Source: Patescibacteria group bacterium (lineage in GTDB: Bacteria > Patescibacteriota > Patescibacteriia > JAHJFT01). Taken from it: 64,000 bases of DNA. Of the stretch, positions 1 through 64,000 are shown piece after piece; position 1 is the first letter of the stretch; the number at the start of each line of letters is the position of its first letter. The DNA is taken from contig JAQTTB010000001.1 of the NCBI GenBank assembly GCA_028710985.1, positions 523,014 to 587,013 of the forward strand, read 5' to 3'. The notes beneath the pieces were generated by a model. It was not told where the DNA came from, made no database searches, and worked only from the letters and a program-made list of their open reading frames with translations. The position numbers and the translations under genes were made by a program.

Positions 1-276
1 TACATCGTTATCGCGTTCTGCGTTCTTTGGGTGACGATTTTTCTCTGCTGGGTTATTTATTATGTCGCCATGATCTTGCGCCAGGCCCATAGCTTAATGA
101 ACGAGCTCAAAGAAAAAATGCAGGCCATTGACGACGCAATTCGCGGCGTCCGTGAAAAGATTGAGCATTCTTCGGTGCATCTCGCTCTGATTGCCGACGG
201 CGCACGCTATCTTGTTAAATATTTTACCGAGAATAAAGAATCTAAAAGAACAAAAAAGACAAAGATAGAAATATAA
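1..276 (+). CDS. hypothetical membrane protein, 5'-partial
   Basis: Track ORF 31..276. The same frame stays open back to nt 1 (YIVIAFCVLW...). Hydrophobic N-terminal stretch, then a charged Lys-rich tail. No family recognised. Confidence 0.5.
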   Translation, partial: YIVIAFCVLWVTIFLCWVIYYVAMILRQAHSLMNELKEKMQAIDDAIRGVREKIEHSSVHLALIADGARYLVKYFTENKESKRTKKTKIEI

Positions 277-301
277 TAGGAGGGTCCGATGAAAAATAAT
301 T

Positions 302-3300
302 ATGAAATTCGTACACCTGCACACGCACTCCCATTATTCTCTTCTTGACGGTCTTGGAAAAATTCCCGCTTTGGTTAGTCGGGCCAAGGAGCTTGGTATG
401 CCGGCACTCGCACTAACCGATCATGGCGCCATGTACGGCGCTATTGAATTTTATACGACCTGCCGGAAAGAGGGAATTAAGCCGATTATCGGCGTCGAGG
501 CTTATGTTGCGCCGAACCGCCGCTTTGATAAGCGGCCCAGAATTGATGACGGCGCGTTCCATCTCGTTCTGCTTGCCGAAACGCTTGAGGGATACAAAAA
601 TCTTCTGCGGCTAACCTCAAAGGCATATCTTGAGGGATTTTATTATCGGCCGCGCATGGACAAAGAAATTTTGCGGGAGTATTCACGCGGAATAATTGCG
701 TCAACCGCTTGTCTGGGCGGTCAGATACCGCGCGCTCTTATGGCCGAACGCTTTGAAGACGCGGAGAACCTGGTTACCGAATATAAATCAATTTTCGGGG
801 CAGATAATTTTTTTCTTGAGCTTCAGGACCACCCCGAATTGCCGGAATACGAAATTTTAAATCCGCGCATCATGGATCTCGCCAAAGCGACCGGCACCCC
901 ACTTATCGCCACTAAAGACATTCATTACGTTTATCCCGACGATCGCCAGGCACAGGATCTGCTGACTTGCGTGCAGACCGGTAAGACCGTAAATGACACG
1001 GACCGCCTCAACATGGCCAACCATGACGCCTCGATGACATCGCCCGAGCACATGGCCGAGGCCTTTGCTCACGTTCCCGAAGCGATTGAGAATACCGTGA
1101 AAATCGCCGAGCGCTGCAATGTGGAAATTCCGCTCGGCGGCAACATTCTTCCGGTTTTTCACGTGCCGACCGGCGAATCCGACAACGCCTATCTGCGCCG
1201 TCTTTGCGAAAAGGGACTTGGGGATCGCTTTCCCGTCGCCGGACCGGAAATCCGCGAACGGCTTGAGTACGAGCTTAGCACTATTGAACGAATGGGTTTT
1301 GCCTCGTATTTCCTGATTGTTTCGGATTTTGTGAACTGGGCCAAGGATCGAGGCATTATGGTCGGCCCGGGCCGCGGCTCGGCCGCCGGTTCGATCGTAT
1401 CGTATGTTTTAAAAATTACCGACATCGATCCATTGCGCTACGGCCTGCTGTTTGAAAGATTTTTGAATCCGGACCGCATTTCCATGCCGGATATCGACCT
1501 TGATTTTGCCGATGACCGCCGCGGCGAGGTGATTGAGTACGTCGTGAAAAAATACGGCAGCGACAATGTCGCTGGAATCATTACCTTCGGGACAATGGCC
1601 TCGCGCGCTGCGGTGCGCGATGTTGGCCGCGTCCTCGGCTGGCCGTACGGAGAAGTTGATCGCATTGCCAAACTCATCCCGCCGCCGATTCAGGGTAAGC
1701 ATATTCCGCTCGTGAAATCAGTCAAGGAAAATCCCGAGCTCCGCGCTGTCTACGAGGGAGACGCGCGTGTCAAAGAGCTTCTCGATCTCTCCATGAAACT
1801 CGAGGGGACCGTGCGCCACGCGTCCCAGCACGCCTGCGGCATCGTTATTTCCGACAAGCCGCTCACTGAATATGTGCCTCTCCAGGCGGTGCCGGATGGC
1901 GACATTGATCGGGTTACTCAGTATTCGCTCCATCCGATTGAGGATATCGGTCTTCTGAAGATGGACTTCTTGGGGCTCGCGAACCTGACCATCATTCAGA
2001 ACGCGTTGGATATCATCGGCGCGGTTTATCACGAAAAAATTGATATCGAAAAAATTCCTCTGGATGATAAGAAGGCATTCGAACTTCTCGGTCGCGGCGA
2101 AACGACGGGTGTGTTTCAGCTTGAGTCAGACGGCATGAAACGCTACATCAAAGAGCTTAAACCCACGGAAATGGAAGATATTATCGCCATGGTTGCGCTC
2201 TACCGCCCGGGCCCGATGCAATGGATTGACAGTTTCATCCGGCGCAAGCACGGTAAGGAGCGGATTGAATATGAGCATCCGCTGATGGAGAACGCGCTCA
2301 AGAACACATACGGCATTCCGGTTTATCAAGAACAGGTCATGCAGGTTTCAAAAGATATGGCCGGGTTTACCGGCGGCGAGGCCGATACTCTGCGCAAGGC
2401 CATGGGAAAGAAGATTGCCGCGCTCATGAAGGAGATGAAGGATAAATTTATCAAGGGCGCGGTCAAGCAGGGCGTGGCGCGTGACAAAGCCGACAAGGTA
2501 TTTACGCGTCTTGAAGACTTCGCGGCATACGGTTTTAACAAGTCGCACGCCACCTGCTATGCCATGATCGCTTATCGCACCGCGTTTCTCAAGGCGCGTT
2601 ATCCCAATTGTTTTATGGCCGCGCTCATGAATTCCGATTCCCAGAATATCGACCGCATCACCATTGAAGTCGATGAGTGTCGCAAGATGGGGCTGGAGGT
2701 CCTGCCGCCGGATGTTAATGAGTCATTTGGAAAATTTGCCATTGTGCCTAATACCAATAAAATTCGCTGGGGCCTTTCGGCAATCAAAAATCTCGGTGAA
2801 GATATCGTTAAGACAATTGTTCACGAAAGAAAAGCGAACGGCAATTTCCGCGACCTTGAAGATTTTATTTCACGCATCAATACAAAGAATTTTAACAAAA
2901 AATCCCTGGAATCGCTTATCCGCTCCGGCGCGCTTGATTTGTTCGGCGAGCGGAACCAGCTTTTGCAGAATATCGAAATACTTTTGGAATTTCATCGTGG
3001 CATTCAGAAAGAGATTGAAAGCGGCCAGTCCAGTCTCTTTGCCGGGTCGCCCGAGGTCGGCCGGTCAAGGCTCACCCTGCGTCCTGTCCCCGCCGCGCCA
3101 AAGAGAGAGCGTCTGCAGTGGGAGAGAGAACTATTGGGCCTTTACGTCACTGAACATCCGTTTCGCGAGCTCGAGGAGGCGCTCGGTGATGCGATTACAA
3201 GGCTTTCTGAGCTTGCGCACCGGCGCGAGGGATTCGTGAAAATTGGCGGCGTGCTTACAACGATGAAAAAAATCCTGACGAGAAAAAATGAAACCATGCT

Positions 3301-3769
3301 GTTTGCAAGAATTGAGGACACATCCGGAGATATTGAACTTATTATTTTTCCCAATACCTACCGTGATTTTAGCGCCGTTTGGCAGGCGGATAACACGATA
3401 ATCGTTTCCGGAAAAATTTCGGACAAAGATGGGGAACCGAAAGTAATAGTGAACAGCGCCTGCTCCGCGGATAAGGAAAATTGCATGCAGGCGCTTTCCA
3501 TTCTGGAAAACGGCGCCGGCTGGGCGCCGTCCGCGGCTTCTCTTTCGCGCGCGGTGCAGATCGAGATCCCGGGGAGTGCCGCTGGCGAAACTATGGCCCG
3601 GCTCAAGGAGGTACTTCTTGCGTATCCGGGCGGAGAGCGGGTGCGGCTCATAATTGGCAGCGGATACGCGGCCAAAAAAATCGAGCCCGATATTCGCGTG
3701 GATTATTCCGCCGGGCTTGTCGAGGCGGTTGGCGGCCTGCTCGGGCCCGAGAGTATTCGCATGGCGTAG
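302..3769 (+). CDS. dnaE: DNA polymerase III alpha subunit
   Basis: 1155 aa. N-terminal PHP signature HLHTHSHYSLLDG, polymerase core (PDIDLDF, LLKMDFLGL), C-terminal OB-like region. Confidence 0.97.
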   Translation: MKFVHLHTHSHYSLLDGLGKIPALVSRAKELGMPALALTDHGAMYGAIEFYTTCRKEGIKPIIGVEAYVAPNRRFDKRPRIDDGAFHLVLLAETLEGYKNLLRLTSKAYLEGFYYRPRMDKEILREYSRGIIASTACLGGQIPRALMAERFEDAENLVTEYKSIFGADNFFLELQDHPELPEYEILNPRIMDLAKATGTPLIATKDIHYVYPDDRQAQDLLTCVQTGKTVNDTDRLNMANHDASMTSPEHMAEAFAHVPEAIENTVKIAERCNVEIPLGGNILPVFHVPTGESDNAYLRRLCEKGLGDRFPVAGPEIRERLEYELSTIERMGFASYFLIVSDFVNWAKDRGIMVGPGRGSAAGSIVSYVLKITDIDPLRYGLLFERFLNPDRISMPDIDLDFADDRRGEVIEYVVKKYGSDNVAGIITFGTMASRAAVRDVGRVLGWPYGEVDRIAKLIPPPIQGKHIPLVKSVKENPELRAVYEGDARVKELLDLSMKLEGTVRHASQHACGIVISDKPLTEYVPLQAVPDGDIDRVTQYSLHPIEDIGLLKMDFLGLANLTIIQNALDIIGAVYHEKIDIEKIPLDDKKAFELLGRGETTGVFQLESDGMKRYIKELKPTEMEDIIAMVALYRPGPMQWIDSFIRRKHGKERIEYEHPLMENALKNTYGIPVYQEQVMQVSKDMAGFTGGEADTLRKAMGKKIAALMKEMKDKFIKGAVKQGVARDKADKVFTRLEDFAAYGFNKSHATCYAMIAYRTAFLKARYPNCFMAALMNSDSQNIDRITIEVDECRKMGLEVLPPDVNESFGKFAIVPNTNKIRWGLSAIKNLGEDIVKTIVHERKANGNFRDLEDFISRINTKNFNKKSLESLIRSGALDLFGERNQLLQNIEILLEFHRGIQKEIESGQSSLFAGSPEVGRSRLTLRPVPAAPKRERLQWERELLGLYVTEHPFRELEEALGDAITRLSELAHRREGFVKIGGVLTTMKKILTRKNETMLFARIEDTSGDIELIIFPNTYRDFSAVWQADNTIIVSGKISDKDGEPKVIVNSACSADKENCMQALSILENGAGWAPSAASLSRAVQIEIPGSAAGETMARLKEVLLAYPGGERVRLIIGSGYAAKKIEPDIRVDYSAGLVEAVGGLLGPESIRMA

Positions 3770-3825
3770 GTGTTTTTTTAATGTAAAAATGGTATAATAT
3801 TACACACAAATAAAAACACAATTTT

Positions 3826-5019
3826 ATGATACAAGACACTCAAAAACGCCAGGTGACGCGTAAGCCAGTCGCCCATATCGTAAAACAGCGTCCGCCCGCG
3901 GTACGCCTGTACCGCCGGATTGCTATCAGTTTTTTGATTCTGACAATTTTATTACTCGCCTTGGTGGCCTATCTTTCATTCTCTAGCGCCCATATTAAGA
4001 TATTCACGGCCGCCGAAACTGCAAGCGCTGAGTTTGTGGCCGACATCGTCAAGGTGGCGAGCGCGCCTAATCAGGTTGAGGGTAGGATCGTTGAGCGAAT
4101 ATTTGAAAAATCAAAAGAATTTACGCCGTCGGGCGAAGGCAAGACAACGCCAGCCAAGGCCGGCGGGGAAGTAACCATTATTAATAAATATAATAAAGAT
4201 CAGGCGCTCATTGCGACGACGCGTCTTCAGGCGACGGACGGAAAAATTTTTCGTATCGATAAGAGCGTCGTTGTACCGGCCGGCGGCGAGATAAAGGCGA
4301 CTGCTCATGCCGACAAAGAGGGCGCGGAATATGAAATCGGGCCGTCTCATTTCATTATCCCCGGGCTCTGGGAAGGGTTGCGTGACAAGATCTATGCCGA
4401 ATCCGCTTCTCCGATGACCGGCGGAACCGTAACTTTGAAAGTAGTGAGCGCCGACGATCTCACTCGCGCCGAGTCGGAGCTTGCAAGTGAAATATTAGAG
4501 CAGGTCAAGGCCGATTTAATCAGCGAGAACGCGGATCCGCGTTTCTCCAAACCGGTTTTTTCAATTGAAACGTTGGAAAAAGTTTCAGACACAATTCCTG
4601 GGCAGGAGGCTGACAAATTCACAATCAAGCTTAAGGTCAAGGTTATTGCGGTTTTCTATAATGCCGAACAAATGGACGGCGTGATGGCGTCCAAACTAGA
4701 GGAGGCCATGGATAGTGATCACACGCTCGGTGACATCATGGAAGACAGTATTATCTTCACGATTGGCCGCTATGATTCATCAACCGGAATTGTTAATCTC
4801 GCAGTGAGCGCGTTCGGCGAGGCGCGCCTCAAAGAGAACAGCCGGCTTTTGGACAAGCGGAAAATTACCGGCCTTGGCGTGGATGACGCTAAAAAGTATC
4901 TTATGAGTTCGCCGTCAATTGAGAATGTCGAAATTTCCTCAAGCCCGTTCTGGCTCAAGCGCGTCCCGAATTTGGAAGATCATATTGAATATGAAATAAT
5001 TTATGGAGGGACTGAATAA
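3826..5019 (+). CDS. hypothetical N-terminally membrane-anchored protein
   Basis: 397 aa. Single N-terminal TM helix (ISFLILTILLLALVAYLSF) followed by a soluble domain. Extended -10 (TGGTATAAT, 3790..3798) upstream. No family recognised. Confidence 0.7.
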   Translation: MIQDTQKRQVTRKPVAHIVKQRPPAVRLYRRIAISFLILTILLLALVAYLSFSSAHIKIFTAAETASAEFVADIVKVASAPNQVEGRIVERIFEKSKEFTPSGEGKTTPAKAGGEVTIINKYNKDQALIATTRLQATDGKIFRIDKSVVVPAGGEIKATAHADKEGAEYEIGPSHFIIPGLWEGLRDKIYAESASPMTGGTVTLKVVSADDLTRAESELASEILEQVKADLISENADPRFSKPVFSIETLEKVSDTIPGQEADKFTIKLKVKVIAVFYNAEQMDGVMASKLEEAMDSDHTLGDIMEDSIIFTIGRYDSSTGIVNLAVSAFGEARLKENSRLLDKRKITGLGVDDAKKYLMSSPSIENVEISSSPFWLKRVPNLEDHIEYEIIYGGTE

Positions 5020-5024
5020 AAATT

Positions 5025-6818
5025 ATGGAAAAACATGACAAATTAGAAATCATGCGCCATTCGGCCGCCCATGTCATGGCCGCGGCCGTACAAAAACTTT
5101 TTCCGGATGCCAAGTTCGGCATCGGTCCGGTAATTGAGTGCGGTTTTTATTATGATTTTGACATCAGAGAGAATCTCACGCCCGAACATTTGGAGAAGAT
5201 AGAGAAAGAGATGGAGAAGATTATTAAAGAAAAAATTGAGTTTGAGCGCGAGGAAATGGATATCGAATCAGCTATCAATCTGTTCAAAAAACTTGGCCAG
5301 GATTACAAAGTTGAGCTTCTCCGCGATATCAAAGAGAAGGGCACTACGAAATTCAAATCCAGCGAAGAGCAGGAGCTCGTGCAGGAAGGAGAAAAAATTT
5401 CAATTTACCGCACCGGCGATTTCGTTGATCTCTGCCGCGGCCCTCATGTCAAAAATACTGGTGAAATAAAAGTCTTCAAACTTCTGAATCTTGCCGGAGC
5501 CTATTGGCGCGGTTCGGAAAAGAACCCCATGCTCCAGCGCATTTACGCCACGGCCTGGGAAAAACAGAAAGATCTGGACGAGTATCTTCGCGTCCAGGAA
5601 GAGGCCACCAAGCGCGACCACCGCAAGCTCGGCAAAGAGCTGGATATTTTCATATTCAACGAAAACATCGGCAAGGGCCTGCCTCTCTTATTGCCGAACG
5701 GCCGCGTTCTACGCGATGAGATTCTTAAGCTCGAGCGCGAGATTGAAGACACAGTCGGCTTTGAAAGGGTCTGGACTCCGCAAATCGCGAAAAGTGATCT
5801 CTACAAGCTCACTGGTCACTGGGACCATTATCAAGACACCATGTTTCCAGCTTTCGGCATGGAGGACGAAACCTACGTGCTCCGGCCGATGAACTGCCCG
5901 CATCACTACATGATTTATAAAAACAAGCCGCACAGCTACCGCGAACTGCCGCTGCGCATCACCGAAGACGGAACCTGCTATCGTTTTGAAAAATCCGGTG
6001 AACTCGGCGGACTCGCGCGCGTGCGCTGCCTTACAATTGATGACGCCCACATTTTTATTATGCCGAGCCAGATTGAAGAAGAATACCCGCGCCTCATCGG
6101 CATGGCGAAAAAGATGTTTGATGCGTTCCAACTCAAAGACTATTATGTCCGGCTTTCCACGCACGATCCGGAGAACACGGAAAAATATATTTCCGACCAG
6201 AATACCTGGAACAAGGCCGAAGCCCTGCTGGAAAAAATCGTCAAAGCGAATAACATCAAGTATGTTATCGGCAAGGGCGAAGCCGCCTTCTACGGGCCAA
6301 AGCTCGATTTCATCGTTCACGACGCCATCGGCCGCGAATGGCAGATGTCCACGCTTCAGATCGATTTCTTCATGGCCGAGCGGCTTGGCATGACTTATAT
6401 TGATGATAAGGGACAAGACGCTTATCCCATCATCATTCACCGTGGGTTCACCGGTTCACTTGAGCGCACCATCGCCATGCTGATTGAGCATTTCAGCGGC
6501 GCTTTTCCGGTCTGGCTCGCACCGGTTCAGGTGAAACTCATACCGGTCGGAGCCGGGCACATTGATTTTTGCGCCGCTTTGCACAAAGAATTTTTATCCC
6601 TGGGCATTCGTTCGCGCGTTGATGATGCCAATGAAACCGTGGGCAATAAAATCCGCAAGGCGGAAAAAGAAAAAGTACCCTACATGCTCGTGGTCGGGGA
6701 TAAAGAAATGAGCGGAGAAGAAATGACCGTCCGCGTTCGGGGAGAAAAGGACCAGATCAAGATGGCCAAGCCGGAATTTACAGAAAAAATCCTCGGCGAG
6801 ATAAAGAACCGGACATAA
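5025..6818 (+). CDS. thrS: threonyl-tRNA synthetase
   Basis: 597 aa. HSAAHVMAAAV editing-domain motif, class II core (RPMNCPHH, FYGPKLDF), anticodon-binding C-terminus. Confidence 0.96.
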   Translation: MEKHDKLEIMRHSAAHVMAAAVQKLFPDAKFGIGPVIECGFYYDFDIRENLTPEHLEKIEKEMEKIIKEKIEFEREEMDIESAINLFKKLGQDYKVELLRDIKEKGTTKFKSSEEQELVQEGEKISIYRTGDFVDLCRGPHVKNTGEIKVFKLLNLAGAYWRGSEKNPMLQRIYATAWEKQKDLDEYLRVQEEATKRDHRKLGKELDIFIFNENIGKGLPLLLPNGRVLRDEILKLEREIEDTVGFERVWTPQIAKSDLYKLTGHWDHYQDTMFPAFGMEDETYVLRPMNCPHHYMIYKNKPHSYRELPLRITEDGTCYRFEKSGELGGLARVRCLTIDDAHIFIMPSQIEEEYPRLIGMAKKMFDAFQLKDYYVRLSTHDPENTEKYISDQNTWNKAEALLEKIVKANNIKYVIGKGEAAFYGPKLDFIVHDAIGREWQMSTLQIDFFMAERLGMTYIDDKGQDAYPIIIHRGFTGSLERTIAMLIEHFSGAFPVWLAPVQVKLIPVGAGHIDFCAALHKEFLSLGIRSRVDDANETVGNKIRKAEKEKVPYMLVVGDKEMSGEEMTVRVRGEKDQIKMAKPEFTEKILGEIKNRT

Positions 6819-6840
6819 ATTATAAGCGTGTAAAAATATT

Positions 6841-6915
6841 CTGTAGGGGCAGGCCTTGTGCCTGCCCTGTTTTAATGCCGTCTAAAATAGGCGACCGCAA
6901 GGGTCGCCCCTACAG
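6841..6915. repeat. composite GTAGGGG...CCCCTAC palindromic element (also the thrS terminator region)
   Basis: Outer arms CTGTAGGGG / CCCCTACAG enclose two inner hairpins (GGCAGGC..GCCTGCC and GGCGACC..GGTCGCC). Confidence 0.8.
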
Positions 6916-6919
6916 CCTC

Positions 6920-6948
6920 TTGACATTTTGGCTAAATTATGGTAAATT
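6920..6948 (+). promoter_or_regulatory. sigma70-like promoter
   Basis: TTGACA (6920..6925), 17-nt spacer, TAAATT (6943..6948), upstream of CDS 6974. Confidence 0.55.
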
Positions 6949-6973
6949 GGCCTGTTCCGAATAGGAGGACGCC

Positions 6974-7381
6974 ATGGATTCTGTCAACTCGCCTCCGGTC
7001 GTGGATTCCGTATCTCCGGCTGATTTAGAAGACGGCATTGCCGAAGCCTCGCTCACCATAGTGCCCAAGACCGTGCCGGTCGCGGACCGCAAGCTCATTC
7101 TGGTGATTGACCGCGGCTTGGACAGTCTGCCGGTTTCCGAGCTTTCCAAGCTCGAGATCACGTTTGAGTTCCGGAGCCAGGTCCAGGATTTCCGCGTTAA
7201 GGAAGTCTGGGACGGCCTGCCCTACTACCTCGAGCTTGAACCCGTAGATGCGCCGCTTTACACGGCGCTGCTCGAGGATCCCAACTCAACCACCATGGTT
7301 CCGGAGATAATCTTCTCCCACCAGTGCGGGGAAATGTTCACCAAACCCAACAGCCGCTGTCATCGCGAACTTCTTGACTGA
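6974..7381 (+). CDS. hypothetical acidic protein
   Basis: 135 aa. AGGAGG upstream of the ATG, sigma70-like promoter 6920..6948, hairpin plus T-run terminator 7380..7407. Confidence 0.65.
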   Translation: MDSVNSPPVVDSVSPADLEDGIAEASLTIVPKTVPVADRKLILVIDRGLDSLPVSELSKLEITFEFRSQVQDFRVKEVWDGLPYYLELEPVDAPLYTALLEDPNSTTMVPEIIFSHQCGEMFTKPNSRCHRELLD

Positions 7382-7407
7382 ACCCACTCCGGGTTCGTCT
7401 TTTTTTA
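7380..7407 (+). terminator. intrinsic terminator
   Basis: GAACCC-loop-GGGTTC followed by GTCTTTTTTT. Confidence 0.75.
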
Positions 7408-7410
7408 ATC

Positions 7411-7445
7411 AAAAAACGCCCCGAGCTTATCGAGGGGCGTTTTTC
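7411..7445. terminator. bidirectional terminator, conserved-loop family member 1
   Basis: AAAAAACGCCCC-GAGCTTATCGA-GGGGCGTTTTT. Confidence 0.75.
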
Positions 7446-7454
7446 AATTTATAA

Positions 7455-8744
7455 TTAATGTACCAGCATCGCTCCGGCCGTGGAATCATCCTGCTTGGCC
7501 CGTTCCTGTGCCAGCTTGTCGGTCCGCACAATATTTTTAAGTTCCGGATACTGGTCCAGGCTCATTTTGCCCATGCGGATTTTTGATGCAACCACCAGCA
7601 TCTGGCTCATGCGGTTCGGATCGTCGGCGAATTTTTTGGCAATTTTCTCAATTTCGTCATCGAAAAGATTGTCATGAATGCCGTCGCTTGTTTCAAAAAA
7701 TACATCGCCTTTTTTCGCGTCTACGGTAAAGATTTGGGCCGCGGATTCAATGTCGGCCGCGCTCTTGGAACTGATGCCTGTGGTTTTTTCGCGGATCTCG
7801 TTGATGCTAAAGGTTGCTTTTTTTGCTCCGCCCTCTTCTGAAAAATACCCCTGCTTGATCACTCTTGGACCTTTCTCTAAGATGTCGCCAAGCACCATTT
7901 TTTTAATCGCGCCGGCCGATGGTTCAGGAAATTTTTGAGAAATAATATTATCCAGTTCTTCCAGGGTGTAGCGCGTGTCGGTTGACTGGTCATCCGGAAA
8001 AATTCCCTCGTCAATCAGAAACTGCGCCGGCGAACTGTCGCGGGTCAGGCGCTCCATCTTTCCGCCGCGGAGCCGCATCACCCGGCTGTCGCCCATGTGC
8101 GCGACTGTCACTTTTTCCTGGGGTTCTTTTTTACCAAAGCCCAGGATTCCTTTTTCGCCCGGCTGGGTCCAGCGGTGCATCATGCTGAAGGTCGCACCCA
8201 TCGCTTCAGCGCCGCGGCTTTTATCGGCCCTTAAGTCATCGCCGTGTAAGGCGGCAAAGGTCGCCATTTCTTTCTGTGAAGTAAACATGAGATTGCGCAG
8301 GCTTTCTTCAATGGTTTTTTGGTCGCCCTTGGCCGCGCTGTCGCGGAGTAGCGCGTCATGGCGCTTATAAAAATCTTTCACCGTGTCGCGGATAGTGTGC
8401 GAGGCTTCATAACCGCCCATTTGCCCGCCCATGCCGTCGGCCACCAGAACATAATTATCGCCGGCCGCGAGCGCGTCTTCGTTTTTTTCATGGTCGCCTT
8501 TCAAAGAATAAGCCGTGGCTTCGGCGGATTTTTCAATCTCCGGCGAGTTTTCGGCAATGCCAATGTCCTCGCGGATTTCTTCAATCTGCGCTTCTTCGGC
8601 CGCTCGGGCTTTGGCGCGCGCCGCTTCGGGCAGCGGGGGAGGCATTCTCCTCTTCGCGGCTTCGGGAATCGGCGGCGGGCCTTTCTTTTCAGCTTTAAAT
8701 TCCTGCGGACTATAGGATTCGAATTGTGCTCCGGTTTCCGGCAT
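7455..8744 (-). CDS. PP2C-family Ser/Thr protein phosphatase with proline-rich N-terminus
   Basis: 429 aa. PP2C signature LVADGMGGQMGG and C-terminal metal-site region TSDGIHDN. N-terminal duplicated PPP[IL]PEAA[KR] motif. Confidence 0.8.
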   Translation of the reverse strand: MPETGAQFESYSPQEFKAEKKGPPPIPEAAKRRMPPPLPEAARAKARAAEEAQIEEIREDIGIAENSPEIEKSAEATAYSLKGDHEKNEDALAAGDNYVLVADGMGGQMGGYEASHTIRDTVKDFYKRHDALLRDSAAKGDQKTIEESLRNLMFTSQKEMATFAALHGDDLRADKSRGAEAMGATFSMMHRWTQPGEKGILGFGKKEPQEKVTVAHMGDSRVMRLRGGKMERLTRDSSPAQFLIDEGIFPDDQSTDTRYTLEELDNIISQKFPEPSAGAIKKMVLGDILEKGPRVIKQGYFSEEGGAKKATFSINEIREKTTGISSKSAADIESAAQIFTVDAKKGDVFFETSDGIHDNLFDDEIEKIAKKFADDPNRMSQMLVVASKIRMGKMSLDQYPELKNIVRTDKLAQERAKQDDSTAGAMLVH

Positions 8745-8805
8745 ATTGAAAATATATATTGATTATTACTACAATTTTAGCATATTTTAGGCAAAAAGTC
8801 AAGTC

Positions 8806-8834
8806 TTGAATTTTCTTTATTCCGGGGTTATAAT
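8806..8834 (+). promoter_or_regulatory. sigma70-like promoter of miaB (near-leaderless)
   Basis: TTGAAT (8806..8811), 17-nt spacer, TATAAT (8829..8834). The ATG lies only 9 nt downstream and has no SD. Confidence 0.5.
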
Positions 8835-8842
8835 CAAAATCC

Positions 8843-10180
8843 ATGACTAAACATTATCATCTCATTGCCCTGGGCTGTCAGATGAATAAATCCGATTCCG
8901 AGCGCGCTGCCGCGTTACTCGATAGTCTCGGCCTGACTCAAACTCTTCGTCCCGAAGAGGCGGATTTTATTTTGATAAATACCTGCTCGGTGCGCCAGTC
9001 GGCCGAAGACCGCGTTTATGGGCAGGTGAAGAAATTTAATAAATTAAAAATCAAAAAGCCGGGGCTCATCATTGGCGTTACCGGTTGTATGCCCGGCCGT
9101 GACAAAAGAGGGGAATTTTTTAAAAAAATGCCCGGTCTTGATTTGTATTTCCCAATTAGCGACTTGCCGCATCTTCCGGCCATGCTCCGTGCCCGGAATC
9201 CGGAAATCGGCATTCTGGAAGTTGATCCCGATTATCTCAAAATCGCGCCAAAGCATCAAAACAAGTTTAAAGCATTCATTACAATCGAGACCGGCTGTGA
9301 TAAGTACTGCGCTTACTGCGTCGTGCCGTTCGCGCGCGGCCCGGTGCGCCATCGGCTACTCAGTGACATTCTGGTTGAGGCGCGCGCTCTCGCCGCCGGC
9401 GGTTGTCTGGAAATCACCCTGCTCGGCCAGACCGTGAATAATTACATAGCCGCGGATGCGGAAAATTTTAATTCAAAAAATCCGTTCAAAGACAACTTTG
9501 CCGCTCTGCTTTGGGAGCTTAATCAAATTTCCGGGATTGAACGCATCCACTTTACCGCGGCGCATCCGAGCCACATGACCGATGAGGTGATTGCCGCGCT
9601 CGCGCTGCCGCGCCAGGCCAATTATCTCCATCTCCCGGTCCAGTCGGGGAGCAATTCGGTACTCGCGAGGATGAATCGACCATATACGCGCGAAGAGTAT
9701 ATAGAAATTATCAAAAAAGTCCGCAGCGCGCGGCCGGGGATTGCCATCGGTACGGATATCATTGTCGGATTTCCGGGCGAAACAGCCGAGGAATTTGAGG
9801 AGACTCTGAGTCTCTACCGTGAAATTGAGTTTGATATATCATACAACGCGATTTATTCGCCGCGGTCCGGCACGGCCGCGGTTAAAGCCTATGGAGACGA
9901 TGTCCCGCGCGAGGAAAAAGAGTGGCGTTGGCAGGAGCTGGAAAACACCATGCGCGAAATCACTCTGCGGAAGAATCAGGCATACGCCGGCCGCGAGGTT
10001 TCCGTGCTTGTGGATTCATGCGCCGCCGGCATTTGCCGCGGCAATTCAGCAGAAATGAAGCTGGTGAATTTTTCACACCTCGGGGATTTGACAGGCCAAA
10101 TCCGGCCTGTTATTATTGAAGTCCCTAAACTGTGGATTTTGGAAGGTAAATTGGCCCTCATTAATGATAAAAAAGAGTAA
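8843..10180 (+). CDS. miaB: tRNA-i6A37 methylthiotransferase
   Basis: 445 aa. MTTase N-domain (GCQMNKSDSE), radical-SAM CDKYCAYC, TRAM-like C-terminus. Confidence 0.93.
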   Translation: MTKHYHLIALGCQMNKSDSERAAALLDSLGLTQTLRPEEADFILINTCSVRQSAEDRVYGQVKKFNKLKIKKPGLIIGVTGCMPGRDKRGEFFKKMPGLDLYFPISDLPHLPAMLRARNPEIGILEVDPDYLKIAPKHQNKFKAFITIETGCDKYCAYCVVPFARGPVRHRLLSDILVEARALAAGGCLEITLLGQTVNNYIAADAENFNSKNPFKDNFAALLWELNQISGIERIHFTAAHPSHMTDEVIAALALPRQANYLHLPVQSGSNSVLARMNRPYTREEYIEIIKKVRSARPGIAIGTDIIVGFPGETAEEFEETLSLYREIEFDISYNAIYSPRSGTAAVKAYGDDVPREEKEWRWQELENTMREITLRKNQAYAGREVSVLVDSCAAGICRGNSAEMKLVNFSHLGDLTGQIRPVIIEVPKLWILEGKLALINDKKE

Positions 10181-11096
10181 TAAACTCGTTGCCGTGGTTG
10201 GCCCGACGGCCGGCGGCAAGACGACCTGGAGCCTTGAATTAGCCAAAAAATTCAACGGCGAGATTGTTAATGCTGACTCGCGGCAGATTTACCGTTGGAT
10301 GGACGTCGGCACGGCCAAGGAGCCGGGCCGCTGGCGCCGGGTCGGCGGGCGGCGCTTTTATGAGGTTCAGGGCGTGCCGCATTATCTGATTGATTTTCTT
10401 GAACCGAACCGCGACTTTAGCGTCGCCGAATTCCAGCGCCGCGCCATCCGCCGCATCCGCGAAATCCAGTCGCGCGGCAAACTCCCGATTTTGGTTGGCG
10501 GTACCGGTCTCTACATTAAAGCGGTAATTGACAACATGAAGATTCCCAAGGTTAAAGCGAACCAGAATCTGCGCAAAAGCCTTGAGACCAAAAGCAATGA
10601 AGAGCTTTGGAGCCTTCTCGGTCGCATGGATCCCGGCGCCCTTAAGGTGGTTGATCCACAGAACAAACGCCGCATCATCCGCGCGCTTGAAGTCTGCATT
10701 TTGACGGGCAAGCCCTTTTCCGAACAGCGGGCCATGGGTAATCCGATTTTTGATGCATTGCAAATCGGCGTGCGCGTTCCGCGGCCGCTGCTTTACGAAA
10801 GAATTGACCGGAGAGTTGACCGGATGGTTAGAGAAGGCCTGGTTCAGGAAATTCAAAACTTGCTCTCCCGCAATTTTAAATGGGGGGACCCCGGGCTTTC
10901 GGGTATCGGCTACCGGCAGATGGGATGCTACTTGCGGGGCGAATGCGAGCTCAGGGATGCGATCGGATTTCTGAAAAAAGATACCCGTCGATATTCAAAG
11001 CGTCAGGAGACCTGGTTCAAGCGCGATTCGCGCGTGAACTGGCTGGATAATTATAATCAGGCCAAAAAATTAGTCCAGGAATTTTTACAAAAATAA
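10164..11096 (+). CDS. miaA: tRNA dimethylallyltransferase
   Basis: P-loop GPTAGGKT, IPP-transferase family. ATG 10164 chosen because the track start 10116 lies inside miaB. 17-nt overlap with miaB. Confidence 0.92.
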   Translation: MIKKSNKLVAVVGPTAGGKTTWSLELAKKFNGEIVNADSRQIYRWMDVGTAKEPGRWRRVGGRRFYEVQGVPHYLIDFLEPNRDFSVAEFQRRAIRRIREIQSRGKLPILVGGTGLYIKAVIDNMKIPKVKANQNLRKSLETKSNEELWSLLGRMDPGALKVVDPQNKRRIIRALEVCILTGKPFSEQRAMGNPIFDALQIGVRVPRPLLYERIDRRVDRMVREGLVQEIQNLLSRNFKWGDPGLSGIGYRQMGCYLRGECELRDAIGFLKKDTRRYSKRQETWFKRDSRVNWLDNYNQAKKLVQEFLQK

Positions 11097-11100
11097 AAAT

Positions 11101-11127
11101 ATCGCCCGGTACGGGCGATATTTTTTT
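11101..11127. terminator. terminator hairpin after miaA
   Basis: ATCGCCCG-GTAC-CGGGCGAT followed by a T-run. Confidence 0.75.
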
Positions 11128-11155
11128 GTAGAGGTCGCATATATGTGACCTCTAC
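11128..11155. repeat. GCATATATG-core hairpin, family member 1
   Basis: GTAGAGGTC GCATATATG TGACCTCTAC, between convergent miaA and gatB. Confidence 0.75.
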
Positions 11156-11156
11156 A

Positions 11157-12665
11157 TTATTTTTGTAAAAATTTTTCAAGCAGAACCTTCGTGATATTCG
11201 GATCCGCGGTTCCTTCGGATTTTATCATCACCTGGCCGACAAAAAATTGGATGAGCGCGGTTTTTCCGGCGCGGTAGGCCTCGGCCTTGTCCGGATTATC
11301 TTCAACTACCTGGCGGACGATTTGTTCAATTTCCGCTACGTCGCTCATCTGCCCGAGTTCGCGGTCCTCCATAATCTGGCTCGGATCCTGGCCGGTTTCA
11401 AGCATGGCTGCAAGAATTTTTTGCCCGGCGGCGCTGCCGACCTTATTCGCGTAAATTAGGCTCACGAATTCGGCGAAATTTTCCGGCGTGATTTTCAGAT
11501 TCTTGATGTCAATATTTTTATCCGCCATGGCGCCCGCGAGCTTGGAGCAGAGCCATCCGCCGACAAGTTTCGCGAGTTTATTCTTGTTCTTTTCGTAAAT
11601 TTCTTCGGACGTGCCGTCCAGGTCCGGAACCGACGCCAGCCATTCCTTGAGTTCGCTCACGGTGTTTTCCGCGTATTCGGCCCAGTCGAGGTCGCTCGTA
11701 AGAAACCGCGCGTTCTCGCCCGAAAATCCGTATTCATCCATGAATCTTTTTCTCTTGGCGGCCGGAAGCTCCGGCAGGGCGGATTTTGCGCGGGTAATCA
11801 TGTCGCCCAAATCAAGCGGGGGAATATCCGGTTCGGGAAAATAGCGGTAATCTTGCTCGGCTTCCTTGACGCGTTGTTCCACGGTTTCGCCCGCATCTTC
11901 GTCCCAGCCGCGGGTTGACTGCTGGCTCGGCGGCTTCCCCTGTCCCCAGAGTTTTTCCTGGCGCATGATTTCATATTCCAGTGCGCGTTCAACGGCCTTG
12001 AATGAATTCAGGTTTTTGATTTCGGTTTTCGGAAACAGAGTCTGCGTATCGGCCGGCCGCAAGCTTACATTGGCGTCGCAGCGCAGCTCGCCGCGCTCCA
12101 TGTCGGCGTTGGAAACTCCGAGATAGCGCATAATTGTGCGCAGCTCTTGCAAAAAAATTTTGGCTTCAAACGGAGTCGCGATGTCCGGCGCGGTCACGAT
12201 TTCAATGAGCGGGGTGCCGCCGCGGTTGTAATCAACCAGCGTGGCGTCTTTTTCATCGTGAAAAGATTTAGCCGCGTCTTCTTCAAGATGCACCCGGATG
12301 ATATTTATGCGGGCATAGTTGCGCGGTCCCTTCGGAATTTCGATTTCAAGATAGCCGTCCTTGGCGATCGGCATGTCGTATTGCGATATCTGGTAGCCTT
12401 TCGGCAGATCCGGATAGAAATAATTCTTGCGGTCGAATTTTGAACGTTCCTGGATCGTGCAGCCCAGGGCCGCCGCGGCGCGAATGCCGAATTCAATGGC
12501 CGTGGAATTCACCACCGGCAAAGCGCCCGGCTGGCCGGTGCAAACCGAACAGACCGCCGTATTAGCCGGAGTGCCGTCCGGCACATTGGCGCACGGACAG
12601 AACATCTTGGTTTTAGTCTTGAGCTGAACGTGTATTTCCAGCCCGATGACTGGCTGATATTGCAT
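11157..12665 (-). CDS. gatB: Asp/Glu-tRNA amidotransferase subunit B
   Basis: 502 aa. N-terminus MQYQPVIGLEIHVQL, GatB catalytic core and YqeY-like tail. Confidence 0.96.
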   Translation of the reverse strand: MQYQPVIGLEIHVQLKTKTKMFCPCANVPDGTPANTAVCSVCTGQPGALPVVNSTAIEFGIRAAAALGCTIQERSKFDRKNYFYPDLPKGYQISQYDMPIAKDGYLEIEIPKGPRNYARINIIRVHLEEDAAKSFHDEKDATLVDYNRGGTPLIEIVTAPDIATPFEAKIFLQELRTIMRYLGVSNADMERGELRCDANVSLRPADTQTLFPKTEIKNLNSFKAVERALEYEIMRQEKLWGQGKPPSQQSTRGWDEDAGETVEQRVKEAEQDYRYFPEPDIPPLDLGDMITRAKSALPELPAAKRKRFMDEYGFSGENARFLTSDLDWAEYAENTVSELKEWLASVPDLDGTSEEIYEKNKNKLAKLVGGWLCSKLAGAMADKNIDIKNLKITPENFAEFVSLIYANKVGSAAGQKILAAMLETGQDPSQIMEDRELGQMSDVAEIEQIVRQVVEDNPDKAEAYRAGKTALIQFFVGQVMIKSEGTADPNITKVLLEKFLQK

Positions 12666-12703
12666 AAATCTTAATTCAGTTGATTCTGGTCCATTCGGCA
12701 GGC

Positions 12704-13435
12704 TCAGGGCATGCTTTTGAATTTCTTTAGTTCGATGTATAGAATAACGGAAATCGCGCCGGCGAGCGGCATTGCCGCCACATTAACTATTTGCGATATG
12801 AGATTACTGAGCCACGGTAGATACTGTCCCGAAGCAAATGCCTCCCATTGGCCGGTCGCCAGACCGACGAGCAGAAACAGGATCGCCGTCACGATGTAGA
12901 ATATAATCCCGTACACAAAGTAGCACGCCACGAGTCTCCAGAGCACGGCCCACCACTTGCCGGTGACGAGCTGTTTACTCTGTTTTAGAGCCGCGGTGCC
13001 GCGTGTTCCTTCCAGAACATTTATCACCGAACTGAAGGTGAACCAAACTGCAAAAATAATACCAGGAATAAGGAAGAGTAGTGTTCCGCCGAAAACCGCG
13101 AATCCGGTGAGGATTGAAACCCAAAGCAGGGGAATGATTTTTGTCCAAGCATTCTGGCTTATTGCCTTTACGTCATACTGCTCGCCGTCGTAAATTTTCG
13201 CGATTATCGCGGTCATGGTTGCAAAAACCCAGAGGCCGACAATCATCGTGCCAATTCCTGCCACGATTGCGAGAAGCATGCTCAAGATCCAGAGCTCCTG
13301 GGGGATAAGTACCACGAGAATCATCGCCACTGCCGGGATTAGGGACCAGACTGCGATTAGAATGAGCGTCTTAAAATTCGCAAAATATATGGACCAGCTT
13401 TTTTTTATAAGTTCGCCCGCGCCAATAAAGTTCAT
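12704..13435 (-). CDS. multi-pass membrane protein, function unknown
   Basis: 243 aa with about six hydrophobic helices. Tightly packed between gatB and the tmk-like gene. Confidence 0.7.
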   Translation of the reverse strand: MNFIGAGELIKKSWSIYFANFKTLILIAVWSLIPAVAMILVVLIPQELWILSMLLAIVAGIGTMIVGLWVFATMTAIIAKIYDGEQYDVKAISQNAWTKIIPLLWVSILTGFAVFGGTLLFLIPGIIFAVWFTFSSVINVLEGTRGTAALKQSKQLVTGKWWAVLWRLVACYFVYGIIFYIVTAILFLLVGLATGQWEAFASGQYLPWLSNLISQIVNVAAMPLAGAISVILYIELKKFKSMP

Positions 13436-13454
13436 AGATTTTGTTATTAAATTA

Positions 13455-14042
13455 TTAATTTATTAAATTATTGATAAGGCGCCAAACTTGTTCATGTATT
13501 TCGTCAATTGAACCGTTGGCGTTGATTTTTTTCCAGCCGTACTCTTCGCCGAGCTCAATATGAATCTGCCGGACCCGCTCCGTGAATTCATCGTCGGATT
13601 CATGCCGATGCTCTTTTTCAACACCCTGTATAAATCGTTCTCCGTTAAAGAGAATTCCCAGGTCTTCGCGCAGGAGATGGGAGTTCAGCCTTTGTAAAAA
13701 AGCCTTATCAACCCCCGCGCCGGCGCCCCAGGCGATACCGGTGCCGATATAGTCTTCAGCCACGATAATTATACCATCTTTGAGTTTCTGGCGCAGAACC
13801 GGTTCGTATTGCGTGCGGTTCAGCACTTGGATAATCTGGAACTCCCGCGACGTCAGCTCGTGCGGATTTCCGTTCCGCAGATAGTTATTCAAAATTCCGC
13901 CTGAGGGTTCAAGGTCGTAAATCGCGTACTTTAAATACTCGGCCGGTCGGCCCTCGGCGTTGAGCCGCTCCACCAGCTTCTTGGCCTGCAGAGTCTTTCC
14001 AAGATTATTGATGCCGTAGAAAACTATGAATTTGCCGGTCAT
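13455..14042 (-). CDS. tmk: thymidylate kinase-like nucleotide kinase
   Basis: 195 aa. P-loop-like FIVFYGINNLGKT with dTMP-kinase size and layout. Last gene of the thyA operon. Confidence 0.65.
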   Translation of the reverse strand: MTGKFIVFYGINNLGKTLQAKKLVERLNAEGRPAEYLKYAIYDLEPSGGILNNYLRNGNPHELTSREFQIIQVLNRTQYEPVLRQKLKDGIIIVAEDYIGTGIAWGAGAGVDKAFLQRLNSHLLREDLGILFNGERFIQGVEKEHRHESDDEFTERVRQIHIELGEEYGWKKINANGSIDEIHEQVWRLINNLIN

Positions 14043-14047
14043 ATTAA

Positions 14048-14557
14048 TTATTTGATTACGGAATATCTCAATTGGATTGCGTTATCATCCAGTTTTTTAA
14101 TTTCCAAAAGCTTCAAGTTTATATCAACGTCCGCGCCGCGAAAAAGCGGCAGTCCCTCGCCGAAGATTTTCGGTTCAATCGTGAGCCAGATCTCGTCAAT
14201 CAGCCCGCTTTTCAAAAAAAGCCCGTTAATGGTCGCACCGCCGCCGATAATGGCGTTTGAAAATCCGCGCTTCTCGAGATCGGTGAGCAGCTCACGCGGT
14301 TCCCGATTGGTAAATTCAAGCGAGTCTGGAATATTTTTCGTGGCGTCGGGTTCGGGATTCATTACCACGTTCAGCCGGCCGGGGAGCGGCCGTCCGATGG
14401 TATCATAAGTCGTCTGCCCCATGATGATGACGCCGGCTTTTTTCGTTTCTTCAACAAAAATCTTTTTGTCCGCTTTGCTCGTCCAGGTCGCGGCATGGGC
14501 CGCGTGCTTGGCGATCTTGCCGTCAAGCGTAATCGCCATGAGGAGTATTGTTTTCAT
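14048..14557 (-). CDS. dihydrofolate reductase-like protein (RibD C-terminal family)
   Basis: 169 aa from ATG 14557 (MKTILLMAITLDGKI...). Starts 4 nt after the thyA stop. The longer track ORF (to 14719) would overlap thyA. Confidence 0.75.
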   Translation of the reverse strand: MKTILLMAITLDGKIAKHAAHAATWTSKADKKIFVEETKKAGVIIMGQTTYDTIGRPLPGRLNVVMNPEPDATKNIPDSLEFTNREPRELLTDLEKRGFSNAIIGGGATINGLFLKSGLIDEIWLTIEPKIFGEGLPLFRGADVDINLKLLEIKKLDDNAIQLRYSVIK

Positions 14558-14561
14558 AAAT

Positions 14562-15434
14562 TCAGACCGCAATTTCAAATTTAATCGCCGGAAAGCTCTG
14601 ATAGTCCGCGAGTTTTGTATCGTCGTATTTCCAGTCAAAGATTGACGTGAAATTATCCGTTGCAATCCGCGGCAAGGGATACTGATTCGGATCGCGGCTG
14701 ATTTGTTCTTTTGCCCCATCCAGGTGGTTTACGTAGATGTGCGTGTCCGCCAAAAATCCCACCAGTTTTCCCTCGGCAAGTCCGGCCTCTTTGGCGAGAA
14801 GGTGCAGGAGCAGGGCATAGCTCGTGATATTAAAGGGCAGGCCGAGCATGGTGTCCACGGACCGCTGATTCCAAAGAAGATTCAGTTTATTATTGATGAC
14901 CGTCACCTGAAAAGAATAATGGCACGGCGGCAGAGCCATCTCGGCGATTTTTGACGGATTCCACGCGGAGACGATCATGCGCCGGTCATTGGGATTTTTT
15001 TTAAGCGTCTCTACGACCTGCTTGAGCTGATCCACTCCCTGGCCGGCATGGTCTTTGTCAAAACCGGCATAGTCGGCGTTAAAATGCCGCCACTGAAAGC
15101 CGTAAATCGGCCCGAGGTCGCGTTCGGCCGCCATCCGCGCCTTGGTTTCCGCGCCATGACCGTATGGCACCTTGGCGGGCGATGCCCATTCGTCCCAGAT
15201 ATGGTTATTGCGCTCCTGCAGCCATTGTTTGTCGGTCAGCCCCTTGATGAAAAATTCCAATTCGCTCGCAATGCACTTGAAGGGCATTTTTTTGGTAGTG
15301 AGCAGGGGAAAGCCCTTGCTCATATCATGTTCAAACATGGCGCCGGCAATGGCAATGGTATCCACGCCGGTGCGATTGGCTTTTCGTTCACCCTGATCAA
15401 GGATTTTTTTTACGATATCAATGTAGGCTTTCAT
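14562..15434 (-). CDS. thyA: thymidylate synthase
   Basis: 290 aa. RTGVDT motif and active-site ALPPCHYSFQ. Confidence 0.96.
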   Translation of the reverse strand: MKAYIDIVKKILDQGERKANRTGVDTIAIAGAMFEHDMSKGFPLLTTKKMPFKCIASELEFFIKGLTDKQWLQERNNHIWDEWASPAKVPYGHGAETKARMAAERDLGPIYGFQWRHFNADYAGFDKDHAGQGVDQLKQVVETLKKNPNDRRMIVSAWNPSKIAEMALPPCHYSFQVTVINNKLNLLWNQRSVDTMLGLPFNITSYALLLHLLAKEAGLAEGKLVGFLADTHIYVNHLDGAKEQISRDPNQYPLPRIATDNFTSIFDWKYDDTKLADYQSFPAIKFEIAV

Positions 15435-15461
15435 ATTTTTCTACAAGCTACAAGCTAATTC

Positions 15462-15908
15462 CTACAAGCTGGTTTTATACCCGCCGGTCGACCCGAAACC
15501 GCCGCGGTTTGCGTTGTTCATTTCGTCGGTTTCCTCGAGCTCGGCCTTCTCGATTTTTACAAGCAGGCCCTGGGCGAGTCTTTCGCCGCGTTCAATTTTG
15601 GCGGTTTGGTTTTTAAAATTATAGAGCAGAACTTTGACCTCGTCTTCGGGTCCCCAATAGTCCTGGTCGAACACGCCGACCGAATTCGGGAGCATCAGGC
15701 CCTTTTTGCCGGGAAGGCTGGAACGGGCGATTATCAAAAATGCATAACCTTCGGGAACCCGGATTATCAGGTTCGCCGGCACCGGCACGATTTCACCCGG
15801 CGCGATTTCCGTATCAACTCGCGCGCATAAATCAAAAGCTACCGCGCCAGCGGTTTGATACTGGGGTAGCGGTAGCTCTTTATCAATTCTTTTTATTTTA
15901 ACTTTCAT
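15462..15908 (-). CDS. dut: dUTP diphosphatase
   Basis: 148 aa from ATG 15908. Trimeric dUTPase motifs AGAVAFDL, RSSLPGKKGL, GGFGSTG. The track ORF's N-terminal extension overlaps the upstream gene. Confidence 0.88.
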   Translation of the reverse strand: MKVKIKRIDKELPLPQYQTAGAVAFDLCARVDTEIAPGEIVPVPANLIIRVPEGYAFLIIARSSLPGKKGLMLPNSVGVFDQDYWGPEDEVKVLLYNFKNQTAKIERGERLAQGLLVKIEKAELEETDEMNNANRGGFGSTGGYKTSL

Positions 15909-16488
15909 TGATTTGGGAAATAATTTTTCGCGCGGCCGCGATGAGTTCTTCCATAGTGCTCTCATTTATGATTGTCCAGTCGGCCATGGCGATCGGCCCG
16001 CCCTTATCCAGATTCTCAATTTCCGCGTAGTCGCGCGACTCAGCGTCGTCGCGGGAGAATGACCGGAAAATCATTTTCGGATCCTCGCCGTGATGAGCGG
16101 CGCGGTTTTCAAGCCGCGCGTATCTTGTCTCCGGAGAAGCGTAAATGGCGATTACCTTGAGCGCTTCGCCGTATTTATTTTTAAACTCTTTGTATTCGGA
16201 CCACGAGTACAGGCCGTCCACGATGACATTGGCCTCCCGAAGAGCTTCATCAATCTTCGGAAAGTTCAAAACCGCGAATGCGGCCATGCCGTGCTTGGCG
16301 CGGAGTTCTTCGCGGATCGGGCGTTCGTTTTGCTCGCTCGGCTCCAGGCCGCGGCGCTTCACTTCGTCCAGTGTAATCTGTCCGAGCCGGACATACGCCC
16401 AGTTTTGTTTTTTAAATTCATCGGCAACCGCGGTTTTGCCCGCGCCGCACATGCCGACAAGTGCGATTATTTTTTTTGTCATATTCAT
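15898..16488 (-). CDS. P-loop nucleotide kinase (dNMP kinase-like)
   Basis: 196 aa. Walker A GMCGAGKT. 4-nt overlap with the dCMP deaminase gene and 11-nt overlap with dut. Confidence 0.65.
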   Translation of the reverse strand: MNMTKKIIALVGMCGAGKTAVADEFKKQNWAYVRLGQITLDEVKRRGLEPSEQNERPIREELRAKHGMAAFAVLNFPKIDEALREANVIVDGLYSWSEYKEFKNKYGEALKVIAIYASPETRYARLENRAAHHGEDPKMIFRSFSRDDAESRDYAEIENLDKGGPIAMADWTIINESTMEELIAAARKIISQINES

Positions 16489-17033
16489 TCCGTGCGCAAT
16501 TGAACGCCGCCCTCTTTGGGATCCATGGTTTCTATCTCTTTCTGGTAAAGGCTTGCCAAAAAATTATTCACCTCTTTTTTCTCTTCATATATATCAACCT
16601 GAAGACCGGCGTCTTTAAGATATTGGATCGCCTGTTCGGCGCGGTAAATTTTCCCCAGAACAACGCGGCTGACGTGGCAGGCGACAATATATTTGCAGCA
16701 ATGCATGCAGGGGCTGTAGGTCGTATAGAGCGTCGTCCCCTCGGTGCTCGCGCCGGGAACAAGGGCGGCCTGAAGCAGGGCATTGTGTTCGCCGTGGATT
16801 GTGCGGATGCAGTGGCCTTCTTCTATGAGATGGCCGTCCGGGCCGTCGCAGTGCGGCAAGCCGGGAGGCGCGCCGTTATAGCCGGTTGAGATAATGCGGT
16901 TATTCTTCACAAGAACGGCGCCGGCGCGCAGCCGGTCGCAGGTGCTCCGGGTCGCGATAATCCGGGCAATTGCCATAAAATAGTCGTCCCATTTGGGCCG
17001 AAAATATTTTTCGTCGTTTTTTTGCTCCTCCAT
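16485..17033 (-). CDS. deoxycytidylate (dCMP) deaminase
   Basis: 182 aa. Zinc motifs HGEHNA and PCMHCC of the cytidine/deoxycytidylate deaminase family. Confidence 0.88.
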   Translation of the reverse strand: MEEQKNDEKYFRPKWDDYFMAIARIIATRSTCDRLRAGAVLVKNNRIISTGYNGAPPGLPHCDGPDGHLIEEGHCIRTIHGEHNALLQAALVPGASTEGTTLYTTYSPCMHCCKYIVACHVSRVVLGKIYRAEQAIQYLKDAGLQVDIYEEKKEVNNFLASLYQKEIETMDPKEGGVQLRTE

Positions 17034-17045
17034 ATTCCGGAAAGT

Positions 17046-17726
17046 TTAAATTTCAAATTTAATGCCCGGGCCCATTGAAGTCGCGATGGTTGCGCTTTTT
17101 ACGTATTCTCCCTTTGAAGAGGGCGGTTTGACGCGCAATACCGCTTCAATGAGAGCGTTCAGGTTTTCAAGAAGCTTGGCCGAATCGAGCGACACCTTGC
17201 CGATGGTCTGATGCACGTTTGCGGTGGCATCGTTTTTGAATGTGATTTTGCCCCTCTTAATTTCTTCAATCATCTTTTTAACATTCGGGCCGACGGTATC
17301 GGTTTTGGGGTTCGGCATCAGGCCCTTGGGGCCGAGAATCTTTGCGATTTTCGCGAGTTTCGGCATCATGTCCGGAGTGGCGACCGCGACGTCAAAATCG
17401 ATCTTTTCGCTTTTTTTGATTTTTTCAATCATATCATCGCCGCCGATAATGTCGGCGCCGGCCGCTTTGGCTTCGGCTTCGCGGTCCGCGGCAACGAACG
17501 CGGCGACGCGGCGCTCCTTGCCGATTGAATGCGGAAAAATAATGGTGGAGCGAATCTGCTGTTCGCCCTTGGCCGGGTCGATGCCCAGCTGGAAGTGGGC
17601 CTCAACAGCAGCGTCGAATTTTACGGTTGAAGTTTTTTTCGCAAGTTCAATCGCCTCCGCTCGCGGATAGACCTTCTTGCGGTCAATTAATTTCTTGGCC
17701 TCCTCGTATCTTTTCGATCTTGGCAT
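17046..17726 (-). CDS. rplA: 50S ribosomal protein L1
   Basis: 226 aa from ATG 17726 (MPRSKRYEEAKK...). The track extension upstream has no support. Confidence 0.95.
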   Translation of the reverse strand: MPRSKRYEEAKKLIDRKKVYPRAEAIELAKKTSTVKFDAAVEAHFQLGIDPAKGEQQIRSTIIFPHSIGKERRVAAFVAADREAEAKAAGADIIGGDDMIEKIKKSEKIDFDVAVATPDMMPKLAKIAKILGPKGLMPNPKTDTVGPNVKKMIEEIKRGKITFKNDATANVHQTIGKVSLDSAKLLENLNALIEAVLRVKPPSSKGEYVKSATIATSMGPGIKFEI

Positions 17727-17806
17727 ATTGTTTTCTCCGTGGTGCAAGCCCCCGATGCTCACTTGCGTTCGATCGGGGTCCCACAATAAGAATTAGTGAT
17801 TAAAAT

Positions 17807-18232
17807 TTATTCCTGGACCGTTACGCCCATCTGGCGCGCGGTGCCTTCGATAATCTTCATTGCCGCGTCAATATCGTGGGCATTGAGATCCGGCATTTTT
17901 TTCTCGGCGATTTCCTTCACTTGGGCGTGCGTGATTTTCCCGACTTTCTCCTGGAGCGGCTTGCCCGAACCCTTTTCGATTCCGGCCGCCTTTTTAATAA
18001 GTTCCGAAGCCGGCGGGGTCTTGGTGACAAAACTGAAAGTCGCGTCCTGGTAGACGGTAATAATCACGGGCACAACTTCGCCCATTTTGTCCTTGGTCGC
18101 GGCATTGAATTTGCTGCAGAAATCCTGGATATTCAAGCCGTGCTGGCCCAAGGCCGGGCCGACCGGCGGCGCCGGGTTTGCCTGGCCGCCCTTGAGCTGC
18201 AGCTTTATCTGCGTTTTTACTTTTTTTGCCAT
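17807..18232 (-). CDS. rplK: 50S ribosomal protein L11
   Basis: 141 aa from ATG 18232 ([32 protein letters not shown]). Confidence 0.96.
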
Positions 18233-18314
18233 ATTAAGATTATTAATTGGATGGCACTTACTAGAAGCTTGCCCTTTGCGCATTGAGCGGTTGGGGCAAT
18301 AAGTGCGGGTTGGT

Positions 18315-18386
18315 CGGTGAATCAGTGAATCAGTGGATCAGGATATTTGTCCCGATTAACCGGTCAACTGATTCACCGATTCACCG
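18315..18386. repeat. large hairpin built from GGTGAATC octamer units, between nusG and rplK
   Basis: Arms CGGTGAATCAGTGAATCAG (18315..18333) and CTGATTCACCGATTCACCG (18368..18386): 19 bp, 1 mismatch, 34-nt loop. Confidence 0.8.
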
Positions 18387-18932
18387 TTATATTTTTTTAA
18401 TCTGCAAAAAGTCCAGTTCCACCGGAGTCTCGCGTCCGAACATATTGACCAGCACTTTGATCTTGCCGCGCGCTTCGTCCAGTTCGCTGACTTTTCCTTC
18501 GAATCCCTTGAACGGCCCGTCGACAATCTTGACCGGCGATCCGGCGGAAACATCAATCTTATACTGCGGCTCCTCAACGCCCATTCTTTTCTGTAGCGAT
18601 TTAACTTCGTCCTCGGAAAGGGGAGTCGGAACCGTGCCCGTGCCGATAAATCCGGTGACATTCGGGGTGTTGCGCACCATGTACCAGGAATCGTCCGTCA
18701 CGATCATCTCGACGAGAACATAGCCCGGAAAGATTTTCTCTTCCACGATGCGGCGCTTGCCGTTCTTGATTTTAATTTTTTTCTCTTTCGGAATCAGTAC
18801 GCCGAAGACCTTGTCTTCCATGTCGTACGACTCGATTCTCTTTTTAAGATTATCCATCACATTTTCTTCATATCCCGAATATGTGTGGATCGCATACCAG
18901 CGGCGTCCCCGCTGCAATACTTGCTTTGGCAT
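18387..18932 (-). CDS. nusG: transcription termination/antitermination factor NusG
   Basis: 181 aa. NGN domain WYAIHTYSGYE and C-terminal KOW. Confidence 0.94.
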   Translation of the reverse strand: MPKQVLQRGRRWYAIHTYSGYEENVMDNLKKRIESYDMEDKVFGVLIPKEKKIKIKNGKRRIVEEKIFPGYVLVEMIVTDDSWYMVRNTPNVTGFIGTGTVPTPLSEDEVKSLQKRMGVEEPQYKIDVSAGSPVKIVDGPFKGFEGKVSELDEARGKIKVLVNMFGRETPVELDFLQIKKI

Positions 18933-18972
18933 ATGATAATATTCCTCCTAAGTTAAAAGAGCGATTTTTTAT

Positions 18973-19167
18973 TTAGCGGACGACCTGTTCCAACCCGAGG
19001 GTCAAAACATAATCGCATGCTCCTAAAAACACGGCAATTGCCAGGCTGATGCCGATCACGAGCATTGAATAGTGCGTAATTTCGGCACGGGTCGGCCAGG
19101 CGACTTTTTTTAGCTCGGCTTTTGAGGAGATGATGTACTCCACGATTTTATTTTCTTTCCAAGACAT
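18973..19167 (-). CDS. secE: preprotein translocase subunit SecE
   Basis: 64 aa, single C-terminal TM helix, canonical position upstream of nusG. Confidence 0.88.
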   Translation of the reverse strand: MSWKENKIVEYIISSKAELKKVAWPTRAEITHYSMLVIGISLAIAVFLGACDYVLTLGLEQVVR

Positions 19168-19177
19168 ATTTTTATCT

Positions 19178-19199
19178 TTAAAAAGCCCTGTTCGGGCTT
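19178..19199 (-). terminator. hairpin plus T-run immediately upstream of the secE start
   Basis: Minus strand: AAGCCC-GAACA-GGGCTT followed by TTTTAAAGA. Confidence 0.55.
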
Positions 19200-19208
19200 A
19201 CGCTCACA

Positions 19209-19237
19209 ATCATACAATATATATACAAATTTGGCAA
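19209..19237 (-). promoter_or_regulatory. candidate sigma70-like promoter for secE-nusG
   Basis: Minus strand: TTGCCA (19237..19232), 17-nt spacer, TATGAT (19214..19209). Confidence 0.4.
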
Positions 19238-19242
19238 GGTTT

Positions 19243-19278
19243 AAACGTAGTGACAAGTCGCGACTTGTCACTACGTTT
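19243..19278. repeat. perfect 36-nt palindrome after gyrB
   Basis: AAACGTAGTGACAAGTCG / CGACTTGTCACTACGTTT, 10 nt after the gyrB stop. Confidence 0.85.
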
Positions 19279-19288
19279 GATTTTGCGA

Positions 19289-21364
<2,076 letters not shown>

Positions 21365-21465
21365 TTAACTTAATTTATGCCAATATTTTATCATTTTTTA
21401 TAGCAATTAGCAAGGTAAAATATCCGCTTGGAACAAGGCGAAAATTCTGATATAATTGACGCATT

Positions 21466-22338
21466 ATGGCAAACACAAATAGTTTTACCGAAGAAGAGCA
21501 GAAGCGCACGAAATTACTCGCCTTGAGCTATTGGTATGTCACGCACAAGGTCAAGCTGCGCCGCGTCGGGCTGGGCATCCTAATCGGCATGGCCGCAATT
21601 TTTTGGCTGTACGCTCTCTGGGGAGTGCTGGATCTTTTTGTAATATCATATTCAAGATATAAGGCCATGATGAATGACCTAACTTCAGGGCCGGCTTATT
21701 CGCAGGAATGGATTCGCGTCAACGCGCCGCGGCCGATCGATGCGGGTACGGCCCGGGTTTTCCCGAGCGGCGAAAAATTTGATTTTTTGGCTAAAATTAG
21801 CAATGAAAGCCCGATATTTTGGGCCGAATTCAACTATAAATTCACCTTCGCGGGCGGCGAAACCACCCGGCGCCACGGCTTTATCCTGCCGACCGAAGAA
21901 AAATGGCTGGCTGAATTGGCTTTTTCCGGCACGGCCCGACCCGAGAGCGCCAAGCTTGTTTTGGAAGACGTCGCTCGGCATCGACTAGATGCGCACGAGG
22001 TTCCGGATTATGGGGAATGGAAAAATGAACGCTTCAATTTCAAAATTACGGATATTGCGCAGGAATCCGCACTTTCGCTCGGAAAAGGTACGGTCATGAA
22101 AACAAAATTTACGGTGCAGAATCTCTCGGCATACGGATACCGGAGCGTGGGGTTTTACGTCATCGCTTACCGTGGCGCTACGCCGTCCGGAGTAAATTTT
22201 GTCGCATTGAGTGATTTTCGCTCCGGGGAAACCCGCGCGGTTGAAGTAAGCTGGTTTGACAGTTTGGCGCAGGTAAGTAAAATGGAGATTGCGCCCGAAG
22301 TCAATATTTTTGACGAGGGCAATTACCTGCCGCTCTAA
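21466..22338 (+). CDS. hypothetical membrane-anchored protein
   Basis: 290 aa. One TM helix near the N-terminus, then a soluble beta-rich domain. Abuts the FtsW/RodA gene (stop and start adjacent). Confidence 0.7.
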   Translation: MANTNSFTEEEQKRTKLLALSYWYVTHKVKLRRVGLGILIGMAAIFWLYALWGVLDLFVISYSRYKAMMNDLTSGPAYSQEWIRVNAPRPIDAGTARVFPSGEKFDFLAKISNESPIFWAEFNYKFTFAGGETTRRHGFILPTEEKWLAELAFSGTARPESAKLVLEDVARHRLDAHEVPDYGEWKNERFNFKITDIAQESALSLGKGTVMKTKFTVQNLSAYGYRSVGFYVIAYRGATPSGVNFVALSDFRSGETRAVEVSWFDSLAQVSKMEIAPEVNIFDEGNYLPL

Positions 22339-23430
22339 ATGTTTGTAAAACTAAAAAATTTCGACTGGATTTTGTTTGCTGCGGTTTTTTTATTGTGCTG
22401 TATCGGCCTCGCGGCTATTTATTCGGTGGCGCTCTCTCAGCAGGAACCGGATTTTTTTAATTTCAAAAAACAACTGGCCGTGCTCGCAGTCGGAGTAATT
22501 GTTATTTTTTTCATCGCCGCGTCCAATTATCGGTTGCTTCGGAATTACCGTCGGTTAATTTATATCGGCGGCCTCGCGCTGCTTGCCGGCGTATTGCTTT
22601 TTGGACAAACCATCCGCGGCACGACCGGCTGGTTCTCAATCGGCCCGCTCAATTTTCAGCCCGTTGAGCTCGCCAAGATTTGTCTCCTCGTGCTCATGGC
22701 GAGTTATTTGAGCGAGCGGAGCGGCATACATTTTGGTTTTAAACAGCTCGTTGCGGTTTCGGCGCTTGGCGGCGCGTATATTCTGCTTGTCATGGGCCAG
22801 CCGGACCTTGGTTCCGCCATGGTGCTTTTTTCACTGTGGTTCGGCCTGCTTTTTTTCGGCAATACCCGGAAAAGATTTATCGCCCTGATACTTGTCGCAA
22901 TTATCATGGTCAGTATCTTTGGATGGTTTTTTGGACTCCAGGATTTTCAGCGCGACCGCGTGCTTACTTTTTTGGACCCGGAGCGCGATCCACTCGGTCA
23001 GGGATATAACGTAACTCAGGCCGTAATTGCAATTGGCGCCGGCGGATTTTTTGGTCGCGGCCTGGGCTTCGGCTCGCAGTCCCAGCTGAAATTCCTGCCT
23101 GAAAGCCAGACTGATTTTATTTTCGCGGTCGTTGCCGAAGAGCTTGGACTCGTCGGGGTCGCTCTCATGATCGGTCTTTTTTCCATCGTACTCTGGCGTC
23201 TCTTTAAAATCTGTGCTAGGTCGGGCGATGATTTCAGCCTTTTTTTGGCGCTCGGCATCATTATTCTGCTCGCGACGCAGATCGGAGTGAACATCGCCAT
23301 GAATCTCGGCTGGTTCCCGGTCACCGGCATCACTCTGCCCTTCTTGAGCTACGGCGCCAGTTCGCTTCTTACTTTTCTCTTGATGATCGGCATTGCCGAA
23401 AGCATCGCGGTGCATGAGGCGCCGCGCTAA
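22339..23430 (+). CDS. SEDS-family peptidoglycan polymerase (FtsW/RodA)
   Basis: 363 aa, about 10 TM helices. Family motifs QPVELAK, QPDLGSAMV, GLGFGSQSQLKFLPE. Confidence 0.92.
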   Translation: MFVKLKNFDWILFAAVFLLCCIGLAAIYSVALSQQEPDFFNFKKQLAVLAVGVIVIFFIAASNYRLLRNYRRLIYIGGLALLAGVLLFGQTIRGTTGWFSIGPLNFQPVELAKICLLVLMASYLSERSGIHFGFKQLVAVSALGGAYILLVMGQPDLGSAMVLFSLWFGLLFFGNTRKRFIALILVAIIMVSIFGWFFGLQDFQRDRVLTFLDPERDPLGQGYNVTQAVIAIGAGGFFGRGLGFGSQSQLKFLPESQTDFIFAVVAEELGLVGVALMIGLFSIVLWRLFKICARSGDDFSLFLALGIIILLATQIGVNIAMNLGWFPVTGITLPFLSYGASSLLTFLLMIGIAESIAVHEAPR

Positions 23431-23468
23431 CCCTGTCGCAATCGTGCGCATTCTGCTATCATATACCT

Positions 23469-23804
23469 ATGTTTAATTTCAACAGCCAATTTTCCCTGCC
23501 GGAGAATCTGAAGATAATGGGCAATTGTCCGCTCTGCGGGAGCTCGACGCAAAAGCTTGAGGCGCGCGTTTTGCGCGAAACGACCGAGAATCAGCTCGTT
23601 CATCTTCATTGCGCCGCGTGCCTTGGATCCGTCATTGCGCTTTTTATGGCCTCCGGAGTCGGGGTTGCCTCGTACGGCCTGATTACGGACTTGAGCTACG
23701 ATGATGTACTTAAATTCCGCAATTCCGACGAGCTCACCCTGGACCATGTGATTCGCGCCCACGAAGAGGTTGATTCTCCGCAATTTTTGGCTAAGATTTC
23801 CTAA
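23469..23804 (+). CDS. hypothetical zinc-ribbon-like small protein
   Basis: 111 aa. CPLCGS ... HLHCAAC cysteine pairs followed by a hydrophobic segment. Confidence 0.6.
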   Translation: MFNFNSQFSLPENLKIMGNCPLCGSSTQKLEARVLRETTENQLVHLHCAACLGSVIALFMASGVGVASYGLITDLSYDDVLKFRNSDELTLDHVIRAHEEVDSPQFLAKIS

Positions 23805-23806
23805 TC

Positions 23807-23835
23807 TTGACAGCCGGAGCGGATTCTGGTTAAAT
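23807..23835 (+). promoter_or_regulatory. sigma70-like promoter of rplY
   Basis: TTGACA (23807..23812), 17-nt spacer, TTAAAT (23830..23835). Confidence 0.5.
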
Positions 23836-23865
23836 ATAGGCACATTTTAAATATTTTTAGAGAAT

Positions 23866-24594
23866 ATGACTGAACTCACTTTAAACGTTAATAAGCGCGC
23901 CGACGGTGCCGACAAGGCCAGGGCCCTGGTCCGCCAGAGTTTGGTTCCGGGCGTTGTCTACGGACACGGCATTGCGAACCAAAATATTGTTTTAGAAAAA
24001 AACGTGCTGGAAAAAATATATAAAGCGGCCGGCGAAGCAAAACTCATTGATCTTAAAATCGGCGATGATAAGCCGGTCAAGGTTTTGATACAGGATATTC
24101 AGAGAGAACCGGTGCATGATATGCCGATTCATGTTGATTTTCGCCAGGTGCGCATGGATGAAAAAATTATTGCCGACATGGTCATCAAATTCATCGGCGA
24201 GTCGGCGGCCGTCAAAGAACTCGGCGGCACGCTGGTTAAAAATTATTACACCCTGCAGGTTGAATGTATGCCGAGCGAGCTTTCCAATGAGATCGTTGTC
24301 GATATTTCAAATCTCAAAAATTTTGAGGACGTAATTCGGGTAAAGGATCTTGCAATACCGCCGTCAATCCATGTTTTGGATGAGCCGGAGCGCAGCATCG
24401 CGGTGGTTAAGCCGCCGATGACCGAAGCCGAGATTGCTGAACTTGAAAAAGCGCCGGCCGCCGGCGTTGATCAGGTTGAAGTTGCCGCCAAGGGCAAGGC
24501 CCCGGAAGAGGGTGAAGAAGGCGCCGAAGAAGCCGCTCCTGCGGCTGGTGCGAAACCCGAAAAAGAAGAGCCAAAAAAAGAGAAAAACAAATGA
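23866..24594 (+). CDS. rplY: 50S ribosomal protein L25/Ctc
   Basis: 242 aa. L25 N-domain plus Ctc domain and an Ala/Glu/Lys-rich tail. Promoter 23807..23835. Confidence 0.9.
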   Translation: MTELTLNVNKRADGADKARALVRQSLVPGVVYGHGIANQNIVLEKNVLEKIYKAAGEAKLIDLKIGDDKPVKVLIQDIQREPVHDMPIHVDFRQVRMDEKIIADMVIKFIGESAAVKELGGTLVKNYYTLQVECMPSELSNEIVVDISNLKNFEDVIRVKDLAIPPSIHVLDEPERSIAVVKPPMTEAEIAELEKAPAAGVDQVEVAAKGKAPEEGEEGAEEAAPAAGAKPEKEEPKKEKNK

Positions 24595-25691
24595 AAATCG
24601 CGATCCGTGAGTTAGCAAACAAAATTTTTAAACACGCCGAAGATTCGGGTGCGGAACGACGAAGAAAGTTACTTCTCGCCGCGCTTGCTCTCGGCGTTGT
24701 TTTAATTTGCGCCGCGTCAGTCGGGACATATCTCACGGTCGCTTCGCGCTATGCCACGCCCGCGGTTTCCGATGAGCCGTCCTCGGCAGTGGCTGCGGAT
24801 ACCGCGCCGAGAACAATTGACGGCGTGATGGCTGCGGCCGGCCGCACGAATCTTGTACCCATTGCCGCGATGATTGAAAACCACATTGAATCGCGGCCGC
24901 CGTCCGGCATCTCGCGCGCGAGCCTGGTATTCGAAGCCCCGGCCGAGGCGGGCATCACGCGGTTCTTGGCGATTTTTGACCAGGATTTTTCAAGCGATGA
25001 AGTCGGCCCGGTCCGTTCGGCGCGCGATTATTATCTTGACTGGGCGGCCGAGTTCGGTGCGCTGTACGCGCATTGCGGCGGCAGTCCGCTTGCTTTGCAG
25101 AAGATTCCGTCATATCCGATTTTTGACCTGAACGAATTTTACAACGGCCGTTTTTTCTGGCGCGATAACGAACGCACGGCGCCGCATAATGTTTATTCAA
25201 ATTCCGATTTGCTCCGCCAGGCGGTTGAGGCCAAAGAGATGGACGCGGTCGCGGCTTACGAATCATGGCGCTTTAAAGACGATCAGCCGTCCGCTGCGCC
25301 GTCAGCGAATGAAATTACAATTAATTTTTCCACGCCCGCATATCTCACGCGCTGGGTCTACGCGTCCGGTACCAATGAATATGTGAGATTCCACGGCGAA
25401 GTTCAGCATATAGAAAAAAACGGCGACGCCATTAAAGCCAAAAATATCGCCATTGTCGTCACCGAAGCCACGGTGATTGATTACGAGGGCCGTCTGAATC
25501 TCCGCACCCTCGGCAAGGGCAAGGCCTGGGTTTTCCGCGACGGCGGCGCGCTTGAGGCGACCTGGCAGAAAGACGATATTCAGGACCGCCTGCGCTTCTA
25601 TGATGTCACCGGCCGGGAGATTGAATTCAACCGCGGCGTGACGTGGGTGGAAGTGGCAACCGACGCCTCTAAAATAAAATACTCAAAATAA
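24591..25691 (+). CDS. DUF3048 domain protein
   Basis: 366 aa. N-terminal TM, then ENHIESRPPSGISRASLVFEAPAEAGITRFLAIF, typical of DUF3048. ATGA overlap with rplY. Confidence 0.8.
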   Translation: MKIAIRELANKIFKHAEDSGAERRRKLLLAALALGVVLICAASVGTYLTVASRYATPAVSDEPSSAVAADTAPRTIDGVMAAAGRTNLVPIAAMIENHIESRPPSGISRASLVFEAPAEAGITRFLAIFDQDFSSDEVGPVRSARDYYLDWAAEFGALYAHCGGSPLALQKIPSYPIFDLNEFYNGRFFWRDNERTAPHNVYSNSDLLRQAVEAKEMDAVAAYESWRFKDDQPSAAPSANEITINFSTPAYLTRWVYASGTNEYVRFHGEVQHIEKNGDAIKAKNIAIVVTEATVIDYEGRLNLRTLGKGKAWVFRDGGALEATWQKDDIQDRLRFYDVTGREIEFNRGVTWVEVATDASKIKYSK

Positions 25692-25697
25692 AAAAAT

Positions 25698-25733
25698 AAA
25701 TGTATGGGTCGCATATATGCGCCCCGTACATTT
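25698..25733. repeat. GCATATATGC-core hairpin, family member 2
   Basis: AAATGTATGGGTC GCATATATGC GCCCCGTACATTT, between the convergent DUF3048 gene and prmC. The right arm overlaps the prmC stop. Confidence 0.8.
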
Positions 25734-26583
25734 ATTTTCCCCACCCAATTACTCTCACCCGTCCGCACATATCGTCATACGGTTTAATCCGGTCGCGCGG
25801 GCCGATAAATTTGATTATTTTTTTGCCCTGCTCGGGATCAATTTCGAAATATGACTGCATGGAGTTGAGATTTGGCAAAATTTTCCGAATCTCGTTGATT
25901 AGCCGTCCGTAATATTTAAGTCCGTCTTTGCCGCCGTCAAGCGCGGCGCGCGGCTCGTATTTTTTCACATCCGCGGGGCACTCGCGCCACACCGCGGTCG
26001 GAAGATAGGGGAGATTGGCCACGATCAAAATATTGGGATTCTTTTTCCAGAATTCAATCGGCAAAGCCTTGAGCAAATCGGATTTTATAAAATCAATCTT
26101 TGCGCCAAGTTTTTTCGCGTTTTGTCGCGCGGTCTTAAGCGCGGCCGCCGAATTATCAATCGCAATGACTTTTACGCGCGGCTTGTTTTTGGCAATCGCA
26201 ATGGCAAGCGCGCCCGAGCCGGTACCTACATCGATTACGGCTGCGCGCGGATGTTTATTCAAATACTTCAACGCCAGGCTCACAAGCATTTCGCTTTCCG
26301 GCCGTGGAATAAGAACCTTTTTATTCACGCCGATCTTGAGTTTGTAAAAATATTTTATGCCCGTGAGATAGGCGACTGGCTCATGCCTGGTGCGGCGCCG
26401 AATTAACTTGGTAAATCGCGCCAGCTCCGGTGCTCGCAATTCTCTGTCCCGGTGCGCGAACAAAAAAACCCGGTCGCGTCCGAGCGCGTGCGCCAATAGA
26501 ATTTCGGCATCGAGATCTGGTGAATCAATATGATTCTGTTGTAAAATTTTCATTGCCCTGGAAAGGGCTTGGGTGATGGTCAT
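25732..26583 (-). CDS. prmC: release-factor glutamine N5-methyltransferase
   Basis: 283 aa. SAM-binding VIDVGTGSGA. The catalytic tetrapeptide reads NLPY rather than NPPY. Confidence 0.88.
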   Translation of the reverse strand: MTITQALSRAMKILQQNHIDSPDLDAEILLAHALGRDRVFLFAHRDRELRAPELARFTKLIRRRTRHEPVAYLTGIKYFYKLKIGVNKKVLIPRPESEMLVSLALKYLNKHPRAAVIDVGTGSGALAIAIAKNKPRVKVIAIDNSAAALKTARQNAKKLGAKIDFIKSDLLKALPIEFWKKNPNILIVANLPYLPTAVWRECPADVKKYEPRAALDGGKDGLKYYGRLINEIRKILPNLNSMQSYFEIDPEQGKKIIKFIGPRDRIKPYDDMCGRVRVIGWGK

Positions 26584-26616
26584 ATCGTTATCATATCATG
26601 TTTATTGCATCATTCG

Positions 26617-26644
26617 GTAGGGGCGTATTGCAATACGCCCCTAC
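26617..26644. repeat. 28-nt hairpin GTAGGGGCGTATTGCAATACGCCCCTAC (left flank of orphan gene)
   Basis: Perfect palindrome; partner copy at 27388..27415. Confidence 0.85.
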
Positions 26645-26658
26645 AAGACGACCGCGCA

Positions 26659-26687
26659 TTGACAACCCGGCGCGATTTTGGTACAAA
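26659..26687 (+). promoter_or_regulatory. sigma70-like promoter of orphan gene 26777..27388
   Basis: TTGACA (26659..26664), 17-nt spacer, TACAAA (26682..26687). Confidence 0.45.
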
Positions 26688-26776
26688 TCAATATCCCGCC
26701 GGAATATTTCCGGCCGGAAAACCATGGGTAAGGCTGGCGTCGCAATGCGGCGTTGGTAGGCCCAAGGAGGAAAGAG

Positions 26777-27388
26777 ATGTCCGAAAAGAAAATGATGAGT
26801 CCGAGGCAACTTCGCGAGCTCATGGCCGTGGTCAGCCGGCACCTGTCTATTCATCTGCCGGCCAAGGTGGCGCAGAGCGTGATCGACAAGCCCGGCGATT
26901 TGGAGTTTGAGCTCTGCGAGCTCTTCTGGCGCATCGCCGAAGCGAACGAGAAGGCAAGAAGGGCGGTGGAAGCGAAGCACATCATCGACTGCGACGCCGA
27001 CCCCTATCTGCTCGGCCTCTTCACCGTGGAAGAGCACCGGAGAAGCGGTCAGTTGGAGTGGGACCCGGACAAGGTCGTTCTTTACCTTTCCGATTTGCAG
27101 AGGGGTCGTAGTGTTGTCCAGGGCCACGCGCTCCGCAAGGAACTCCAAAATCAGTCGGTTCTGAACGCCTGCGTCCTGGATTACCTGCTCGTTCATCCAA
27201 ACCTCATTCCCATCATGTGGATGAGGATGCGGGTCTACTTCTGGGGTACGATTTATTGCGATCGAGAAGGTGACCTCTGCGTTCGCGGCCTCTTCTGGGA
27301 AGACGAAAAAGGGTGGTTCTGGCGCTACAAGCATCTTTCGCACGATTTCTACCGCGACGACACCGCGGCGGTTTCTGCAAGCGTCTAG
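26777..27388 (+). CDS. hypothetical protein (orphan, G+C-rich)
   Basis: 203 aa from ATG 26777, preceded by AAGGAGG. Promoter 26659..26687, terminator 27429..27463. Trp/Cys-rich C-terminus. Bracketed by near-identical 28-nt hairpins. Confidence 0.7.
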   Translation: MSEKKMMSPRQLRELMAVVSRHLSIHLPAKVAQSVIDKPGDLEFELCELFWRIAEANEKARRAVEAKHIIDCDADPYLLGLFTVEEHRRSGQLEWDPDKVVLYLSDLQRGRSVVQGHALRKELQNQSVLNACVLDYLLVHPNLIPIMWMRMRVYFWGTIYCDREGDLCVRGLFWEDEKGWFWRYKHLSHDFYRDDTAAVSASV

Positions 27389-27415
27389 TAGCGGCGCATT
27401 GCAATACGCTGCTAC
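27388..27415. repeat. 28-nt hairpin GTAGCGGCGCATTGCAATACGCTGCTAC (right flank of orphan gene)
   Basis: Same length and same TTGCAA centre as 26617..26644, with substitutions on both arms and one G-U pair. Overlaps the stop codon. Confidence 0.8.
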
Positions 27416-27428
27416 GCGCCGACCCCCT

Positions 27429-27463
27429 GACCCGTTTGCATTAAATTGCAACGGGTCTTTTTT
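27429..27463 (+). terminator. intrinsic terminator
   Basis: GACCCGTT...AACGGGTC followed by TTTTTT. Confidence 0.75.
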
Positions 27464-27475
27464 ATTTAAATGCGA

Positions 27476-27621
27476 GTAGGGGCGGACCCCTGCGTCCGCC
27501 CTGTTCGTCGGGCGTCCGCCCCTACCATTTGTCGTCACCAACAAACGGCCGGTCGTCGATTTTCACCGCGTAGGGGCGAACGGCCGTTCGCCCCTACCGT
27601 TGATCCGTAATACGCCCCTAC
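27476..27621. repeat. cluster of GTAGGGGC-type palindromic units
   Basis: Units at 27476..27525 and 27570..27597 plus a half unit to 27621. The second unit recurs at 28494..28521. Confidence 0.8.
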
Positions 27622-27888
27622 CGGCGCAACCCCAATTCATTCCATTTGATTTTAGGGGGAGGTATGATACAATAATATCAATTTAAAATTAAATTAAAAT
27701 TATGGACAAAATCAACCCATCCATGCCCGGCGAGGCAAAAAATATGTCCGCGGTCTGGATAATCGTCGCCATCGTAATCGTCGCCGTCGCGCTCGGCGGA
27801 TTAATGTATTATTTTCAAACCCTGTCGCAAGAAAAATTCGTTGCGCAGGAACAGGCGATTAATGATTTGCGCGAAGAACTTGGTCAGC
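27567..27888 (+). repeat. tandem duplication, copy 1 (hairpin units, promoter, 5' UTR and first ~60 codons)
   Basis: Aligns with 28491..28817, including GTAGGGGCGAACGGCCGTTCGCCCCTACCGTTGATCCG.AATACGCCCCTACCGGCGCAACCCCAATTCATTCCATTTGATTTTA. Confidence 0.85.
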
Positions 27889-28421
27889 CGACGGTCGTGG
27901 CTGAGGAAGGGGTGGAAGAGGAAGGTTCGGCCGAGGAAGAATATCTTACCTTTGAATCCGAACCAGTTTCTGTTTTACCCGAGATATTCTCGTTTGAATA
28001 TGCCAAAGGTTGGCATATTTATCATGAATATGATCATGGATGGGGCGAGGAAAAAGAAATTAGCAAAATATTAGTTTCGCCTGACCCGCTTCAGATTGCG
28101 CTTGACGCCGAATATTTACCTCAAGTTTATATTCTTGTCGATTTTGACTCCGTGGATACTCTTGATGAGTTCGTCGATCGGAAGTATGGAGATTCGGTGG
28201 AAACGAGTGAGGACGTAATAATTGCCAACTATCCCGGAAAAAAGATACACGTTGTAGATGACAAGATCAGCGGAGAAGATATTGAGGTTTATGCCTTCGT
28301 ATCCCCCAATGCCGCGTATTCTATTTATATTTATTATCCCGGCATAAAACAAGCAAGCATTGACCTCCCGGCAGAATATCAGCGCATCATTGATTCATTC
28401 AAGATTGAGTCAGGCAGTTAA
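27702..28421 (+). CDS. hypothetical membrane-anchored protein, paralog 1
   Basis: 239 aa. The N-terminal ~60 aa (TM plus QTLSQEKFVAQE) are nearly identical to the next gene. Acidic linker, then a divergent C-domain. Confidence 0.75.
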   Translation: MDKINPSMPGEAKNMSAVWIIVAIVIVAVALGGLMYYFQTLSQEKFVAQEQAINDLREELGQPTVVAEEGVEEEGSAEEEYLTFESEPVSVLPEIFSFEYAKGWHIYHEYDHGWGEEKEISKILVSPDPLQIALDAEYLPQVYILVDFDSVDTLDEFVDRKYGDSVETSEDVIIANYPGKKIHVVDDKISGEDIEVYAFVSPNAAYSIYIYYPGIKQASIDLPAEYQRIIDSFKIESGS

Positions 28422-28490
28422 TCGCACGATTCAAAAAAGGCCGCGCGTTTATTGCCGGCCTTTTTGAATATACGCGCAGGGGCGTATTGT

Positions 28491-28817
28491 CGCGTAGGGG
28501 CGAACGGCCGTTCGCCCCTACCGTTGATCCGCAATACGCCCCTACCGGCGCAACCCCAATTCATTCCATTTGATTTTATCCGGGGGGGGGGTGGTATAAT
28601 GCAATCAATAATTAAATCATTAAAATACATATGGACAAACTAAATGCATCCATGCCCGGCGTGGCAAAAAATATGTCCGCGGTCTGGATTATCGTCGCTA
28701 TCATCATCGTTGCCGCAATTCTCGGCGGAATGATGTATTATTTTCAAACCCTGTCGCAAGAAAAATTCGTTGCGCAGGAAGAGGCGATTGAGGCTCTACG
28801 CGCCGAGTTAAGCGAAC
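28491..28817 (+). repeat. tandem duplication, copy 2
   Basis: See 27567..27888. Carries a TGGTATAAT extended -10 before ATG 28631. Confidence 0.85.
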
Positions 28818-29233
28818 CGGCCGCTTCAACTGCGGTAGAAGAAGAGGAGGCGGTTGCGGGAGATCAGGCCAAAGTCGAAGCAATTGATGAGCTTCAATAT
28901 GAAAACGATTATTATGGATTCAGCCTGTCATTCCCAGAGACATGGAGGGGCTATTCCGTTTATCATGAAGCCAATTCAATACATTTTGGTTTCGCGGCGG
29001 AGAAAGATCTCATGGCGATAGAAGTGATGGATTTGGAGGATTGGAAGATAATGAAAAAAGAATTGGATCTTCCGGGCCATGAAGCCGATGCGCTCTATAG
29101 CGCAGCCTACAGGGGCGAGAATGATAATTTCGCATTCTTTGGATGGGCGGCCCAAGACACGGTAAACGATGAGTTTATTCTTTCCAGAAGGATGGAAGTA
29201 GGGTCAATAATTAAAACGTTTAAAGCGAAATAG
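28631..29233 (+). CDS. hypothetical membrane-anchored protein, paralog 2
   Basis: 200 aa. Same N-terminal module and same upstream region as 27702..28421. Confidence 0.75.
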   Translation: MDKLNASMPGVAKNMSAVWIIVAIIIVAAILGGMMYYFQTLSQEKFVAQEEAIEALRAELSEPAASTAVEEEEAVAGDQAKVEAIDELQYENDYYGFSLSFPETWRGYSVYHEANSIHFGFAAEKDLMAIEVMDLEDWKIMKKELDLPGHEADALYSAAYRGENDNFAFFGWAAQDTVNDEFILSRRMEVGSIIKTFKAK

Positions 29234-29239
29234 TTAAAT

Positions 29240-29288
29240 AAAAAATCGCCCCGACGTTCACTTCATTCAGTCGGGACGATTTTTATTT
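29240..29288. terminator. bidirectional terminator between convergent genes
   Basis: ATCGCCCCGAC...GTCGGGACGAT flanked by an A-run and a T-run. Confidence 0.7.
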
Positions 29289-29310
29289 TCTCAGTTCCCG
29301 ATTCACCGAT

Positions 29311-30381
<1,071 letters not shown>

Positions 30382-30401
30382 AAAAATAAATAATGGATAT
30401 C

Positions 30402-30544
30402 CGCTCGTCGTCATTCCGAGCGAAGCCCCGATCGCAATCGGGGCAAAGCCGAGGAATCCCTTTTCTTCAATCCAGCCAGTCTGATTAAAGAGATTCCTCC
30501 GCTCATCCCCCGCGTTGCGGGGGACTCGGTCGGAATGACGAGCG
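30402..30544. mobile_element. 143-bp TIR-bounded, highly structured MITE-like element
   Basis: Terminal inverted repeats CGCTCGTC(GTC)ATTCCGA / TCGGAATGACGAGCG. Internal hairpins GCCCCGAT-CGCA-ATCGGGGC, GAGGAATC...GATTCCTC and CCCCCGC-GT-TGCGGGGG. Confidence 0.6.
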
Positions 30545-30552
30545 TTGTATTT

Positions 30553-30575
30553 AAAAATCCCCGCGCGGGGATTTT
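30553..30575. terminator. terminator hairpin after rpmE
   Basis: AAAATCCCC-GCGC-GGGGATTTT. Confidence 0.7.
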
Positions 30576-30633
30576 GTGGGCGAGTGTAAGGGCGATTCAC
30601 GAATCGCCCAAAAACCGCCCGGCTGTAATTCAG

Positions 30634-30915
30634 CTATTTCTTGGCGGATTTTTTGGCAGTGGCGCGCTTGGCGCGTTTTGCTTTTTTGCCCTGTCGCGCG
30701 GCCGCGCTCGCGGTCTTTGCCTTAACCTTGGCCTGGAATTTTTCCACGCGGCGGGCGGTGTCCACGAGTTTCTGTTTGCCGGTATAAAAAGGATGGCACG
30801 CCGAACAAAGCTCAACATTGATTTCCGGCACGGTCGCGCCGGTTGTAAAGCTGTTGCCGCACGCGCAGGTCACGCGCGCATTCGGATAATAAGTTGGATG
30901 AATATCTTTTTTCAT
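30634..30915 (-). CDS. rpmE: 50S ribosomal protein L31
   Basis: 93 aa. [10 protein letters not shown] and a CxxG...[10 protein letters not shown] zinc motif, with a Lys/Ala-rich C-terminal extension. Confidence 0.93.
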
Positions 30916-30965
30916 AACAGCTCAAGTTTAGCATAAGCTAAATAATCATGCAAGTCTGGGTTTAT

Positions 30966-30993
30966 AAAAAAAATCACCCCAAGAGACGGGGTG
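30966..30993 (-). terminator. intrinsic terminator of CDS 31012..31569
   Basis: Minus strand: CACCCC-loop-GGGGTG followed by an 8-nt T-run. Confidence 0.7.
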
Positions 30994-31011
30994 GAAAAGG
31001 CAGTTGATTGG

Positions 31012-31569
31012 CTAGGGAATAAGGGAGAGCAGCTTGAGCCACTCGGGCTTGATGGTGTCCGCGCCGGTGGGAAACTTGCCGGAGCGGATATTTCCGAGCG
31101 CCTGCTCAAGGCGCGACTTCGTGTTCTCCTCGCTCGCAAGCGTGTGCGTGCTCGGCAGTTTCTTTTTGAAGCCCATGAATTCCTCGTAGGCGGCATATAC
31201 CACGAACTTCGCGCCCTCGGGCTTGGCAACCGGGCTCGGTTCGCTGATCGTCATGCGCACGTAGCCGTACTGGTTATCATCAATGGCCTCGGAATCCATC
31301 CAGTGGCCGCTCCAGAACGGGCCGTCGCCTTCGCGCCGCAGGTAGTAGATGTAGAAATGCGACGATGAGTATATTTTGAAGAAAGCTATGAGGTCGTCTT
31401 CAATGAGCCCCTGGATGACCGAGTCCCCGTAGCGGTCTTTCAGGCCGCCGACGAAATATTTGTCCTCCGTATCGACGTAGAGCTGGCCCGCGAAGTCGAC
31501 GGGCGGATATACTCCTCCGTCATAATTGGCTTCGACGAACTTGCCGCTGACCAAACTTATTTTCAGCAT
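31012..31569 (-). CDS. hypothetical protein (orphan, G+C-rich)
   Basis: 185 aa from ATG 31569 with GAGGAGGAAAAC upstream. Terminator 30966..30993. No family recognised. Confidence 0.65.
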   Translation of the reverse strand: MLKISLVSGKFVEANYDGGVYPPVDFAGQLYVDTEDKYFVGGLKDRYGDSVIQGLIEDDLIAFFKIYSSSHFYIYYLRREGDGPFWSGHWMDSEAIDDNQYGYVRMTISEPSPVAKPEGAKFVVYAAYEEFMGFKKKLPSTHTLASEENTKSRLEQALGNIRSGKFPTGADTIKPEWLKLLSLIP

Positions 31570-31658
31570 GTTTTCCTCCTCGCTGAACAAAGAATATAAT
31601 GCATGAGGCGCGGTGTCAAGCAATTGATTTTTGCCGCGTTTAGTATAAAATACTCAAC

Positions 31659-32675
31659 ATGTTCACCTCTGACTTTAACTACAATCTTCCGCAAGAACTC
31701 ATCGCCCAGTCGCCGGCCCGGCCGCGCGACAGCTCGCGGCTCATGGTTCTCGACCGAAAAACCGGCGCAATCGAGCACCAGCATTTTTATGATTTGCCGG
31801 AATTCCTGAAATCCGGCGATGTTTTGGTATTCAATGAAACCAAAGTTTTCAAGGCGCGGCTCATGGGAAAACTCGGCGGCCGTGAAATTGAAATATTTCT
31901 CTTGCGCGAGCGGGACGGATTATGGCAGGCGCTTGCCCGGCCGGCAAAATTACTTGAAACCGGAGCGGAAATTAATTTTCCGGGTGGTCTCGTCGCCACG
32001 GTCGCGGATAAAGATAGCCAGGGCATCGTGGCAATAAAGTTTAATTTGTCCGAAGACGAACTCATGGCCGCGATTTCGGAGATCGGCAAGGTGCCCACGC
32101 CGCCGTACATAAAAACTTTGGCCGAGCTCGAAGATTATCAGACCGTCTATGCCAAGAATACGGGTTCGGTCGCCGCGCCCACGGCCGGCTTTCATTTCAC
32201 TTCCGAACTTTTGGAAAAATTGAAAACCGCGGGCGTGTCCTTGGAATTTTTGACGCTTCATGTCGGGCTTGGCACATTCCGCCCGGTTCAATCCGAAAAT
32301 CTCGAAGACCACGAAATGCACGCCGAGTTTGTCGAGCTTGACGCCGAAACCGCGGATCGCATCAGCCGGGCGAAGCAGGAGGGGAGGCGAATAATCGCCA
32401 TCGGCACAACCACCACGCGGGCGCTTGAAGGCATTGCCGCTACAAATCACGGCGCGCTTAAAGAATTTCGCGGGGACATAAATATTTTTATCAAACCCGG
32501 TTTTGAATTCAAAATTATTGACGGGCTGATTACCAATTTTCATCTTCCCAAATCAACCCTGCTTGTTTTGGTCTCGGCCTTGGCCGGCCGCGAAAAAATT
32601 CTCGCCGCGTATCAAGAGGCAGTCAATCAAAAATATCGGTTTTATTCTTTCGGCGACGCCATGCTGATTACTTAG
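31659..32675 (+). CDS. queA: S-adenosylmethionine:tRNA ribosyltransferase-isomerase
   Basis: 338 aa. FDYNLPQELIAQ-type N-terminus (FNYNLPQELIAQSPA) and TNFHLPKSTLL near the C-terminus. Confidence 0.94.
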   Translation: MFTSDFNYNLPQELIAQSPARPRDSSRLMVLDRKTGAIEHQHFYDLPEFLKSGDVLVFNETKVFKARLMGKLGGREIEIFLLRERDGLWQALARPAKLLETGAEINFPGGLVATVADKDSQGIVAIKFNLSEDELMAAISEIGKVPTPPYIKTLAELEDYQTVYAKNTGSVAAPTAGFHFTSELLEKLKTAGVSLEFLTLHVGLGTFRPVQSENLEDHEMHAEFVELDAETADRISRAKQEGRRIIAIGTTTTRALEGIAATNHGALKEFRGDINIFIKPGFEFKIIDGLITNFHLPKSTLLVLVSALAGREKILAAYQEAVNQKYRFYSFGDAMLIT

Positions 32676-32723
32676 AGACCATGTCTTGCTAAATTCATCT
32701 TTTTCTGCTAACATTACCTAACT

Positions 32724-33761
32724 ATGCAAACCGTTGAATCCGTAACCATGGGCCATCCGGACAAGATCTGCGACCAGATTGCCGATTCAATTTTGGATGA
32801 ATATCTGCGTCGCGATCCGGACGCGCGCGTGGCGATTGAAGTTTTTGGCGGCCATGGCGCGTTGTTTATCGGCGGCGAGGTAACGAGCCGCGAATCTTTT
32901 GATATTTCAAATCTGGCGCTCTCGGTTTACCGCGACATCGGCTACCGCGACGCACTTGAACCGTTCGTAAATATCGAATCCCAGTCTCCGGAAATCGCGT
33001 CCGCGGTTGACGATGGCGGCGCCGGCGACCAGGGCATCATGTACGGTTATGCCACGCTCGAGACTCCGGAGTTTCTTCCGGCCGCCCTGGTCCATGCGCG
33101 CAACCTGACCCGCCGGCTTACCGACCTTTCGCGCAATCACCAGGATTTTTACTGGCTCGGGCCGGACGGCAAGTCGCAGGTCACGGTTCAGGCCGGCCGC
33201 GTTTCCCACGTGGTTGTTTCATCCCAGCACGCCGAGGACATGGAGCTCGCTGAAGTGCGTTCACAAATCAAACAACATGTCGTTACGCCGGTCATCGGAA
33301 ACATTGACGGCGCGGAAATTATCATTAACCCGGCCGGTCCGTTTACCCGCGCCGGATTCTCGGCCGACGCCGGACTCACTGGCCGCAAAATCATGGTTGA
33401 TACCTACGGCGGACTTTTGCCCGCCGGCGGCGGAGCTTTTTCCGGCAAGGACCCTTCCAAGGTTGATCGTTCGGCCGCGTATATGGCGCGTTTTGCCGCC
33501 AAGAACCTGGTGGCCAATGGTTTTGCCAAAAACTGCCTGGTTTCCGTGGCTTATGCCATCGGCCGGGCAGAGCCGGTCATGCTCGCGGCGCGCGACGGCA
33601 AAGGCAGGGACCTCACTGCGGTTCTCAAGGAAAAATTTGACTTCCGGCCAAAGGCAATTATTGAGCGCCTGGATCTCAAGCGCCCGATTTACCGCGACAC
33701 CGCGGCCAACGGCCATTTTGGCCGCGAAGGTTTGTCGTGGGAAGAGGTAGTTAATATTTAA
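32724..33761 (+). CDS. metK: S-adenosylmethionine synthetase
   Basis: 345 aa. GHPDKICDQIAD and GGGAFSGKDPSKVDRSAAY motifs. Confidence 0.93.
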   Translation: MQTVESVTMGHPDKICDQIADSILDEYLRRDPDARVAIEVFGGHGALFIGGEVTSRESFDISNLALSVYRDIGYRDALEPFVNIESQSPEIASAVDDGGAGDQGIMYGYATLETPEFLPAALVHARNLTRRLTDLSRNHQDFYWLGPDGKSQVTVQAGRVSHVVVSSQHAEDMELAEVRSQIKQHVVTPVIGNIDGAEIIINPAGPFTRAGFSADAGLTGRKIMVDTYGGLLPAGGGAFSGKDPSKVDRSAAYMARFAAKNLVANGFAKNCLVSVAYAIGRAEPVMLAARDGKGRDLTAVLKEKFDFRPKAIIERLDLKRPIYRDTAANGHFGREGLSWEEVVNI

Positions 33762-33770
33762 TTTATATTT

Positions 33771-34388
33771 ATGCAAAAAGCTGCTATAATTTTTTTGATA
33801 TTCGGCGCCCTCGCGCTTTCCGGCTGCGGCGAGCCGGTTGAGTATAATATTCCAGAAAATAATAACGACACAACTATGCAAAATGCGCAGACGTATTTTT
33901 TTCCCGGCCGGCTCGCGGACGAAGAGATTAAAAACAAAGTCGTGGTTATCGGAACCGCCAAGGGCGACATCGCGTTCGAGCTTTATGCCGACGAAGCGCC
34001 GCTTACGGTTTCCAACTTTATTTATCTCGCCAAGGCGGGGTTTTATAACGATCTGACATTTCATCGCGTTGAGCCCGGATTCGTGGTCCAGGGCGGCGAT
34101 CCGTCCGGCAACGGCACCGGCGGCCCGGGCTACACCGTGCCCGCGGAAATCGTGCCGACCCTGAAACACGTGAAGGGCGCGGTCGCCATGGCGCGGCTTC
34201 CTGACCAGGTTAATCCGGAGAAAGCCTCAAGCGGCAGCCAATTTTACATAACTCTCGATGAAACGTCATTTCTCGACGGCCAGTATACGATTTTCGGTAA
34301 GGTGATTGACGGCATGGCCGTTGTTGAAAAAATTCAAATTGGCGACAAAATAACTTCGATTAAAATCCAGGACAAAGAATCTAATTAA
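33771..34388 (+). CDS. cyclophilin-type peptidyl-prolyl isomerase, lipoprotein
   Basis: 205 aa. Lipobox ALALSGC and cyclophilin core FHRVEPGFVVQGGDP. Confidence 0.9.
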   Translation: MQKAAIIFLIFGALALSGCGEPVEYNIPENNNDTTMQNAQTYFFPGRLADEEIKNKVVVIGTAKGDIAFELYADEAPLTVSNFIYLAKAGFYNDLTFHRVEPGFVVQGGDPSGNGTGGPGYTVPAEIVPTLKHVKGAVAMARLPDQVNPEKASSGSQFYITLDETSFLDGQYTIFGKVIDGMAVVEKIQIGDKITSIKIQDKESN

Positions 34389-34397
34389 TTTTGCCCG

Positions 34398-34419
34398 ACC
34401 TGCCTGCCGGCAGGCAGGT
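34398..34419. repeat. perfect 22-nt palindrome ACCTGCCTGCCGGCAGGCAGGT
   Basis: Intergenic, between the PPIase stop and ATG 34427. Shares its CCTGCCT...AGGCAGG ends with the ~48-nt intragenic element. Confidence 0.85.
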
Positions 34420-34426
34420 TCACCGT

Positions 34427-35572
34427 ATGACCAAGAGGCCGCCATTTTTTAGCAAACCATCCAGGATCATTCTCTGGGTTGCGATTTGCGCGACTGTAAT
34501 TTTTTCAATTTATATTCTTGTCATGCCCAAGGGAAGTACGAAGCAGATCGAGCTCGTGAGCCTCCCAAAGAGAATGCCCACGCCCGAAGAGGTGCGTGGG
34601 ATTTATGTTACTTCGTTCATCGCCGCCCAGCCCGAATTGCGCCAGGAGCTCGTAAATCTCGTTGACCGTACCGACCTCAATACAATGGTTATTGATATCA
34701 AAGATGCCTTAGGCAACCTTGCGTTTGAACCGCGCCGGCCGACTTTCCGCGATATCGGACGCTCCGATATGCAGATAACCGATTTTAGCGAATGGCTTGC
34801 GGACTTGCATGACCGCGGCATCTATACGGTGGCGCGCATGCCGGTTTTTCAGGACGAGGCGCTGGCCCAGGTGCATCCCGAGTGGGCGATTCGCCGGCAG
34901 AGCGGCGGGGTCTGGCATGACTGGCAAGGCAAGGCCTGGATCGATCCGGGCTCCCAGGAAGCCTGGGAGTACATCGCCGACACGGCGCGTGAGGCCTATG
35001 ACCTTGGTTTTGATGAAGTGAATTTTGACTATATCCGCTTTCCTTCGGACGGGGATCTCTCGCAGATTGTATATACCTATCACCGCAACGATGAAAGACG
35101 CAAATATGTCACCATGGAGGAATTCTATGAATGGCTGGACTCGGAGTTGAACTATCTGCCGATCCCGTTGTCTGTCGATCTTTTCGGGCTAACGTATGTC
35201 AAACAGAATCAGGAAGACGATATGAATATCGGCCAGCGCATCGCCGATGCGATTGAACATTTTGAATATATCTGCCCCATGGTTTACGCGAGCCATTATC
35301 CGGCTGGATTTTTGGGATATGAAAACCCGGCGGAACATCCGTACGAAATCGTGAAAGACAGTCTGACTATCGGCGCGGAAATCATCCAGGAATACGGCGG
35401 CGATCCGCATCAGTCGCGGCCGTGGATTCAGGATTTTAACATGGGTGCGGATTACACGCCGGAAATGGTGCGCGGTCAGATTAATGCCGAGCGTGAAGTT
35501 GGTGCAAGTGGTTTCGTCGCCTGGAACGCGCGCAACATTTACTCCGAAGAGGCTTTTAAAAATCTTGAATAA
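34427..35572 (+). CDS. putative glycoside hydrolase-like TIM-barrel protein (DUF4015-like)
   Basis: 381 aa from ATG 34427. N-terminal TM, then RGIYVTSF...LNTMVIDIKD, typical of the family. The TTG at 34391 would translate a palindromic repeat. Confidence 0.7.
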   Translation: MTKRPPFFSKPSRIILWVAICATVIFSIYILVMPKGSTKQIELVSLPKRMPTPEEVRGIYVTSFIAAQPELRQELVNLVDRTDLNTMVIDIKDALGNLAFEPRRPTFRDIGRSDMQITDFSEWLADLHDRGIYTVARMPVFQDEALAQVHPEWAIRRQSGGVWHDWQGKAWIDPGSQEAWEYIADTAREAYDLGFDEVNFDYIRFPSDGDLSQIVYTYHRNDERRKYVTMEEFYEWLDSELNYLPIPLSVDLFGLTYVKQNQEDDMNIGQRIADAIEHFEYICPMVYASHYPAGFLGYENPAEHPYEIVKDSLTIGAEIIQEYGGDPHQSRPWIQDFNMGADYTPEMVRGQINAEREVGASGFVAWNARNIYSEEAFKNLE

Positions 35573-35576
35573 AAAA

Positions 35577-35606
35577 AGTACGGGTAGCATATATGCGACC
35601 CGTACT
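35577..35606. repeat. GCATATATGC-core hairpin, family member 3
   Basis: AGTACGGGTA GCATATATGC GACCCGTACT flanked by an A-run and a T-run, between convergent genes. Confidence 0.8.
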
Positions 35607-35610
35607 TTTT

Positions 35611-37233
35611 TTAATATAATTCTTCTTTTTTCTCTTTGAAGAAATTCACAAAATCTTCAAGCGATTCAATGAGCGCCTTGAACGGCGCTTCAATTATAAC
35701 GTCAAAGATAAATATAAAGAAGTTGATTTTTACGGATTTGAGCGACAGCCATCGGCCGAGCCGGACAATCGGCAAAAAGAGCAGGTCAAAAATCAAAGTT
35801 ATGATATTGCCGCTCGAGCGAATGACGATAAGTTCGTGCGCACTTTGCCGGATTCTGACCCCGAAAAAGCTGATTAAGCTCAGGAACACAATGAATATCG
35901 CGCCGCTCGCGATATTGAATTCAAGTCGGCGCAACCCGTAAATGATAAGTCCAAGGACTCCGACAAAAACCACGGCGTAGATAATATTAAAAATGAAAGT
36001 TACAATCGGGCTGCGGCGCACCACGGTTTGCATGACGATTTTCCCCTGCTCTTCGGGGCTCTTAAAAATTATTTCGCGTAAACCGTCAACGATTTTTTCC
36101 GTGTTCTTTTTGGAAGGAACACGCACCGTCGCGCCGAGGAAGAACATGAGGAGCGGCGGGAAGAGTACGTTTATAGTAACCGGAATGTAGCGGAATTCAT
36201 GGGCGATATAAATATCAAACGGTACCTCGAGGAGAACCGCAAGCACCATTTTTGTGAGAAAAATATAGATCACACTGCGCACCATGCTGCGGCGCAGTTT
36301 GCTCCGGGATTCGTGATAACGGCTGTCGCAGGATTTCCGTATTTCTGAAAAAAACGCTTCTTCCGGACGGAAGGCTGTGCGCGCGAGTTCCGGCTTCTCG
36401 AGGAGTACATCCCGCAGAATGTCGAAAAACACCGTATGCTGCCGGAAGATGCGCAACATTTTTTCGCCGACCGGTTTAACGGCGATGGATTCAATCATTT
36501 TTATTATTTTTTCAAATTCGCGTGCGTAATTTTCTAAATTCTGCTCGCTTGGGGATGACCATTCGGGCCACATCTTTCTTATCATTTCGTAGCGGATGAT
36601 GCCCATGTCGGCTTTCCAGAGAGAACGGAGGTTTGCCACAAAAAGGAGGTAGTCTTTTTCCAGCTCACTCACGCGCAGATCCACGAAATGAACTTTATTG
36701 CTGACCGTCTGCAGCATGAACTGGAGAAGCGCGCGTTCGCGGTCCTTGGGCAGGAGAAGATCCTCAATTTCCGCGGCCGCGGCGCTCCAGAGCCAGTCGA
36801 TATTGCTCCGGTTGTAGGCGCGCGGGTCGGTTTCATTGATTTTTTCTAAAAGAAAAAAATACTTGGAGAGCACCTGCTCTATTTCAAGTATCTTTGTTTC
36901 CGGCACCGTATTATTTTTAAGATATCCGCCGCGGATAAGTTCGTAGGTCAGCGGCCGCGCGATTTCCTGGGATTCAACCCCCGGATAGATGCGGCGTTTG
37001 AGTATCCTCTGGATTGCATTTTTCCGGAGCAGATGGTCGTCCTTATAGTCAACAATGTTGCGGAATCTTTCGTAGACATAGGCAAGCGCGCCGATGATTA
37101 CGTTCACCTGAATCTTTGCGGCACTGGGAGCCGATTCGCCGGCGTGCATTGCCCGTACGTATGAGCTTAAAAATTTTTCCACCAGGGGATATAACTTTAT
37201 GGCCGAGGTGTTTTGCTGATTTGGAATCATCAT
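35611..37233 (-). CDS. large multi-pass membrane protein, function unknown
   Basis: 540 aa. Soluble helical N-terminal half, then about six TM helices in the C-terminal half. Confidence 0.7.
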   Translation of the reverse strand: MMIPNQQNTSAIKLYPLVEKFLSSYVRAMHAGESAPSAAKIQVNVIIGALAYVYERFRNIVDYKDDHLLRKNAIQRILKRRIYPGVESQEIARPLTYELIRGGYLKNNTVPETKILEIEQVLSKYFFLLEKINETDPRAYNRSNIDWLWSAAAAEIEDLLLPKDRERALLQFMLQTVSNKVHFVDLRVSELEKDYLLFVANLRSLWKADMGIIRYEMIRKMWPEWSSPSEQNLENYAREFEKIIKMIESIAVKPVGEKMLRIFRQHTVFFDILRDVLLEKPELARTAFRPEEAFFSEIRKSCDSRYHESRSKLRRSMVRSVIYIFLTKMVLAVLLEVPFDIYIAHEFRYIPVTINVLFPPLLMFFLGATVRVPSKKNTEKIVDGLREIIFKSPEEQGKIVMQTVVRRSPIVTFIFNIIYAVVFVGVLGLIIYGLRRLEFNIASGAIFIVFLSLISFFGVRIRQSAHELIVIRSSGNIITLIFDLLFLPIVRLGRWLSLKSVKINFFIFIFDVIIEAPFKALIESLEDFVNFFKEKKEELY

Positions 37234-37357
37234 ATTTTGCTTAAAATATAATCCAAATCCGGTCTTTTGTCAATTTAAGTTTTTAGCAGGTGACGATTTT
37301 GCCTTCGGTTAAAATATGTGATAAAATACATTCATAAAAAAATAATTTATTAATAAT

Positions 37358-37654
37358 ATGAGAAAGTTATTTGCATTGTTCACGGTATTCGCGCTCGTTG
37401 CTCTGATGGGCGCCGGCTGCGCTCTCTCAATTTCTCCGGAAGAGAAACCGGTGACCGTGCCGAGCGAAGAGGTGCCCGTGCCCACGGCCGATGAGATTGG
37501 CGAGGTAGATGTTGTCGAAGAAGGCGAGGCCGAAAGCGAGAAGAGCATCGACGAATTGATCGGGGAAGCAGATGGCTTAGAGGAAGAAGCCGCCGGTACT
37601 CTAAATGATCTGCAAAATATTGACGACTCGCAGGATAATAAAGTGAATTTATAA
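37358..37654 (+). CDS. small acidic lipoprotein
   Basis: 98 aa. Signal peptide with lipobox LMGAGC, followed by a Glu/Asp-rich sequence. Confidence 0.7.
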   Translation: MRKLFALFTVFALVALMGAGCALSISPEEKPVTVPSEEVPVPTADEIGEVDVVEEGEAESEKSIDELIGEADGLEEEAAGTLNDLQNIDDSQDNKVNL

Positions 37655-37658
37655 ATAT

Positions 37659-38345
37659 ATGAAAAATAAAATTATTTTCGGTTTCGCGCTCGCGGCCCTT
37701 TCCGCGACGATCGGTTTTTCCGCATTGGCGCTCACTCCGCTGGTCGATGAGCAGACCAAGCTCGACAGCTGGCGTACGCTCGGTCTTAATATGATTGAGA
37801 ATCGCCTCAGCGTTCTTTCTACGGCGGACACTCTTTTGTCTCAGGCCGCGCTTGTTTCCGACCGGGTAAAAGCCGACCTCTCGACCGAGATTCAAAATAA
37901 CGAAGCCAGCCTTAGTGCGCTCAAGGACGAGATCAGCGCCGAAACCGCACTTGACGCCATGAAGCAGAAAGTCGCTTCCATTGTTGAGCAATACCGAATT
38001 TACATCGTCGTGCTTCCCAAAACATATGGTTTCGCCACGGCGAGCCGTTTCCGCTCCCTTGAGGCCAAGGTGGATGTCTTAGCCGACAAGATTGAAGAAG
38101 AATCCGTGGATGACTCAAGTGAGGCAAAGTCGCTGATCGAGCAGGCGCGGAATCTCTTGGTTTTGGCTGAACAGAAAATTGATTTAGCGGAACAGAAATA
38201 CAGCGCCATGAGCGTGGAAAATTATCTGCAGGCCGCGGCATTGAATTTTGAAGCGCGTGCTTATCTCATTGAAGTAAAGGGCTATCTGCACGATGCCCTT
38301 GCCAAGGTAAAGCAGGCTGTGGACATACTAAAATCCGGCGAATAA
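37659..38345 (+). CDS. secreted helical/coiled-coil protein
   Basis: 228 aa. Signal peptide (ALAALSATIGFSALA), then heptad-like helical sequence. Confidence 0.7.
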   Translation: MKNKIIFGFALAALSATIGFSALALTPLVDEQTKLDSWRTLGLNMIENRLSVLSTADTLLSQAALVSDRVKADLSTEIQNNEASLSALKDEISAETALDAMKQKVASIVEQYRIYIVVLPKTYGFATASRFRSLEAKVDVLADKIEEESVDDSSEAKSLIEQARNLLVLAEQKIDLAEQKYSAMSVENYLQAAALNFEARAYLIEVKGYLHDALAKVKQAVDILKSGE

Positions 38346-38352
38346 TTAAATG

Positions 38353-38386
38353 AAAAATGCCCCGAGTCTATCGCGGGCATTTTTTT
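38353..38386. terminator. bidirectional terminator, conserved-loop family member 2
   Basis: AAAAATGCCC-CGAGTCTATCGC-GGGCATTTTTTT. Confidence 0.75.
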
Positions 38387-38460
38387 GTCGGCCGGGTGAT
38401 TGACATTTTTCCGCCGTTATGGTTAGGTTTAATCAGCACTTTGAGAAGGAGGGACGTTTC

Positions 38461-38946
38461 ATGGATCCGACAGAAAATCCGAAAAAGAATCCGGCAACCT
38501 GTCCGCACGCTTCGATGCATGAAATCACTTTCGGCAATATTTGCGACGATTGCGGTCTCGTCTTTCCGGGCGACGTGTTTCTCGACGAACTCCGTTGGGC
38601 CGTGGAAAATAATGCCACGCCGCCCTGCCCGGTTTGCGGCCAAGACCTTTCGCTGGTCGAGGATCAGGGAGGAGTCTTCGTCTGTGGCCACTGCAATAAT
38701 CGGACCGAATATCCCAAAGATATTGGCAAGATAATCCTCGCAATTAAAGACCCGTCTTTCAAAAGTCGCACATTCTACCCCCTCGTCGACCGCGTTCGCT
38801 TGCTCGCGAGGTGTCCCTATTGTGAGAAGGACAGGCTGGGACGCATCGCCGAGCTCGCGGTCAAGTGCTTGGATTGCGGACTGACGATCCGCCGTTGTCC
38901 AGACGGGGACGATCTAGTATTCGAGTTCTTCTTCTCCAGGAAATAA
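38461..38946 (+). CDS. multi-zinc-ribbon protein, function unknown
   Basis: 161 aa from ATG 38461 with GAAGGAGGG upstream. CxxC pairs: CDDCG, CPVCG, CGHC, CPYCEK, CLDCG. Confidence 0.65.
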   Translation: MDPTENPKKNPATCPHASMHEITFGNICDDCGLVFPGDVFLDELRWAVENNATPPCPVCGQDLSLVEDQGGVFVCGHCNNRTEYPKDIGKIILAIKDPSFKSRTFYPLVDRVRLLARCPYCEKDRLGRIAELAVKCLDCGLTIRRCPDGDDLVFEFFFSRK

Positions 38947-39046
38947 TCGAACAGCCGAACGGTCACCCCGATCGGCTGATTTTTTTTGCTAATAATGCCG
39001 AAAGTTGGTATAATATAATCAAATTAATTCAATAATAATCCACCTT

Positions 39047-39301
39047 ATGACGCAAAACATTCTTGATATTACATCCGGCGATTGGCTCGCTTTCAGCGGG
39101 GCATCCGTCCTGATGATTGTTCTCATCATCTGGGCTCTTTTCTGGAAGGGCTGGGCGCTTTGGCGCGCCGCGCGCAACGGGCACAAGATCTGGTACATCG
39201 CGCTATTAATTCTTAACACAGTCGGCATCCTGGAGATACTCTATATTTTTATCTGGGGAAAGTCCAAGAGCGAAAAGCCGGGCATTCCGCCGGCCGCATA
39301 A
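39047..39301 (+). CDS. small two-TM membrane protein
   Basis: 84 aa. Extended -10 (TGGTATAAT) at 39006..39014, terminator 39312..39343. Confidence 0.65.
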   Translation: MTQNILDITSGDWLAFSGASVLMIVLIIWALFWKGWALWRAARNGHKIWYIALLILNTVGILEILYIFIWGKSKSEKPGIPPAA

Positions 39302-39311
39302 ATTAATAAAT

Positions 39312-39343
39312 AAAATACCCTGAGTTTATCGAAGGGTATTTTT
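39312..39343. terminator. bidirectional terminator, conserved-loop family member 3
   Basis: AAAATACCCT-GAGTTTATCGA-AGGGTATTTTT. Confidence 0.75.
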
Positions 39344-39385
39344 ATTAAAAAAAGGCCGTCCCAAGGAGGGAGCGGCAGAGCGCGG

Positions 39386-39598
39386 TTAGCTGTGGATTCT
39401 TATCGCGATGTGCGACGGAATCGCCATGGCTAACCCGACGAGCATGACAAGGATCAGGAACCAGCGCGCTGTTTCCGGATCCACGAAGATGTAGGCGATA
39501 AATCCGCCGAATGTTGCGAAGATGCCTACAAACCGGATGGCATGGAGCAGTGCAGTCCGAGTACCTTCACTTCGCGACCTCGCATCCAGGTTGTTCAT
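39386..39598 (-). CDS. small two-TM membrane protein
   Basis: 70 aa, with AAGGAGG upstream of ATG 39598. Confidence 0.6.
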   Translation of the reverse strand: MNNLDARSRSEGTRTALLHAIRFVGIFATFGGFIAYIFVDPETARWFLILVMLVGLAMAIPSHIAIRIHS

Positions 39599-39684
39599 TC
39601 CTACCTCCTTTTCTCGGACAAGGATAGAGGATACACTATTTTCGTATTTTTGTCAATCCTCCGGACAAATGGTAGAATTAAACC

Positions 39685-40551
39685 ATGTTTATTTATCTTA
39701 TCCAAATAGTCTGTTTCGTGCTCTTCGGCGTTCTGGCAGTAATCGCGCTGCGCCGCCGTGAGCTTTGGACTTTGTTCGTGGCGACGATTTACGCCGCTTT
39801 TTTTGAAAATCTCGACATCATCATTTCCCGCGGAGAGTTTGGCAGTTACACCTATGATCCCCATCTTATCCTCATCGTCATTCAAACCCCGCTTTTTGTC
39901 ATTCTGTCCTGGGGCATAATTTTTTACTCATCATTCCTGCTTGCGAAAGGGCTGACCCGAAAGTTTTGGATTCAGGCGCTCTCCGTGCCTCTTCTCGCAA
40001 CAATTATAGATTTGACCATGGATCCGGTGGCCACACGGCTTGGGTTGTGGTCATGGCAGGGCTATGGCGCGCACGACGGCATTCTCGGCGTGCCGCTCGC
40101 GAATTTCATGGGCTGGTATCTCGTAGTGTTTGCACTCATGATCACCTTGCGCCTTATCGGTCACATTGATTTTTTGGGACGAACGGGCCGCAATGTCATC
40201 ATGCCAATTTTTTCCTGCGGGCTTTTTTTTATTTTTTTCGCTGCGTTCAGTTTTACGGCCAATGCGTTCGGCCTGAATATTTCAAATCAGTTTAATTTTA
40301 TCCAATTTTTCTTTCCGCCGGTTGCGGCGGCTTGCATTATCGGTTGGATATTATTTCCGGGAAAAATCAGCATCAGTCGTAGCCATCTTTTTTGGATGTA
40401 TGCATCGCGTGGGCTTTTCTACATATTTTCGGTTTACGGATTAATCGCTCTGGGCTTCTGGAAAGAGCCGGTGTTCATTATTCTGCTGGTCTTCTCGCTG
40501 GTTATCGAAATCATTGCAGGTATAAAATTTAAAATAAATGCCAAGACTTAG
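39685..40551 (+). CDS. multi-pass membrane protein (weak resemblance to DUF422/carotenoid-biosynthesis-protein family)
   Basis: 288 aa, about 8 TM helices. The motif DPVATRLGLWSW...GVPLANFMGWYLV resembles that family. Overlaps the next gene by 14 nt. Confidence 0.6.
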   Translation: MFIYLIQIVCFVLFGVLAVIALRRRELWTLFVATIYAAFFENLDIIISRGEFGSYTYDPHLILIVIQTPLFVILSWGIIFYSSFLLAKGLTRKFWIQALSVPLLATIIDLTMDPVATRLGLWSWQGYGAHDGILGVPLANFMGWYLVVFALMITLRLIGHIDFLGRTGRNVIMPIFSCGLFFIFFAAFSFTANAFGLNISNQFNFIQFFFPPVAAACIIGWILFPGKISISRSHLFWMYASRGLFYIFSVYGLIALGFWKEPVFIILLVFSLVIEIIAGIKFKINAKT

Positions 40552-41917
40552 CGCTTCACAGCTTTACAATTTTTCTCAGTGCCCCTACCGCGTCCACCTT
40601 GATATTTTCGGAGATGAGAAAGAGAAATCGCCGGAATCGGATTTCCTCGCCATGCTGATCGAGGAGGGCGTGCGTCATGAAAAAGACGCCATCGCTGAAA
40701 TGCCATTCTTAGAGGTGGAGGCGCGCGGCACGCTTACGGCACGAGCCGAAGTTACACGCGACCTGATGAAAAAGAAAACGCCCTGGATTTATCAGGGCGT
40801 GCTTCTGACTCGCACCATGGTCGGCATTCCTGATATTTTGGAATATACGGGCGGCCGGTATATCCCCGTGGAAATCAAGTCCGGTGCCGGTCTTAAGGAA
40901 GCGTATATCCAGCAAATCTGTTTTTACGATGAGTTGCTCGGCGAGCTTTTTGGACGTCGTTCGGGTCGCGGTAAAATAATAAATATCAAGAAAGAAATTT
41001 TGGAAGTGGACTGCAATGCCTCGCGTCGCGCCTTTCTTGATAACCTTGCCGCCCTTAAGAAAATCGCCTCGGGTGAAGAAGAGAGTGAGCTGGCCATCGG
41101 TTCGGATTGCAATAACTGCCACTGGAGAAAATTCTGCGAAGAAAAAGCGCGCGCCGAAGATGATCTTACTCTGATCCACGGTCTCGGCCGAGCGTTCAAA
41201 GAGGGGCTGAGGCAGGCCGGGATCAAAACCCAGGGCCAAGCCGCTAAGGTCGATCCGTCGCTCGCGCGCGAAATCCGGCGCCTCGGTCCGGCAAAGCTTG
41301 AAAAATTCCGCGAACAGGCTAAGGTGAACATTGCCGGCAAGATGATGGTTTTCGCGAGGCCCACGATGCGCTGCGCGCCCCTCGAGATATTCATCGATCT
41401 CGAAGGGGATCCGATGCTCGGGATAGACTACCTTATTGGTATGATCGTCCGAAAAAAGGGTAAGGAGCAGTATGTCAGCTTCGTTGCCCGCCGGCCCGAA
41501 GATGAGGCCGCGATGTGGGAGGAGTTCCTTAATTTCATGGCCGGCATCTCGGAAGATTACATTCTTTATCATTATCATAATTATGAAAAAGTGCATTTCA
41601 AGATGCTGTTCGAAAAATATGGCGGCGACGGAGAGCTTTATCATGAAATCGACTATGCGCTCGAGGATCTGAAGAGAACGATCGATAAATCAATGTATCT
41701 TCCGCTTACGCGCTATAGCCTCAAGTGCGTTGCGCGCCATTTGGGTTTTGAATGGCGCGCGGGAGAAGAGGCCGGAGGCGCAAATTCCATTATCTGGTAC
41801 GAGAAATATCTTGGGGATACTGAAAAGAATGCAGATTTGATGCAAAAAATTATTGACTACAATGCCGATGACTGCCGCGCGACCCGTGTGGTCAAAGACT
41901 GGCTTGAGAAAATTTGA
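40538..41917 (+). CDS. RecB/Cas4-like PD-(D/E)xK nuclease with C-terminal RNase H-like domain (TM0106-type)
   Basis: 459 aa. N-terminal Cys (SQCPY) plus CNNCHWRKFC cluster, nuclease motif IPDILEY...IPVEIKSG. C-terminal IFIDLEGDP ... YNADDCRAT exonuclease-like fold. Confidence 0.75.
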   Translation: MPRLSASQLYNFSQCPYRVHLDIFGDEKEKSPESDFLAMLIEEGVRHEKDAIAEMPFLEVEARGTLTARAEVTRDLMKKKTPWIYQGVLLTRTMVGIPDILEYTGGRYIPVEIKSGAGLKEAYIQQICFYDELLGELFGRRSGRGKIINIKKEILEVDCNASRRAFLDNLAALKKIASGEEESELAIGSDCNNCHWRKFCEEKARAEDDLTLIHGLGRAFKEGLRQAGIKTQGQAAKVDPSLAREIRRLGPAKLEKFREQAKVNIAGKMMVFARPTMRCAPLEIFIDLEGDPMLGIDYLIGMIVRKKGKEQYVSFVARRPEDEAAMWEEFLNFMAGISEDYILYHYHNYEKVHFKMLFEKYGGDGELYHEIDYALEDLKRTIDKSMYLPLTRYSLKCVARHLGFEWRAGEEAGGANSIIWYEKYLGDTEKNADLMQKIIDYNADDCRATRVVKDWLEKI

Positions 41918-41919
41918 AT

Positions 41920-42705
41920 ATGAAAAAAATCGTTATTGCAATTTTTGCCGTATTCCTGCTCTCGGTTGCTTTCTTGTACCGCGTGGAAATCCGGCAATGG
42001 TATGAAAATCGGACTCGGGAAGTCGTGCCGTCTCCGCGTTCGGCCGAGGAATTCTCTTACCCGGAAGAGAACGGCGCTTTTGCCAATGTTCTGCCCGACG
42101 CGGCATCCATGACCGCGAGCGGCGGTTTGCCGGATGAATTCAATCTCGACGTGCCGTTTACATCCCAGGCGCCGCTCAAGGAGTGGGATGAAACCCATGA
42201 GGAGTCCTGCGAAGAAGCGTCGGTTATTATGGTTGATTATTTTTATAAAAATAATCAATTCACCAGTCCGGAACAGGCGGATGAAGCAATATTGAAATTC
42301 ATTGATTACGAAAAAACATTTCTGGGATTTTTTGAGAGCACCACGGCTGACGAACTGGCGCGCGTCGTTGAATCGTACTATGATTATGATGTCGATTTGA
42401 TTTATGATTTTTCGGTGGACAATGTAAAACAGGCGGTGCGCCGCGGCTATCCGGTGATTGTTCCGGCCGCTGGCCGGGTTTTGGATAATCCGCACTTTCA
42501 GGATCCGGGTCCCATTTACCACATGCTGGTTATCAAGGGCTGGAAAGGGGATTCCTTCATCACAAATGATCCTGGAACCCAGTTCGGCGCCGATTGGCTT
42601 TACACCTTCGATCATCTGATGGAATCGGCCCATGATTGGAACGGAGGAAATGTGGAACAAGGGAAGAGAGTCATGCTCATCGTAAAACCGCGTGTAAACA
42701 ATTAA
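41920..42705 (+). CDS. peptidase C39-like domain protein
   Basis: 261 aa from ATG 41920 (the track uses TTG 41914). Signal/TM, then VPFTSQAPLKEWDETHEESCEEASVIM, typical of the C39_2 family. Confidence 0.72.
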   Translation: MKKIVIAIFAVFLLSVAFLYRVEIRQWYENRTREVVPSPRSAEEFSYPEENGAFANVLPDAASMTASGGLPDEFNLDVPFTSQAPLKEWDETHEESCEEASVIMVDYFYKNNQFTSPEQADEAILKFIDYEKTFLGFFESTTADELARVVESYYDYDVDLIYDFSVDNVKQAVRRGYPVIVPAAGRVLDNPHFQDPGPIYHMLVIKGWKGDSFITNDPGTQFGADWLYTFDHLMESAHDWNGGNVEQGKRVMLIVKPRVNN

Positions 42706-42715
42706 TAGAATATAT

Positions 42716-43150
42716 ATGATATCACTTTCTTACGGATTTATTGCCGGTGGCATCGGCGGCATTGTCATGGCCATACTAATTCATCTTGCACCGCTTATTG
42801 CAAGCAAAAAATATTTACCCGATATTGATAAGTACTTTTTTCTCGGCCGTCATTTTTCGGCTCGCGAAGTCCATCTCTTTGGAATTTTTATTCAGCTCGC
42901 CTTGAGTGTAATTTTCGGCGGGATATATATTCTACTCGTTGATCAAAAAATAATATTTCATGATTTTCACTATGTGTCCATTCTTTTTTACGGCGTACTT
43001 GTCTGGCTCGCCAAGGGGGCGATTCTCACCCCGCTCCTCGGGGCCGGGTTCTTCGGCGCCAAGCAGGGAAAATACGTCTGGCTGGAAATGTTTATAATCC
43101 ATCAAATTTACGCCCTGGTTTTCTGGCTGGCGGTCAATTTATACGTCTGA
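42716..43150 (+). CDS. small four-TM membrane protein
   Basis: 144 aa, hydrophobic throughout. Confidence 0.65.
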   Translation: MISLSYGFIAGGIGGIVMAILIHLAPLIASKKYLPDIDKYFFLGRHFSAREVHLFGIFIQLALSVIFGGIYILLVDQKIIFHDFHYVSILFYGVLVWLAKGAILTPLLGAGFFGAKQGKYVWLEMFIIHQIYALVFWLAVNLYV

Positions 43151-43172
43151 GTTATCCACAGAACCCGGTCCC

Positions 43173-43201
43173 TTTACTTGGAAAATATAGGCTGGTATAA
43201 T
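43173..43201 (+). promoter_or_regulatory. extended -10 promoter of an orphan ~80-nt transcription unit
   Basis: TTTACT (43173..43178), 17-nt spacer ending in TGG, TATAAT (43196..43201). Confidence 0.45.
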
Positions 43202-43259
43202 ATATTTAGCCGTAAGGAGTGGTGATACGCTCTCTATGGCGATAGTTCGGGAAAACAAA

Positions 43260-43287
43260 ATCTCACCATCCGGTGAGATTTTGCTTT
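43260..43287 (+). terminator. intrinsic terminator of the orphan ~80-nt unit
   Basis: ATCTCACC-ATCC-GGTGAGAT followed by TTTGCTTT. Confidence 0.65.
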
Positions 43288-43302
43288 CTAGAGTGTCGTC
43301 GC

Positions 43303-43331
43303 TTGACAGTTTTTCGCTTGTATTGTAATAT
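43303..43331 (+). promoter_or_regulatory. sigma70-like promoter of the rplJ-rplL operon
   Basis: TTGACA (43303..43308), 17-nt spacer, TAATAT (43326..43331). Confidence 0.6.
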
Positions 43332-43337
43332 ATTGTT

Positions 43338-43508
43338 ATCAATTTAATTTTTGCCGAAGATAACGGGGGTTTCAGCCAGAGGCTGAGGCTTAAAACCACA
43401 CCCCGTCGAGGTGAAATTCCGGCCTGACACTACTTTTAGGTCATGGACTCGGACCTCGTTATCTGCGGCAAAACCGCAGTTTATTTTTTACCCAAAGGTC
43501 GCAACTAT
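43338..43508 (+). ncRNA. candidate ribosomal protein L10 (rplJ) leader with terminator/antiterminator switch
   Basis: Promoter 43303..43331. Long-range helix 43353..43365 / 43457..43469 (13 bp, 1 mismatch) competes with terminator stem 43463..43468 / 43474..43479, which is followed by a T-run at 43480..43489, just before the rplJ ATG. Confidence 0.45.
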
Positions 43509-44033
43509 ATGCCAAAAACAAGAGTACAGAAAGAAAATACCGTTTCCGACTTGGTCGACAAATTCAGCCGCACCAAGTCAGTGGTTTTTGCCGATTTTCA
43601 GGGGCTCAAAATGCCGGAAATCGACGAATTGCGCAACCAATGCCTAAAGCAGGGCATTTCTTACTCAGTCGCCAAAAAGACCCTGGTGCGCATCGCGCTT
43701 GAGAAAGCGGGCGTCAAAGAGATTGATCCAAAGTCAATTGAAGGTTCGCTCGCCACGGTTTTTGGATTTGAGGATGAGGTCGCGCCTGCAAAATTGCTCG
43801 CCACCTTCTCCAGAGCGCACGAGGCGCTCAAGATTAAAGCCGGCATACTTGAAGGCCGGCTCATTCCGTTCGAAGAAGTAATGAAGCTTTCTAAGATACC
43901 GTCAAGGCTTGAGCTTTATGCCATGCTCGTTCGTACCATGAATGGACCGGTTTCCGGATTCGCCAATGTTCTTGCTGGAAATCTGCGGAAATTTATGTAC
44001 GCATTAAACGCAATCAAAGAATCTAAATCATAA
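43509..44033 (+). CDS. rplJ: 50S ribosomal protein L10
   Basis: 174 aa from ATG 43509 ([19 protein letters not shown]...). The track ORF's N-terminal extension covers the leader RNA. Confidence 0.94.
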
Positions 44034-44047
44034 ATAATTTTAAAAAT

Positions 44048-44452
44048 ATGGCAGAAGAGAAAAAAGACGTCGTGGTTCCGGAAAAATTCAAGAAGCTCGT
44101 TGAGGAAGTTGAAAAAATGAGCGTACTTGATCTCTCGGAACTCGTTAGCATTCTTGAGGATAAATTCGGCGTTTCGGCCGCCGCTCCGGCAGTTGCCGTT
44201 GCCGCCGCCGCTCCAGTCGCCGCCGAAGCCGCCGATGAAAAGACCGAGTTCAATCTTGAACTCCTTGAAGCCGGCGCCAACAAGATCAACGTGATTAAGG
44301 TGGTTCGTGAAGTCACGGGTTTAGGCCTCGCCGATGCCAAGGCCATCGTTGACAGCGCACCGAAGATAGTGAAAGAAGCCATGCCAAAGGCTGATGCCGA
44401 AGCCGCCAAAAAGAAGATTGAGGAAGCCGGCGGAAAAGCAGCTCTCAAATAA
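44048..44452 (+). CDS. rplL: 50S ribosomal protein L7/L12
   Basis: 134 aa. Ala-rich hinge and C-terminal domain [24 protein letters not shown]. Confidence 0.96.
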
Positions 44453-44459
44453 TTGGTTA

Positions 44460-44504
44460 CAAAATAAAAAAAGAACGGCCGTGTAATTATGCGGCCGTTC
44501 TTTT
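44460..44504. repeat. left copy of the duplicated terminator hairpin flanking the RT island
   Basis: CAAAATAAAAAAAGAACGGCCG (22/22 identical to 46293..46314), then a variable loop and GGCCGTTCTTTT. Serves as the rplL terminator. Confidence 0.85.
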
Positions 44505-44513
44505 GATTTTTTT

Positions 44514-44542
44514 AAAAAAAGAGGCATCGCGTTTGCGATGCC
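44514..44542 (-). terminator. intrinsic terminator of the RT gene
   Basis: Stem GGCATCGC / GCGATGCC (44523..44530 / 44535..44542) followed on the minus strand by a T-run (plus-strand A-run 44514..44520). Lies 13 nt after the RT stop. Confidence 0.7.
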
Positions 44543-44554
44543 CGAGCGGCGTAG

Positions 44555-45460
44555 TTAAATACCGAGTTTTCTTAATGCCCTCAGTCCGTTAAAGCGGTCG
44601 ACGAGCTTGGTTTCAGTGCGGTTGTGCGGAGCACAGTATTCGGTCGCCCCCCAGAAAGCGCCCATCATGCCAGCGGCCTGGGCAAAATTTGCACGGCCGC
44701 GTTTGACCGAGTACAGGCGGCCGCGTATCTTGCGCAGATAGTGCCGCGGGATAAAGATGCGGCTGGTCTTATCCATGGCAATGCCGTTGATGACCACCGG
44801 AGCCTTTTGGATGTCGCGGACAATGGATTTCTTATGGTTGATCTGGAATCCAGCCGCGAGAATGATGCGCCGTATCATCTGCCGCTTTCTTTTGCCGATC
44901 GGTTCAGTCGCCGAAAAGGTCAGGTCGTCGAGATAGCGCGTATAGATGATGCCGTGGCGCCGGCAGAATTCGCCGAGCGGCCGGTCAAGAAGTTCGCCGG
45001 CATAGCGGTTGGCAAGATCCGGCGAAGCCGGCGCGCCGGTTGCGAGCCCACCCTCGTCTGCTATGCAGTACTTATTAAGAAAGGCGAGAAGCCCTGTCTC
45101 GTCCTCCATCAGCCGTTCGTCAAGATTCATGAGTATCCCGGCGAGCCGCTCGGCGTCCACGCTCGGATAGAAATTGTGGATGTCGGTGAGGTAGAAAAAG
45201 CGGTTGCCGCGGTGCCGGAGCACATTTTTCTTGGGGGATGAGCCGCGCATCGCGCCGGTGGCGTGCGGCAGGGGATGGTGCTCGAGAAGGTGGCGCCGCA
45301 AGTAAAAGATTAGCCCGCGGTGGACCTGGCGCATCGCGTTATTTGGCGCGTAGAGCGTGCGCATTTTTACGGTCTTCGCTACCGGATTTACGTCTCTGTA
45401 GGTAAATTTGTTGAACCCCGGAGTCCCATCTATGTTTTTCAGAATTATATCAAAGAGCAT
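44555..45460 (-). CDS. retron-type reverse transcriptase (stand-alone, 301 aa)
   Basis: ATG 45460 with AAGGAGG 6 nt upstream. RT motifs in order: RTLYAPNNAMRQVHRGL (1), ATGAMRGSSPKKNVLRH (2, NAxxH-like NVLRH), FFYLTDIHNFYPSV (A), GLATGAPASPDLANRY (B), YTRYLDDLTFS (C), GFQINHKKS (D/E), VVINGIAMD (retron VTG position). Confidence 0.88.
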   Translation of the reverse strand: MLFDIILKNIDGTPGFNKFTYRDVNPVAKTVKMRTLYAPNNAMRQVHRGLIFYLRRHLLEHHPLPHATGAMRGSSPKKNVLRHRGNRFFYLTDIHNFYPSVDAERLAGILMNLDERLMEDETGLLAFLNKYCIADEGGLATGAPASPDLANRYAGELLDRPLGEFCRRHGIIYTRYLDDLTFSATEPIGKRKRQMIRRIILAAGFQINHKKSIVRDIQKAPVVINGIAMDKTSRIFIPRHYLRKIRGRLYSVKRGRANFAQAAGMMGAFWGATEYCAPHNRTETKLVDRFNGLRALRKLGI

Positions 45461-45492
45461 GGCGCCCTCCTTATAGATTTTTGTGTAGGTTG

Positions 45493-45521
45493 ATTTTAGT
45501 ACAGCGCCGAATAAAATGCAA
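45493..45521 (-). promoter_or_regulatory. sigma70-like promoter of the RT gene
   Basis: Minus strand: TTGCAT (45521..45516), 17-nt spacer, TAAAAT (45498..45493). Located between the copy-A terminator and the RT RBS. Confidence 0.55.
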
Positions 45522-45538
45522 GTAAATTTTTTTGGTAT

Positions 45539-45569
45539 AAAAAACGCATCAAACCAGGGGTTTGACGCG
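45539..45569 (-). terminator. intrinsic terminator ending ncRNA copy A
   Basis: 11-bp stem (45545..45555 / 45559..45569) plus U-run (plus-strand A-run 45539..45544). The one non-Watson-Crick position is G-U on the minus strand but A-C on the plus strand. Confidence 0.75.
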
Positions 45570-45914
45570 AAGGGAGAAACCCGATTTTCATCGGGCAGTG
45601 AATTCACAGCGGCGGGTTGGCCAAGTTCGTTGCCCGATTCTGGGTTCTGCGGACAACGATCAAGAGAACAGACTTTGCCGCTGAGGCTTCGATGCAGGGC
45701 CGAAACGGCAGCGCCGAGGCCGCAGGCCGGGGCGCCCTCTGTGCCGAAAGAAGAAGAGAAGGGGCGGATACTATGGCAATTTCCGTTTCCGGAAATCCCG
45801 CTGGCGCACCTTGATGCGCCAACCCTCGTGGGCAAGAGCACTTTGGCGTCCAGCCAGAACCAGGAAACCGTCTTGGCCAACCCGGACTGGACTTGGCTTT
45901 ATCCTATCATAAAC
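45539..45914 (-). ncRNA. RT-associated structured RNA, copy A (RT-proximal)
   Basis: Ends in hairpin plus U-run (45539..45569). Shares helices with copy B. 13-bp long-range helix 45613..45625 / 45872..45884. The 5' end is not determined. Confidence 0.6.
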
Positions 45915-45947
45915 AAAAAAACGCATCAAACCAGGGGGTTTGATGCG
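45915..45947 (-). terminator. intrinsic terminator ending ncRNA copy B
   Basis: Perfect 11-bp stem CGCATCAAACC / GGTTTGATGCG (45922..45932 / 45937..45947) plus a 7-nt U-run on the minus strand. Confidence 0.8.
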
Positions 45948-46292
45948 AAGAGAGAGAGTCCCGACTCGGTCGGGAAGAAAGTGCAGCGGCGGGTTTGAGT
46001 CATTGTCCGCAAGGGACTTTCCGGGCATGGGAGCTTGCCGCTGAAGATACCCGTGGCGTCCGAGGGCACTGAACAACGGGCCGAATCAGCCACTGCGGCC
46101 GCTGATCCGCCTCATGCAGATACCAACGGGAGCGCTTCGGGTTGCCCAGGGGCGATGGGGTACTGTTCAAAGCCCTGGTTTAACCCTTTGGCGCACCTGA
46201 AATGCGCCAAGACGATGAGCACCGAGGATCTCACCCGGAATGAACTAGCTCAAACCCAGCCAAGGTGGCTATGAAGAGGGTAGCATAAAATT
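45915..46292 (-). ncRNA. RT-associated structured RNA, copy B (RT-distal)
   Basis: Ends in hairpin plus U-run (45915..45947). 9-bp long-range helix 45991..45999 / 46249..46257, at the position equivalent to copy A's helix but with a different sequence. The 5' end is not determined. Confidence 0.6.
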
Positions 46293-46336
46293 CAAAATAA
46301 AAAAAGAACGGCCGCGATATCGTGGGCCGTTCTTTT
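46293..46336. repeat. right copy of the duplicated terminator hairpin flanking the RT island
   Basis: Same 22-mer and same 3' arm as 44460..44504. Serves as terminator of the 745-aa gene on the minus strand. Confidence 0.85.
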
Positions 46337-48574
46337 TTATTCGCTGAATCCGAAATTCCAGACGCCGTTGTCGGCCAGCACCCAGATTTGGCGTGCCGTG
46401 CGATCGATGTAAAAACTTTTTATATTCTGCAGGTCGTTCAGGAGGTATTGAGTTTTGAGTTTACCGTCCTTGGCCAGTACTACAACACGTTTTCCGGCCG
46501 GGTCAAGAATAAATATATTGTCCGTACCCTCGGTCGTCCAAATTTGCGTCGCGCCCGTCAGCGCGGGATCAATGGTCGTAGCCGACCAGGATTGTTTTTC
46601 ACCGGTATAGAATTTATAAATTTCACCATTTGATTTCAGGGCGTAAATCGAGCCGTCAATCGTAATGGCGACTGCGTCCGAAAGATTGACATTCGCAGTT
46701 TTAATCCAGGCCGCGCCGGCCGCGAGCCCGGAATCGGGCGAGCGGTGCTGCTTAAATATTTGGTTCGCCGTGGTGTCCAAGACATAAATATTTGAATTCC
46801 AGCCGGCCGCGTCAATAAAGCTCTTTTGTTCGGCCGCGGCGGCGAGGGGAACGTCCCTCCACGAAAGTCCGGCCACGTCAATTTCCGAAGCCCCTGGGCG
46901 CTGGTCGAAAACCAAATATGAATTATCGCCGGATTTGTAAATCGCGGTAATGCTTTGTATATCCGCATTTTCCCAGTCAACTTCCTGCCAGGCATTCGCG
47001 TCGTCGCGCCAGACATAAAGTTCTTTTGCCCCGGAAAGAATCAAAGTTTTATCGGCGTTTCGCAGGAGATAACGAAAGTTAATCGTCTGGCCTTCGGCGC
47101 TGAGCGGCATGTCGGCGACTTTCTCTAAATCGTTTGGAATGACTTCATGGCGGAGCTCTTGGCGTAAAATATCAATTTGGGCGAGAAGTCCCTGTTTGAT
47201 TTCGCGCTGATCGCGCTTTGCTTCCGGTAGCGACTGGATTGCGGATAGCGCTTGGCTCACAAGCTCACGCGTGCGTTCCTCGTCGCCGTAGATCAGGGTA
47301 CTCTCGGCCTCGTCTTTTATTTGAGTGATCTCAATCACTTTATTATTATAAACCGCCTCGTCTTCGCGTGCATGTTTCCGATAGTTGAGATAAATCAGGC
47401 TCCATGCAAAAAGTAGCACCAGGATAAGGGCGATGATAAAAACCGATTTATTTTTCTTGCCGAGATGGCTGAACCAGCCGACCGAGCGGTCTCCGGTTTC
47501 CTGGGCATCGCTCTTATAGCTCGCGATGGTTTCGGCGCGTTTGCCGTGGAAGTTCGTAATGATAAAAAATAAGTTTTTGAAGAAGCGGCCGGTGATGCCG
47601 ATTGCGCGGAGCGTGATGGCACCGATCCAAATAAAGAATTTGGCAATGCTCCGGGGGAGTTCGCGCGGGGTTGGAGCGATTTTTTCCTCATATTTCGGGC
47701 CGCGTATTGGTATCAGTCGTGAAATTACCGCAGTGAGCCCAGCCCAAATCTTTGAGGCAAACCCAGTGCCGCCGCCTAAAAGATATCGGTCGGTTTCCGC
47801 GGTAGTCGCCTTAAGATGCTCAAGCGAACCTCGGAAATTCTTCGGTGCCGCCGCTTCGGTGCCGACCGGGATAAGTTCTTCATAATGCTGGATGATAATG
47901 GCCGTATATCCGCCGCGCAGACTGCCGTGCAAAAGTTCATTGCGCAGATATTCGACGGATTCGACCGGTTTTTTCGCGGTTACAATCGGCAACAGCCGTT
48001 CTTCGGGGAAGGCTTCGGCCAGTTCGGAGTTTGAGATTATTATGGCATCCCCGCTTTGGATGGAGCCGTACATTACATTTTCAAAAATTTTAACGGGATT
48101 AAAATTATCCGGATCGGATTGAACGTTCTTCGTAAGATCAAAAACGCGGTAACCTTTGCCATCCTGCTTCTGGAAAAACATCATTTTATTCTGGCCGATC
48201 GCGGAGAACGAAAGGTCCGTGCCGGAGCAAGCGGCGATTAAGATATTCAATTTCTTAAGATCCACCGGATTGGATTCTTTGGAGATAAAATCCGTGATAT
48301 TTTTATTGGTCGCCTGTAGGGATTTTTCAAACTCCGCGCCAAAGTCAATGCCATGCTCTTCCTGATAAAATTTTTCAATGCCGTCGATAAAGTTTTCGGT
48401 CAAACGTTCGTAGGCTGGATGGATGGAGTCGATTTTAATAATGCCAAAAATAGATCCGCCTTCATGCGCCGCACCCGGTGGAATTTCAAAATTAAAAACG
48501 CGGTTAATGCATTGGCGGTTCGTTGCGCTTTCTAGGAAAAGCTCGTTTATGAGTATCTCCGGCTTCTTTGACAT
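46337..48574 (-). CDS. large hypothetical membrane protein with C-terminal repeat (beta-propeller-like) domain
   Basis: 745 aa. Cytoplasmic N-domain, two TM helices mid-protein. The C-terminal half has recurring hydrophobic-Y/W-V-L-D type strands (IYVLD, IYALK, IFILD, IWVLAD). Confidence 0.75.
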   Translation of the reverse strand: MSKKPEILINELFLESATNRQCINRVFNFEIPPGAAHEGGSIFGIIKIDSIHPAYERLTENFIDGIEKFYQEEHGIDFGAEFEKSLQATNKNITDFISKESNPVDLKKLNILIAACSGTDLSFSAIGQNKMMFFQKQDGKGYRVFDLTKNVQSDPDNFNPVKIFENVMYGSIQSGDAIIISNSELAEAFPEERLLPIVTAKKPVESVEYLRNELLHGSLRGGYTAIIIQHYEELIPVGTEAAAPKNFRGSLEHLKATTAETDRYLLGGGTGFASKIWAGLTAVISRLIPIRGPKYEEKIAPTPRELPRSIAKFFIWIGAITLRAIGITGRFFKNLFFIITNFHGKRAETIASYKSDAQETGDRSVGWFSHLGKKNKSVFIIALILVLLFAWSLIYLNYRKHAREDEAVYNNKVIEITQIKDEAESTLIYGDEERTRELVSQALSAIQSLPEAKRDQREIKQGLLAQIDILRQELRHEVIPNDLEKVADMPLSAEGQTINFRYLLRNADKTLILSGAKELYVWRDDANAWQEVDWENADIQSITAIYKSGDNSYLVFDQRPGASEIDVAGLSWRDVPLAAAAEQKSFIDAAGWNSNIYVLDTTANQIFKQHRSPDSGLAAGAAWIKTANVNLSDAVAITIDGSIYALKSNGEIYKFYTGEKQSWSATTIDPALTGATQIWTTEGTDNIFILDPAGKRVVVLAKDGKLKTQYLLNDLQNIKSFYIDRTARQIWVLADNGVWNFGFSE

Positions 48575-48638
48575 AGGGATTCGTGAGTATTATACTGTAT
48601 TATACAACAATGGTTATTTTTAGAAAAGGTCAACGAAT

Positions 48639-49232
48639 ATGCTTGAACAACTCTTTGGTTCACATACCCGGGCGCGCCTGCTAAATTTGTTTTTGCGCAA
48701 TTCGGACAAGTCTTTTTTTGTCCGCGAAATTACCCGGAAAATCCAGTCCCAGATCAATTCGGTACGGCGCGAATTGCGCAATCTGGAGGATGTCGGTTTG
48801 CTTACCTCCACCGAGATGCAGGATGCCGAAGGTAGGGCGCTCCCCAAAACCGCCAAGCGATTTTACCGCGTGAATAAAGATTTTGTTCTGTATCAGGAAT
48901 TGCAGGCCTTGATTTTAAAATCCCAACTCCTGCTCCAGCGTGATCTGCAAAGAAAAATTGATGAACTTGGCACGATCAGTTATTTGGCGCTCACCGGTTC
49001 ATTCCTCGGGCGCGAGGATATGCCGATTGACGTGTTTATTGTCGGACGAATCAGCGGTGAAAAGCTCGCCCGCCTCATCAAAAAGTTTGAAAAATCTTTG
49101 GGCGAAGAAATCAATTATACCGCCATGACGCTCAAAGAATTTAATTATCGCCGTCAACTCACGGATAAATTTCTTTTCTCCATACTCGAGGGTCCCAAGA
49201 TTGTTCTCATTGATAAACTGGAAGTTAGCTAA
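48639..49232 (+). CDS. winged-helix DNA-binding protein
   Basis: 197 aa. N-terminal wHTH (TRARLLNLFL...FFVREITRKIQSQINSVRRELRNLEDVGLL). Confidence 0.65.
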   Translation: MLEQLFGSHTRARLLNLFLRNSDKSFFVREITRKIQSQINSVRRELRNLEDVGLLTSTEMQDAEGRALPKTAKRFYRVNKDFVLYQELQALILKSQLLLQRDLQRKIDELGTISYLALTGSFLGREDMPIDVFIVGRISGEKLARLIKKFEKSLGEEINYTAMTLKEFNYRRQLTDKFLFSILEGPKIVLIDKLEVS

Positions 49233-49234
49233 AT

Positions 49235-49651
49235 ATGTTTCTTTTCATTGACATGACACCGGAAAAAGGGTTCGGGCTCGCGCTGGGGAAGCCCGAAGCG
49301 ACAGGACCTCTTTTTTTAATGCGCGAGGGCTTTGATGCACCGGCCGAGGACCTGCTCGGTATCATTGATAAATTTTTTAAAAAAAATAAAGTGCTTGTCG
49401 CGGAACTCGCCGGCATCGCGCTCGCTGGCGGCCGTTCGTTTACTCAAACGCGCACTGCTGCATCGGTTGCGAACACAATCGGATTTTTCATGGATATCCC
49501 GGTCGCGGTTATCACCGCACCGGACGTCACCGAGGGTGTGCGGGCGCTTCGCGGAAAATCGGGATTTGTCCCGGCCCGGCCGGTCTATTCGGCCAAACCG
49601 AATATTACCCGGCCAAAATCCCGCAAACTGAAAATAAAACATCGGCCATGA
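49235..49651 (+). CDS. tsaB: TsaB-like protein (short)
   Basis: 138 aa. GGRSFTQTRTAASVANTIG resembles the GPGSFTGLRIG..ANTLA motif of TsaB/YeaZ. Confidence 0.5.
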   Translation: MFLFIDMTPEKGFGLALGKPEATGPLFLMREGFDAPAEDLLGIIDKFFKKNKVLVAELAGIALAGGRSFTQTRTAASVANTIGFFMDIPVAVITAPDVTEGVRALRGKSGFVPARPVYSAKPNITRPKSRKLKIKHRP

Positions 49652-51126
49652 GCGAAAAAATCGAAAAAAAATTGCTGGAAATGTTTCCCGGCGCGCTCGT
49701 CTGGCTCACTTTGATCTTGGGCCTGATATTTTCCTTTACGCGTCCGCTTTGGGTTATATATTTCATTATTCTTTTTGATTTATTCTGGGTGCTTAGGCTT
49801 TTATATTTCATTTTTTATCTTCTTACCTCATGGAGGCGGTATCGCCGAGATATTAAAATTGACTGGGTCAGCCGGCTTGGTAATAAAGAATCCTGGGATA
49901 AATACTATCATTTTATTTTCTTGCCCACGTATGAAGAGCCGTTGGAGGTTTTGGAAAATACGTTTAGCGCCCTCTGCGAAGTAAATTATCCGCTTGATCG
50001 GTTTGTGGTTATTCTGGGCGGCGAGGCCCGCGAGCGCGAGAATTTTTTGGCGCGCGCGCGGATTATCCAGGAAAAATATGCCGCGAGATTCCACAAGATG
50101 ATTATTACAGTGCATGCGCTCGCGGACGATGAGGTGCCGGGCAAGGGATCGAATCTCAACTGCATGGGTCGCGAGGTTAAGAAGTTCATCGATGATAGCG
50201 GCCTGGCGTACGAGAATATCATCGTTTCGTCATTTGACGTTGATACCGTCACGCATCCGCAGTATTTTGCCTGCCTTACATATTTATATATGACCACGCC
50301 GGCTCCGACCCGTTCGTCATTTCAGCCGGTTGCGCTTTTTGGTAACAATATCTGGGAAGCGCGTTCAATCGTCCGCGTTTCGTCTTTCGGCACGACCTTC
50401 TGGCTCCTGGGCGAGCTTGCGCGGCCGGATCGGCTATGGACGTTCGCGTCGCACAGTATGAGTTTTAAAATGCTTGTGGATGTTGGTTTTTGGCAGAAGG
50501 ATATTGTCACCGAAGATTCGCGTATATTTCTGCAGGGACTCACCCAGTATCATGGCGATTATCGCGTGGTGCCGATTTTTTTGCCGGTTTCCATGGATGC
50601 GGTTTCCGGAGCTAGCTTCTGGGAGGCGCTTGCGAATCTTTATAAACAGCAGCGGCGTTGGGCATGGGGAGTTGAGCATCTGCCATATCTTTTTATGAAA
50701 TTCCGGCGCGACCGGCTCATGCCGCTTCGCACCAAGATTAAATTTCTCTGGAATCACATTGAGGGAATGTATACTTGGGCCGTGGCGCCAATTTTGATTT
50801 TTGTGCTTGGTTATTTGCCGCTCATTGTCGGCCGCGAGCAGGCCGCGACCAGCGCCCTGTTTCAGAACGCGCCGTACACCCTTGAGACCCTGATGCGCAT
50901 CGCTACGATCGGCGTTTTTGTTTCGGCGATTCTTAGCCTGGTCCTGCTTCCGCCACGACCCAAGTTTTATCCGCGCCACCGGTATTTAATCATGATTCTG
51001 CAGTGGGTTCTCCTTCCTATTACTATTACCCTGTTTGGTTCCCTACCAGCGATTGACGCGCAGACGCGACTCATGCTCGGCGGCCGCTTCCGCCTCGGAT
51101 TTAACGTTACTCAGAAAAAAAGATAA
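49648..51126 (+). CDS. membrane-embedded processive family-2 glycosyltransferase
   Basis: 492 aa. N-terminal TMs, GT2 core (LPTYEEP, SFDVD), QQRRWAWG (QxxRW) motif, C-terminal TMs. Confidence 0.85.
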   Translation: MSEKIEKKLLEMFPGALVWLTLILGLIFSFTRPLWVIYFIILFDLFWVLRLLYFIFYLLTSWRRYRRDIKIDWVSRLGNKESWDKYYHFIFLPTYEEPLEVLENTFSALCEVNYPLDRFVVILGGEARERENFLARARIIQEKYAARFHKMIITVHALADDEVPGKGSNLNCMGREVKKFIDDSGLAYENIIVSSFDVDTVTHPQYFACLTYLYMTTPAPTRSSFQPVALFGNNIWEARSIVRVSSFGTTFWLLGELARPDRLWTFASHSMSFKMLVDVGFWQKDIVTEDSRIFLQGLTQYHGDYRVVPIFLPVSMDAVSGASFWEALANLYKQQRRWAWGVEHLPYLFMKFRRDRLMPLRTKIKFLWNHIEGMYTWAVAPILIFVLGYLPLIVGREQAATSALFQNAPYTLETLMRIATIGVFVSAILSLVLLPPRPKFYPRHRYLIMILQWVLLPITITLFGSLPAIDAQTRLMLGGRFRLGFNVTQKKR

Positions 51127-51127
51127 T

Positions 51128-52225
51128 ATGGCTCGAATATCCATAAATATTGTCACCTGGAACGGCATGCGCTATCTTCCCGAGGCGCTTGAGTCGATTT
51201 CTAATCAGACATTCCAGGATATTGAAATAGTGATAATTGATAATGGTTCAACCGACGGCACGGTTGAATATATCCGCGATAATTTTACCGGAATTACGCT
51301 TCTACGGAATATGCGCAACCTCGGTTTCGCGCATGGCCACAATCAGGGAATCCGCTTGGTGCTGAACCGATGGCAGAATCAGGATTTGGAAAATAGTTTC
51401 ATTCTCGTTACTAATCAAGATATTATTTTGCGTAAGGATTTTTTGGAAAAAATGATTTCCGTCGCCGAGACGGCGCCGCGCGCGGCGAGTTTTGGCGGAA
51501 AGTTGTTTAAGGCGTTTTTTGCTACAGCTGAAGATAATATCGAAGACAGCATCAAGTCGGATACGCTCGATTCCACTGGCCTCCGGTGCTTTAGATCGCA
51601 CCGTTTCGTGGACAGGGGGGCTGGTGAGCGCGATCAGGGGCAGTATGATGCCGAGAGGGAGGTTTTCGGTGTATCCGGGGCGATTATGATGCTGCGCGCT
51701 TCGGCACTCGCGAGTGTGAGATATAAAGATGAGTTTTTTGATGAAAATTATTTTGCGTATAAAGAGGATGTCGATCTTGCCTGGCGTTTGCGCTTGGCGG
51801 GATGGGGGAGCCTGTATGTTCCCGAAGCGATCGCTCATCATTACCGCGGCGCCTACTCGGCCGAACGCGCCGGATGGATGGAGACCTGGCGCAGCCGTAA
51901 GAGCCGCTCGATGATTGTCAAATTAAATTCGTACGTCAATCATTACCTGACGATTATAAAAAACGCGCATATCCGCAATATCATCCTGCGCCTCCCGTGG
52001 ATTATTGCCTACGAGCTTAAAAAAAATATTTATTTATTTTTTCTTGAGCCTCGGGTTTTCTGGAAAGGGCTTTTTAAACTTTCCGTGAAGCTTCCGGACG
52101 CGCTCCGTAAGAGAAAATTCATCCTTTCCCGCGCCATGCCTACCGGCCCGCTTCGCCATAGCTTCAGCGAGGCGAGCAGGCAGGCCGCGGCGCGCCCGGC
52201 GGAGATAAGAAAATGGTTCAAGTAA
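51128..52225 (+). CDS. family-2 glycosyltransferase
   Basis: 365 aa from ATG 51128 (ISINIVTWNGMRYL...IIDNGSTDGT). The C-terminal 30 aa include an in-frame palindromic repeat. Confidence 0.88.
   Translation: MARISINIVTWNGMRYLPEALESISNQTFQDIEIVIIDNGSTDGTVEYIRDNFTGITLLRNMRNLGFAHGHNQGIRLVLNRWQNQDLENSFILVTNQDIILRKDFLEKMISVAETAPRAASFGGKLFKAFFATAEDNIEDSIKSDTLDSTGLRCFRSHRFVDRGAGERDQGQYDAEREVFGVSGAIMMLRASALASVRYKDEFFDENYFAYKEDVDLAWRLRLAGWGSLYVPEAIAHHYRGAYSAERAGWMETWRSRKSRSMIVKLNSYVNHYLTIIKNAHIRNIILRLPWIIAYELKKNIYLFFLEPRVFWKGLFKLSVKLPDALRKRKFILSRAMPTGPLRHSFSEASRQAAARPAEIRKWFK
52136..52184. repeat. ~48-nt palindromic element inserted in frame in the GT2 gene
   Basis: TGCCTACCGGCCCGCTTCGCCATAGCTTCAGCGAGGCGAGCAGGCAGG. 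Its reverse complement matches 59836..59885 with one internal mismatch. Translated as PTGPLRHSFSEASRQA. Confidence 0.85.
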
Positions 52226-52229
52226 AAAT

Positions 52230-53021
52230 ATGGACGTCAGTATAATCATCCTAAATTACAAAAGTTCCGGTTTGGCGCGCCAGTGCATTAAAAGCATTGT
52301 TGCAGCTGCGCCGAAACTTGAGTATGAAATTATTGTCGTTGATAACAATTCTCACGACGGCATTGGGAGAATGCTTCGCGAGCAGTTCCCGCAAGTAAAA
52401 TTTATTCAGTCCAGCCGCAACGCCGGCTTTGCCGCGGGCAATAACATCGGCCTGCGCGTCGCCACCGGACGCTATGCCATGATCGTGAATCCGGACATTA
52501 TTGTGAATCCCGGAACCCTGGAGGAAATGGTAAAAGAAATGGATGCCCATCCCGAAATCGGCTTGCTCGCGCCGCAGCTCCTAAATCCCGACAAAACAAT
52601 TCAGTATTCATGCTATCGTCTTCCGACATTCGGCATACCGTTTTATCGCCGCACGCCGCTCGGTCTCACACCTCGCGGTAAGCGCATGATCCGCTCGTAT
52701 CTTATGGCCGAATGGGACCATGCCGCTCCGCGCGAGATTGATTGGTGCGTCGCCGCCTGCATCATGGTTCGGCGAAGCGCCGTTGAGTGCGTTGGTTATT
52801 TTGACGAAAGATATTTTATGTATTTTGAAGACGCCGACTGGTGCCGTCGGTTTCATCAAGCCGGATTCAGGGTAGTATATTTTCCACGTGCAAAAATGTT
52901 TCATTATCACATCCGTCAGTCCGCTGATGTGCCGTGGTTCATGGGATTATTTCAAAAAATAAGCCGCATCCATATGGCAAGCGCGTTAAAATATTTCTGG
53001 AAGTGGAAGGGCAAGGAATAA
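52230..53021 (+). CDS. family-2 glycosyltransferase
   Basis: 263 aa. VSIIILNYKS...VVDNNSHDG and the DxD region YFEDADWC. Confidence 0.88.
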   Translation: MDVSIIILNYKSSGLARQCIKSIVAAAPKLEYEIIVVDNNSHDGIGRMLREQFPQVKFIQSSRNAGFAAGNNIGLRVATGRYAMIVNPDIIVNPGTLEEMVKEMDAHPEIGLLAPQLLNPDKTIQYSCYRLPTFGIPFYRRTPLGLTPRGKRMIRSYLMAEWDHAAPREIDWCVAACIMVRRSAVECVGYFDERYFMYFEDADWCRRFHQAGFRVVYFPRAKMFHYHIRQSADVPWFMGLFQKISRIHMASALKYFWKWKGKE

Positions 53022-53038
53022 ATATTTAAAATAAAAAA

Positions 53039-55078
53039 ATGTACGAGTATCCAACAAATTTTGTCGCGCAGGCTCCGAGTGAAGTTCGTAATGTCCGGGT
53101 CGGCCGGCCGAAGTGGCCGTATATCGGAGCGGTGCTTTTGATTATTATCGTTGTATTGGTAATCGCCGCCGTGCCCTACGCCCTGCTTGCCAACAATATT
53201 TACAACGAGGCTCTTGCCGGAAAGGCAAATTTAGAAGAAGCGCAGAATTACGCCGTGGCGCTTAAATTTGACGGCGCCCGCGAGCAGATCGACGACGCGG
53301 TTGGGCACTTTATATCGGCGCGCCGGAGCTTTATTCCGTTCAAAATTTTTATTTGGATGCCGTGGATCGGAAGGCAGATTAAAGCCGTGGACAGTCTTTT
53401 GGAAACCGGAGTTGAAACATCCGAAGCGGTCGGCGACCTTCTCGAGGTCGGTGAAGAAATTTATAAAGTTTTTGAATTGTCCGAAGAAATCAAGGCGGAC
53501 ATTAAGCCCGAAATATCCGGCGGCGTCCGGTTCATTGATCTTGACCGCGAAACAAAAAGAGAAATTTTGAAAAAATTATACGAGTCGGGTCCGCGCATCC
53601 AGGAAGCGCTCGTCCGCATCGACCTCGCCATATCGAGCTTCAGCCGTATTCCGCAGGACGATTTGGCCAAGCCGCTCCGCGACGCCATCGCGCCGTTTGC
53701 CGACAAGCTTCCGGAATTCAAGAAACAGCTGACGCTCGCCGTGCCGCTCGTAAAGATTCTGCCCGAACTCGCCGGTTATCCCGAACCGAAAAATTATCTT
53801 ATACTATTATCCAACAACGCCGAGCTCCGGCCGGCTGGCGGATTTCTTGGCACTTATGGAATATTTAAGGTCGCGGACGGTGAAATTCTGGACCTCTCGA
53901 CCCACGATGTGTACGCGCTTGACCGCCAGGCCGAATCTTTTTTGCGCGTGGATCCGCCGCCGCCGCTCGTGAAATATCTCAAGGTGAACAACTGGTATAT
54001 GCGCGACGCCAACTGGTCGCCGGATTTTGCTGCGTCGGCGCAGAAGGTTCTTTGGTTTTATTCCGAAGAGGCGCGCGGGGTTGCCACCCGCCGCGGTTCG
54101 CCGCTCCCCGAAGCGCCGCTTATAAATTTTAACGGCGTGATTTCCGTGAACCCGACCGTAGTTGCGGACATTCTTTCTATCATCGGCCCGATTACGATTG
54201 AAAATCAAACATTTAATTCTGAGAATTTTATTGATTCGCTCGAGTATCAGGTTGAAGTTGCTTTTCTTTCCGACGGCACCCCGCGCAGTCAGCGAAAAGA
54301 AATTATTAGCCTGCTTTCGGCGGAGATAATTGATAAATTATTTTCACTCCCGGCTGTGAAATGGATAGATGTTCTACGCGAGGCAGAACGTGGGCTGGAA
54401 GAGCGGGAAATTATTGTTTATGAAAACGACCCCGATATTCAGGAATCGCTTGAATTCCAAAATTGGGCCGGACGCGTCCGGTCGACTGACGGAGATTTCC
54501 TGAAAGTCGTTGACGCCAATCTCGCGAGTCTTAAAACCGATCCGTACGTTGAGCGTCAAATCAAATACGAATCTTGGTTTGAGGAGGACGGCGCTCTCAT
54601 GGCCCGGGTGAATATTCATTATAAAAACACAGCCGGCTTCAGCTGGAAGACGACGCGTTATCGCACTTATACCCGCGTCTACGCGCCCGAGGGAAGTGAG
54701 TTGGTTTCCGTTACCGGCAGTCTCAGGGATGATAAACTCGCCAATCCCGGTCTTGAGCCCGGCACGCCGGACGAATATAACGAGCTCGGCAAAACGGTTT
54801 TTGGCGCCTTCACCGCCATTGAGCCCGGAGCCCAGGGCGATCTTGTCTTCACCTACAAACTGCCCGAGTCGGTCAGCGCAATGATAAAGAACGGAGATTA
54901 TAATCTTTACGTTGAAAAACAGGCCGGAGCGGTGGCTTATGGCTTGACTTTGTCCCTGAATTTTGATAAAAACTTAAAGCAAGCCGAACCGGCAGAGCTT
55001 GAATCGCACTGGGGAGACCGGAGTTATAATCTTGAGACCGACCTTAGGGTCGATCGCACCGTCAATATAAAATTCTAA
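53039..55078 (+). CDS. DUF4012 domain protein
   Basis: 679 aa. N-terminal TM and the hallmark LLSNNAELRPAGGFLGTYG. Confidence 0.82.
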   Translation: MYEYPTNFVAQAPSEVRNVRVGRPKWPYIGAVLLIIIVVLVIAAVPYALLANNIYNEALAGKANLEEAQNYAVALKFDGAREQIDDAVGHFISARRSFIPFKIFIWMPWIGRQIKAVDSLLETGVETSEAVGDLLEVGEEIYKVFELSEEIKADIKPEISGGVRFIDLDRETKREILKKLYESGPRIQEALVRIDLAISSFSRIPQDDLAKPLRDAIAPFADKLPEFKKQLTLAVPLVKILPELAGYPEPKNYLILLSNNAELRPAGGFLGTYGIFKVADGEILDLSTHDVYALDRQAESFLRVDPPPPLVKYLKVNNWYMRDANWSPDFAASAQKVLWFYSEEARGVATRRGSPLPEAPLINFNGVISVNPTVVADILSIIGPITIENQTFNSENFIDSLEYQVEVAFLSDGTPRSQRKEIISLLSAEIIDKLFSLPAVKWIDVLREAERGLEEREIIVYENDPDIQESLEFQNWAGRVRSTDGDFLKVVDANLASLKTDPYVERQIKYESWFEEDGALMARVNIHYKNTAGFSWKTTRYRTYTRVYAPEGSELVSVTGSLRDDKLANPGLEPGTPDEYNELGKTVFGAFTAIEPGAQGDLVFTYKLPESVSAMIKNGDYNLYVEKQAGAVAYGLTLSLNFDKNLKQAEPAELESHWGDRSYNLETDLRVDRTVNIKF

Positions 55079-55081
55079 ATT

Positions 55082-56086
55082 ATGTGGGTTAAAAAAATCG
55101 GCATTGATCTCGGAACAGCAACCGTGCTTGTCTACGTTCCAAAACGCGGCATCATTTTGAATGAGCCGTCGGTTGTTGCGATTTCCACGATTGATAAAAA
55201 AGTTCTGGCCGTGGGTCGCGAAGCGAAAGACATGCTCGGCCGCACGCCGGATTCAATCATTGCGCGCCGTCCCTTGAAAGACGGCGTAATTGCCGATTAT
55301 CGCACTACCGAAGCGATGCTTAAATATTTCATTAACAAGGCGCTGGGTGGCATGCGTCTTTTTCGTCCCGAGGTTATGGTCGCGGTTCCGGGCGGCATTA
55401 CCTCAACCGAGCGCCGCGCCGTGATTGACGCGGCCATCGCCGCCGGCGCCAAAGCGGCCTACATCATCAAAGAACCGATTGTCGCGGCCATCGGCGCCGA
55501 TATTCCGATTGGCAGCGCGTCCGGCCACATGGTTGTTGACATCGGCGGCGGCACCGCCGAGATTGCCGTAATCTCTTTGGGCGGAATCGTGGCTTCTGAA
55601 TCGGTGCGCATCGGCGGCACGAAGTTCGATCTCGCCATCATGGAGCACGTACGCCGCAAATACGGTCTCGCCATCGGCGAGCGCACGGCCGAAGAAGTAA
55701 AAATCAATATTGGCTCGGCCATGTATATGGAAAATAAATTGACCATGGAAGTAAAAGGCCGCGACATGATGACCGGATTGCCGCGCATCATCACCATCAC
55801 TTCGGACGATATTACCGATGCGATTCAAAATGAACTTGACGGTATCATTGACGCCATCAAAGACGTTTTGCAAAAAACCCCGCCCGAACTTTCGGCCGAT
55901 GTCATGGACAAGGGCATGATTTTGACCGGCGGTTCAGCCCTGCTTCGCAATCTTGGCCAACTTTTCCGCGAAGCAACCGGCGTGTCCGCCTACGTAGCGG
56001 ATGAGCCCCAGCTCTGCGTGGCAAAGGGCACCGGCATCGCGCTTGAAAATCTTGAATCCTACAAGCGTTCTATTTTTTCCGGATAA
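55082..56086 (+). CDS. mreB: rod shape-determining protein MreB
   Basis: 334 aa. Actin-fold motifs IGIDLGTATVLVYV and VVDIGGGTAEIAV. Confidence 0.95.
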   Translation: MWVKKIGIDLGTATVLVYVPKRGIILNEPSVVAISTIDKKVLAVGREAKDMLGRTPDSIIARRPLKDGVIADYRTTEAMLKYFINKALGGMRLFRPEVMVAVPGGITSTERRAVIDAAIAAGAKAAYIIKEPIVAAIGADIPIGSASGHMVVDIGGGTAEIAVISLGGIVASESVRIGGTKFDLAIMEHVRRKYGLAIGERTAEEVKINIGSAMYMENKLTMEVKGRDMMTGLPRIITITSDDITDAIQNELDGIIDAIKDVLQKTPPELSADVMDKGMILTGGSALLRNLGQLFREATGVSAYVADEPQLCVAKGTGIALENLESYKRSIFSG

Positions 56087-56095
56087 AAATTTATT

Positions 56096-57223
56096 ATGAT
56101 CATTGGGATTGAGGCGGCTCGTCCGAACCGGCCGCAAAAAACCGGCACCGAATGGTACGGTTACCACGTGATTCAGGAAATTAAAAAAATCGCCGATCCT
56201 TCGGATCGGTTTATTTTATATACAAATGATCCTCTCCGTTCCGGCCTTGAGATAATGCCCAATGCGAACTGGCGCGAGAAGCGGCTCGGCTGGCCGATTC
56301 CGAAGTTTTGGACCCAGGGCCGCCTGTCGCTCGAGATGCTCGTAAATTCGCCGGATGCGGTTTTTATACCCGCGCATGCCATGCCAATTATTCATGTCAA
56401 GAATACGGTGGTCACTCTGCATGACGTTGGTTTTGAAAGATTTCCCGAGCTTTATTCCCGCGCCGATCTCTGGTACCACCGTTGGTCCGCGAAATTCATC
56501 ATCCGCCATGCCGCGAAAATTATCACGGTTTCAAATTTTTCAAAAAACGAACTCGTTGAGCTTTATGGCGCTCCGGCGGAAAAAATCTTTGTTACGCATC
56601 TGGGCTACGATGCCGAACGCTATCGGGTTATTGAGCCGGCCGAGGTGGAAAAAGTTTTACTGAAGCATAGAATCAAAACGCCGTATATTTTTTATATCGG
56701 CCGCCTGGAGCGCAAAAAAAATATTCCGCTGCTTATTGAAGCCTTCGGACGCTTTAAGCAAAAGAATCAAAACGACTCGCACTCGCTCGTTCTGGTCGGT
56801 CGGCCGGGATTTGATTATGAAAAAATTCAGGAAAATATAAAAAAATTCAATCTTGAACAATGGGTAATCCAAACCGGCTGGGTGGGGGAGGATAGTATCC
56901 CGTATTTTTACAACGGCGCGGCGGCGTTTGTTTTTCCGAGCCGTTACGAAGGCTTCGGCATCCCGCTCATTGAAGCAATGGCCTGCGGCACGCCGATTCT
57001 CGCGTCGCGCGCCGGGTCCATTCCCGAAGTTGCGGCCGATGCGGCGTTGTATTTTGAAACCGAGAGTGCGGATTCGCTCATCGCGGGCATGGAAAATATT
57101 CTGAACAATCAGGAGTTGCGCGGCTGTCTCCGCGCCGCCGGCTTGGCCCGCTGCCAAAATTTTTCCTGGGCTCGTACCGCCCGTCAGACTTTGGAAATTT
57201 TGAAATCAAATTCTAGATTCTAG
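56096..57223 (+). CDS. family-4 (GT-B) glycosyltransferase
   Basis: 375 aa. EGFGIPLIEAMACGTPILASRAGSIPEV motif. Confidence 0.9.
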   Translation: MIIGIEAARPNRPQKTGTEWYGYHVIQEIKKIADPSDRFILYTNDPLRSGLEIMPNANWREKRLGWPIPKFWTQGRLSLEMLVNSPDAVFIPAHAMPIIHVKNTVVTLHDVGFERFPELYSRADLWYHRWSAKFIIRHAAKIITVSNFSKNELVELYGAPAEKIFVTHLGYDAERYRVIEPAEVEKVLLKHRIKTPYIFYIGRLERKKNIPLLIEAFGRFKQKNQNDSHSLVLVGRPGFDYEKIQENIKKFNLEQWVIQTGWVGEDSIPYFYNGAAAFVFPSRYEGFGIPLIEAMACGTPILASRAGSIPEVAADAALYFETESADSLIAGMENILNNQELRGCLRAAGLARCQNFSWARTARQTLEILKSNSRF

Positions 57224-57245
57224 CTTCTAGATTCTAGATTCTCCG
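57211..57245. repeat. heptamer tandem array TTCTAGA/TTCTAGC (4 to 5 units)
   Basis: TTCTAGA TTCTAGC TTCTAGA TTCTAGA TTCTCCG. Spans the GT4 stop codon, upstream of the TrmB paralog 1 promoter. Confidence 0.85.
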
Positions 57246-57250
57246 CCGCC

Positions 57251-57270
57251 TCCCCGCAAGGGGATTTTTT
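57251..57270 (+). terminator. intrinsic terminator after the GT4 gene
   Basis: TCCCC-GCAA-GGGGA followed by TTTTTT. Confidence 0.7.
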
Positions 57271-57297
57271 GTGTTATAATGTTGACATAATTTCAAT

Positions 57298-58065
57298 ATG
57301 ATTGAACAGGAGTTGCAAAAATTTGGCTTAAGCCAAAAAGAAATTAAGGTCTACCTTTCTTCGCTCCAGAGCGGTCCGCGCTCGGCGCAGGAGATTTCGC
57401 GCGTTGCCGGCGTCAACCGTGTCACGTGCTATGTCATCCTTGAATCCCTAAAGGGATACGGCTTGGTTACCCAGGTGGACGGGGAACGGGGCCGGCTTTT
57501 TGCCGCGGAAAATCCGGCGAATATCATAAGATTTTTGGAATCCCGCGAAAGAGAAATCCAGGATGTGAAGGCCAGGGTGCACCGCGCTATGCCTGAACTC
57601 ATGGCGATATTCAACGGCTTAGGCGATAAGCCGCTCATCCGTTTCCTTGACGGCATTGAAGGCATTGAGGTTATCCAGCGGGAGGTTTTTGAAAAAGATG
57701 TCAAAAACATTGACAGCATCGCCTGCCTGGATGCGGCGTTTGAACATATTGATCCCTACGAGTTCACCGAATATCGTGAGAACATGATCGCCAAGAAAAT
57801 TACCGGACGGACAATCTACACTTCAAAAAAATATACAACCGAATATCTGCCCGACGGATATGAAAAATGCCAGGAATTGCGCCGCCTGCCGTTTGAAAAA
57901 TTTAATTTTCCCGCCGAAATCTGGATTGCGGATAATTTCGCCGCCATTTTCAGCTTTCAGGGCAAGCCGGCGGTTATCGCGATTGAGCATCCTGCCATTA
58001 TTGCCGCAATGAAAACCTGGTTTGAGCTCGCGTGGGAAGCGGCCGCGCACCACGCCCAGCAATAA
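57298..58065 (+). CDS. TrmB-family transcriptional regulator, paralog 1
   Basis: 255 aa. N-terminal wHTH LQKFGLSQKEIKVYLSSLQSGPRSAQEISRVAGVNRVTCYVILESL. Confidence 0.8.
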   Translation: MIEQELQKFGLSQKEIKVYLSSLQSGPRSAQEISRVAGVNRVTCYVILESLKGYGLVTQVDGERGRLFAAENPANIIRFLESREREIQDVKARVHRAMPELMAIFNGLGDKPLIRFLDGIEGIEVIQREVFEKDVKNIDSIACLDAAFEHIDPYEFTEYRENMIAKKITGRTIYTSKKYTTEYLPDGYEKCQELRRLPFEKFNFPAEIWIADNFAAIFSFQGKPAVIAIEHPAIIAAMKTWFELAWEAAAHHAQQ

Positions 58066-58087
58066 ATTAAAGAAAACATTTTTAAAT

Positions 58088-60067
58088 ATGGCGTTTAAAA
58101 ATCTTTTTGAGCCGATAATGATCGGCTCGCTCAAATTAAAAAATCGTTTGGTCCTGCCACCCATGGTGCGAAACTGGGCAACCGAACGCGGCGAGGTGAC
58201 CGACCGATTGGTGGATCATTATGCCGCCCTCGCTCGCGGCGGTACGGCCATGCTGATTCTTGAGGCGATCTATGTTTCGCCCGAGGGTCGCGGCTTTACT
58301 TATCAGATGGGCATCGATAATGATGCCTTGGTTCCGGGACTAAAAAAATTAGTTGATGCCGCGCATCAATATGGCGCGGCAATCGGGCCGCAGCTATATC
58401 ATGCCGGCCGCCAGACAAACTCAAAAACTATCAGCCAGCCGCCGGTCGCGCCTTCGCCCATCCCGTGCCCGGTTCAGCGGGAAATGCCGCGCGAACTCTC
58501 GGCCGAGGAAATTTCCGAAATTGAAAACGCCTTCGCCGCGGCCGCCCTGCGCGCCAAGGGAGCGGGATTTGATTTTGTTGAAGTGCACGGTGCGCACGGT
58601 TATCTCATTACGCAATTTTTATCCGCGTATTCAAACAAAAGAAAAGACGCGTACGGCGGCGATCTTGAAGGCCGCATGGCATTTTTAAAAAATATCATTA
58701 AAAAAATTAGAGCTGCGGTTGGCCCGGATTATCCCGTGACCGTGCGGCTTTCGGGTGAGGAGCGCGTTCCCGGCGGTCTCACCATTGACGACACGAAAAA
58801 AATCGTCAAAGAGCTGGAAAAACTCGGCATTGACGCGGTGCACATTTCCGTCGGCAATTACGGAAGCTTTGCCGAGGGACTCATGATTCCGACCATGGCC
58901 GCGCCGACCGGAGCGCTGGTATATCTCGCCGAACAGGTGAAGAAATCAACCAGGCTGCCGGTAATCGCGGTCGGAAAAATCAACACCCCCGAACTCGCTG
59001 AAGAAATTATTGCGAACGGCCAGGCCGATATGGTTGCCCTCGGCCGGGAGCTTATGGCCGATCCGGAATGGCCGAACAAGGTGCGCGATGGCCGCGCCGA
59101 TGAGATTCAGCGGTGCATTGCCTGCAACCAGGGATGCATTGACCGGCTGTTTGCCGGGCTTGATACTCAGTGCGTGGTCAATCCGCTTTTCGGGCGCGAA
59201 CGCGAATTCGCGGTTACCCCGGCGGCTGATTTAAAAAAAATCATGGTGATCGGCGGCGGTCCGGCGGGCATGCAGGCCGCGATTGTCGCCAAGAAACGCG
59301 GACATGGAGTTGCGATTTATGAACAAGGAAGCGAACTTGGCGGCGCTTTGCTTTTTGCGCAGAAACCGCCGCATCGCGAGGGCATCGCCTGGCTGGTTAA
59401 GGATTTTATCGCTCAAATACACGAACTCGGCATTGAGGAAAATTTCAATACCGAAGTGACGCCCGAACTTGTCGCCGAGGTCAAACCCGACGCGATTATT
59501 ATCGCCACCGGCTCGGAGTGTGCCCTTCCTCCGATTCCGGGAGTAAATCTGCCGAACGTGATGTCGCCGCGCGATGTTCTTTCCGGCCAGGTCAGAGTTG
59601 GAAATAGTGTTATCGTCGCTGGCGGCGGCTGTGTCGGCGCCGAGGTAGCCGAATATTTGGTCGAGCGCGGACATAAAGTGAAAATTGTGGAAATGAGAGA
59701 GGCGATTGTCAGCGATCTTGGATTTGCGGACGGCGTTCAGCTGCGCGCCCGTTTGGAAAAACTTGGCGTTGAAATTTTTACAAAAACAAAAATTCTTGAA
59801 ATAAAAAAAGACGGTATTGTGATTGAGCGCGAAGGCCTGCCTGCTCGCCTCGCTGAAGCTGTGGCGAAGCGGGCCGGTAGGCAGGGCAAACGCGATGAAA
59901 TCGGTGGCGAGAGTCTGGTGCTTTGCCTCGGCTCAAAATCGGTTAATGATCTCGAAAAATTGCTCGTCGGAGCCGCGTCCGAAATCGTGGTTGTCGGCGA
60001 CGCCGTGGAACCGCGGCGTATTCTTGAAGCGGTCTACGAAGGCTATGCCGCCGGATTAAATATTTAA
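58088..60067 (+). CDS. NADH:flavin oxidoreductase (OYE domain plus FAD/NAD(P)-binding domain, 2,4-dienoyl-CoA-reductase-like)
   Basis: 659 aa from ATG 58088. OYE TIM-barrel (HGAHGYLITQFLS), 4Fe-4S Cys motif (CIACNQGC), Rossmann GGGPAGM. A 17-aa in-frame repeat-derived insert lies near the C-terminus. Confidence 0.88.
   Translation: MAFKNLFEPIMIGSLKLKNRLVLPPMVRNWATERGEVTDRLVDHYAALARGGTAMLILEAIYVSPEGRGFTYQMGIDNDALVPGLKKLVDAAHQYGAAIGPQLYHAGRQTNSKTISQPPVAPSPIPCPVQREMPRELSAEEISEIENAFAAAALRAKGAGFDFVEVHGAHGYLITQFLSAYSNKRKDAYGGDLEGRMAFLKNIIKKIRAAVGPDYPVTVRLSGEERVPGGLTIDDTKKIVKELEKLGIDAVHISVGNYGSFAEGLMIPTMAAPTGALVYLAEQVKKSTRLPVIAVGKINTPELAEEIIANGQADMVALGRELMADPEWPNKVRDGRADEIQRCIACNQGCIDRLFAGLDTQCVVNPLFGREREFAVTPAADLKKIMVIGGGPAGMQAAIVAKKRGHGVAIYEQGSELGGALLFAQKPPHREGIAWLVKDFIAQIHELGIEENFNTEVTPELVAEVKPDAIIIATGSECALPPIPGVNLPNVMSPRDVLSGQVRVGNSVIVAGGGCVGAEVAEYLVERGHKVKIVEMREAIVSDLGFADGVQLRARLEKLGVEIFTKTKILEIKKDGIVIEREGLPARLAEAVAKRAGRQGKRDEIGGESLVLCLGSKSVNDLEKLLVGAASEIVVVGDAVEPRRILEAVYEGYAAGLNI
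59836..59885. repeat. ~50-nt palindromic element inserted in frame in the OYE oxidoreductase gene (opposite orientation)
   Basis: CCTGCCTGCTCGCCTCGCTGAAGCTGTGGCGAAGCGGGCCGGTAGGCAGG, translated as LPARLAEAVAKRAGRQG. Confidence 0.85.
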
Positions 60068-60071
60068 AAAT

Positions 60072-60836
60072 ATGAAACTTGAAAAAACATTGAACAAGCT
60101 CGGACTCTCGGACAAGGAAGCGCGCGTCTACCTCGCCGCGCTTGAACTCGGGCCCGAGGCCGTGCAGGAGATTGCCAAAAAATCCGGCGTCAACCGCGCC
60201 ACCACTTACGTGATGATTGAGTCGCTCATCCGGCGCGGGCTCATGAGCTCATACGAGCAGGGGAAAAAACGGCTTTTCGCGCCAGAAGAACCCAACCGGC
60301 TTTTTAACTCTCTGAAATCCGCGGAGCAGGAAATTGAAGAAAGACAAAGCGCGCTTAAGTCAATCATGCCCGATCTTCTCGCCATTTGCGCTGGCGCCGA
60401 AAACAAGCCGCGCATCAGATTATTTGAGGGCTACGAAGGCATCATCTCCATAAAACAAGATATTCAGGAATCGGGAACTGATTATATGGATAACATACTT
60501 GATATGGATGAATTCAAAAGAATATTTTCTGGCCATGAGTTTGATGAGCAGAATAAAAAATTTTTTAAAAGTAAATTAAACTATCGCTGCATTTTAACCT
60601 CCGGTCCGCTGGAACAAGAAATATTAGAAAAGTTTAAAGTGTTTTCTGGCATCAGATTCTTGGAAAGAGGAAAATTTTTTTTCCCGGGAGAGATCGGGAT
60701 GTACGCAAACAAGTCCGCGTTCCTAACTTATCGCGGCACCATGATCGGCGTAATAATTGAAAGTGCGGAAATCAATCAAATGCTTCGGGCCATGTTCAGC
60801 ATGCTTTGGGAGATGAATATTGGCGAAAAATTATAA
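60072..60836 (+). CDS. TrmB-family transcriptional regulator, paralog 2
   Basis: 254 aa. LNKLGLSDKEARVYLAALELGPEAVQEIAKKSGVNRATTYVMIESL. Same architecture as 57298..58065. Confidence 0.8.
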   Translation: MKLEKTLNKLGLSDKEARVYLAALELGPEAVQEIAKKSGVNRATTYVMIESLIRRGLMSSYEQGKKRLFAPEEPNRLFNSLKSAEQEIEERQSALKSIMPDLLAICAGAENKPRIRLFEGYEGIISIKQDIQESGTDYMDNILDMDEFKRIFSGHEFDEQNKKFFKSKLNYRCILTSGPLEQEILEKFKVFSGIRFLERGKFFFPGEIGMYANKSAFLTYRGTMIGVIIESAEINQMLRAMFSMLWEMNIGEKL

Positions 60837-60965
60837 AAAAAGACACCGACCGAGTACCGGTGGTGCCGTGCATATCCCCCAATTTATTGAGATTCCTCCC
60901 GAATTTTTCTTCTGAACTTTATGTTAAGGCTTGAAAGCTTGCCGTTTACGTTATATGCGGCATCG

Positions 60966-61343
60966 TTAGCCACCCCAGCCGCAATTGCAGTGCCGGACCG
61001 CGGACTTGCGCCAGCGGCGCATGTATGGCGTCTTCCAGCCCTTGAGGACCGGATCGTCCGCCGCCTGAAACGCGCTCTCCATGAGCGCGATTTTGTTTAC
61101 TTCGGTCGCAGAGGCACCGCGTGCCCTGCCCGGCATGTTGTTTGCATTCTCCCTTGGGAGAGCGGCAAACTCCGGACAAAGCAGTACGTCATCGCACTTA
61201 CTCGCCAGCCGCTCTCCCTCGGATCCGTGTGGAACCCTGGAAAGTGACTTTGCTTCTCGGAAAAACTCGCTGATTGGCTGCTTCAGTACGCTTGCCATCA
61301 TTCTGTTTTCCGTGAGCACGAGTTTGCGCGATAGACTTGGCAT
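60966..61343 (-). CDS. hypothetical protein (G+C-rich orphan)
   Basis: 125 aa, with AAGGAGGAATATC upstream of ATG 61343. No family recognised. Confidence 0.55.
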   Translation of the reverse strand: MPSLSRKLVLTENRMMASVLKQPISEFFREAKSLSRVPHGSEGERLASKCDDVLLCPEFAALPRENANNMPGRARGASATEVNKIALMESAFQAADDPVLKGWKTPYMRRWRKSAVRHCNCGWGG

Positions 61344-61514
61344 GATATTCCTCCTTGAGCACGGTTTAGAATTAACTGGCCTGCATTGATGATTTGGACC
61401 TTATAATTGGTTTTGTTCTTGGCCGCGAATCGCCAATATCCGGTTTACCCCACAAGGGGAACCGGCCACTATATCACAAGATTTCACGCTTGTCAATGGA
61501 GGGGGGGATGTGTT

Positions 61515-61544
61515 AAAAAAGCGGACATCTTGTCCGCATTTTTT
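61515..61544. terminator. bidirectional terminator
   Basis: AAAAAA-GCGGACA-TCT-TGTCCGC-ATTTTTT. Confidence 0.7.
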
Positions 61545-61596
61545 GTTCGTAAATCGGTAAATTGATTTGAATTTTAGATAATTCTGTCAGCAACTC

Positions 61597-61625
61597 TTGA
61601 CAAATTCCGCAGAGCGTACTAATGT
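61597..61625 (+). promoter_or_regulatory. sigma70-like promoter firing into the ORF-free region (plus strand)
   Basis: TTGACA (61597..61602), 17-nt spacer, TAATGT (61620..61625). Confidence 0.45.
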
Positions 61626-62134
61626 TCAAGGTTCGTTGCGAAAATAATATTTTCAGGGTTGTGTAAATAAGTTTGAAGTAAAAATATTACGGGAGGGGAT
61701 TGAGGGCCAATCTCGCAAATCCTACTTATCTACACCATTGTGAAAATTTTGTCAAGCGATTGACAGATTAATCACGCGTAGAGGAGAAAGATAAGAATGC
61801 CTTGGTATATCTCGTAGTGCCGGGGCGTTTTTGTATTGTAGTAGATGATTGTGGACTTGTATAAAACGAAAACAGACCCAGAAGGGATCTGTCAGGAAAT
61901 TAAGCACTTGAAATGATTTATTGGTTCATTTCAGACCAGGACAGCTTTCCGCCTCACCACTTGTCTTCCCACGGCATGGAAAGACACCAGGTGACTGATG
62001 GGGGCTTGATCGTGTCTAGATCGTGTTTTGTGGCTCCTTAGGCCACGCCTTTTACCTGAATCCGCTCATGTCCTCTTGTCCTCCTTGGCTGATCGAAGTC
62101 CGAGAGCATCGTAGCACTAGCACAACATGCCCAT

Positions 62135-62163
62135 ATAATATCACATTTTGGCACTTTTGTCAA
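62135..62163 (-). promoter_or_regulatory. sigma70-like promoter firing into the ORF-free region (minus strand)
   Basis: Minus strand: TTGACA (62163..62158), 17-nt spacer, TATTAT (62140..62135). Confidence 0.5.
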
Positions 62164-62173
62164 GAGACTGCCA

Positions 62174-62200
62174 GCCCGCAGCAAAGCTGCGGGCAATTTT
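62174..62200 (+). terminator. hairpin terminator at the right end of the ORF-free region
   Basis: GCCCGCAGC-AAA-GCTGCGGGC followed by AATTTT. Confidence 0.55.
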
Positions 62201-62324
62201 AAGTTGTAAATTTTAAATTTTAATTCAAGCCCCAATTTCTAAATTTTTAATAACAAAATGTCGCGTCGCTGCTTGTTTGAAGAATTTTGAATTTATAATT
62301 TAAAATTGAATTATAATTTAAAAT

Positions 62325-62362
62325 TAAAAAAGTCCTCATTTTGCATTACGCGCAAAAGAGGA
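62325..62362 (-). terminator. intrinsic terminator of the Cys-rich lipoprotein gene
   Basis: 12-bp stem (one bulge) GTCCTC(A)TTTTGC / GCAAAAGAGGAC followed on the minus strand by TTTTTT. Confidence 0.7.
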
Positions 62363-62464
62363 CCGGCACCCAATTCTTATATTAACAAACAATTTATTAG
62401 CATAAGGATTGTGAGCGCTTTTTGACAGAATGTCGAGGCGCGCTCGAGAATACCTCGGAAGGAG

Positions 62465-63682
62465 CTAGTGAACGAACGGGTCCCAGTCGTTGTCATCGCT
62501 GCCGCCGCACCAATCTGCCTCATAATCGTCTCGATCGTGATCCGGGCAGACCGAGAAGTAATGGGGGCCGAGTTGGGGTTCGGGCGTGCAGCGTTCCGAG
62601 GTTGTGGTCTTGCCTGCGACCCGCAAGTCGTTGAGGTTCAGAAGCCCGAACTGGACTTCGCCGCTATAAAGACCTATATAGATCCTTACCTTCAGGTATG
62701 GATTGTCGATTTCCGGCATCGTTATATTCTCGAAAACGAAACCGCCATCATCTTCTTGGGCTACGTTTCCGAGAAAGGCATCTACCGACATGCCGTCTCT
62801 GACGCCATGCGCCCAAAGGATTGCGACAATTCCTGCGGGGCCTCCGCTTATCGGGATCGGTGTTTCGCCGCGCGTCTGATGCACGGCCAACCGTTCGATC
62901 GTATCACCCGGTTCCAGATTGGTTGTGGCAAAGGAAAGCAAGTATTCATCCGGACTCTCCATATACCACAGCGTGGGGGATTCGGGAACGCATGAGTAGA
63001 TCAGCTCGAGGCCGATCGCCACCTGGCCTTCGGGAACCCCGTCCTCGAATGGGCAAAAGCCCGATTCGCCTGGGCAGTTGTGTTCGCACACACCCTCGTC
63101 GATCTCGCCGTCACAGTCGTTGTCGTGGATGAGGTCGCATACTTCTTCAGCGCCCGGATGGATGTCGGCGCGATGATCGTTGCAGTCGTCGCCATTCGTC
63201 ACGTACCCCGGGGGCATCTCGGTGGCCGGACAGTGTAGAGAAGTGCTGGTGCTGTCCACTCCGCCGAACCCGTCGCCGTCTTCGTCAAAGAATATCAGGA
63301 CGCGGTCGATCTGGTCATGGACGCACGCGCCGTCGAAGCCGCACACGTCCATGGTGCACAGATCGCCGTCGTCGCAGTCCAGGTGACTCTCGCAGGACGG
63401 GGAGCAGAGGGGGTCCTCGCTCGGTGTCTGTACGCACGCGCCGCTCTCGCAGCTACCTATAGTGCACGGATCTTCGTCCATGCAGTCCGAGTCTTCGTCG
63501 CATTCCAGACAATCCGGAATCGCGAAGTGCTGGCACTCGGCCACGGAGTCGCACACATCGCTGGTGCACGGGTCACCGTCGTCGCAGTCGGTTGAGCACT
63601 CGATCGGATCGCCGTCGACCCTATCCGTTCCGTAGCATCCCATGAGCATCGCGGCCACGAACAGTATTACGATATTCCTCAT
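62465..63682 (-). CDS. Cys/Asp-rich secreted lipoprotein with MopE-like metal-binding repeat and myxo-type disulfide repeats
   Basis: 405 aa. Lipobox LMGC, repeated CDDGDPCT.D.C modules, and DEDGDGFG...DCND...HPGAEEVCD..DNDCDGEIDEG. GGGAGGATGAG upstream of the ATG. Terminator 62325..62362. Confidence 0.75.
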   Translation of the reverse strand: MRNIVILFVAAMLMGCYGTDRVDGDPIECSTDCDDGDPCTSDVCDSVAECQHFAIPDCLECDEDSDCMDEDPCTIGSCESGACVQTPSEDPLCSPSCESHLDCDDGDLCTMDVCGFDGACVHDQIDRVLIFFDEDGDGFGGVDSTSTSLHCPATEMPPGYVTNGDDCNDHRADIHPGAEEVCDLIHDNDCDGEIDEGVCEHNCPGESGFCPFEDGVPEGQVAIGLELIYSCVPESPTLWYMESPDEYLLSFATTNLEPGDTIERLAVHQTRGETPIPISGGPAGIVAILWAHGVRDGMSVDAFLGNVAQEDDGGFVFENITMPEIDNPYLKVRIYIGLYSGEVQFGLLNLNDLRVAGKTTTSERCTPEPQLGPHYFSVCPDHDRDDYEADWCGGSDDNDWDPFVH

Positions 63683-63814
63683 CTCATCCTCCCGCCTCCG
63701 ACACCGTCGGAGGACTTGTTGCGTTGTTTAGGAACACCTGGACCGACAAATTTTTTATCAGCTCGGGTGTTGGCTGAATTAGATTCAGCCAAGAAAATGT
63801 TGAAGGAGCATCTC

Positions 63815-64000
63815 TCACCATGCCGACGGGGTGATGACGATGTAGCTGACGAACTTGCCGTCGTACTCCTTGGCCAGGTAGGCCGTTAGAGCACTCGCCA
63901 CATTCCCATCGGGCTGGAACTGCACATCCAGCGCTATGTGTCTCTTCGTTCCGTCGAGTTCTACGTAGTTAGCGATCACTTTTATCTCTCGAGCGTTGAG
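63815..64000 (-). CDS. hypothetical protein, 5'-partial (C-terminal 61 aa)
   Basis: The frame is open from the window edge to TGA at 63815..63817 (…YLAKEYDGKFVSYIVITPSAW*). G+C-rich like its neighbour. Not in the track because no start codon lies in the window. Confidence 0.45.
   Translation of the reverse strand, partial: LNAREIKVIANYVELDGTKRHIALDVQFQPDGNVASALTAYLAKEYDGKFVSYIVITPSAW

Follow-up and report, generated by a model that had tools for sequence, protein, structure and literature searches.

A short palindromic element inserted between genes and in frame within unrelated genes of Patescibacteria and other uncultivated bacteria

The window analysed here, a stretch of 64,000 nucleotides from a Patescibacteria group contig, carries two copies of a 50-nt palindromic element, each within the coding sequence of a different gene (Table 1). 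The product of the first gene combines the Pfam domains Oxidored_FMN, Pyr_redox_2 and Pyr_redox, and an identical protein is present in an NCBI Patescibacteria MAG. The second gene codes for a glycosyltransferase, relative to which copy B lies in reverse orientation. When the window was searched with the 50-mer, allowing up to 3 mismatches, exactly two sites were found, with 0 and 2 mismatches, and 100 dinucleotide-preserving shuffles gave no match. Both sites match the family model described below (nhmmer, 62.5 bits for copy A and 61.4 for copy B), and a repeat search of the window lengthened the match between them to 61 nt (92%). A sequence-only reading of this DNA had reported a palindromic repeat of about 48 nt in two unrelated genes, in opposite orientations, and these two sites bear it out. 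It had also placed the differences between copies at one internal and two terminal bases; the internal one stands (loop position 26, G/A), and in place of the terminal pair there is a single sub-terminal difference (position 49, G/T).

Table 1. Element copies, insertions and host genes in the window.
Feature	Position	Strand	Description
Host gene 1 (P0001)	58088..60067	+	Old-Yellow-Enzyme (FMN) + FAD/NAD(P) oxidoreductase, 659 aa; Pfam
Insertion in host gene 1	59837..59887	+	51 nt, 17 codons, LPARLAEAVAKRAGRQG; alignment gap
Element copy A	59836..59885	+	50 nt, CCTGCCTGCTCGCCTCGCTGAAGCTGTGGCGAAGCGGGCCGGTAGGCAGG; exact match, element-sense orientation; -41.2 kcal/mol
Host gene 2 (P0121)	51128..52225	+	GT2 family glycosyltransferase, 365 aa; Pfam Glycos_transf_2
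Insertion in host gene 2	52136..52186	+	51 nt, 17 codons, MPTGPLRHSFSEASRQA, in the GT2 tail; GCC on both flanks
Element copy B	52135..52184	-	50 nt; 2 mismatches; -45.5 kcal/mol on the minus strand
Arms-only palindrome	34399..34418	.	20 nt, perfect, CCTGCCTGCCGGCAGGCAGG; intergenic, shortest family form

The element folds into a GC-rich, imperfect hairpin, at -41 to -45 kcal/mol on the strand reading CCTGCC and -33 to -35 kcal/mol on the opposite one. Its outer arms are perfect terminal inverted repeats of 9-10 bp, CCTGCCTGC / GCAGGCAGG. The intergenic palindrome with the same ends, already pointed out from the sequence, proved to be a perfect 20-mer within a 38-nt spacer separating two co-directional ORFs. 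It is a true member of the family, since the same palindrome was found in 12 other loci bearing the long element. At one of these loci (L006) it directly abuts a full copy, and at locus L099 an arms-only palindrome of nearly the same sequence is split in two by a full copy.

In both genes, the element corresponds to 17 residues that relatives lack, and the reading frame is kept through the insert, as had been proposed. In the oxidoreductase, the residues are missing in all 24 aligned homologues, in the closest solved structure (6QKG) and, by DNA comparison, in the syntenic relative L144; because GGC flanks the insertion on either side, its register is ambiguous by 3 nt. In the glycosyltransferase, the insert lies 12 codons upstream of the stop and is missing in 19 of 19 aligned orthologues, which are 348-350 aa long versus 365 aa here. 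The syntenic relative has a single codon at each of the two empty sites, GGC in one case and GCC at the glycosyltransferase site. The AlphaFold model of the oxidoreductase puts the insert, at low confidence, at the tip of a β-hairpin, with a pLDDT of about 50 in a model otherwise at 90.7, a position where the host protein tolerates a loop. The oxidoreductase copy is not an assembly artefact, since Logan assemblies made independently from other runs agree with it at every base of a 3980-nt stretch.

We then collected the family with exact-match seeds, a procedure that under-samples diverged relatives. An exact 24-mer covering half of the element matched 21 contigs or genomes among GTDB species representatives, mostly of candidate-phyla-radiation (CPR) lineages, and an exact 23-mer from the other arm matched more than 120 metagenome contigs. 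From these, nhmmer recovered 150 copies; judged by the flanking sequences, about 127 are distinct. The element is thus widespread, neither lineage-specific nor a repeat local to the source genome: its hosts are many uncultivated groundwater and sediment bacteria, Patescibacteria and some others, in which copies are dispersed at low number per genome. No copy was found on viral contigs (two scans) or plasmids (blastn). The arms are almost invariant, CCTGCCTGCTCGCCTCG and GGCGAAGCGGGCCGGCAGGCAGG, and the arm not used as seed is 95% identical to the consensus, versus 68-73% for the loop. When the arms pair, a C-C mismatch and a single bulged T are conserved in all length classes. The loop is free, from 0 to 13 nt, and can host further small hairpins. 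Besides the 50, 44 and 41 nt classes, there are the 20-nt arms-only form and nested forms; the seven principal lengths (20, 41, 44, 50, 71, 80 and 89 nt) all equal 2 modulo 3, as do those of 117 of the 127 copies. The Rfam 15 covariance models gave no match in the window at gathering score, only sub-threshold microRNA noise on the element at E ≤ 10, and tRNA and rRNA alone in 20 element loci. A concatenated query of the encoded peptides returned 2 weak matches in a protein database. A literature search, including literal DNA and peptide strings, gave no description of the element, and the family is apparently undescribed.

The element is inserted both between genes and, in either orientation, in frame within unrelated housekeeping genes. 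Among 138 distinct copies, 46 lie within ORFs; overall, about 35% of copies are within ORFs, and roughly a quarter to a third within genes. Some 30 copies are deep inside identified genes. A conservative subset of some 32 copies is in frame within identifiable genes; the hosts include ribosomal proteins L6 and S5, CysRS, ArgRS, RNR, TopA, PNPase, GAPDH, MnmA, RecX, MiaA, an IF-2-like protein and DegT. Net insertion lengths are +51 nt in both window genes, +48 in ribosomal protein L6 and +42 for the 41-nt class. Five of the six frames of the element have no stop codon, and one codon phase dominates: 18 + 7 of the 38 spanning frames use C/CTG...CAG/G, and hand curation with one frame per element places about 26 of 32 (~80%) in a single phase, encoding the hydrophilic Pro/Gly/Ser/Arg-rich peptides LPAGPLRRSFSEASRQ or LPARLAEAPAKRAGRQ. 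A CG-dinucleotide target was rejected as the full cause of this bias, given that 51% of genic CG in this genome fall at codon boundaries, versus ~80%; we attribute the excess to selection on the peptide. Decayed old copies are seen at the same site in relatives (L081 versus L067, L055 versus L119). Between genes, the neighbours are in tandem for 38 copies, convergent for 11 and divergent for 7, with no clear pattern that would indicate a terminator role. Many intergenic copies adjoin tRNA genes or lie within short repeat arrays of regulatory appearance upstream of mraZ/ftsW.

The junctions were analysed on 126 copies, and no direct repeat of fixed length abuts the element in any register, for k = 3-6. 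The GGC...GGC register seen in the window concerns 4 copies (the two of the window and two others), versus 1.4 expected, and direct identity between the flanks of a copy is at chance level. Flanking direct repeats of at least 7 nt do surround 16 of 125 copies, versus 3% at random adjacent positions; several of them are pre-existing heptamer or TTCGTA arrays, so we do not take these repeats for duplications that arose when the element inserted. No conserved target motif was found near insertion sites, apart from weak preferences at the ends (few copies have T at -1 or A at +1, and ~10% show ATC/GAT). Within 912 kb of flanks, tblastn and motif searches identified a single Y1 (IS200-like) transposase gene (L014, 5892-6542), with neither the element nor a comparable hairpin at either end. 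Clustering 1265 flanking ORFs for a linked mobilising gene yielded only host housekeeping families; no arm pair encloses gene-sized cargo, and no parent insertion sequence with the same ends was found in the same 912 kb. As no presence/absence polymorphism was observed between close strains, recent movement is inferred here rather than seen.

How does this family compare with known short repeats? The sequence-only reading had drawn an analogy with Rickettsia palindromic elements (RPEs), and as regards behaviour the analogy holds: a palindromic repeat is found between genes and in frame in unrelated housekeeping genes, it is absent from orthologues, it adds a peptide at fold-compatible positions, and in both cases the host-dependent bacterium has a small, gene-dense genome. 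Judged by size and host, however, it is not itself an RPE. RPEs measure ~100-150 bp, comprise some ten families and do not occur outside the genus Rickettsia (PMC10969869). The present element is a single hairpin of 41-50 nt, near-identical across many candidate phyla, in Patescibacteria and other uncultivated bacteria. With REP/REPIN sequences, which are served by RAYT transposases, the family shares its short, imperfectly palindromic units, which keep a conserved asymmetry and are scattered singly without target duplication, and for both an enzyme acting in trans on a folded single strand is plausible. REPs, however, are extragenic, have a 5' tetranucleotide of the GTAG type that is conserved, and cluster around the RAYT gene, whereas roughly a quarter to a third of the copies here are inside genes (46/138 in ORFs), no such tetranucleotide appears at the hairpin foot, in the consensus or in flank composition, and the only Y1_Tnp gene encountered has no copy of the element beside it. 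The lack of duplication also fits IS200/IS605 elements, whose conserved upstream tetra- or pentanucleotide is absent. Extrahelical bases are shared with integron attC sites, but the R''/R' core motifs (RYYYAAC ... GTTRRRY) are absent from the consensus. Intrinsic terminators can be set aside, with no T run after either window copy or in the consensus flanks, and with copies inside ORFs. Fungal mitochondrial GC-rich hairpin clusters and double-hairpin elements are likewise GC-rich palindromes spread in AT-richer compact genomes; they insert in coding regions and nest in one another, and in some cases the ribosome skips them or the gene is interrupted. Those are organellar, whereas the inserts described here are in frame, stop-free and presumably translated. 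Finally, bacterial MITEs (Correia/NEMIS, ERIC, RUP, BOX) are also non-autonomous and bounded by terminal inverted repeats, and they occasionally form in-frame ORF fusions (PMC10969869), but the element is two to ten times shorter and has neither a fixed target-site duplication nor an identified parent IS in the flanks.

We think it probable that both copies were inserted recently and belong to a family of short, non-autonomous palindromes that behave as selfish DNA copied in trans. The machinery would be encoded elsewhere, and intragenic copies would be the survivors in gene-dense genomes, those without a stop and with a net length divisible by three, placed in surface loops or tails and mostly in the one hydrophilic codon phase. 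In the most speculative step, the enzyme probably acts by recognising a single strand folded into the hairpin, as suggested by an asymmetry that is kept in the palindrome together with the lack of a fixed-length target duplication; such a route would resemble that of REP/RAYT or IS200/IS605-type systems rather than staggered double-strand cutting. Some observations go against this explanation. No mobilising gene was found in the flanks examined, and in MnmA of L010 and L040, the sole informative and apparently orthologous pair found, the insert occupies the same codon with identical arms (element 46/50) while the flanks are only ~52% identical, a degree of arm conservation not expected from simple decay of selfish DNA. 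That the arms are so similar in very distant lineages calls for either constraint or frequent horizontal transfer, and for the latter no viral or plasmid vector was found.

Constraint would be expected if the element were a functional motif, either a strand-specific binding or processing site of a conserved protein or a regulatory or stabilising RNA hairpin, maintained by purifying selection or by concerted evolution through repeated re-copying, within genes as well as between them. We hold this to be rather unlikely, even though the MnmA pair, the invariant arms around a free loop, the mismatch and bulge conserved in all length classes, and the intergenic copies by tRNA genes or upstream of mraZ/ftsW all speak for it. 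Compensatory covariation is absent from both loop and arms, pairing mismatches show no strand preference (38 A-C versus 22 G-T), and the 38 copies in tandem contexts have no orientation bias (17 same, 19-21 opposite). Moreover, other copies clearly decay, the positions in unrelated proteins share no common functional logic, and in the single MnmA pair the insertions may have been independent. An ordinary MITE, derived by deletion from an IS and moved by cut-and-paste by the DDE transposase of that IS with a 3-bp target duplication, would account for the perfect terminal repeats and for the GGC flanks of both window copies, where the syntenic relative has just one GGC/GCC codon per empty site. 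This is improbable, with no abutting repeat of fixed length across the family, the GGC register in 4 copies versus 1.4 expected, and neither parent element nor transposase of this kind being found in the flanks; described bacterial MITEs are, besides, larger than 41-50 nt. Variable junctions, with net lengths of +51, +48 and +42, and the excess of flanking repeats of at least 7 nt could also reflect an RNA/cDNA intermediate, with a small hairpin RNA inserted by a reverse transcriptase, or break-repair filler, but we give this very little credit: several of these repeats are the pre-existing arrays mentioned above, A-tails and 5' truncation series are absent, and no reverse-transcriptase family appeared among the protein clusters common to the loci. 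That the segments are ancestral loops, or an assembly or chimera artefact, is next to impossible, as they are missing in all homologues and in the solved structure, and as more than 100 independent assemblies carry the same 50-mer in spacers and unrelated genes, where copies are mutated, nested and found in in-frame contexts, besides the identical assemblies of other runs. Contamination by sequencing adapters or linkers was rejected because copies are mutated, nested and in frame with diverse flanks.

A bolder idea, which we put forward only tentatively, is that many of these bacteria share an as yet unrecognised insertion system, specific for hairpins, which takes the element as its substrate, leaves no target duplication and writes stop-free, frame-preserving peptide loops into genes. 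The frame would then always be preserved, because lengths equal to 2 modulo 3 would combine with a fixed one-base junction or a whole-codon core. Its corollary, an equally doubtful one, is that selection or continual re-copying, and not recency, keeps the arms constant across phyla. If this were true, we would be looking at a mobile element of a new class, from which CPR bacteria gain novel protein loops, rather than at a decaying MITE.

CPR genomes are among the smallest and most gene-dense, they are thought to be repeat-poor, and insertions that lack an explanation are a noted feature of their proteins. On a practical level, annotation and structure pipelines should flag the recurrent 16-17-residue peptide as an insert. 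If confirmed, the insertion of selfish copies proposed above would add a second clear example to that of Rickettsia, in which selfish DNA lies routinely within the coding sequence of bacteria, and the element would be by far the shorter and the more widespread of the two. The finding would also account for part of the lineage-specific loops of CPR proteins, provide a marker of gene flow among CPR organisms, and point to a mobilising enzyme yet to be identified.

Within the window, the element is present as two full copies and one arms-only copy, a short palindrome made of its two arms without the loop. The full copies had been described from the sequence alone as near-identical and oppositely oriented, and they indeed differ by two mismatches over 50 nt; in a repeat search of the window their pairwise similarity reached 61 nt at 92%, and no match to the 50-mer was found in dinucleotide-preserving shuffles (n=100). 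Both fold as a long imperfect hairpin, and when folding energies were computed for each strand, the CCTGCC strand, owing to two G-U pairs, folded better (-41.2 and -45.5 kcal/mol) than did its complement (-33.4 and -34.9 kcal/mol). One host ORF encodes an FMN (Old Yellow Enzyme, OYE) plus FAD/NAD(P) oxidoreductase, the other a GT2 glycosyltransferase; proteins identical to both occur in an NCBI metagenome-assembled genome of Patescibacteria.

Coordinates of the element copies, host genes and other features, in the window or in the loci denoted by L-numbers
Feature	Locus and position	Strand	Remarks
Element copy A	window 59836-59885	+	50-mer CCTGCCTGCTCGCCTCGCTGAAGCTGTGGCGAAGCGGGCCGGTAGGCAGG
Element copy B	window 52135-52184	-	CCTGCCTGCTCGCCTCGCTGAAGCTGTGGCGAAGCGGGCCGGTAGGCAGG with two mismatches
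OYE oxidoreductase gene	window 58088-60067	+	host of copy A
GT2 glycosyltransferase gene	window 51128-52225	+	host of copy B
Arms-only palindrome	window 34399-34418		
TrmB-family regulator paralogues	window 57298-58065, 60072-60836		
Second palindrome family	window 26617-26653, 27388-27424, 27570-27606, 28494-28530		repeat search of window
Tandem duplication, ~0.93 kb	window 27567-27873, 28491-28802		88 nt at 99%, 173 nt at 87%
Paralogous genes in the duplication	window 27702-28421, 28631-29233		N-terminally anchored proteins
A-run/T-run hairpins	window 11118-11181, 25668-25738, 35552-35639, 44460-44508, 46293-46341		repeat search of window
Heptamer arrays	window 18313-18343, 29296-29326		
Direct repeat, 57 nt	window 63323-63379, 63533-63589		79% identity, 210 nt apart
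44-nt class	L061		GspD secretin
44-nt class	L136		multihaem cytochromes, DnaB
44-nt class	L107		DapA
Inverted 73-nt units	L136 4137-4209, 11079-11151		44-nt element plus ~12 nt each side
RNase Y-like protein and 812-aa RecA	L004 2225-6881		labelled 'uncultured Gammaproteobacteria'
GAPDH gene with insert	L017 184-1254		
Two adjacent host genes	L131 427-3012		
IS200-like Y1 transposase gene	L014 5892-6542		Pfam Y1_Tnp, E = 5e-8

Both segments proved to be insertions without counterpart in the aligned homologues. In the oxidoreductase, the 17 residues LPARLAEAVAKRAGRQG face a gap in 24/24 other sequences of a homologue alignment (47-64% identity) that took in Patescibacteria, Armatimonadota, Desulfobacterales and Carboxydothermus, and they are likewise missing from the closest solved structure, 6QKG; the protein has 659 aa, compared with 641-642 aa in its closest relatives. 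The GT2 protein has 365 residues versus 348-350 in 19 orthologues, the extra part being exactly MPTGPLRHSFSEASRQA, 12 codons ahead of the stop. A syntenic relative, L144 (17.5 kb), has the gene order of the window (GT2-ASCH-GT2-DUF4012-MreB-GT4-TrmB-OYE-TrmB) and contains neither insert and no element copy; each empty site has a single GGC/GCC codon in place of the window's GGC...GGC. The two TrmB-family paralogues flanking the oxidoreductase gene are retained in this relative. An AlphaFold2 model of the oxidoreductase, built with the 24-homologue alignment, has a mean pLDDT of 90.7, and its sole long low-confidence stretch (pLDDT ~50) is the insert (residues ~583-599), which in the model forms a weak helix where a turn joins strands 576-581 and 602-606 of the nucleotide-binding domain. 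The same oxidoreductase, with 0 differences over 3980 nt, is encoded in Logan assemblies made independently from other sequencing runs, so that an assembly artefact is ruled out for the OYE insert.

The element belongs to a large family. An exact 24-mer of its left half matches 21 contigs of GTDB species-representative genomes, with labels including Saccharibacteria, Shapirobacteria, Sungiibacteriota, Liptonbacteria, Kaiserbacteria, Falkowbacteria, Spechtbacterales and Patescibacteria group; 7 are labelled Gammaproteobacteria and 1 Planctomycetia, and the G+C of these loci ranges from 37 to 60%. Several element-bearing MAGs probably carry a wrong taxonomic label: the 'gammaproteobacterial' locus L004 encodes an RNase Y-like protein together with a RecA of 812 aa, probably containing an intein, which makes its label doubtful. 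The 44-nt class of the element is found on contigs that, judged by gene content, are unlike candidate-phyla-radiation genomes (L061, L136 and L107), and the range therefore goes beyond Patescibacteria. On L136, two 73-nt units, inverted and 6.9 kb apart, bracket ordinary-looking genes. For an exact 23-mer of the right half, the matches listed include more than 120 contigs of metagenomes sampled from groundwater, sediment and the like. With an nhmmer model we counted 150 copies in 912 kb, 127 of them distinct by their flanks. Since copies were gathered with exact seeds, diverged ones are missed and the unseeded half alone is an unbiased sample; it is 95% identical to the consensus, as against 68-73% for the loop.

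In the family consensus, CCTGCCTGCTCGCCTCGCTGAAGCTCCGGCGAAGCGGGCCGGCAGGCAGG, the stem consists of three paired segments (1-10/41-50, 12-14/37-39 and 16-19/33-36), and the palindrome is asymmetric owing to a C11-C40 mismatch and a bulged T15, both conserved. Positions 8, 20, 21, 26 and 27 vary freely; no covariation was found among variable positions in this exact-seed sample, which precludes a fair test. The main length classes, of 50 nt (81 copies), 44 nt (17) and 41 nt (14), differ in the loop only, and an extra small hairpin is nested in the loop in L017, L103, L115 and L114/L125. Arms-only palindromes of 19-21 nt occur in 13 places, including the window; one abuts a full copy (L006), and in L099 a nearly identical one is split into two halves by a full copy. 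Division by three leaves a remainder of 2 for every principal length (20, 41, 44, 50, 71, 80 and 89 nt) and for 117/127 copies, which is suggestive though unexplained. In L084, L109 and L107, a second perfect hairpin, CCCCGTGGCAGAGACCACGGGG, directly precedes the 44-nt element, and ~75 nt upstream are 97% conserved though wider flanks do not align; this suggests a larger composite repeat.

We then located copies relative to genes, using a simple greedy ORF set and mechanical ORF calls for the loci. Among 138 distinct copies, 46 lie within ORFs and 38, 11 and 7 in tandem-gene, convergent and divergent spacers, respectively; with a coding fraction of ~80-90% (measured on the window), the element is thus depleted from genes, yet far from excluded. 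In-frame hosts include ribonucleotide reductase, topoisomerase I, CysRS, ArgRS, GAPDH, RecX, MiaA, PNPase, ribosomal proteins L6 and S5, MnmA, an IF-2-like GTPase, a RecG-like helicase, an epimerase and a ComF-like protein. The GAPDH insert remains in frame (DLPARLAEAPARLDARLAKRAGRQG) even though its loop holds a second hairpin, of 21 nt, and splits the NAD-binding domain match in two. In L131, an in-frame copy is present in each of two neighbouring genes, which encode a membrane protein of 438 aa and a DegT/DnrJ aminotransferase; one copy is of the 41-nt class, the other has degenerate ends. The net insert (51 nt in both window genes, 48 nt in L6, 42 nt for the 41-nt class) is always a multiple of three, without a constant offset from element length. 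Intragenic copies are found in both orientations, and five of the six element frames are open, the sixth having a TGA. The frames spanning the element are mainly LPAGPLRRSFSEASRQ (antisense, 18/38) and LPARLAEAPAKRAGRQ (sense, 7/38), both in phase C|CTG...CAG|G, a phase used in ~26/32 cases once alternative frames of the same element are removed by manual curation. As a CG-target model predicts 51%, the excess is probably due for the most part to some peptides being tolerated and others not.

Insertion sites gave few indications of a mechanism. No fixed-length direct repeat abuts the element in any register tested, and no clear target motif was found in its flanks, where T is seldom found at -1 or A at +1, the commonest neighbours being ATC on the upstream and GAT on the downstream side (~10% each). 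Flanking direct repeats of at least 7 nt accompany 16/125 copies versus 3% at random adjacent positions, i.e. four times more commonly; several belong to heptamer or TTCGTA arrays that were already there, such as those upstream of mraZ/ftsW. In L029, L036, L076, L118 and L045, a region of ~100 nt just upstream of mraZ or ftsW has the element in the middle of TTCGTA direct repeats, three or four in number and 8-10 nt apart, which could be MraZ-type operator boxes. The window has heptamer arrays at two distant sites (GTGAATCA GTGAATCA GTGGATCA and its complement), and similar arrays flank the element in L070, L002 and L035. Clustering of 1265 flanking ORFs yielded housekeeping families only, and no element-linked gene family. 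The sole IS200-like Y1 transposase gene in the 912 kb of element loci, on L014, lies 2.6 kb from a copy in the N-terminus of ribonucleotide reductase and is flanked by no hairpin. Neither arms enclosing cargo nor copies in viral contigs or plasmids were found.

The window holds other repeats. A separate family may be formed by GC-rich palindromes, perfect or nearly so, of the form GTAGGGGCG(N)CGCCCCTAC; all lie between genes, and they begin with GTAG, as REP sequences do. The ~0.93-kb tandem duplication holds two paralogous genes. Hairpins with an A run on one side and a T run on the other, such as AAAAAAAGTACGGGTAGCATATATGCGACCCGTACTTTTTTT, fall into two sequence-related groups and look like bidirectional intrinsic terminators. 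A 57-nt direct repeat lies at the GC-rich window end.

The element has no Rfam match, and no description of it was found in the literature searched; its candidate-phyla hosts go unmentioned in a 2024 review of prokaryotic MITEs (PMC10969869). It differs from Rickettsia palindromic elements in size and host, and from MITEs by the absence of a fixed target duplication; no parent IS was found in the 912 kb. Unlike REPs, it is not confined to extragenic sites, lacks GTAG and, in these loci, does not flank a RAYT gene. As the element fails defining tests of all three groups, membership was rejected and the element is placed in no named family; we file it as a coding-tolerant palindromic repeat.

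Some inserts are common to related species, and others, at a site shared with a relative, have visibly decayed in one of the two (L081 versus L067, L055 versus L119); insertion by this family therefore goes back a long way. In MnmA of L010 and L040, the insert is at the same codon; flanks are ~52% identical versus 46/50 positions of the element, whose 4 differences all fall in the loop or at the last base. In view of this pair, the arms may be maintained, and functional constraint on them is the main rival explanation: the arms are invariant, and here they are conserved between diverged flanks. The evidence best supports a reading akin to the Rickettsia parallel drawn by the sequence-only reading: a hairpin element that is selfish and non-autonomous and is mobilised in trans. 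Copies would move, and the mobilising enzyme might even recognise a folded single strand, an unlikely refinement that we raise because the conserved palindrome is asymmetric and there is no fixed duplication. What we show is that the two segments are insertions belonging to a large family, tolerated in frame in loops and tails; surviving intragenic copies would be those that have passed the filter of selection.
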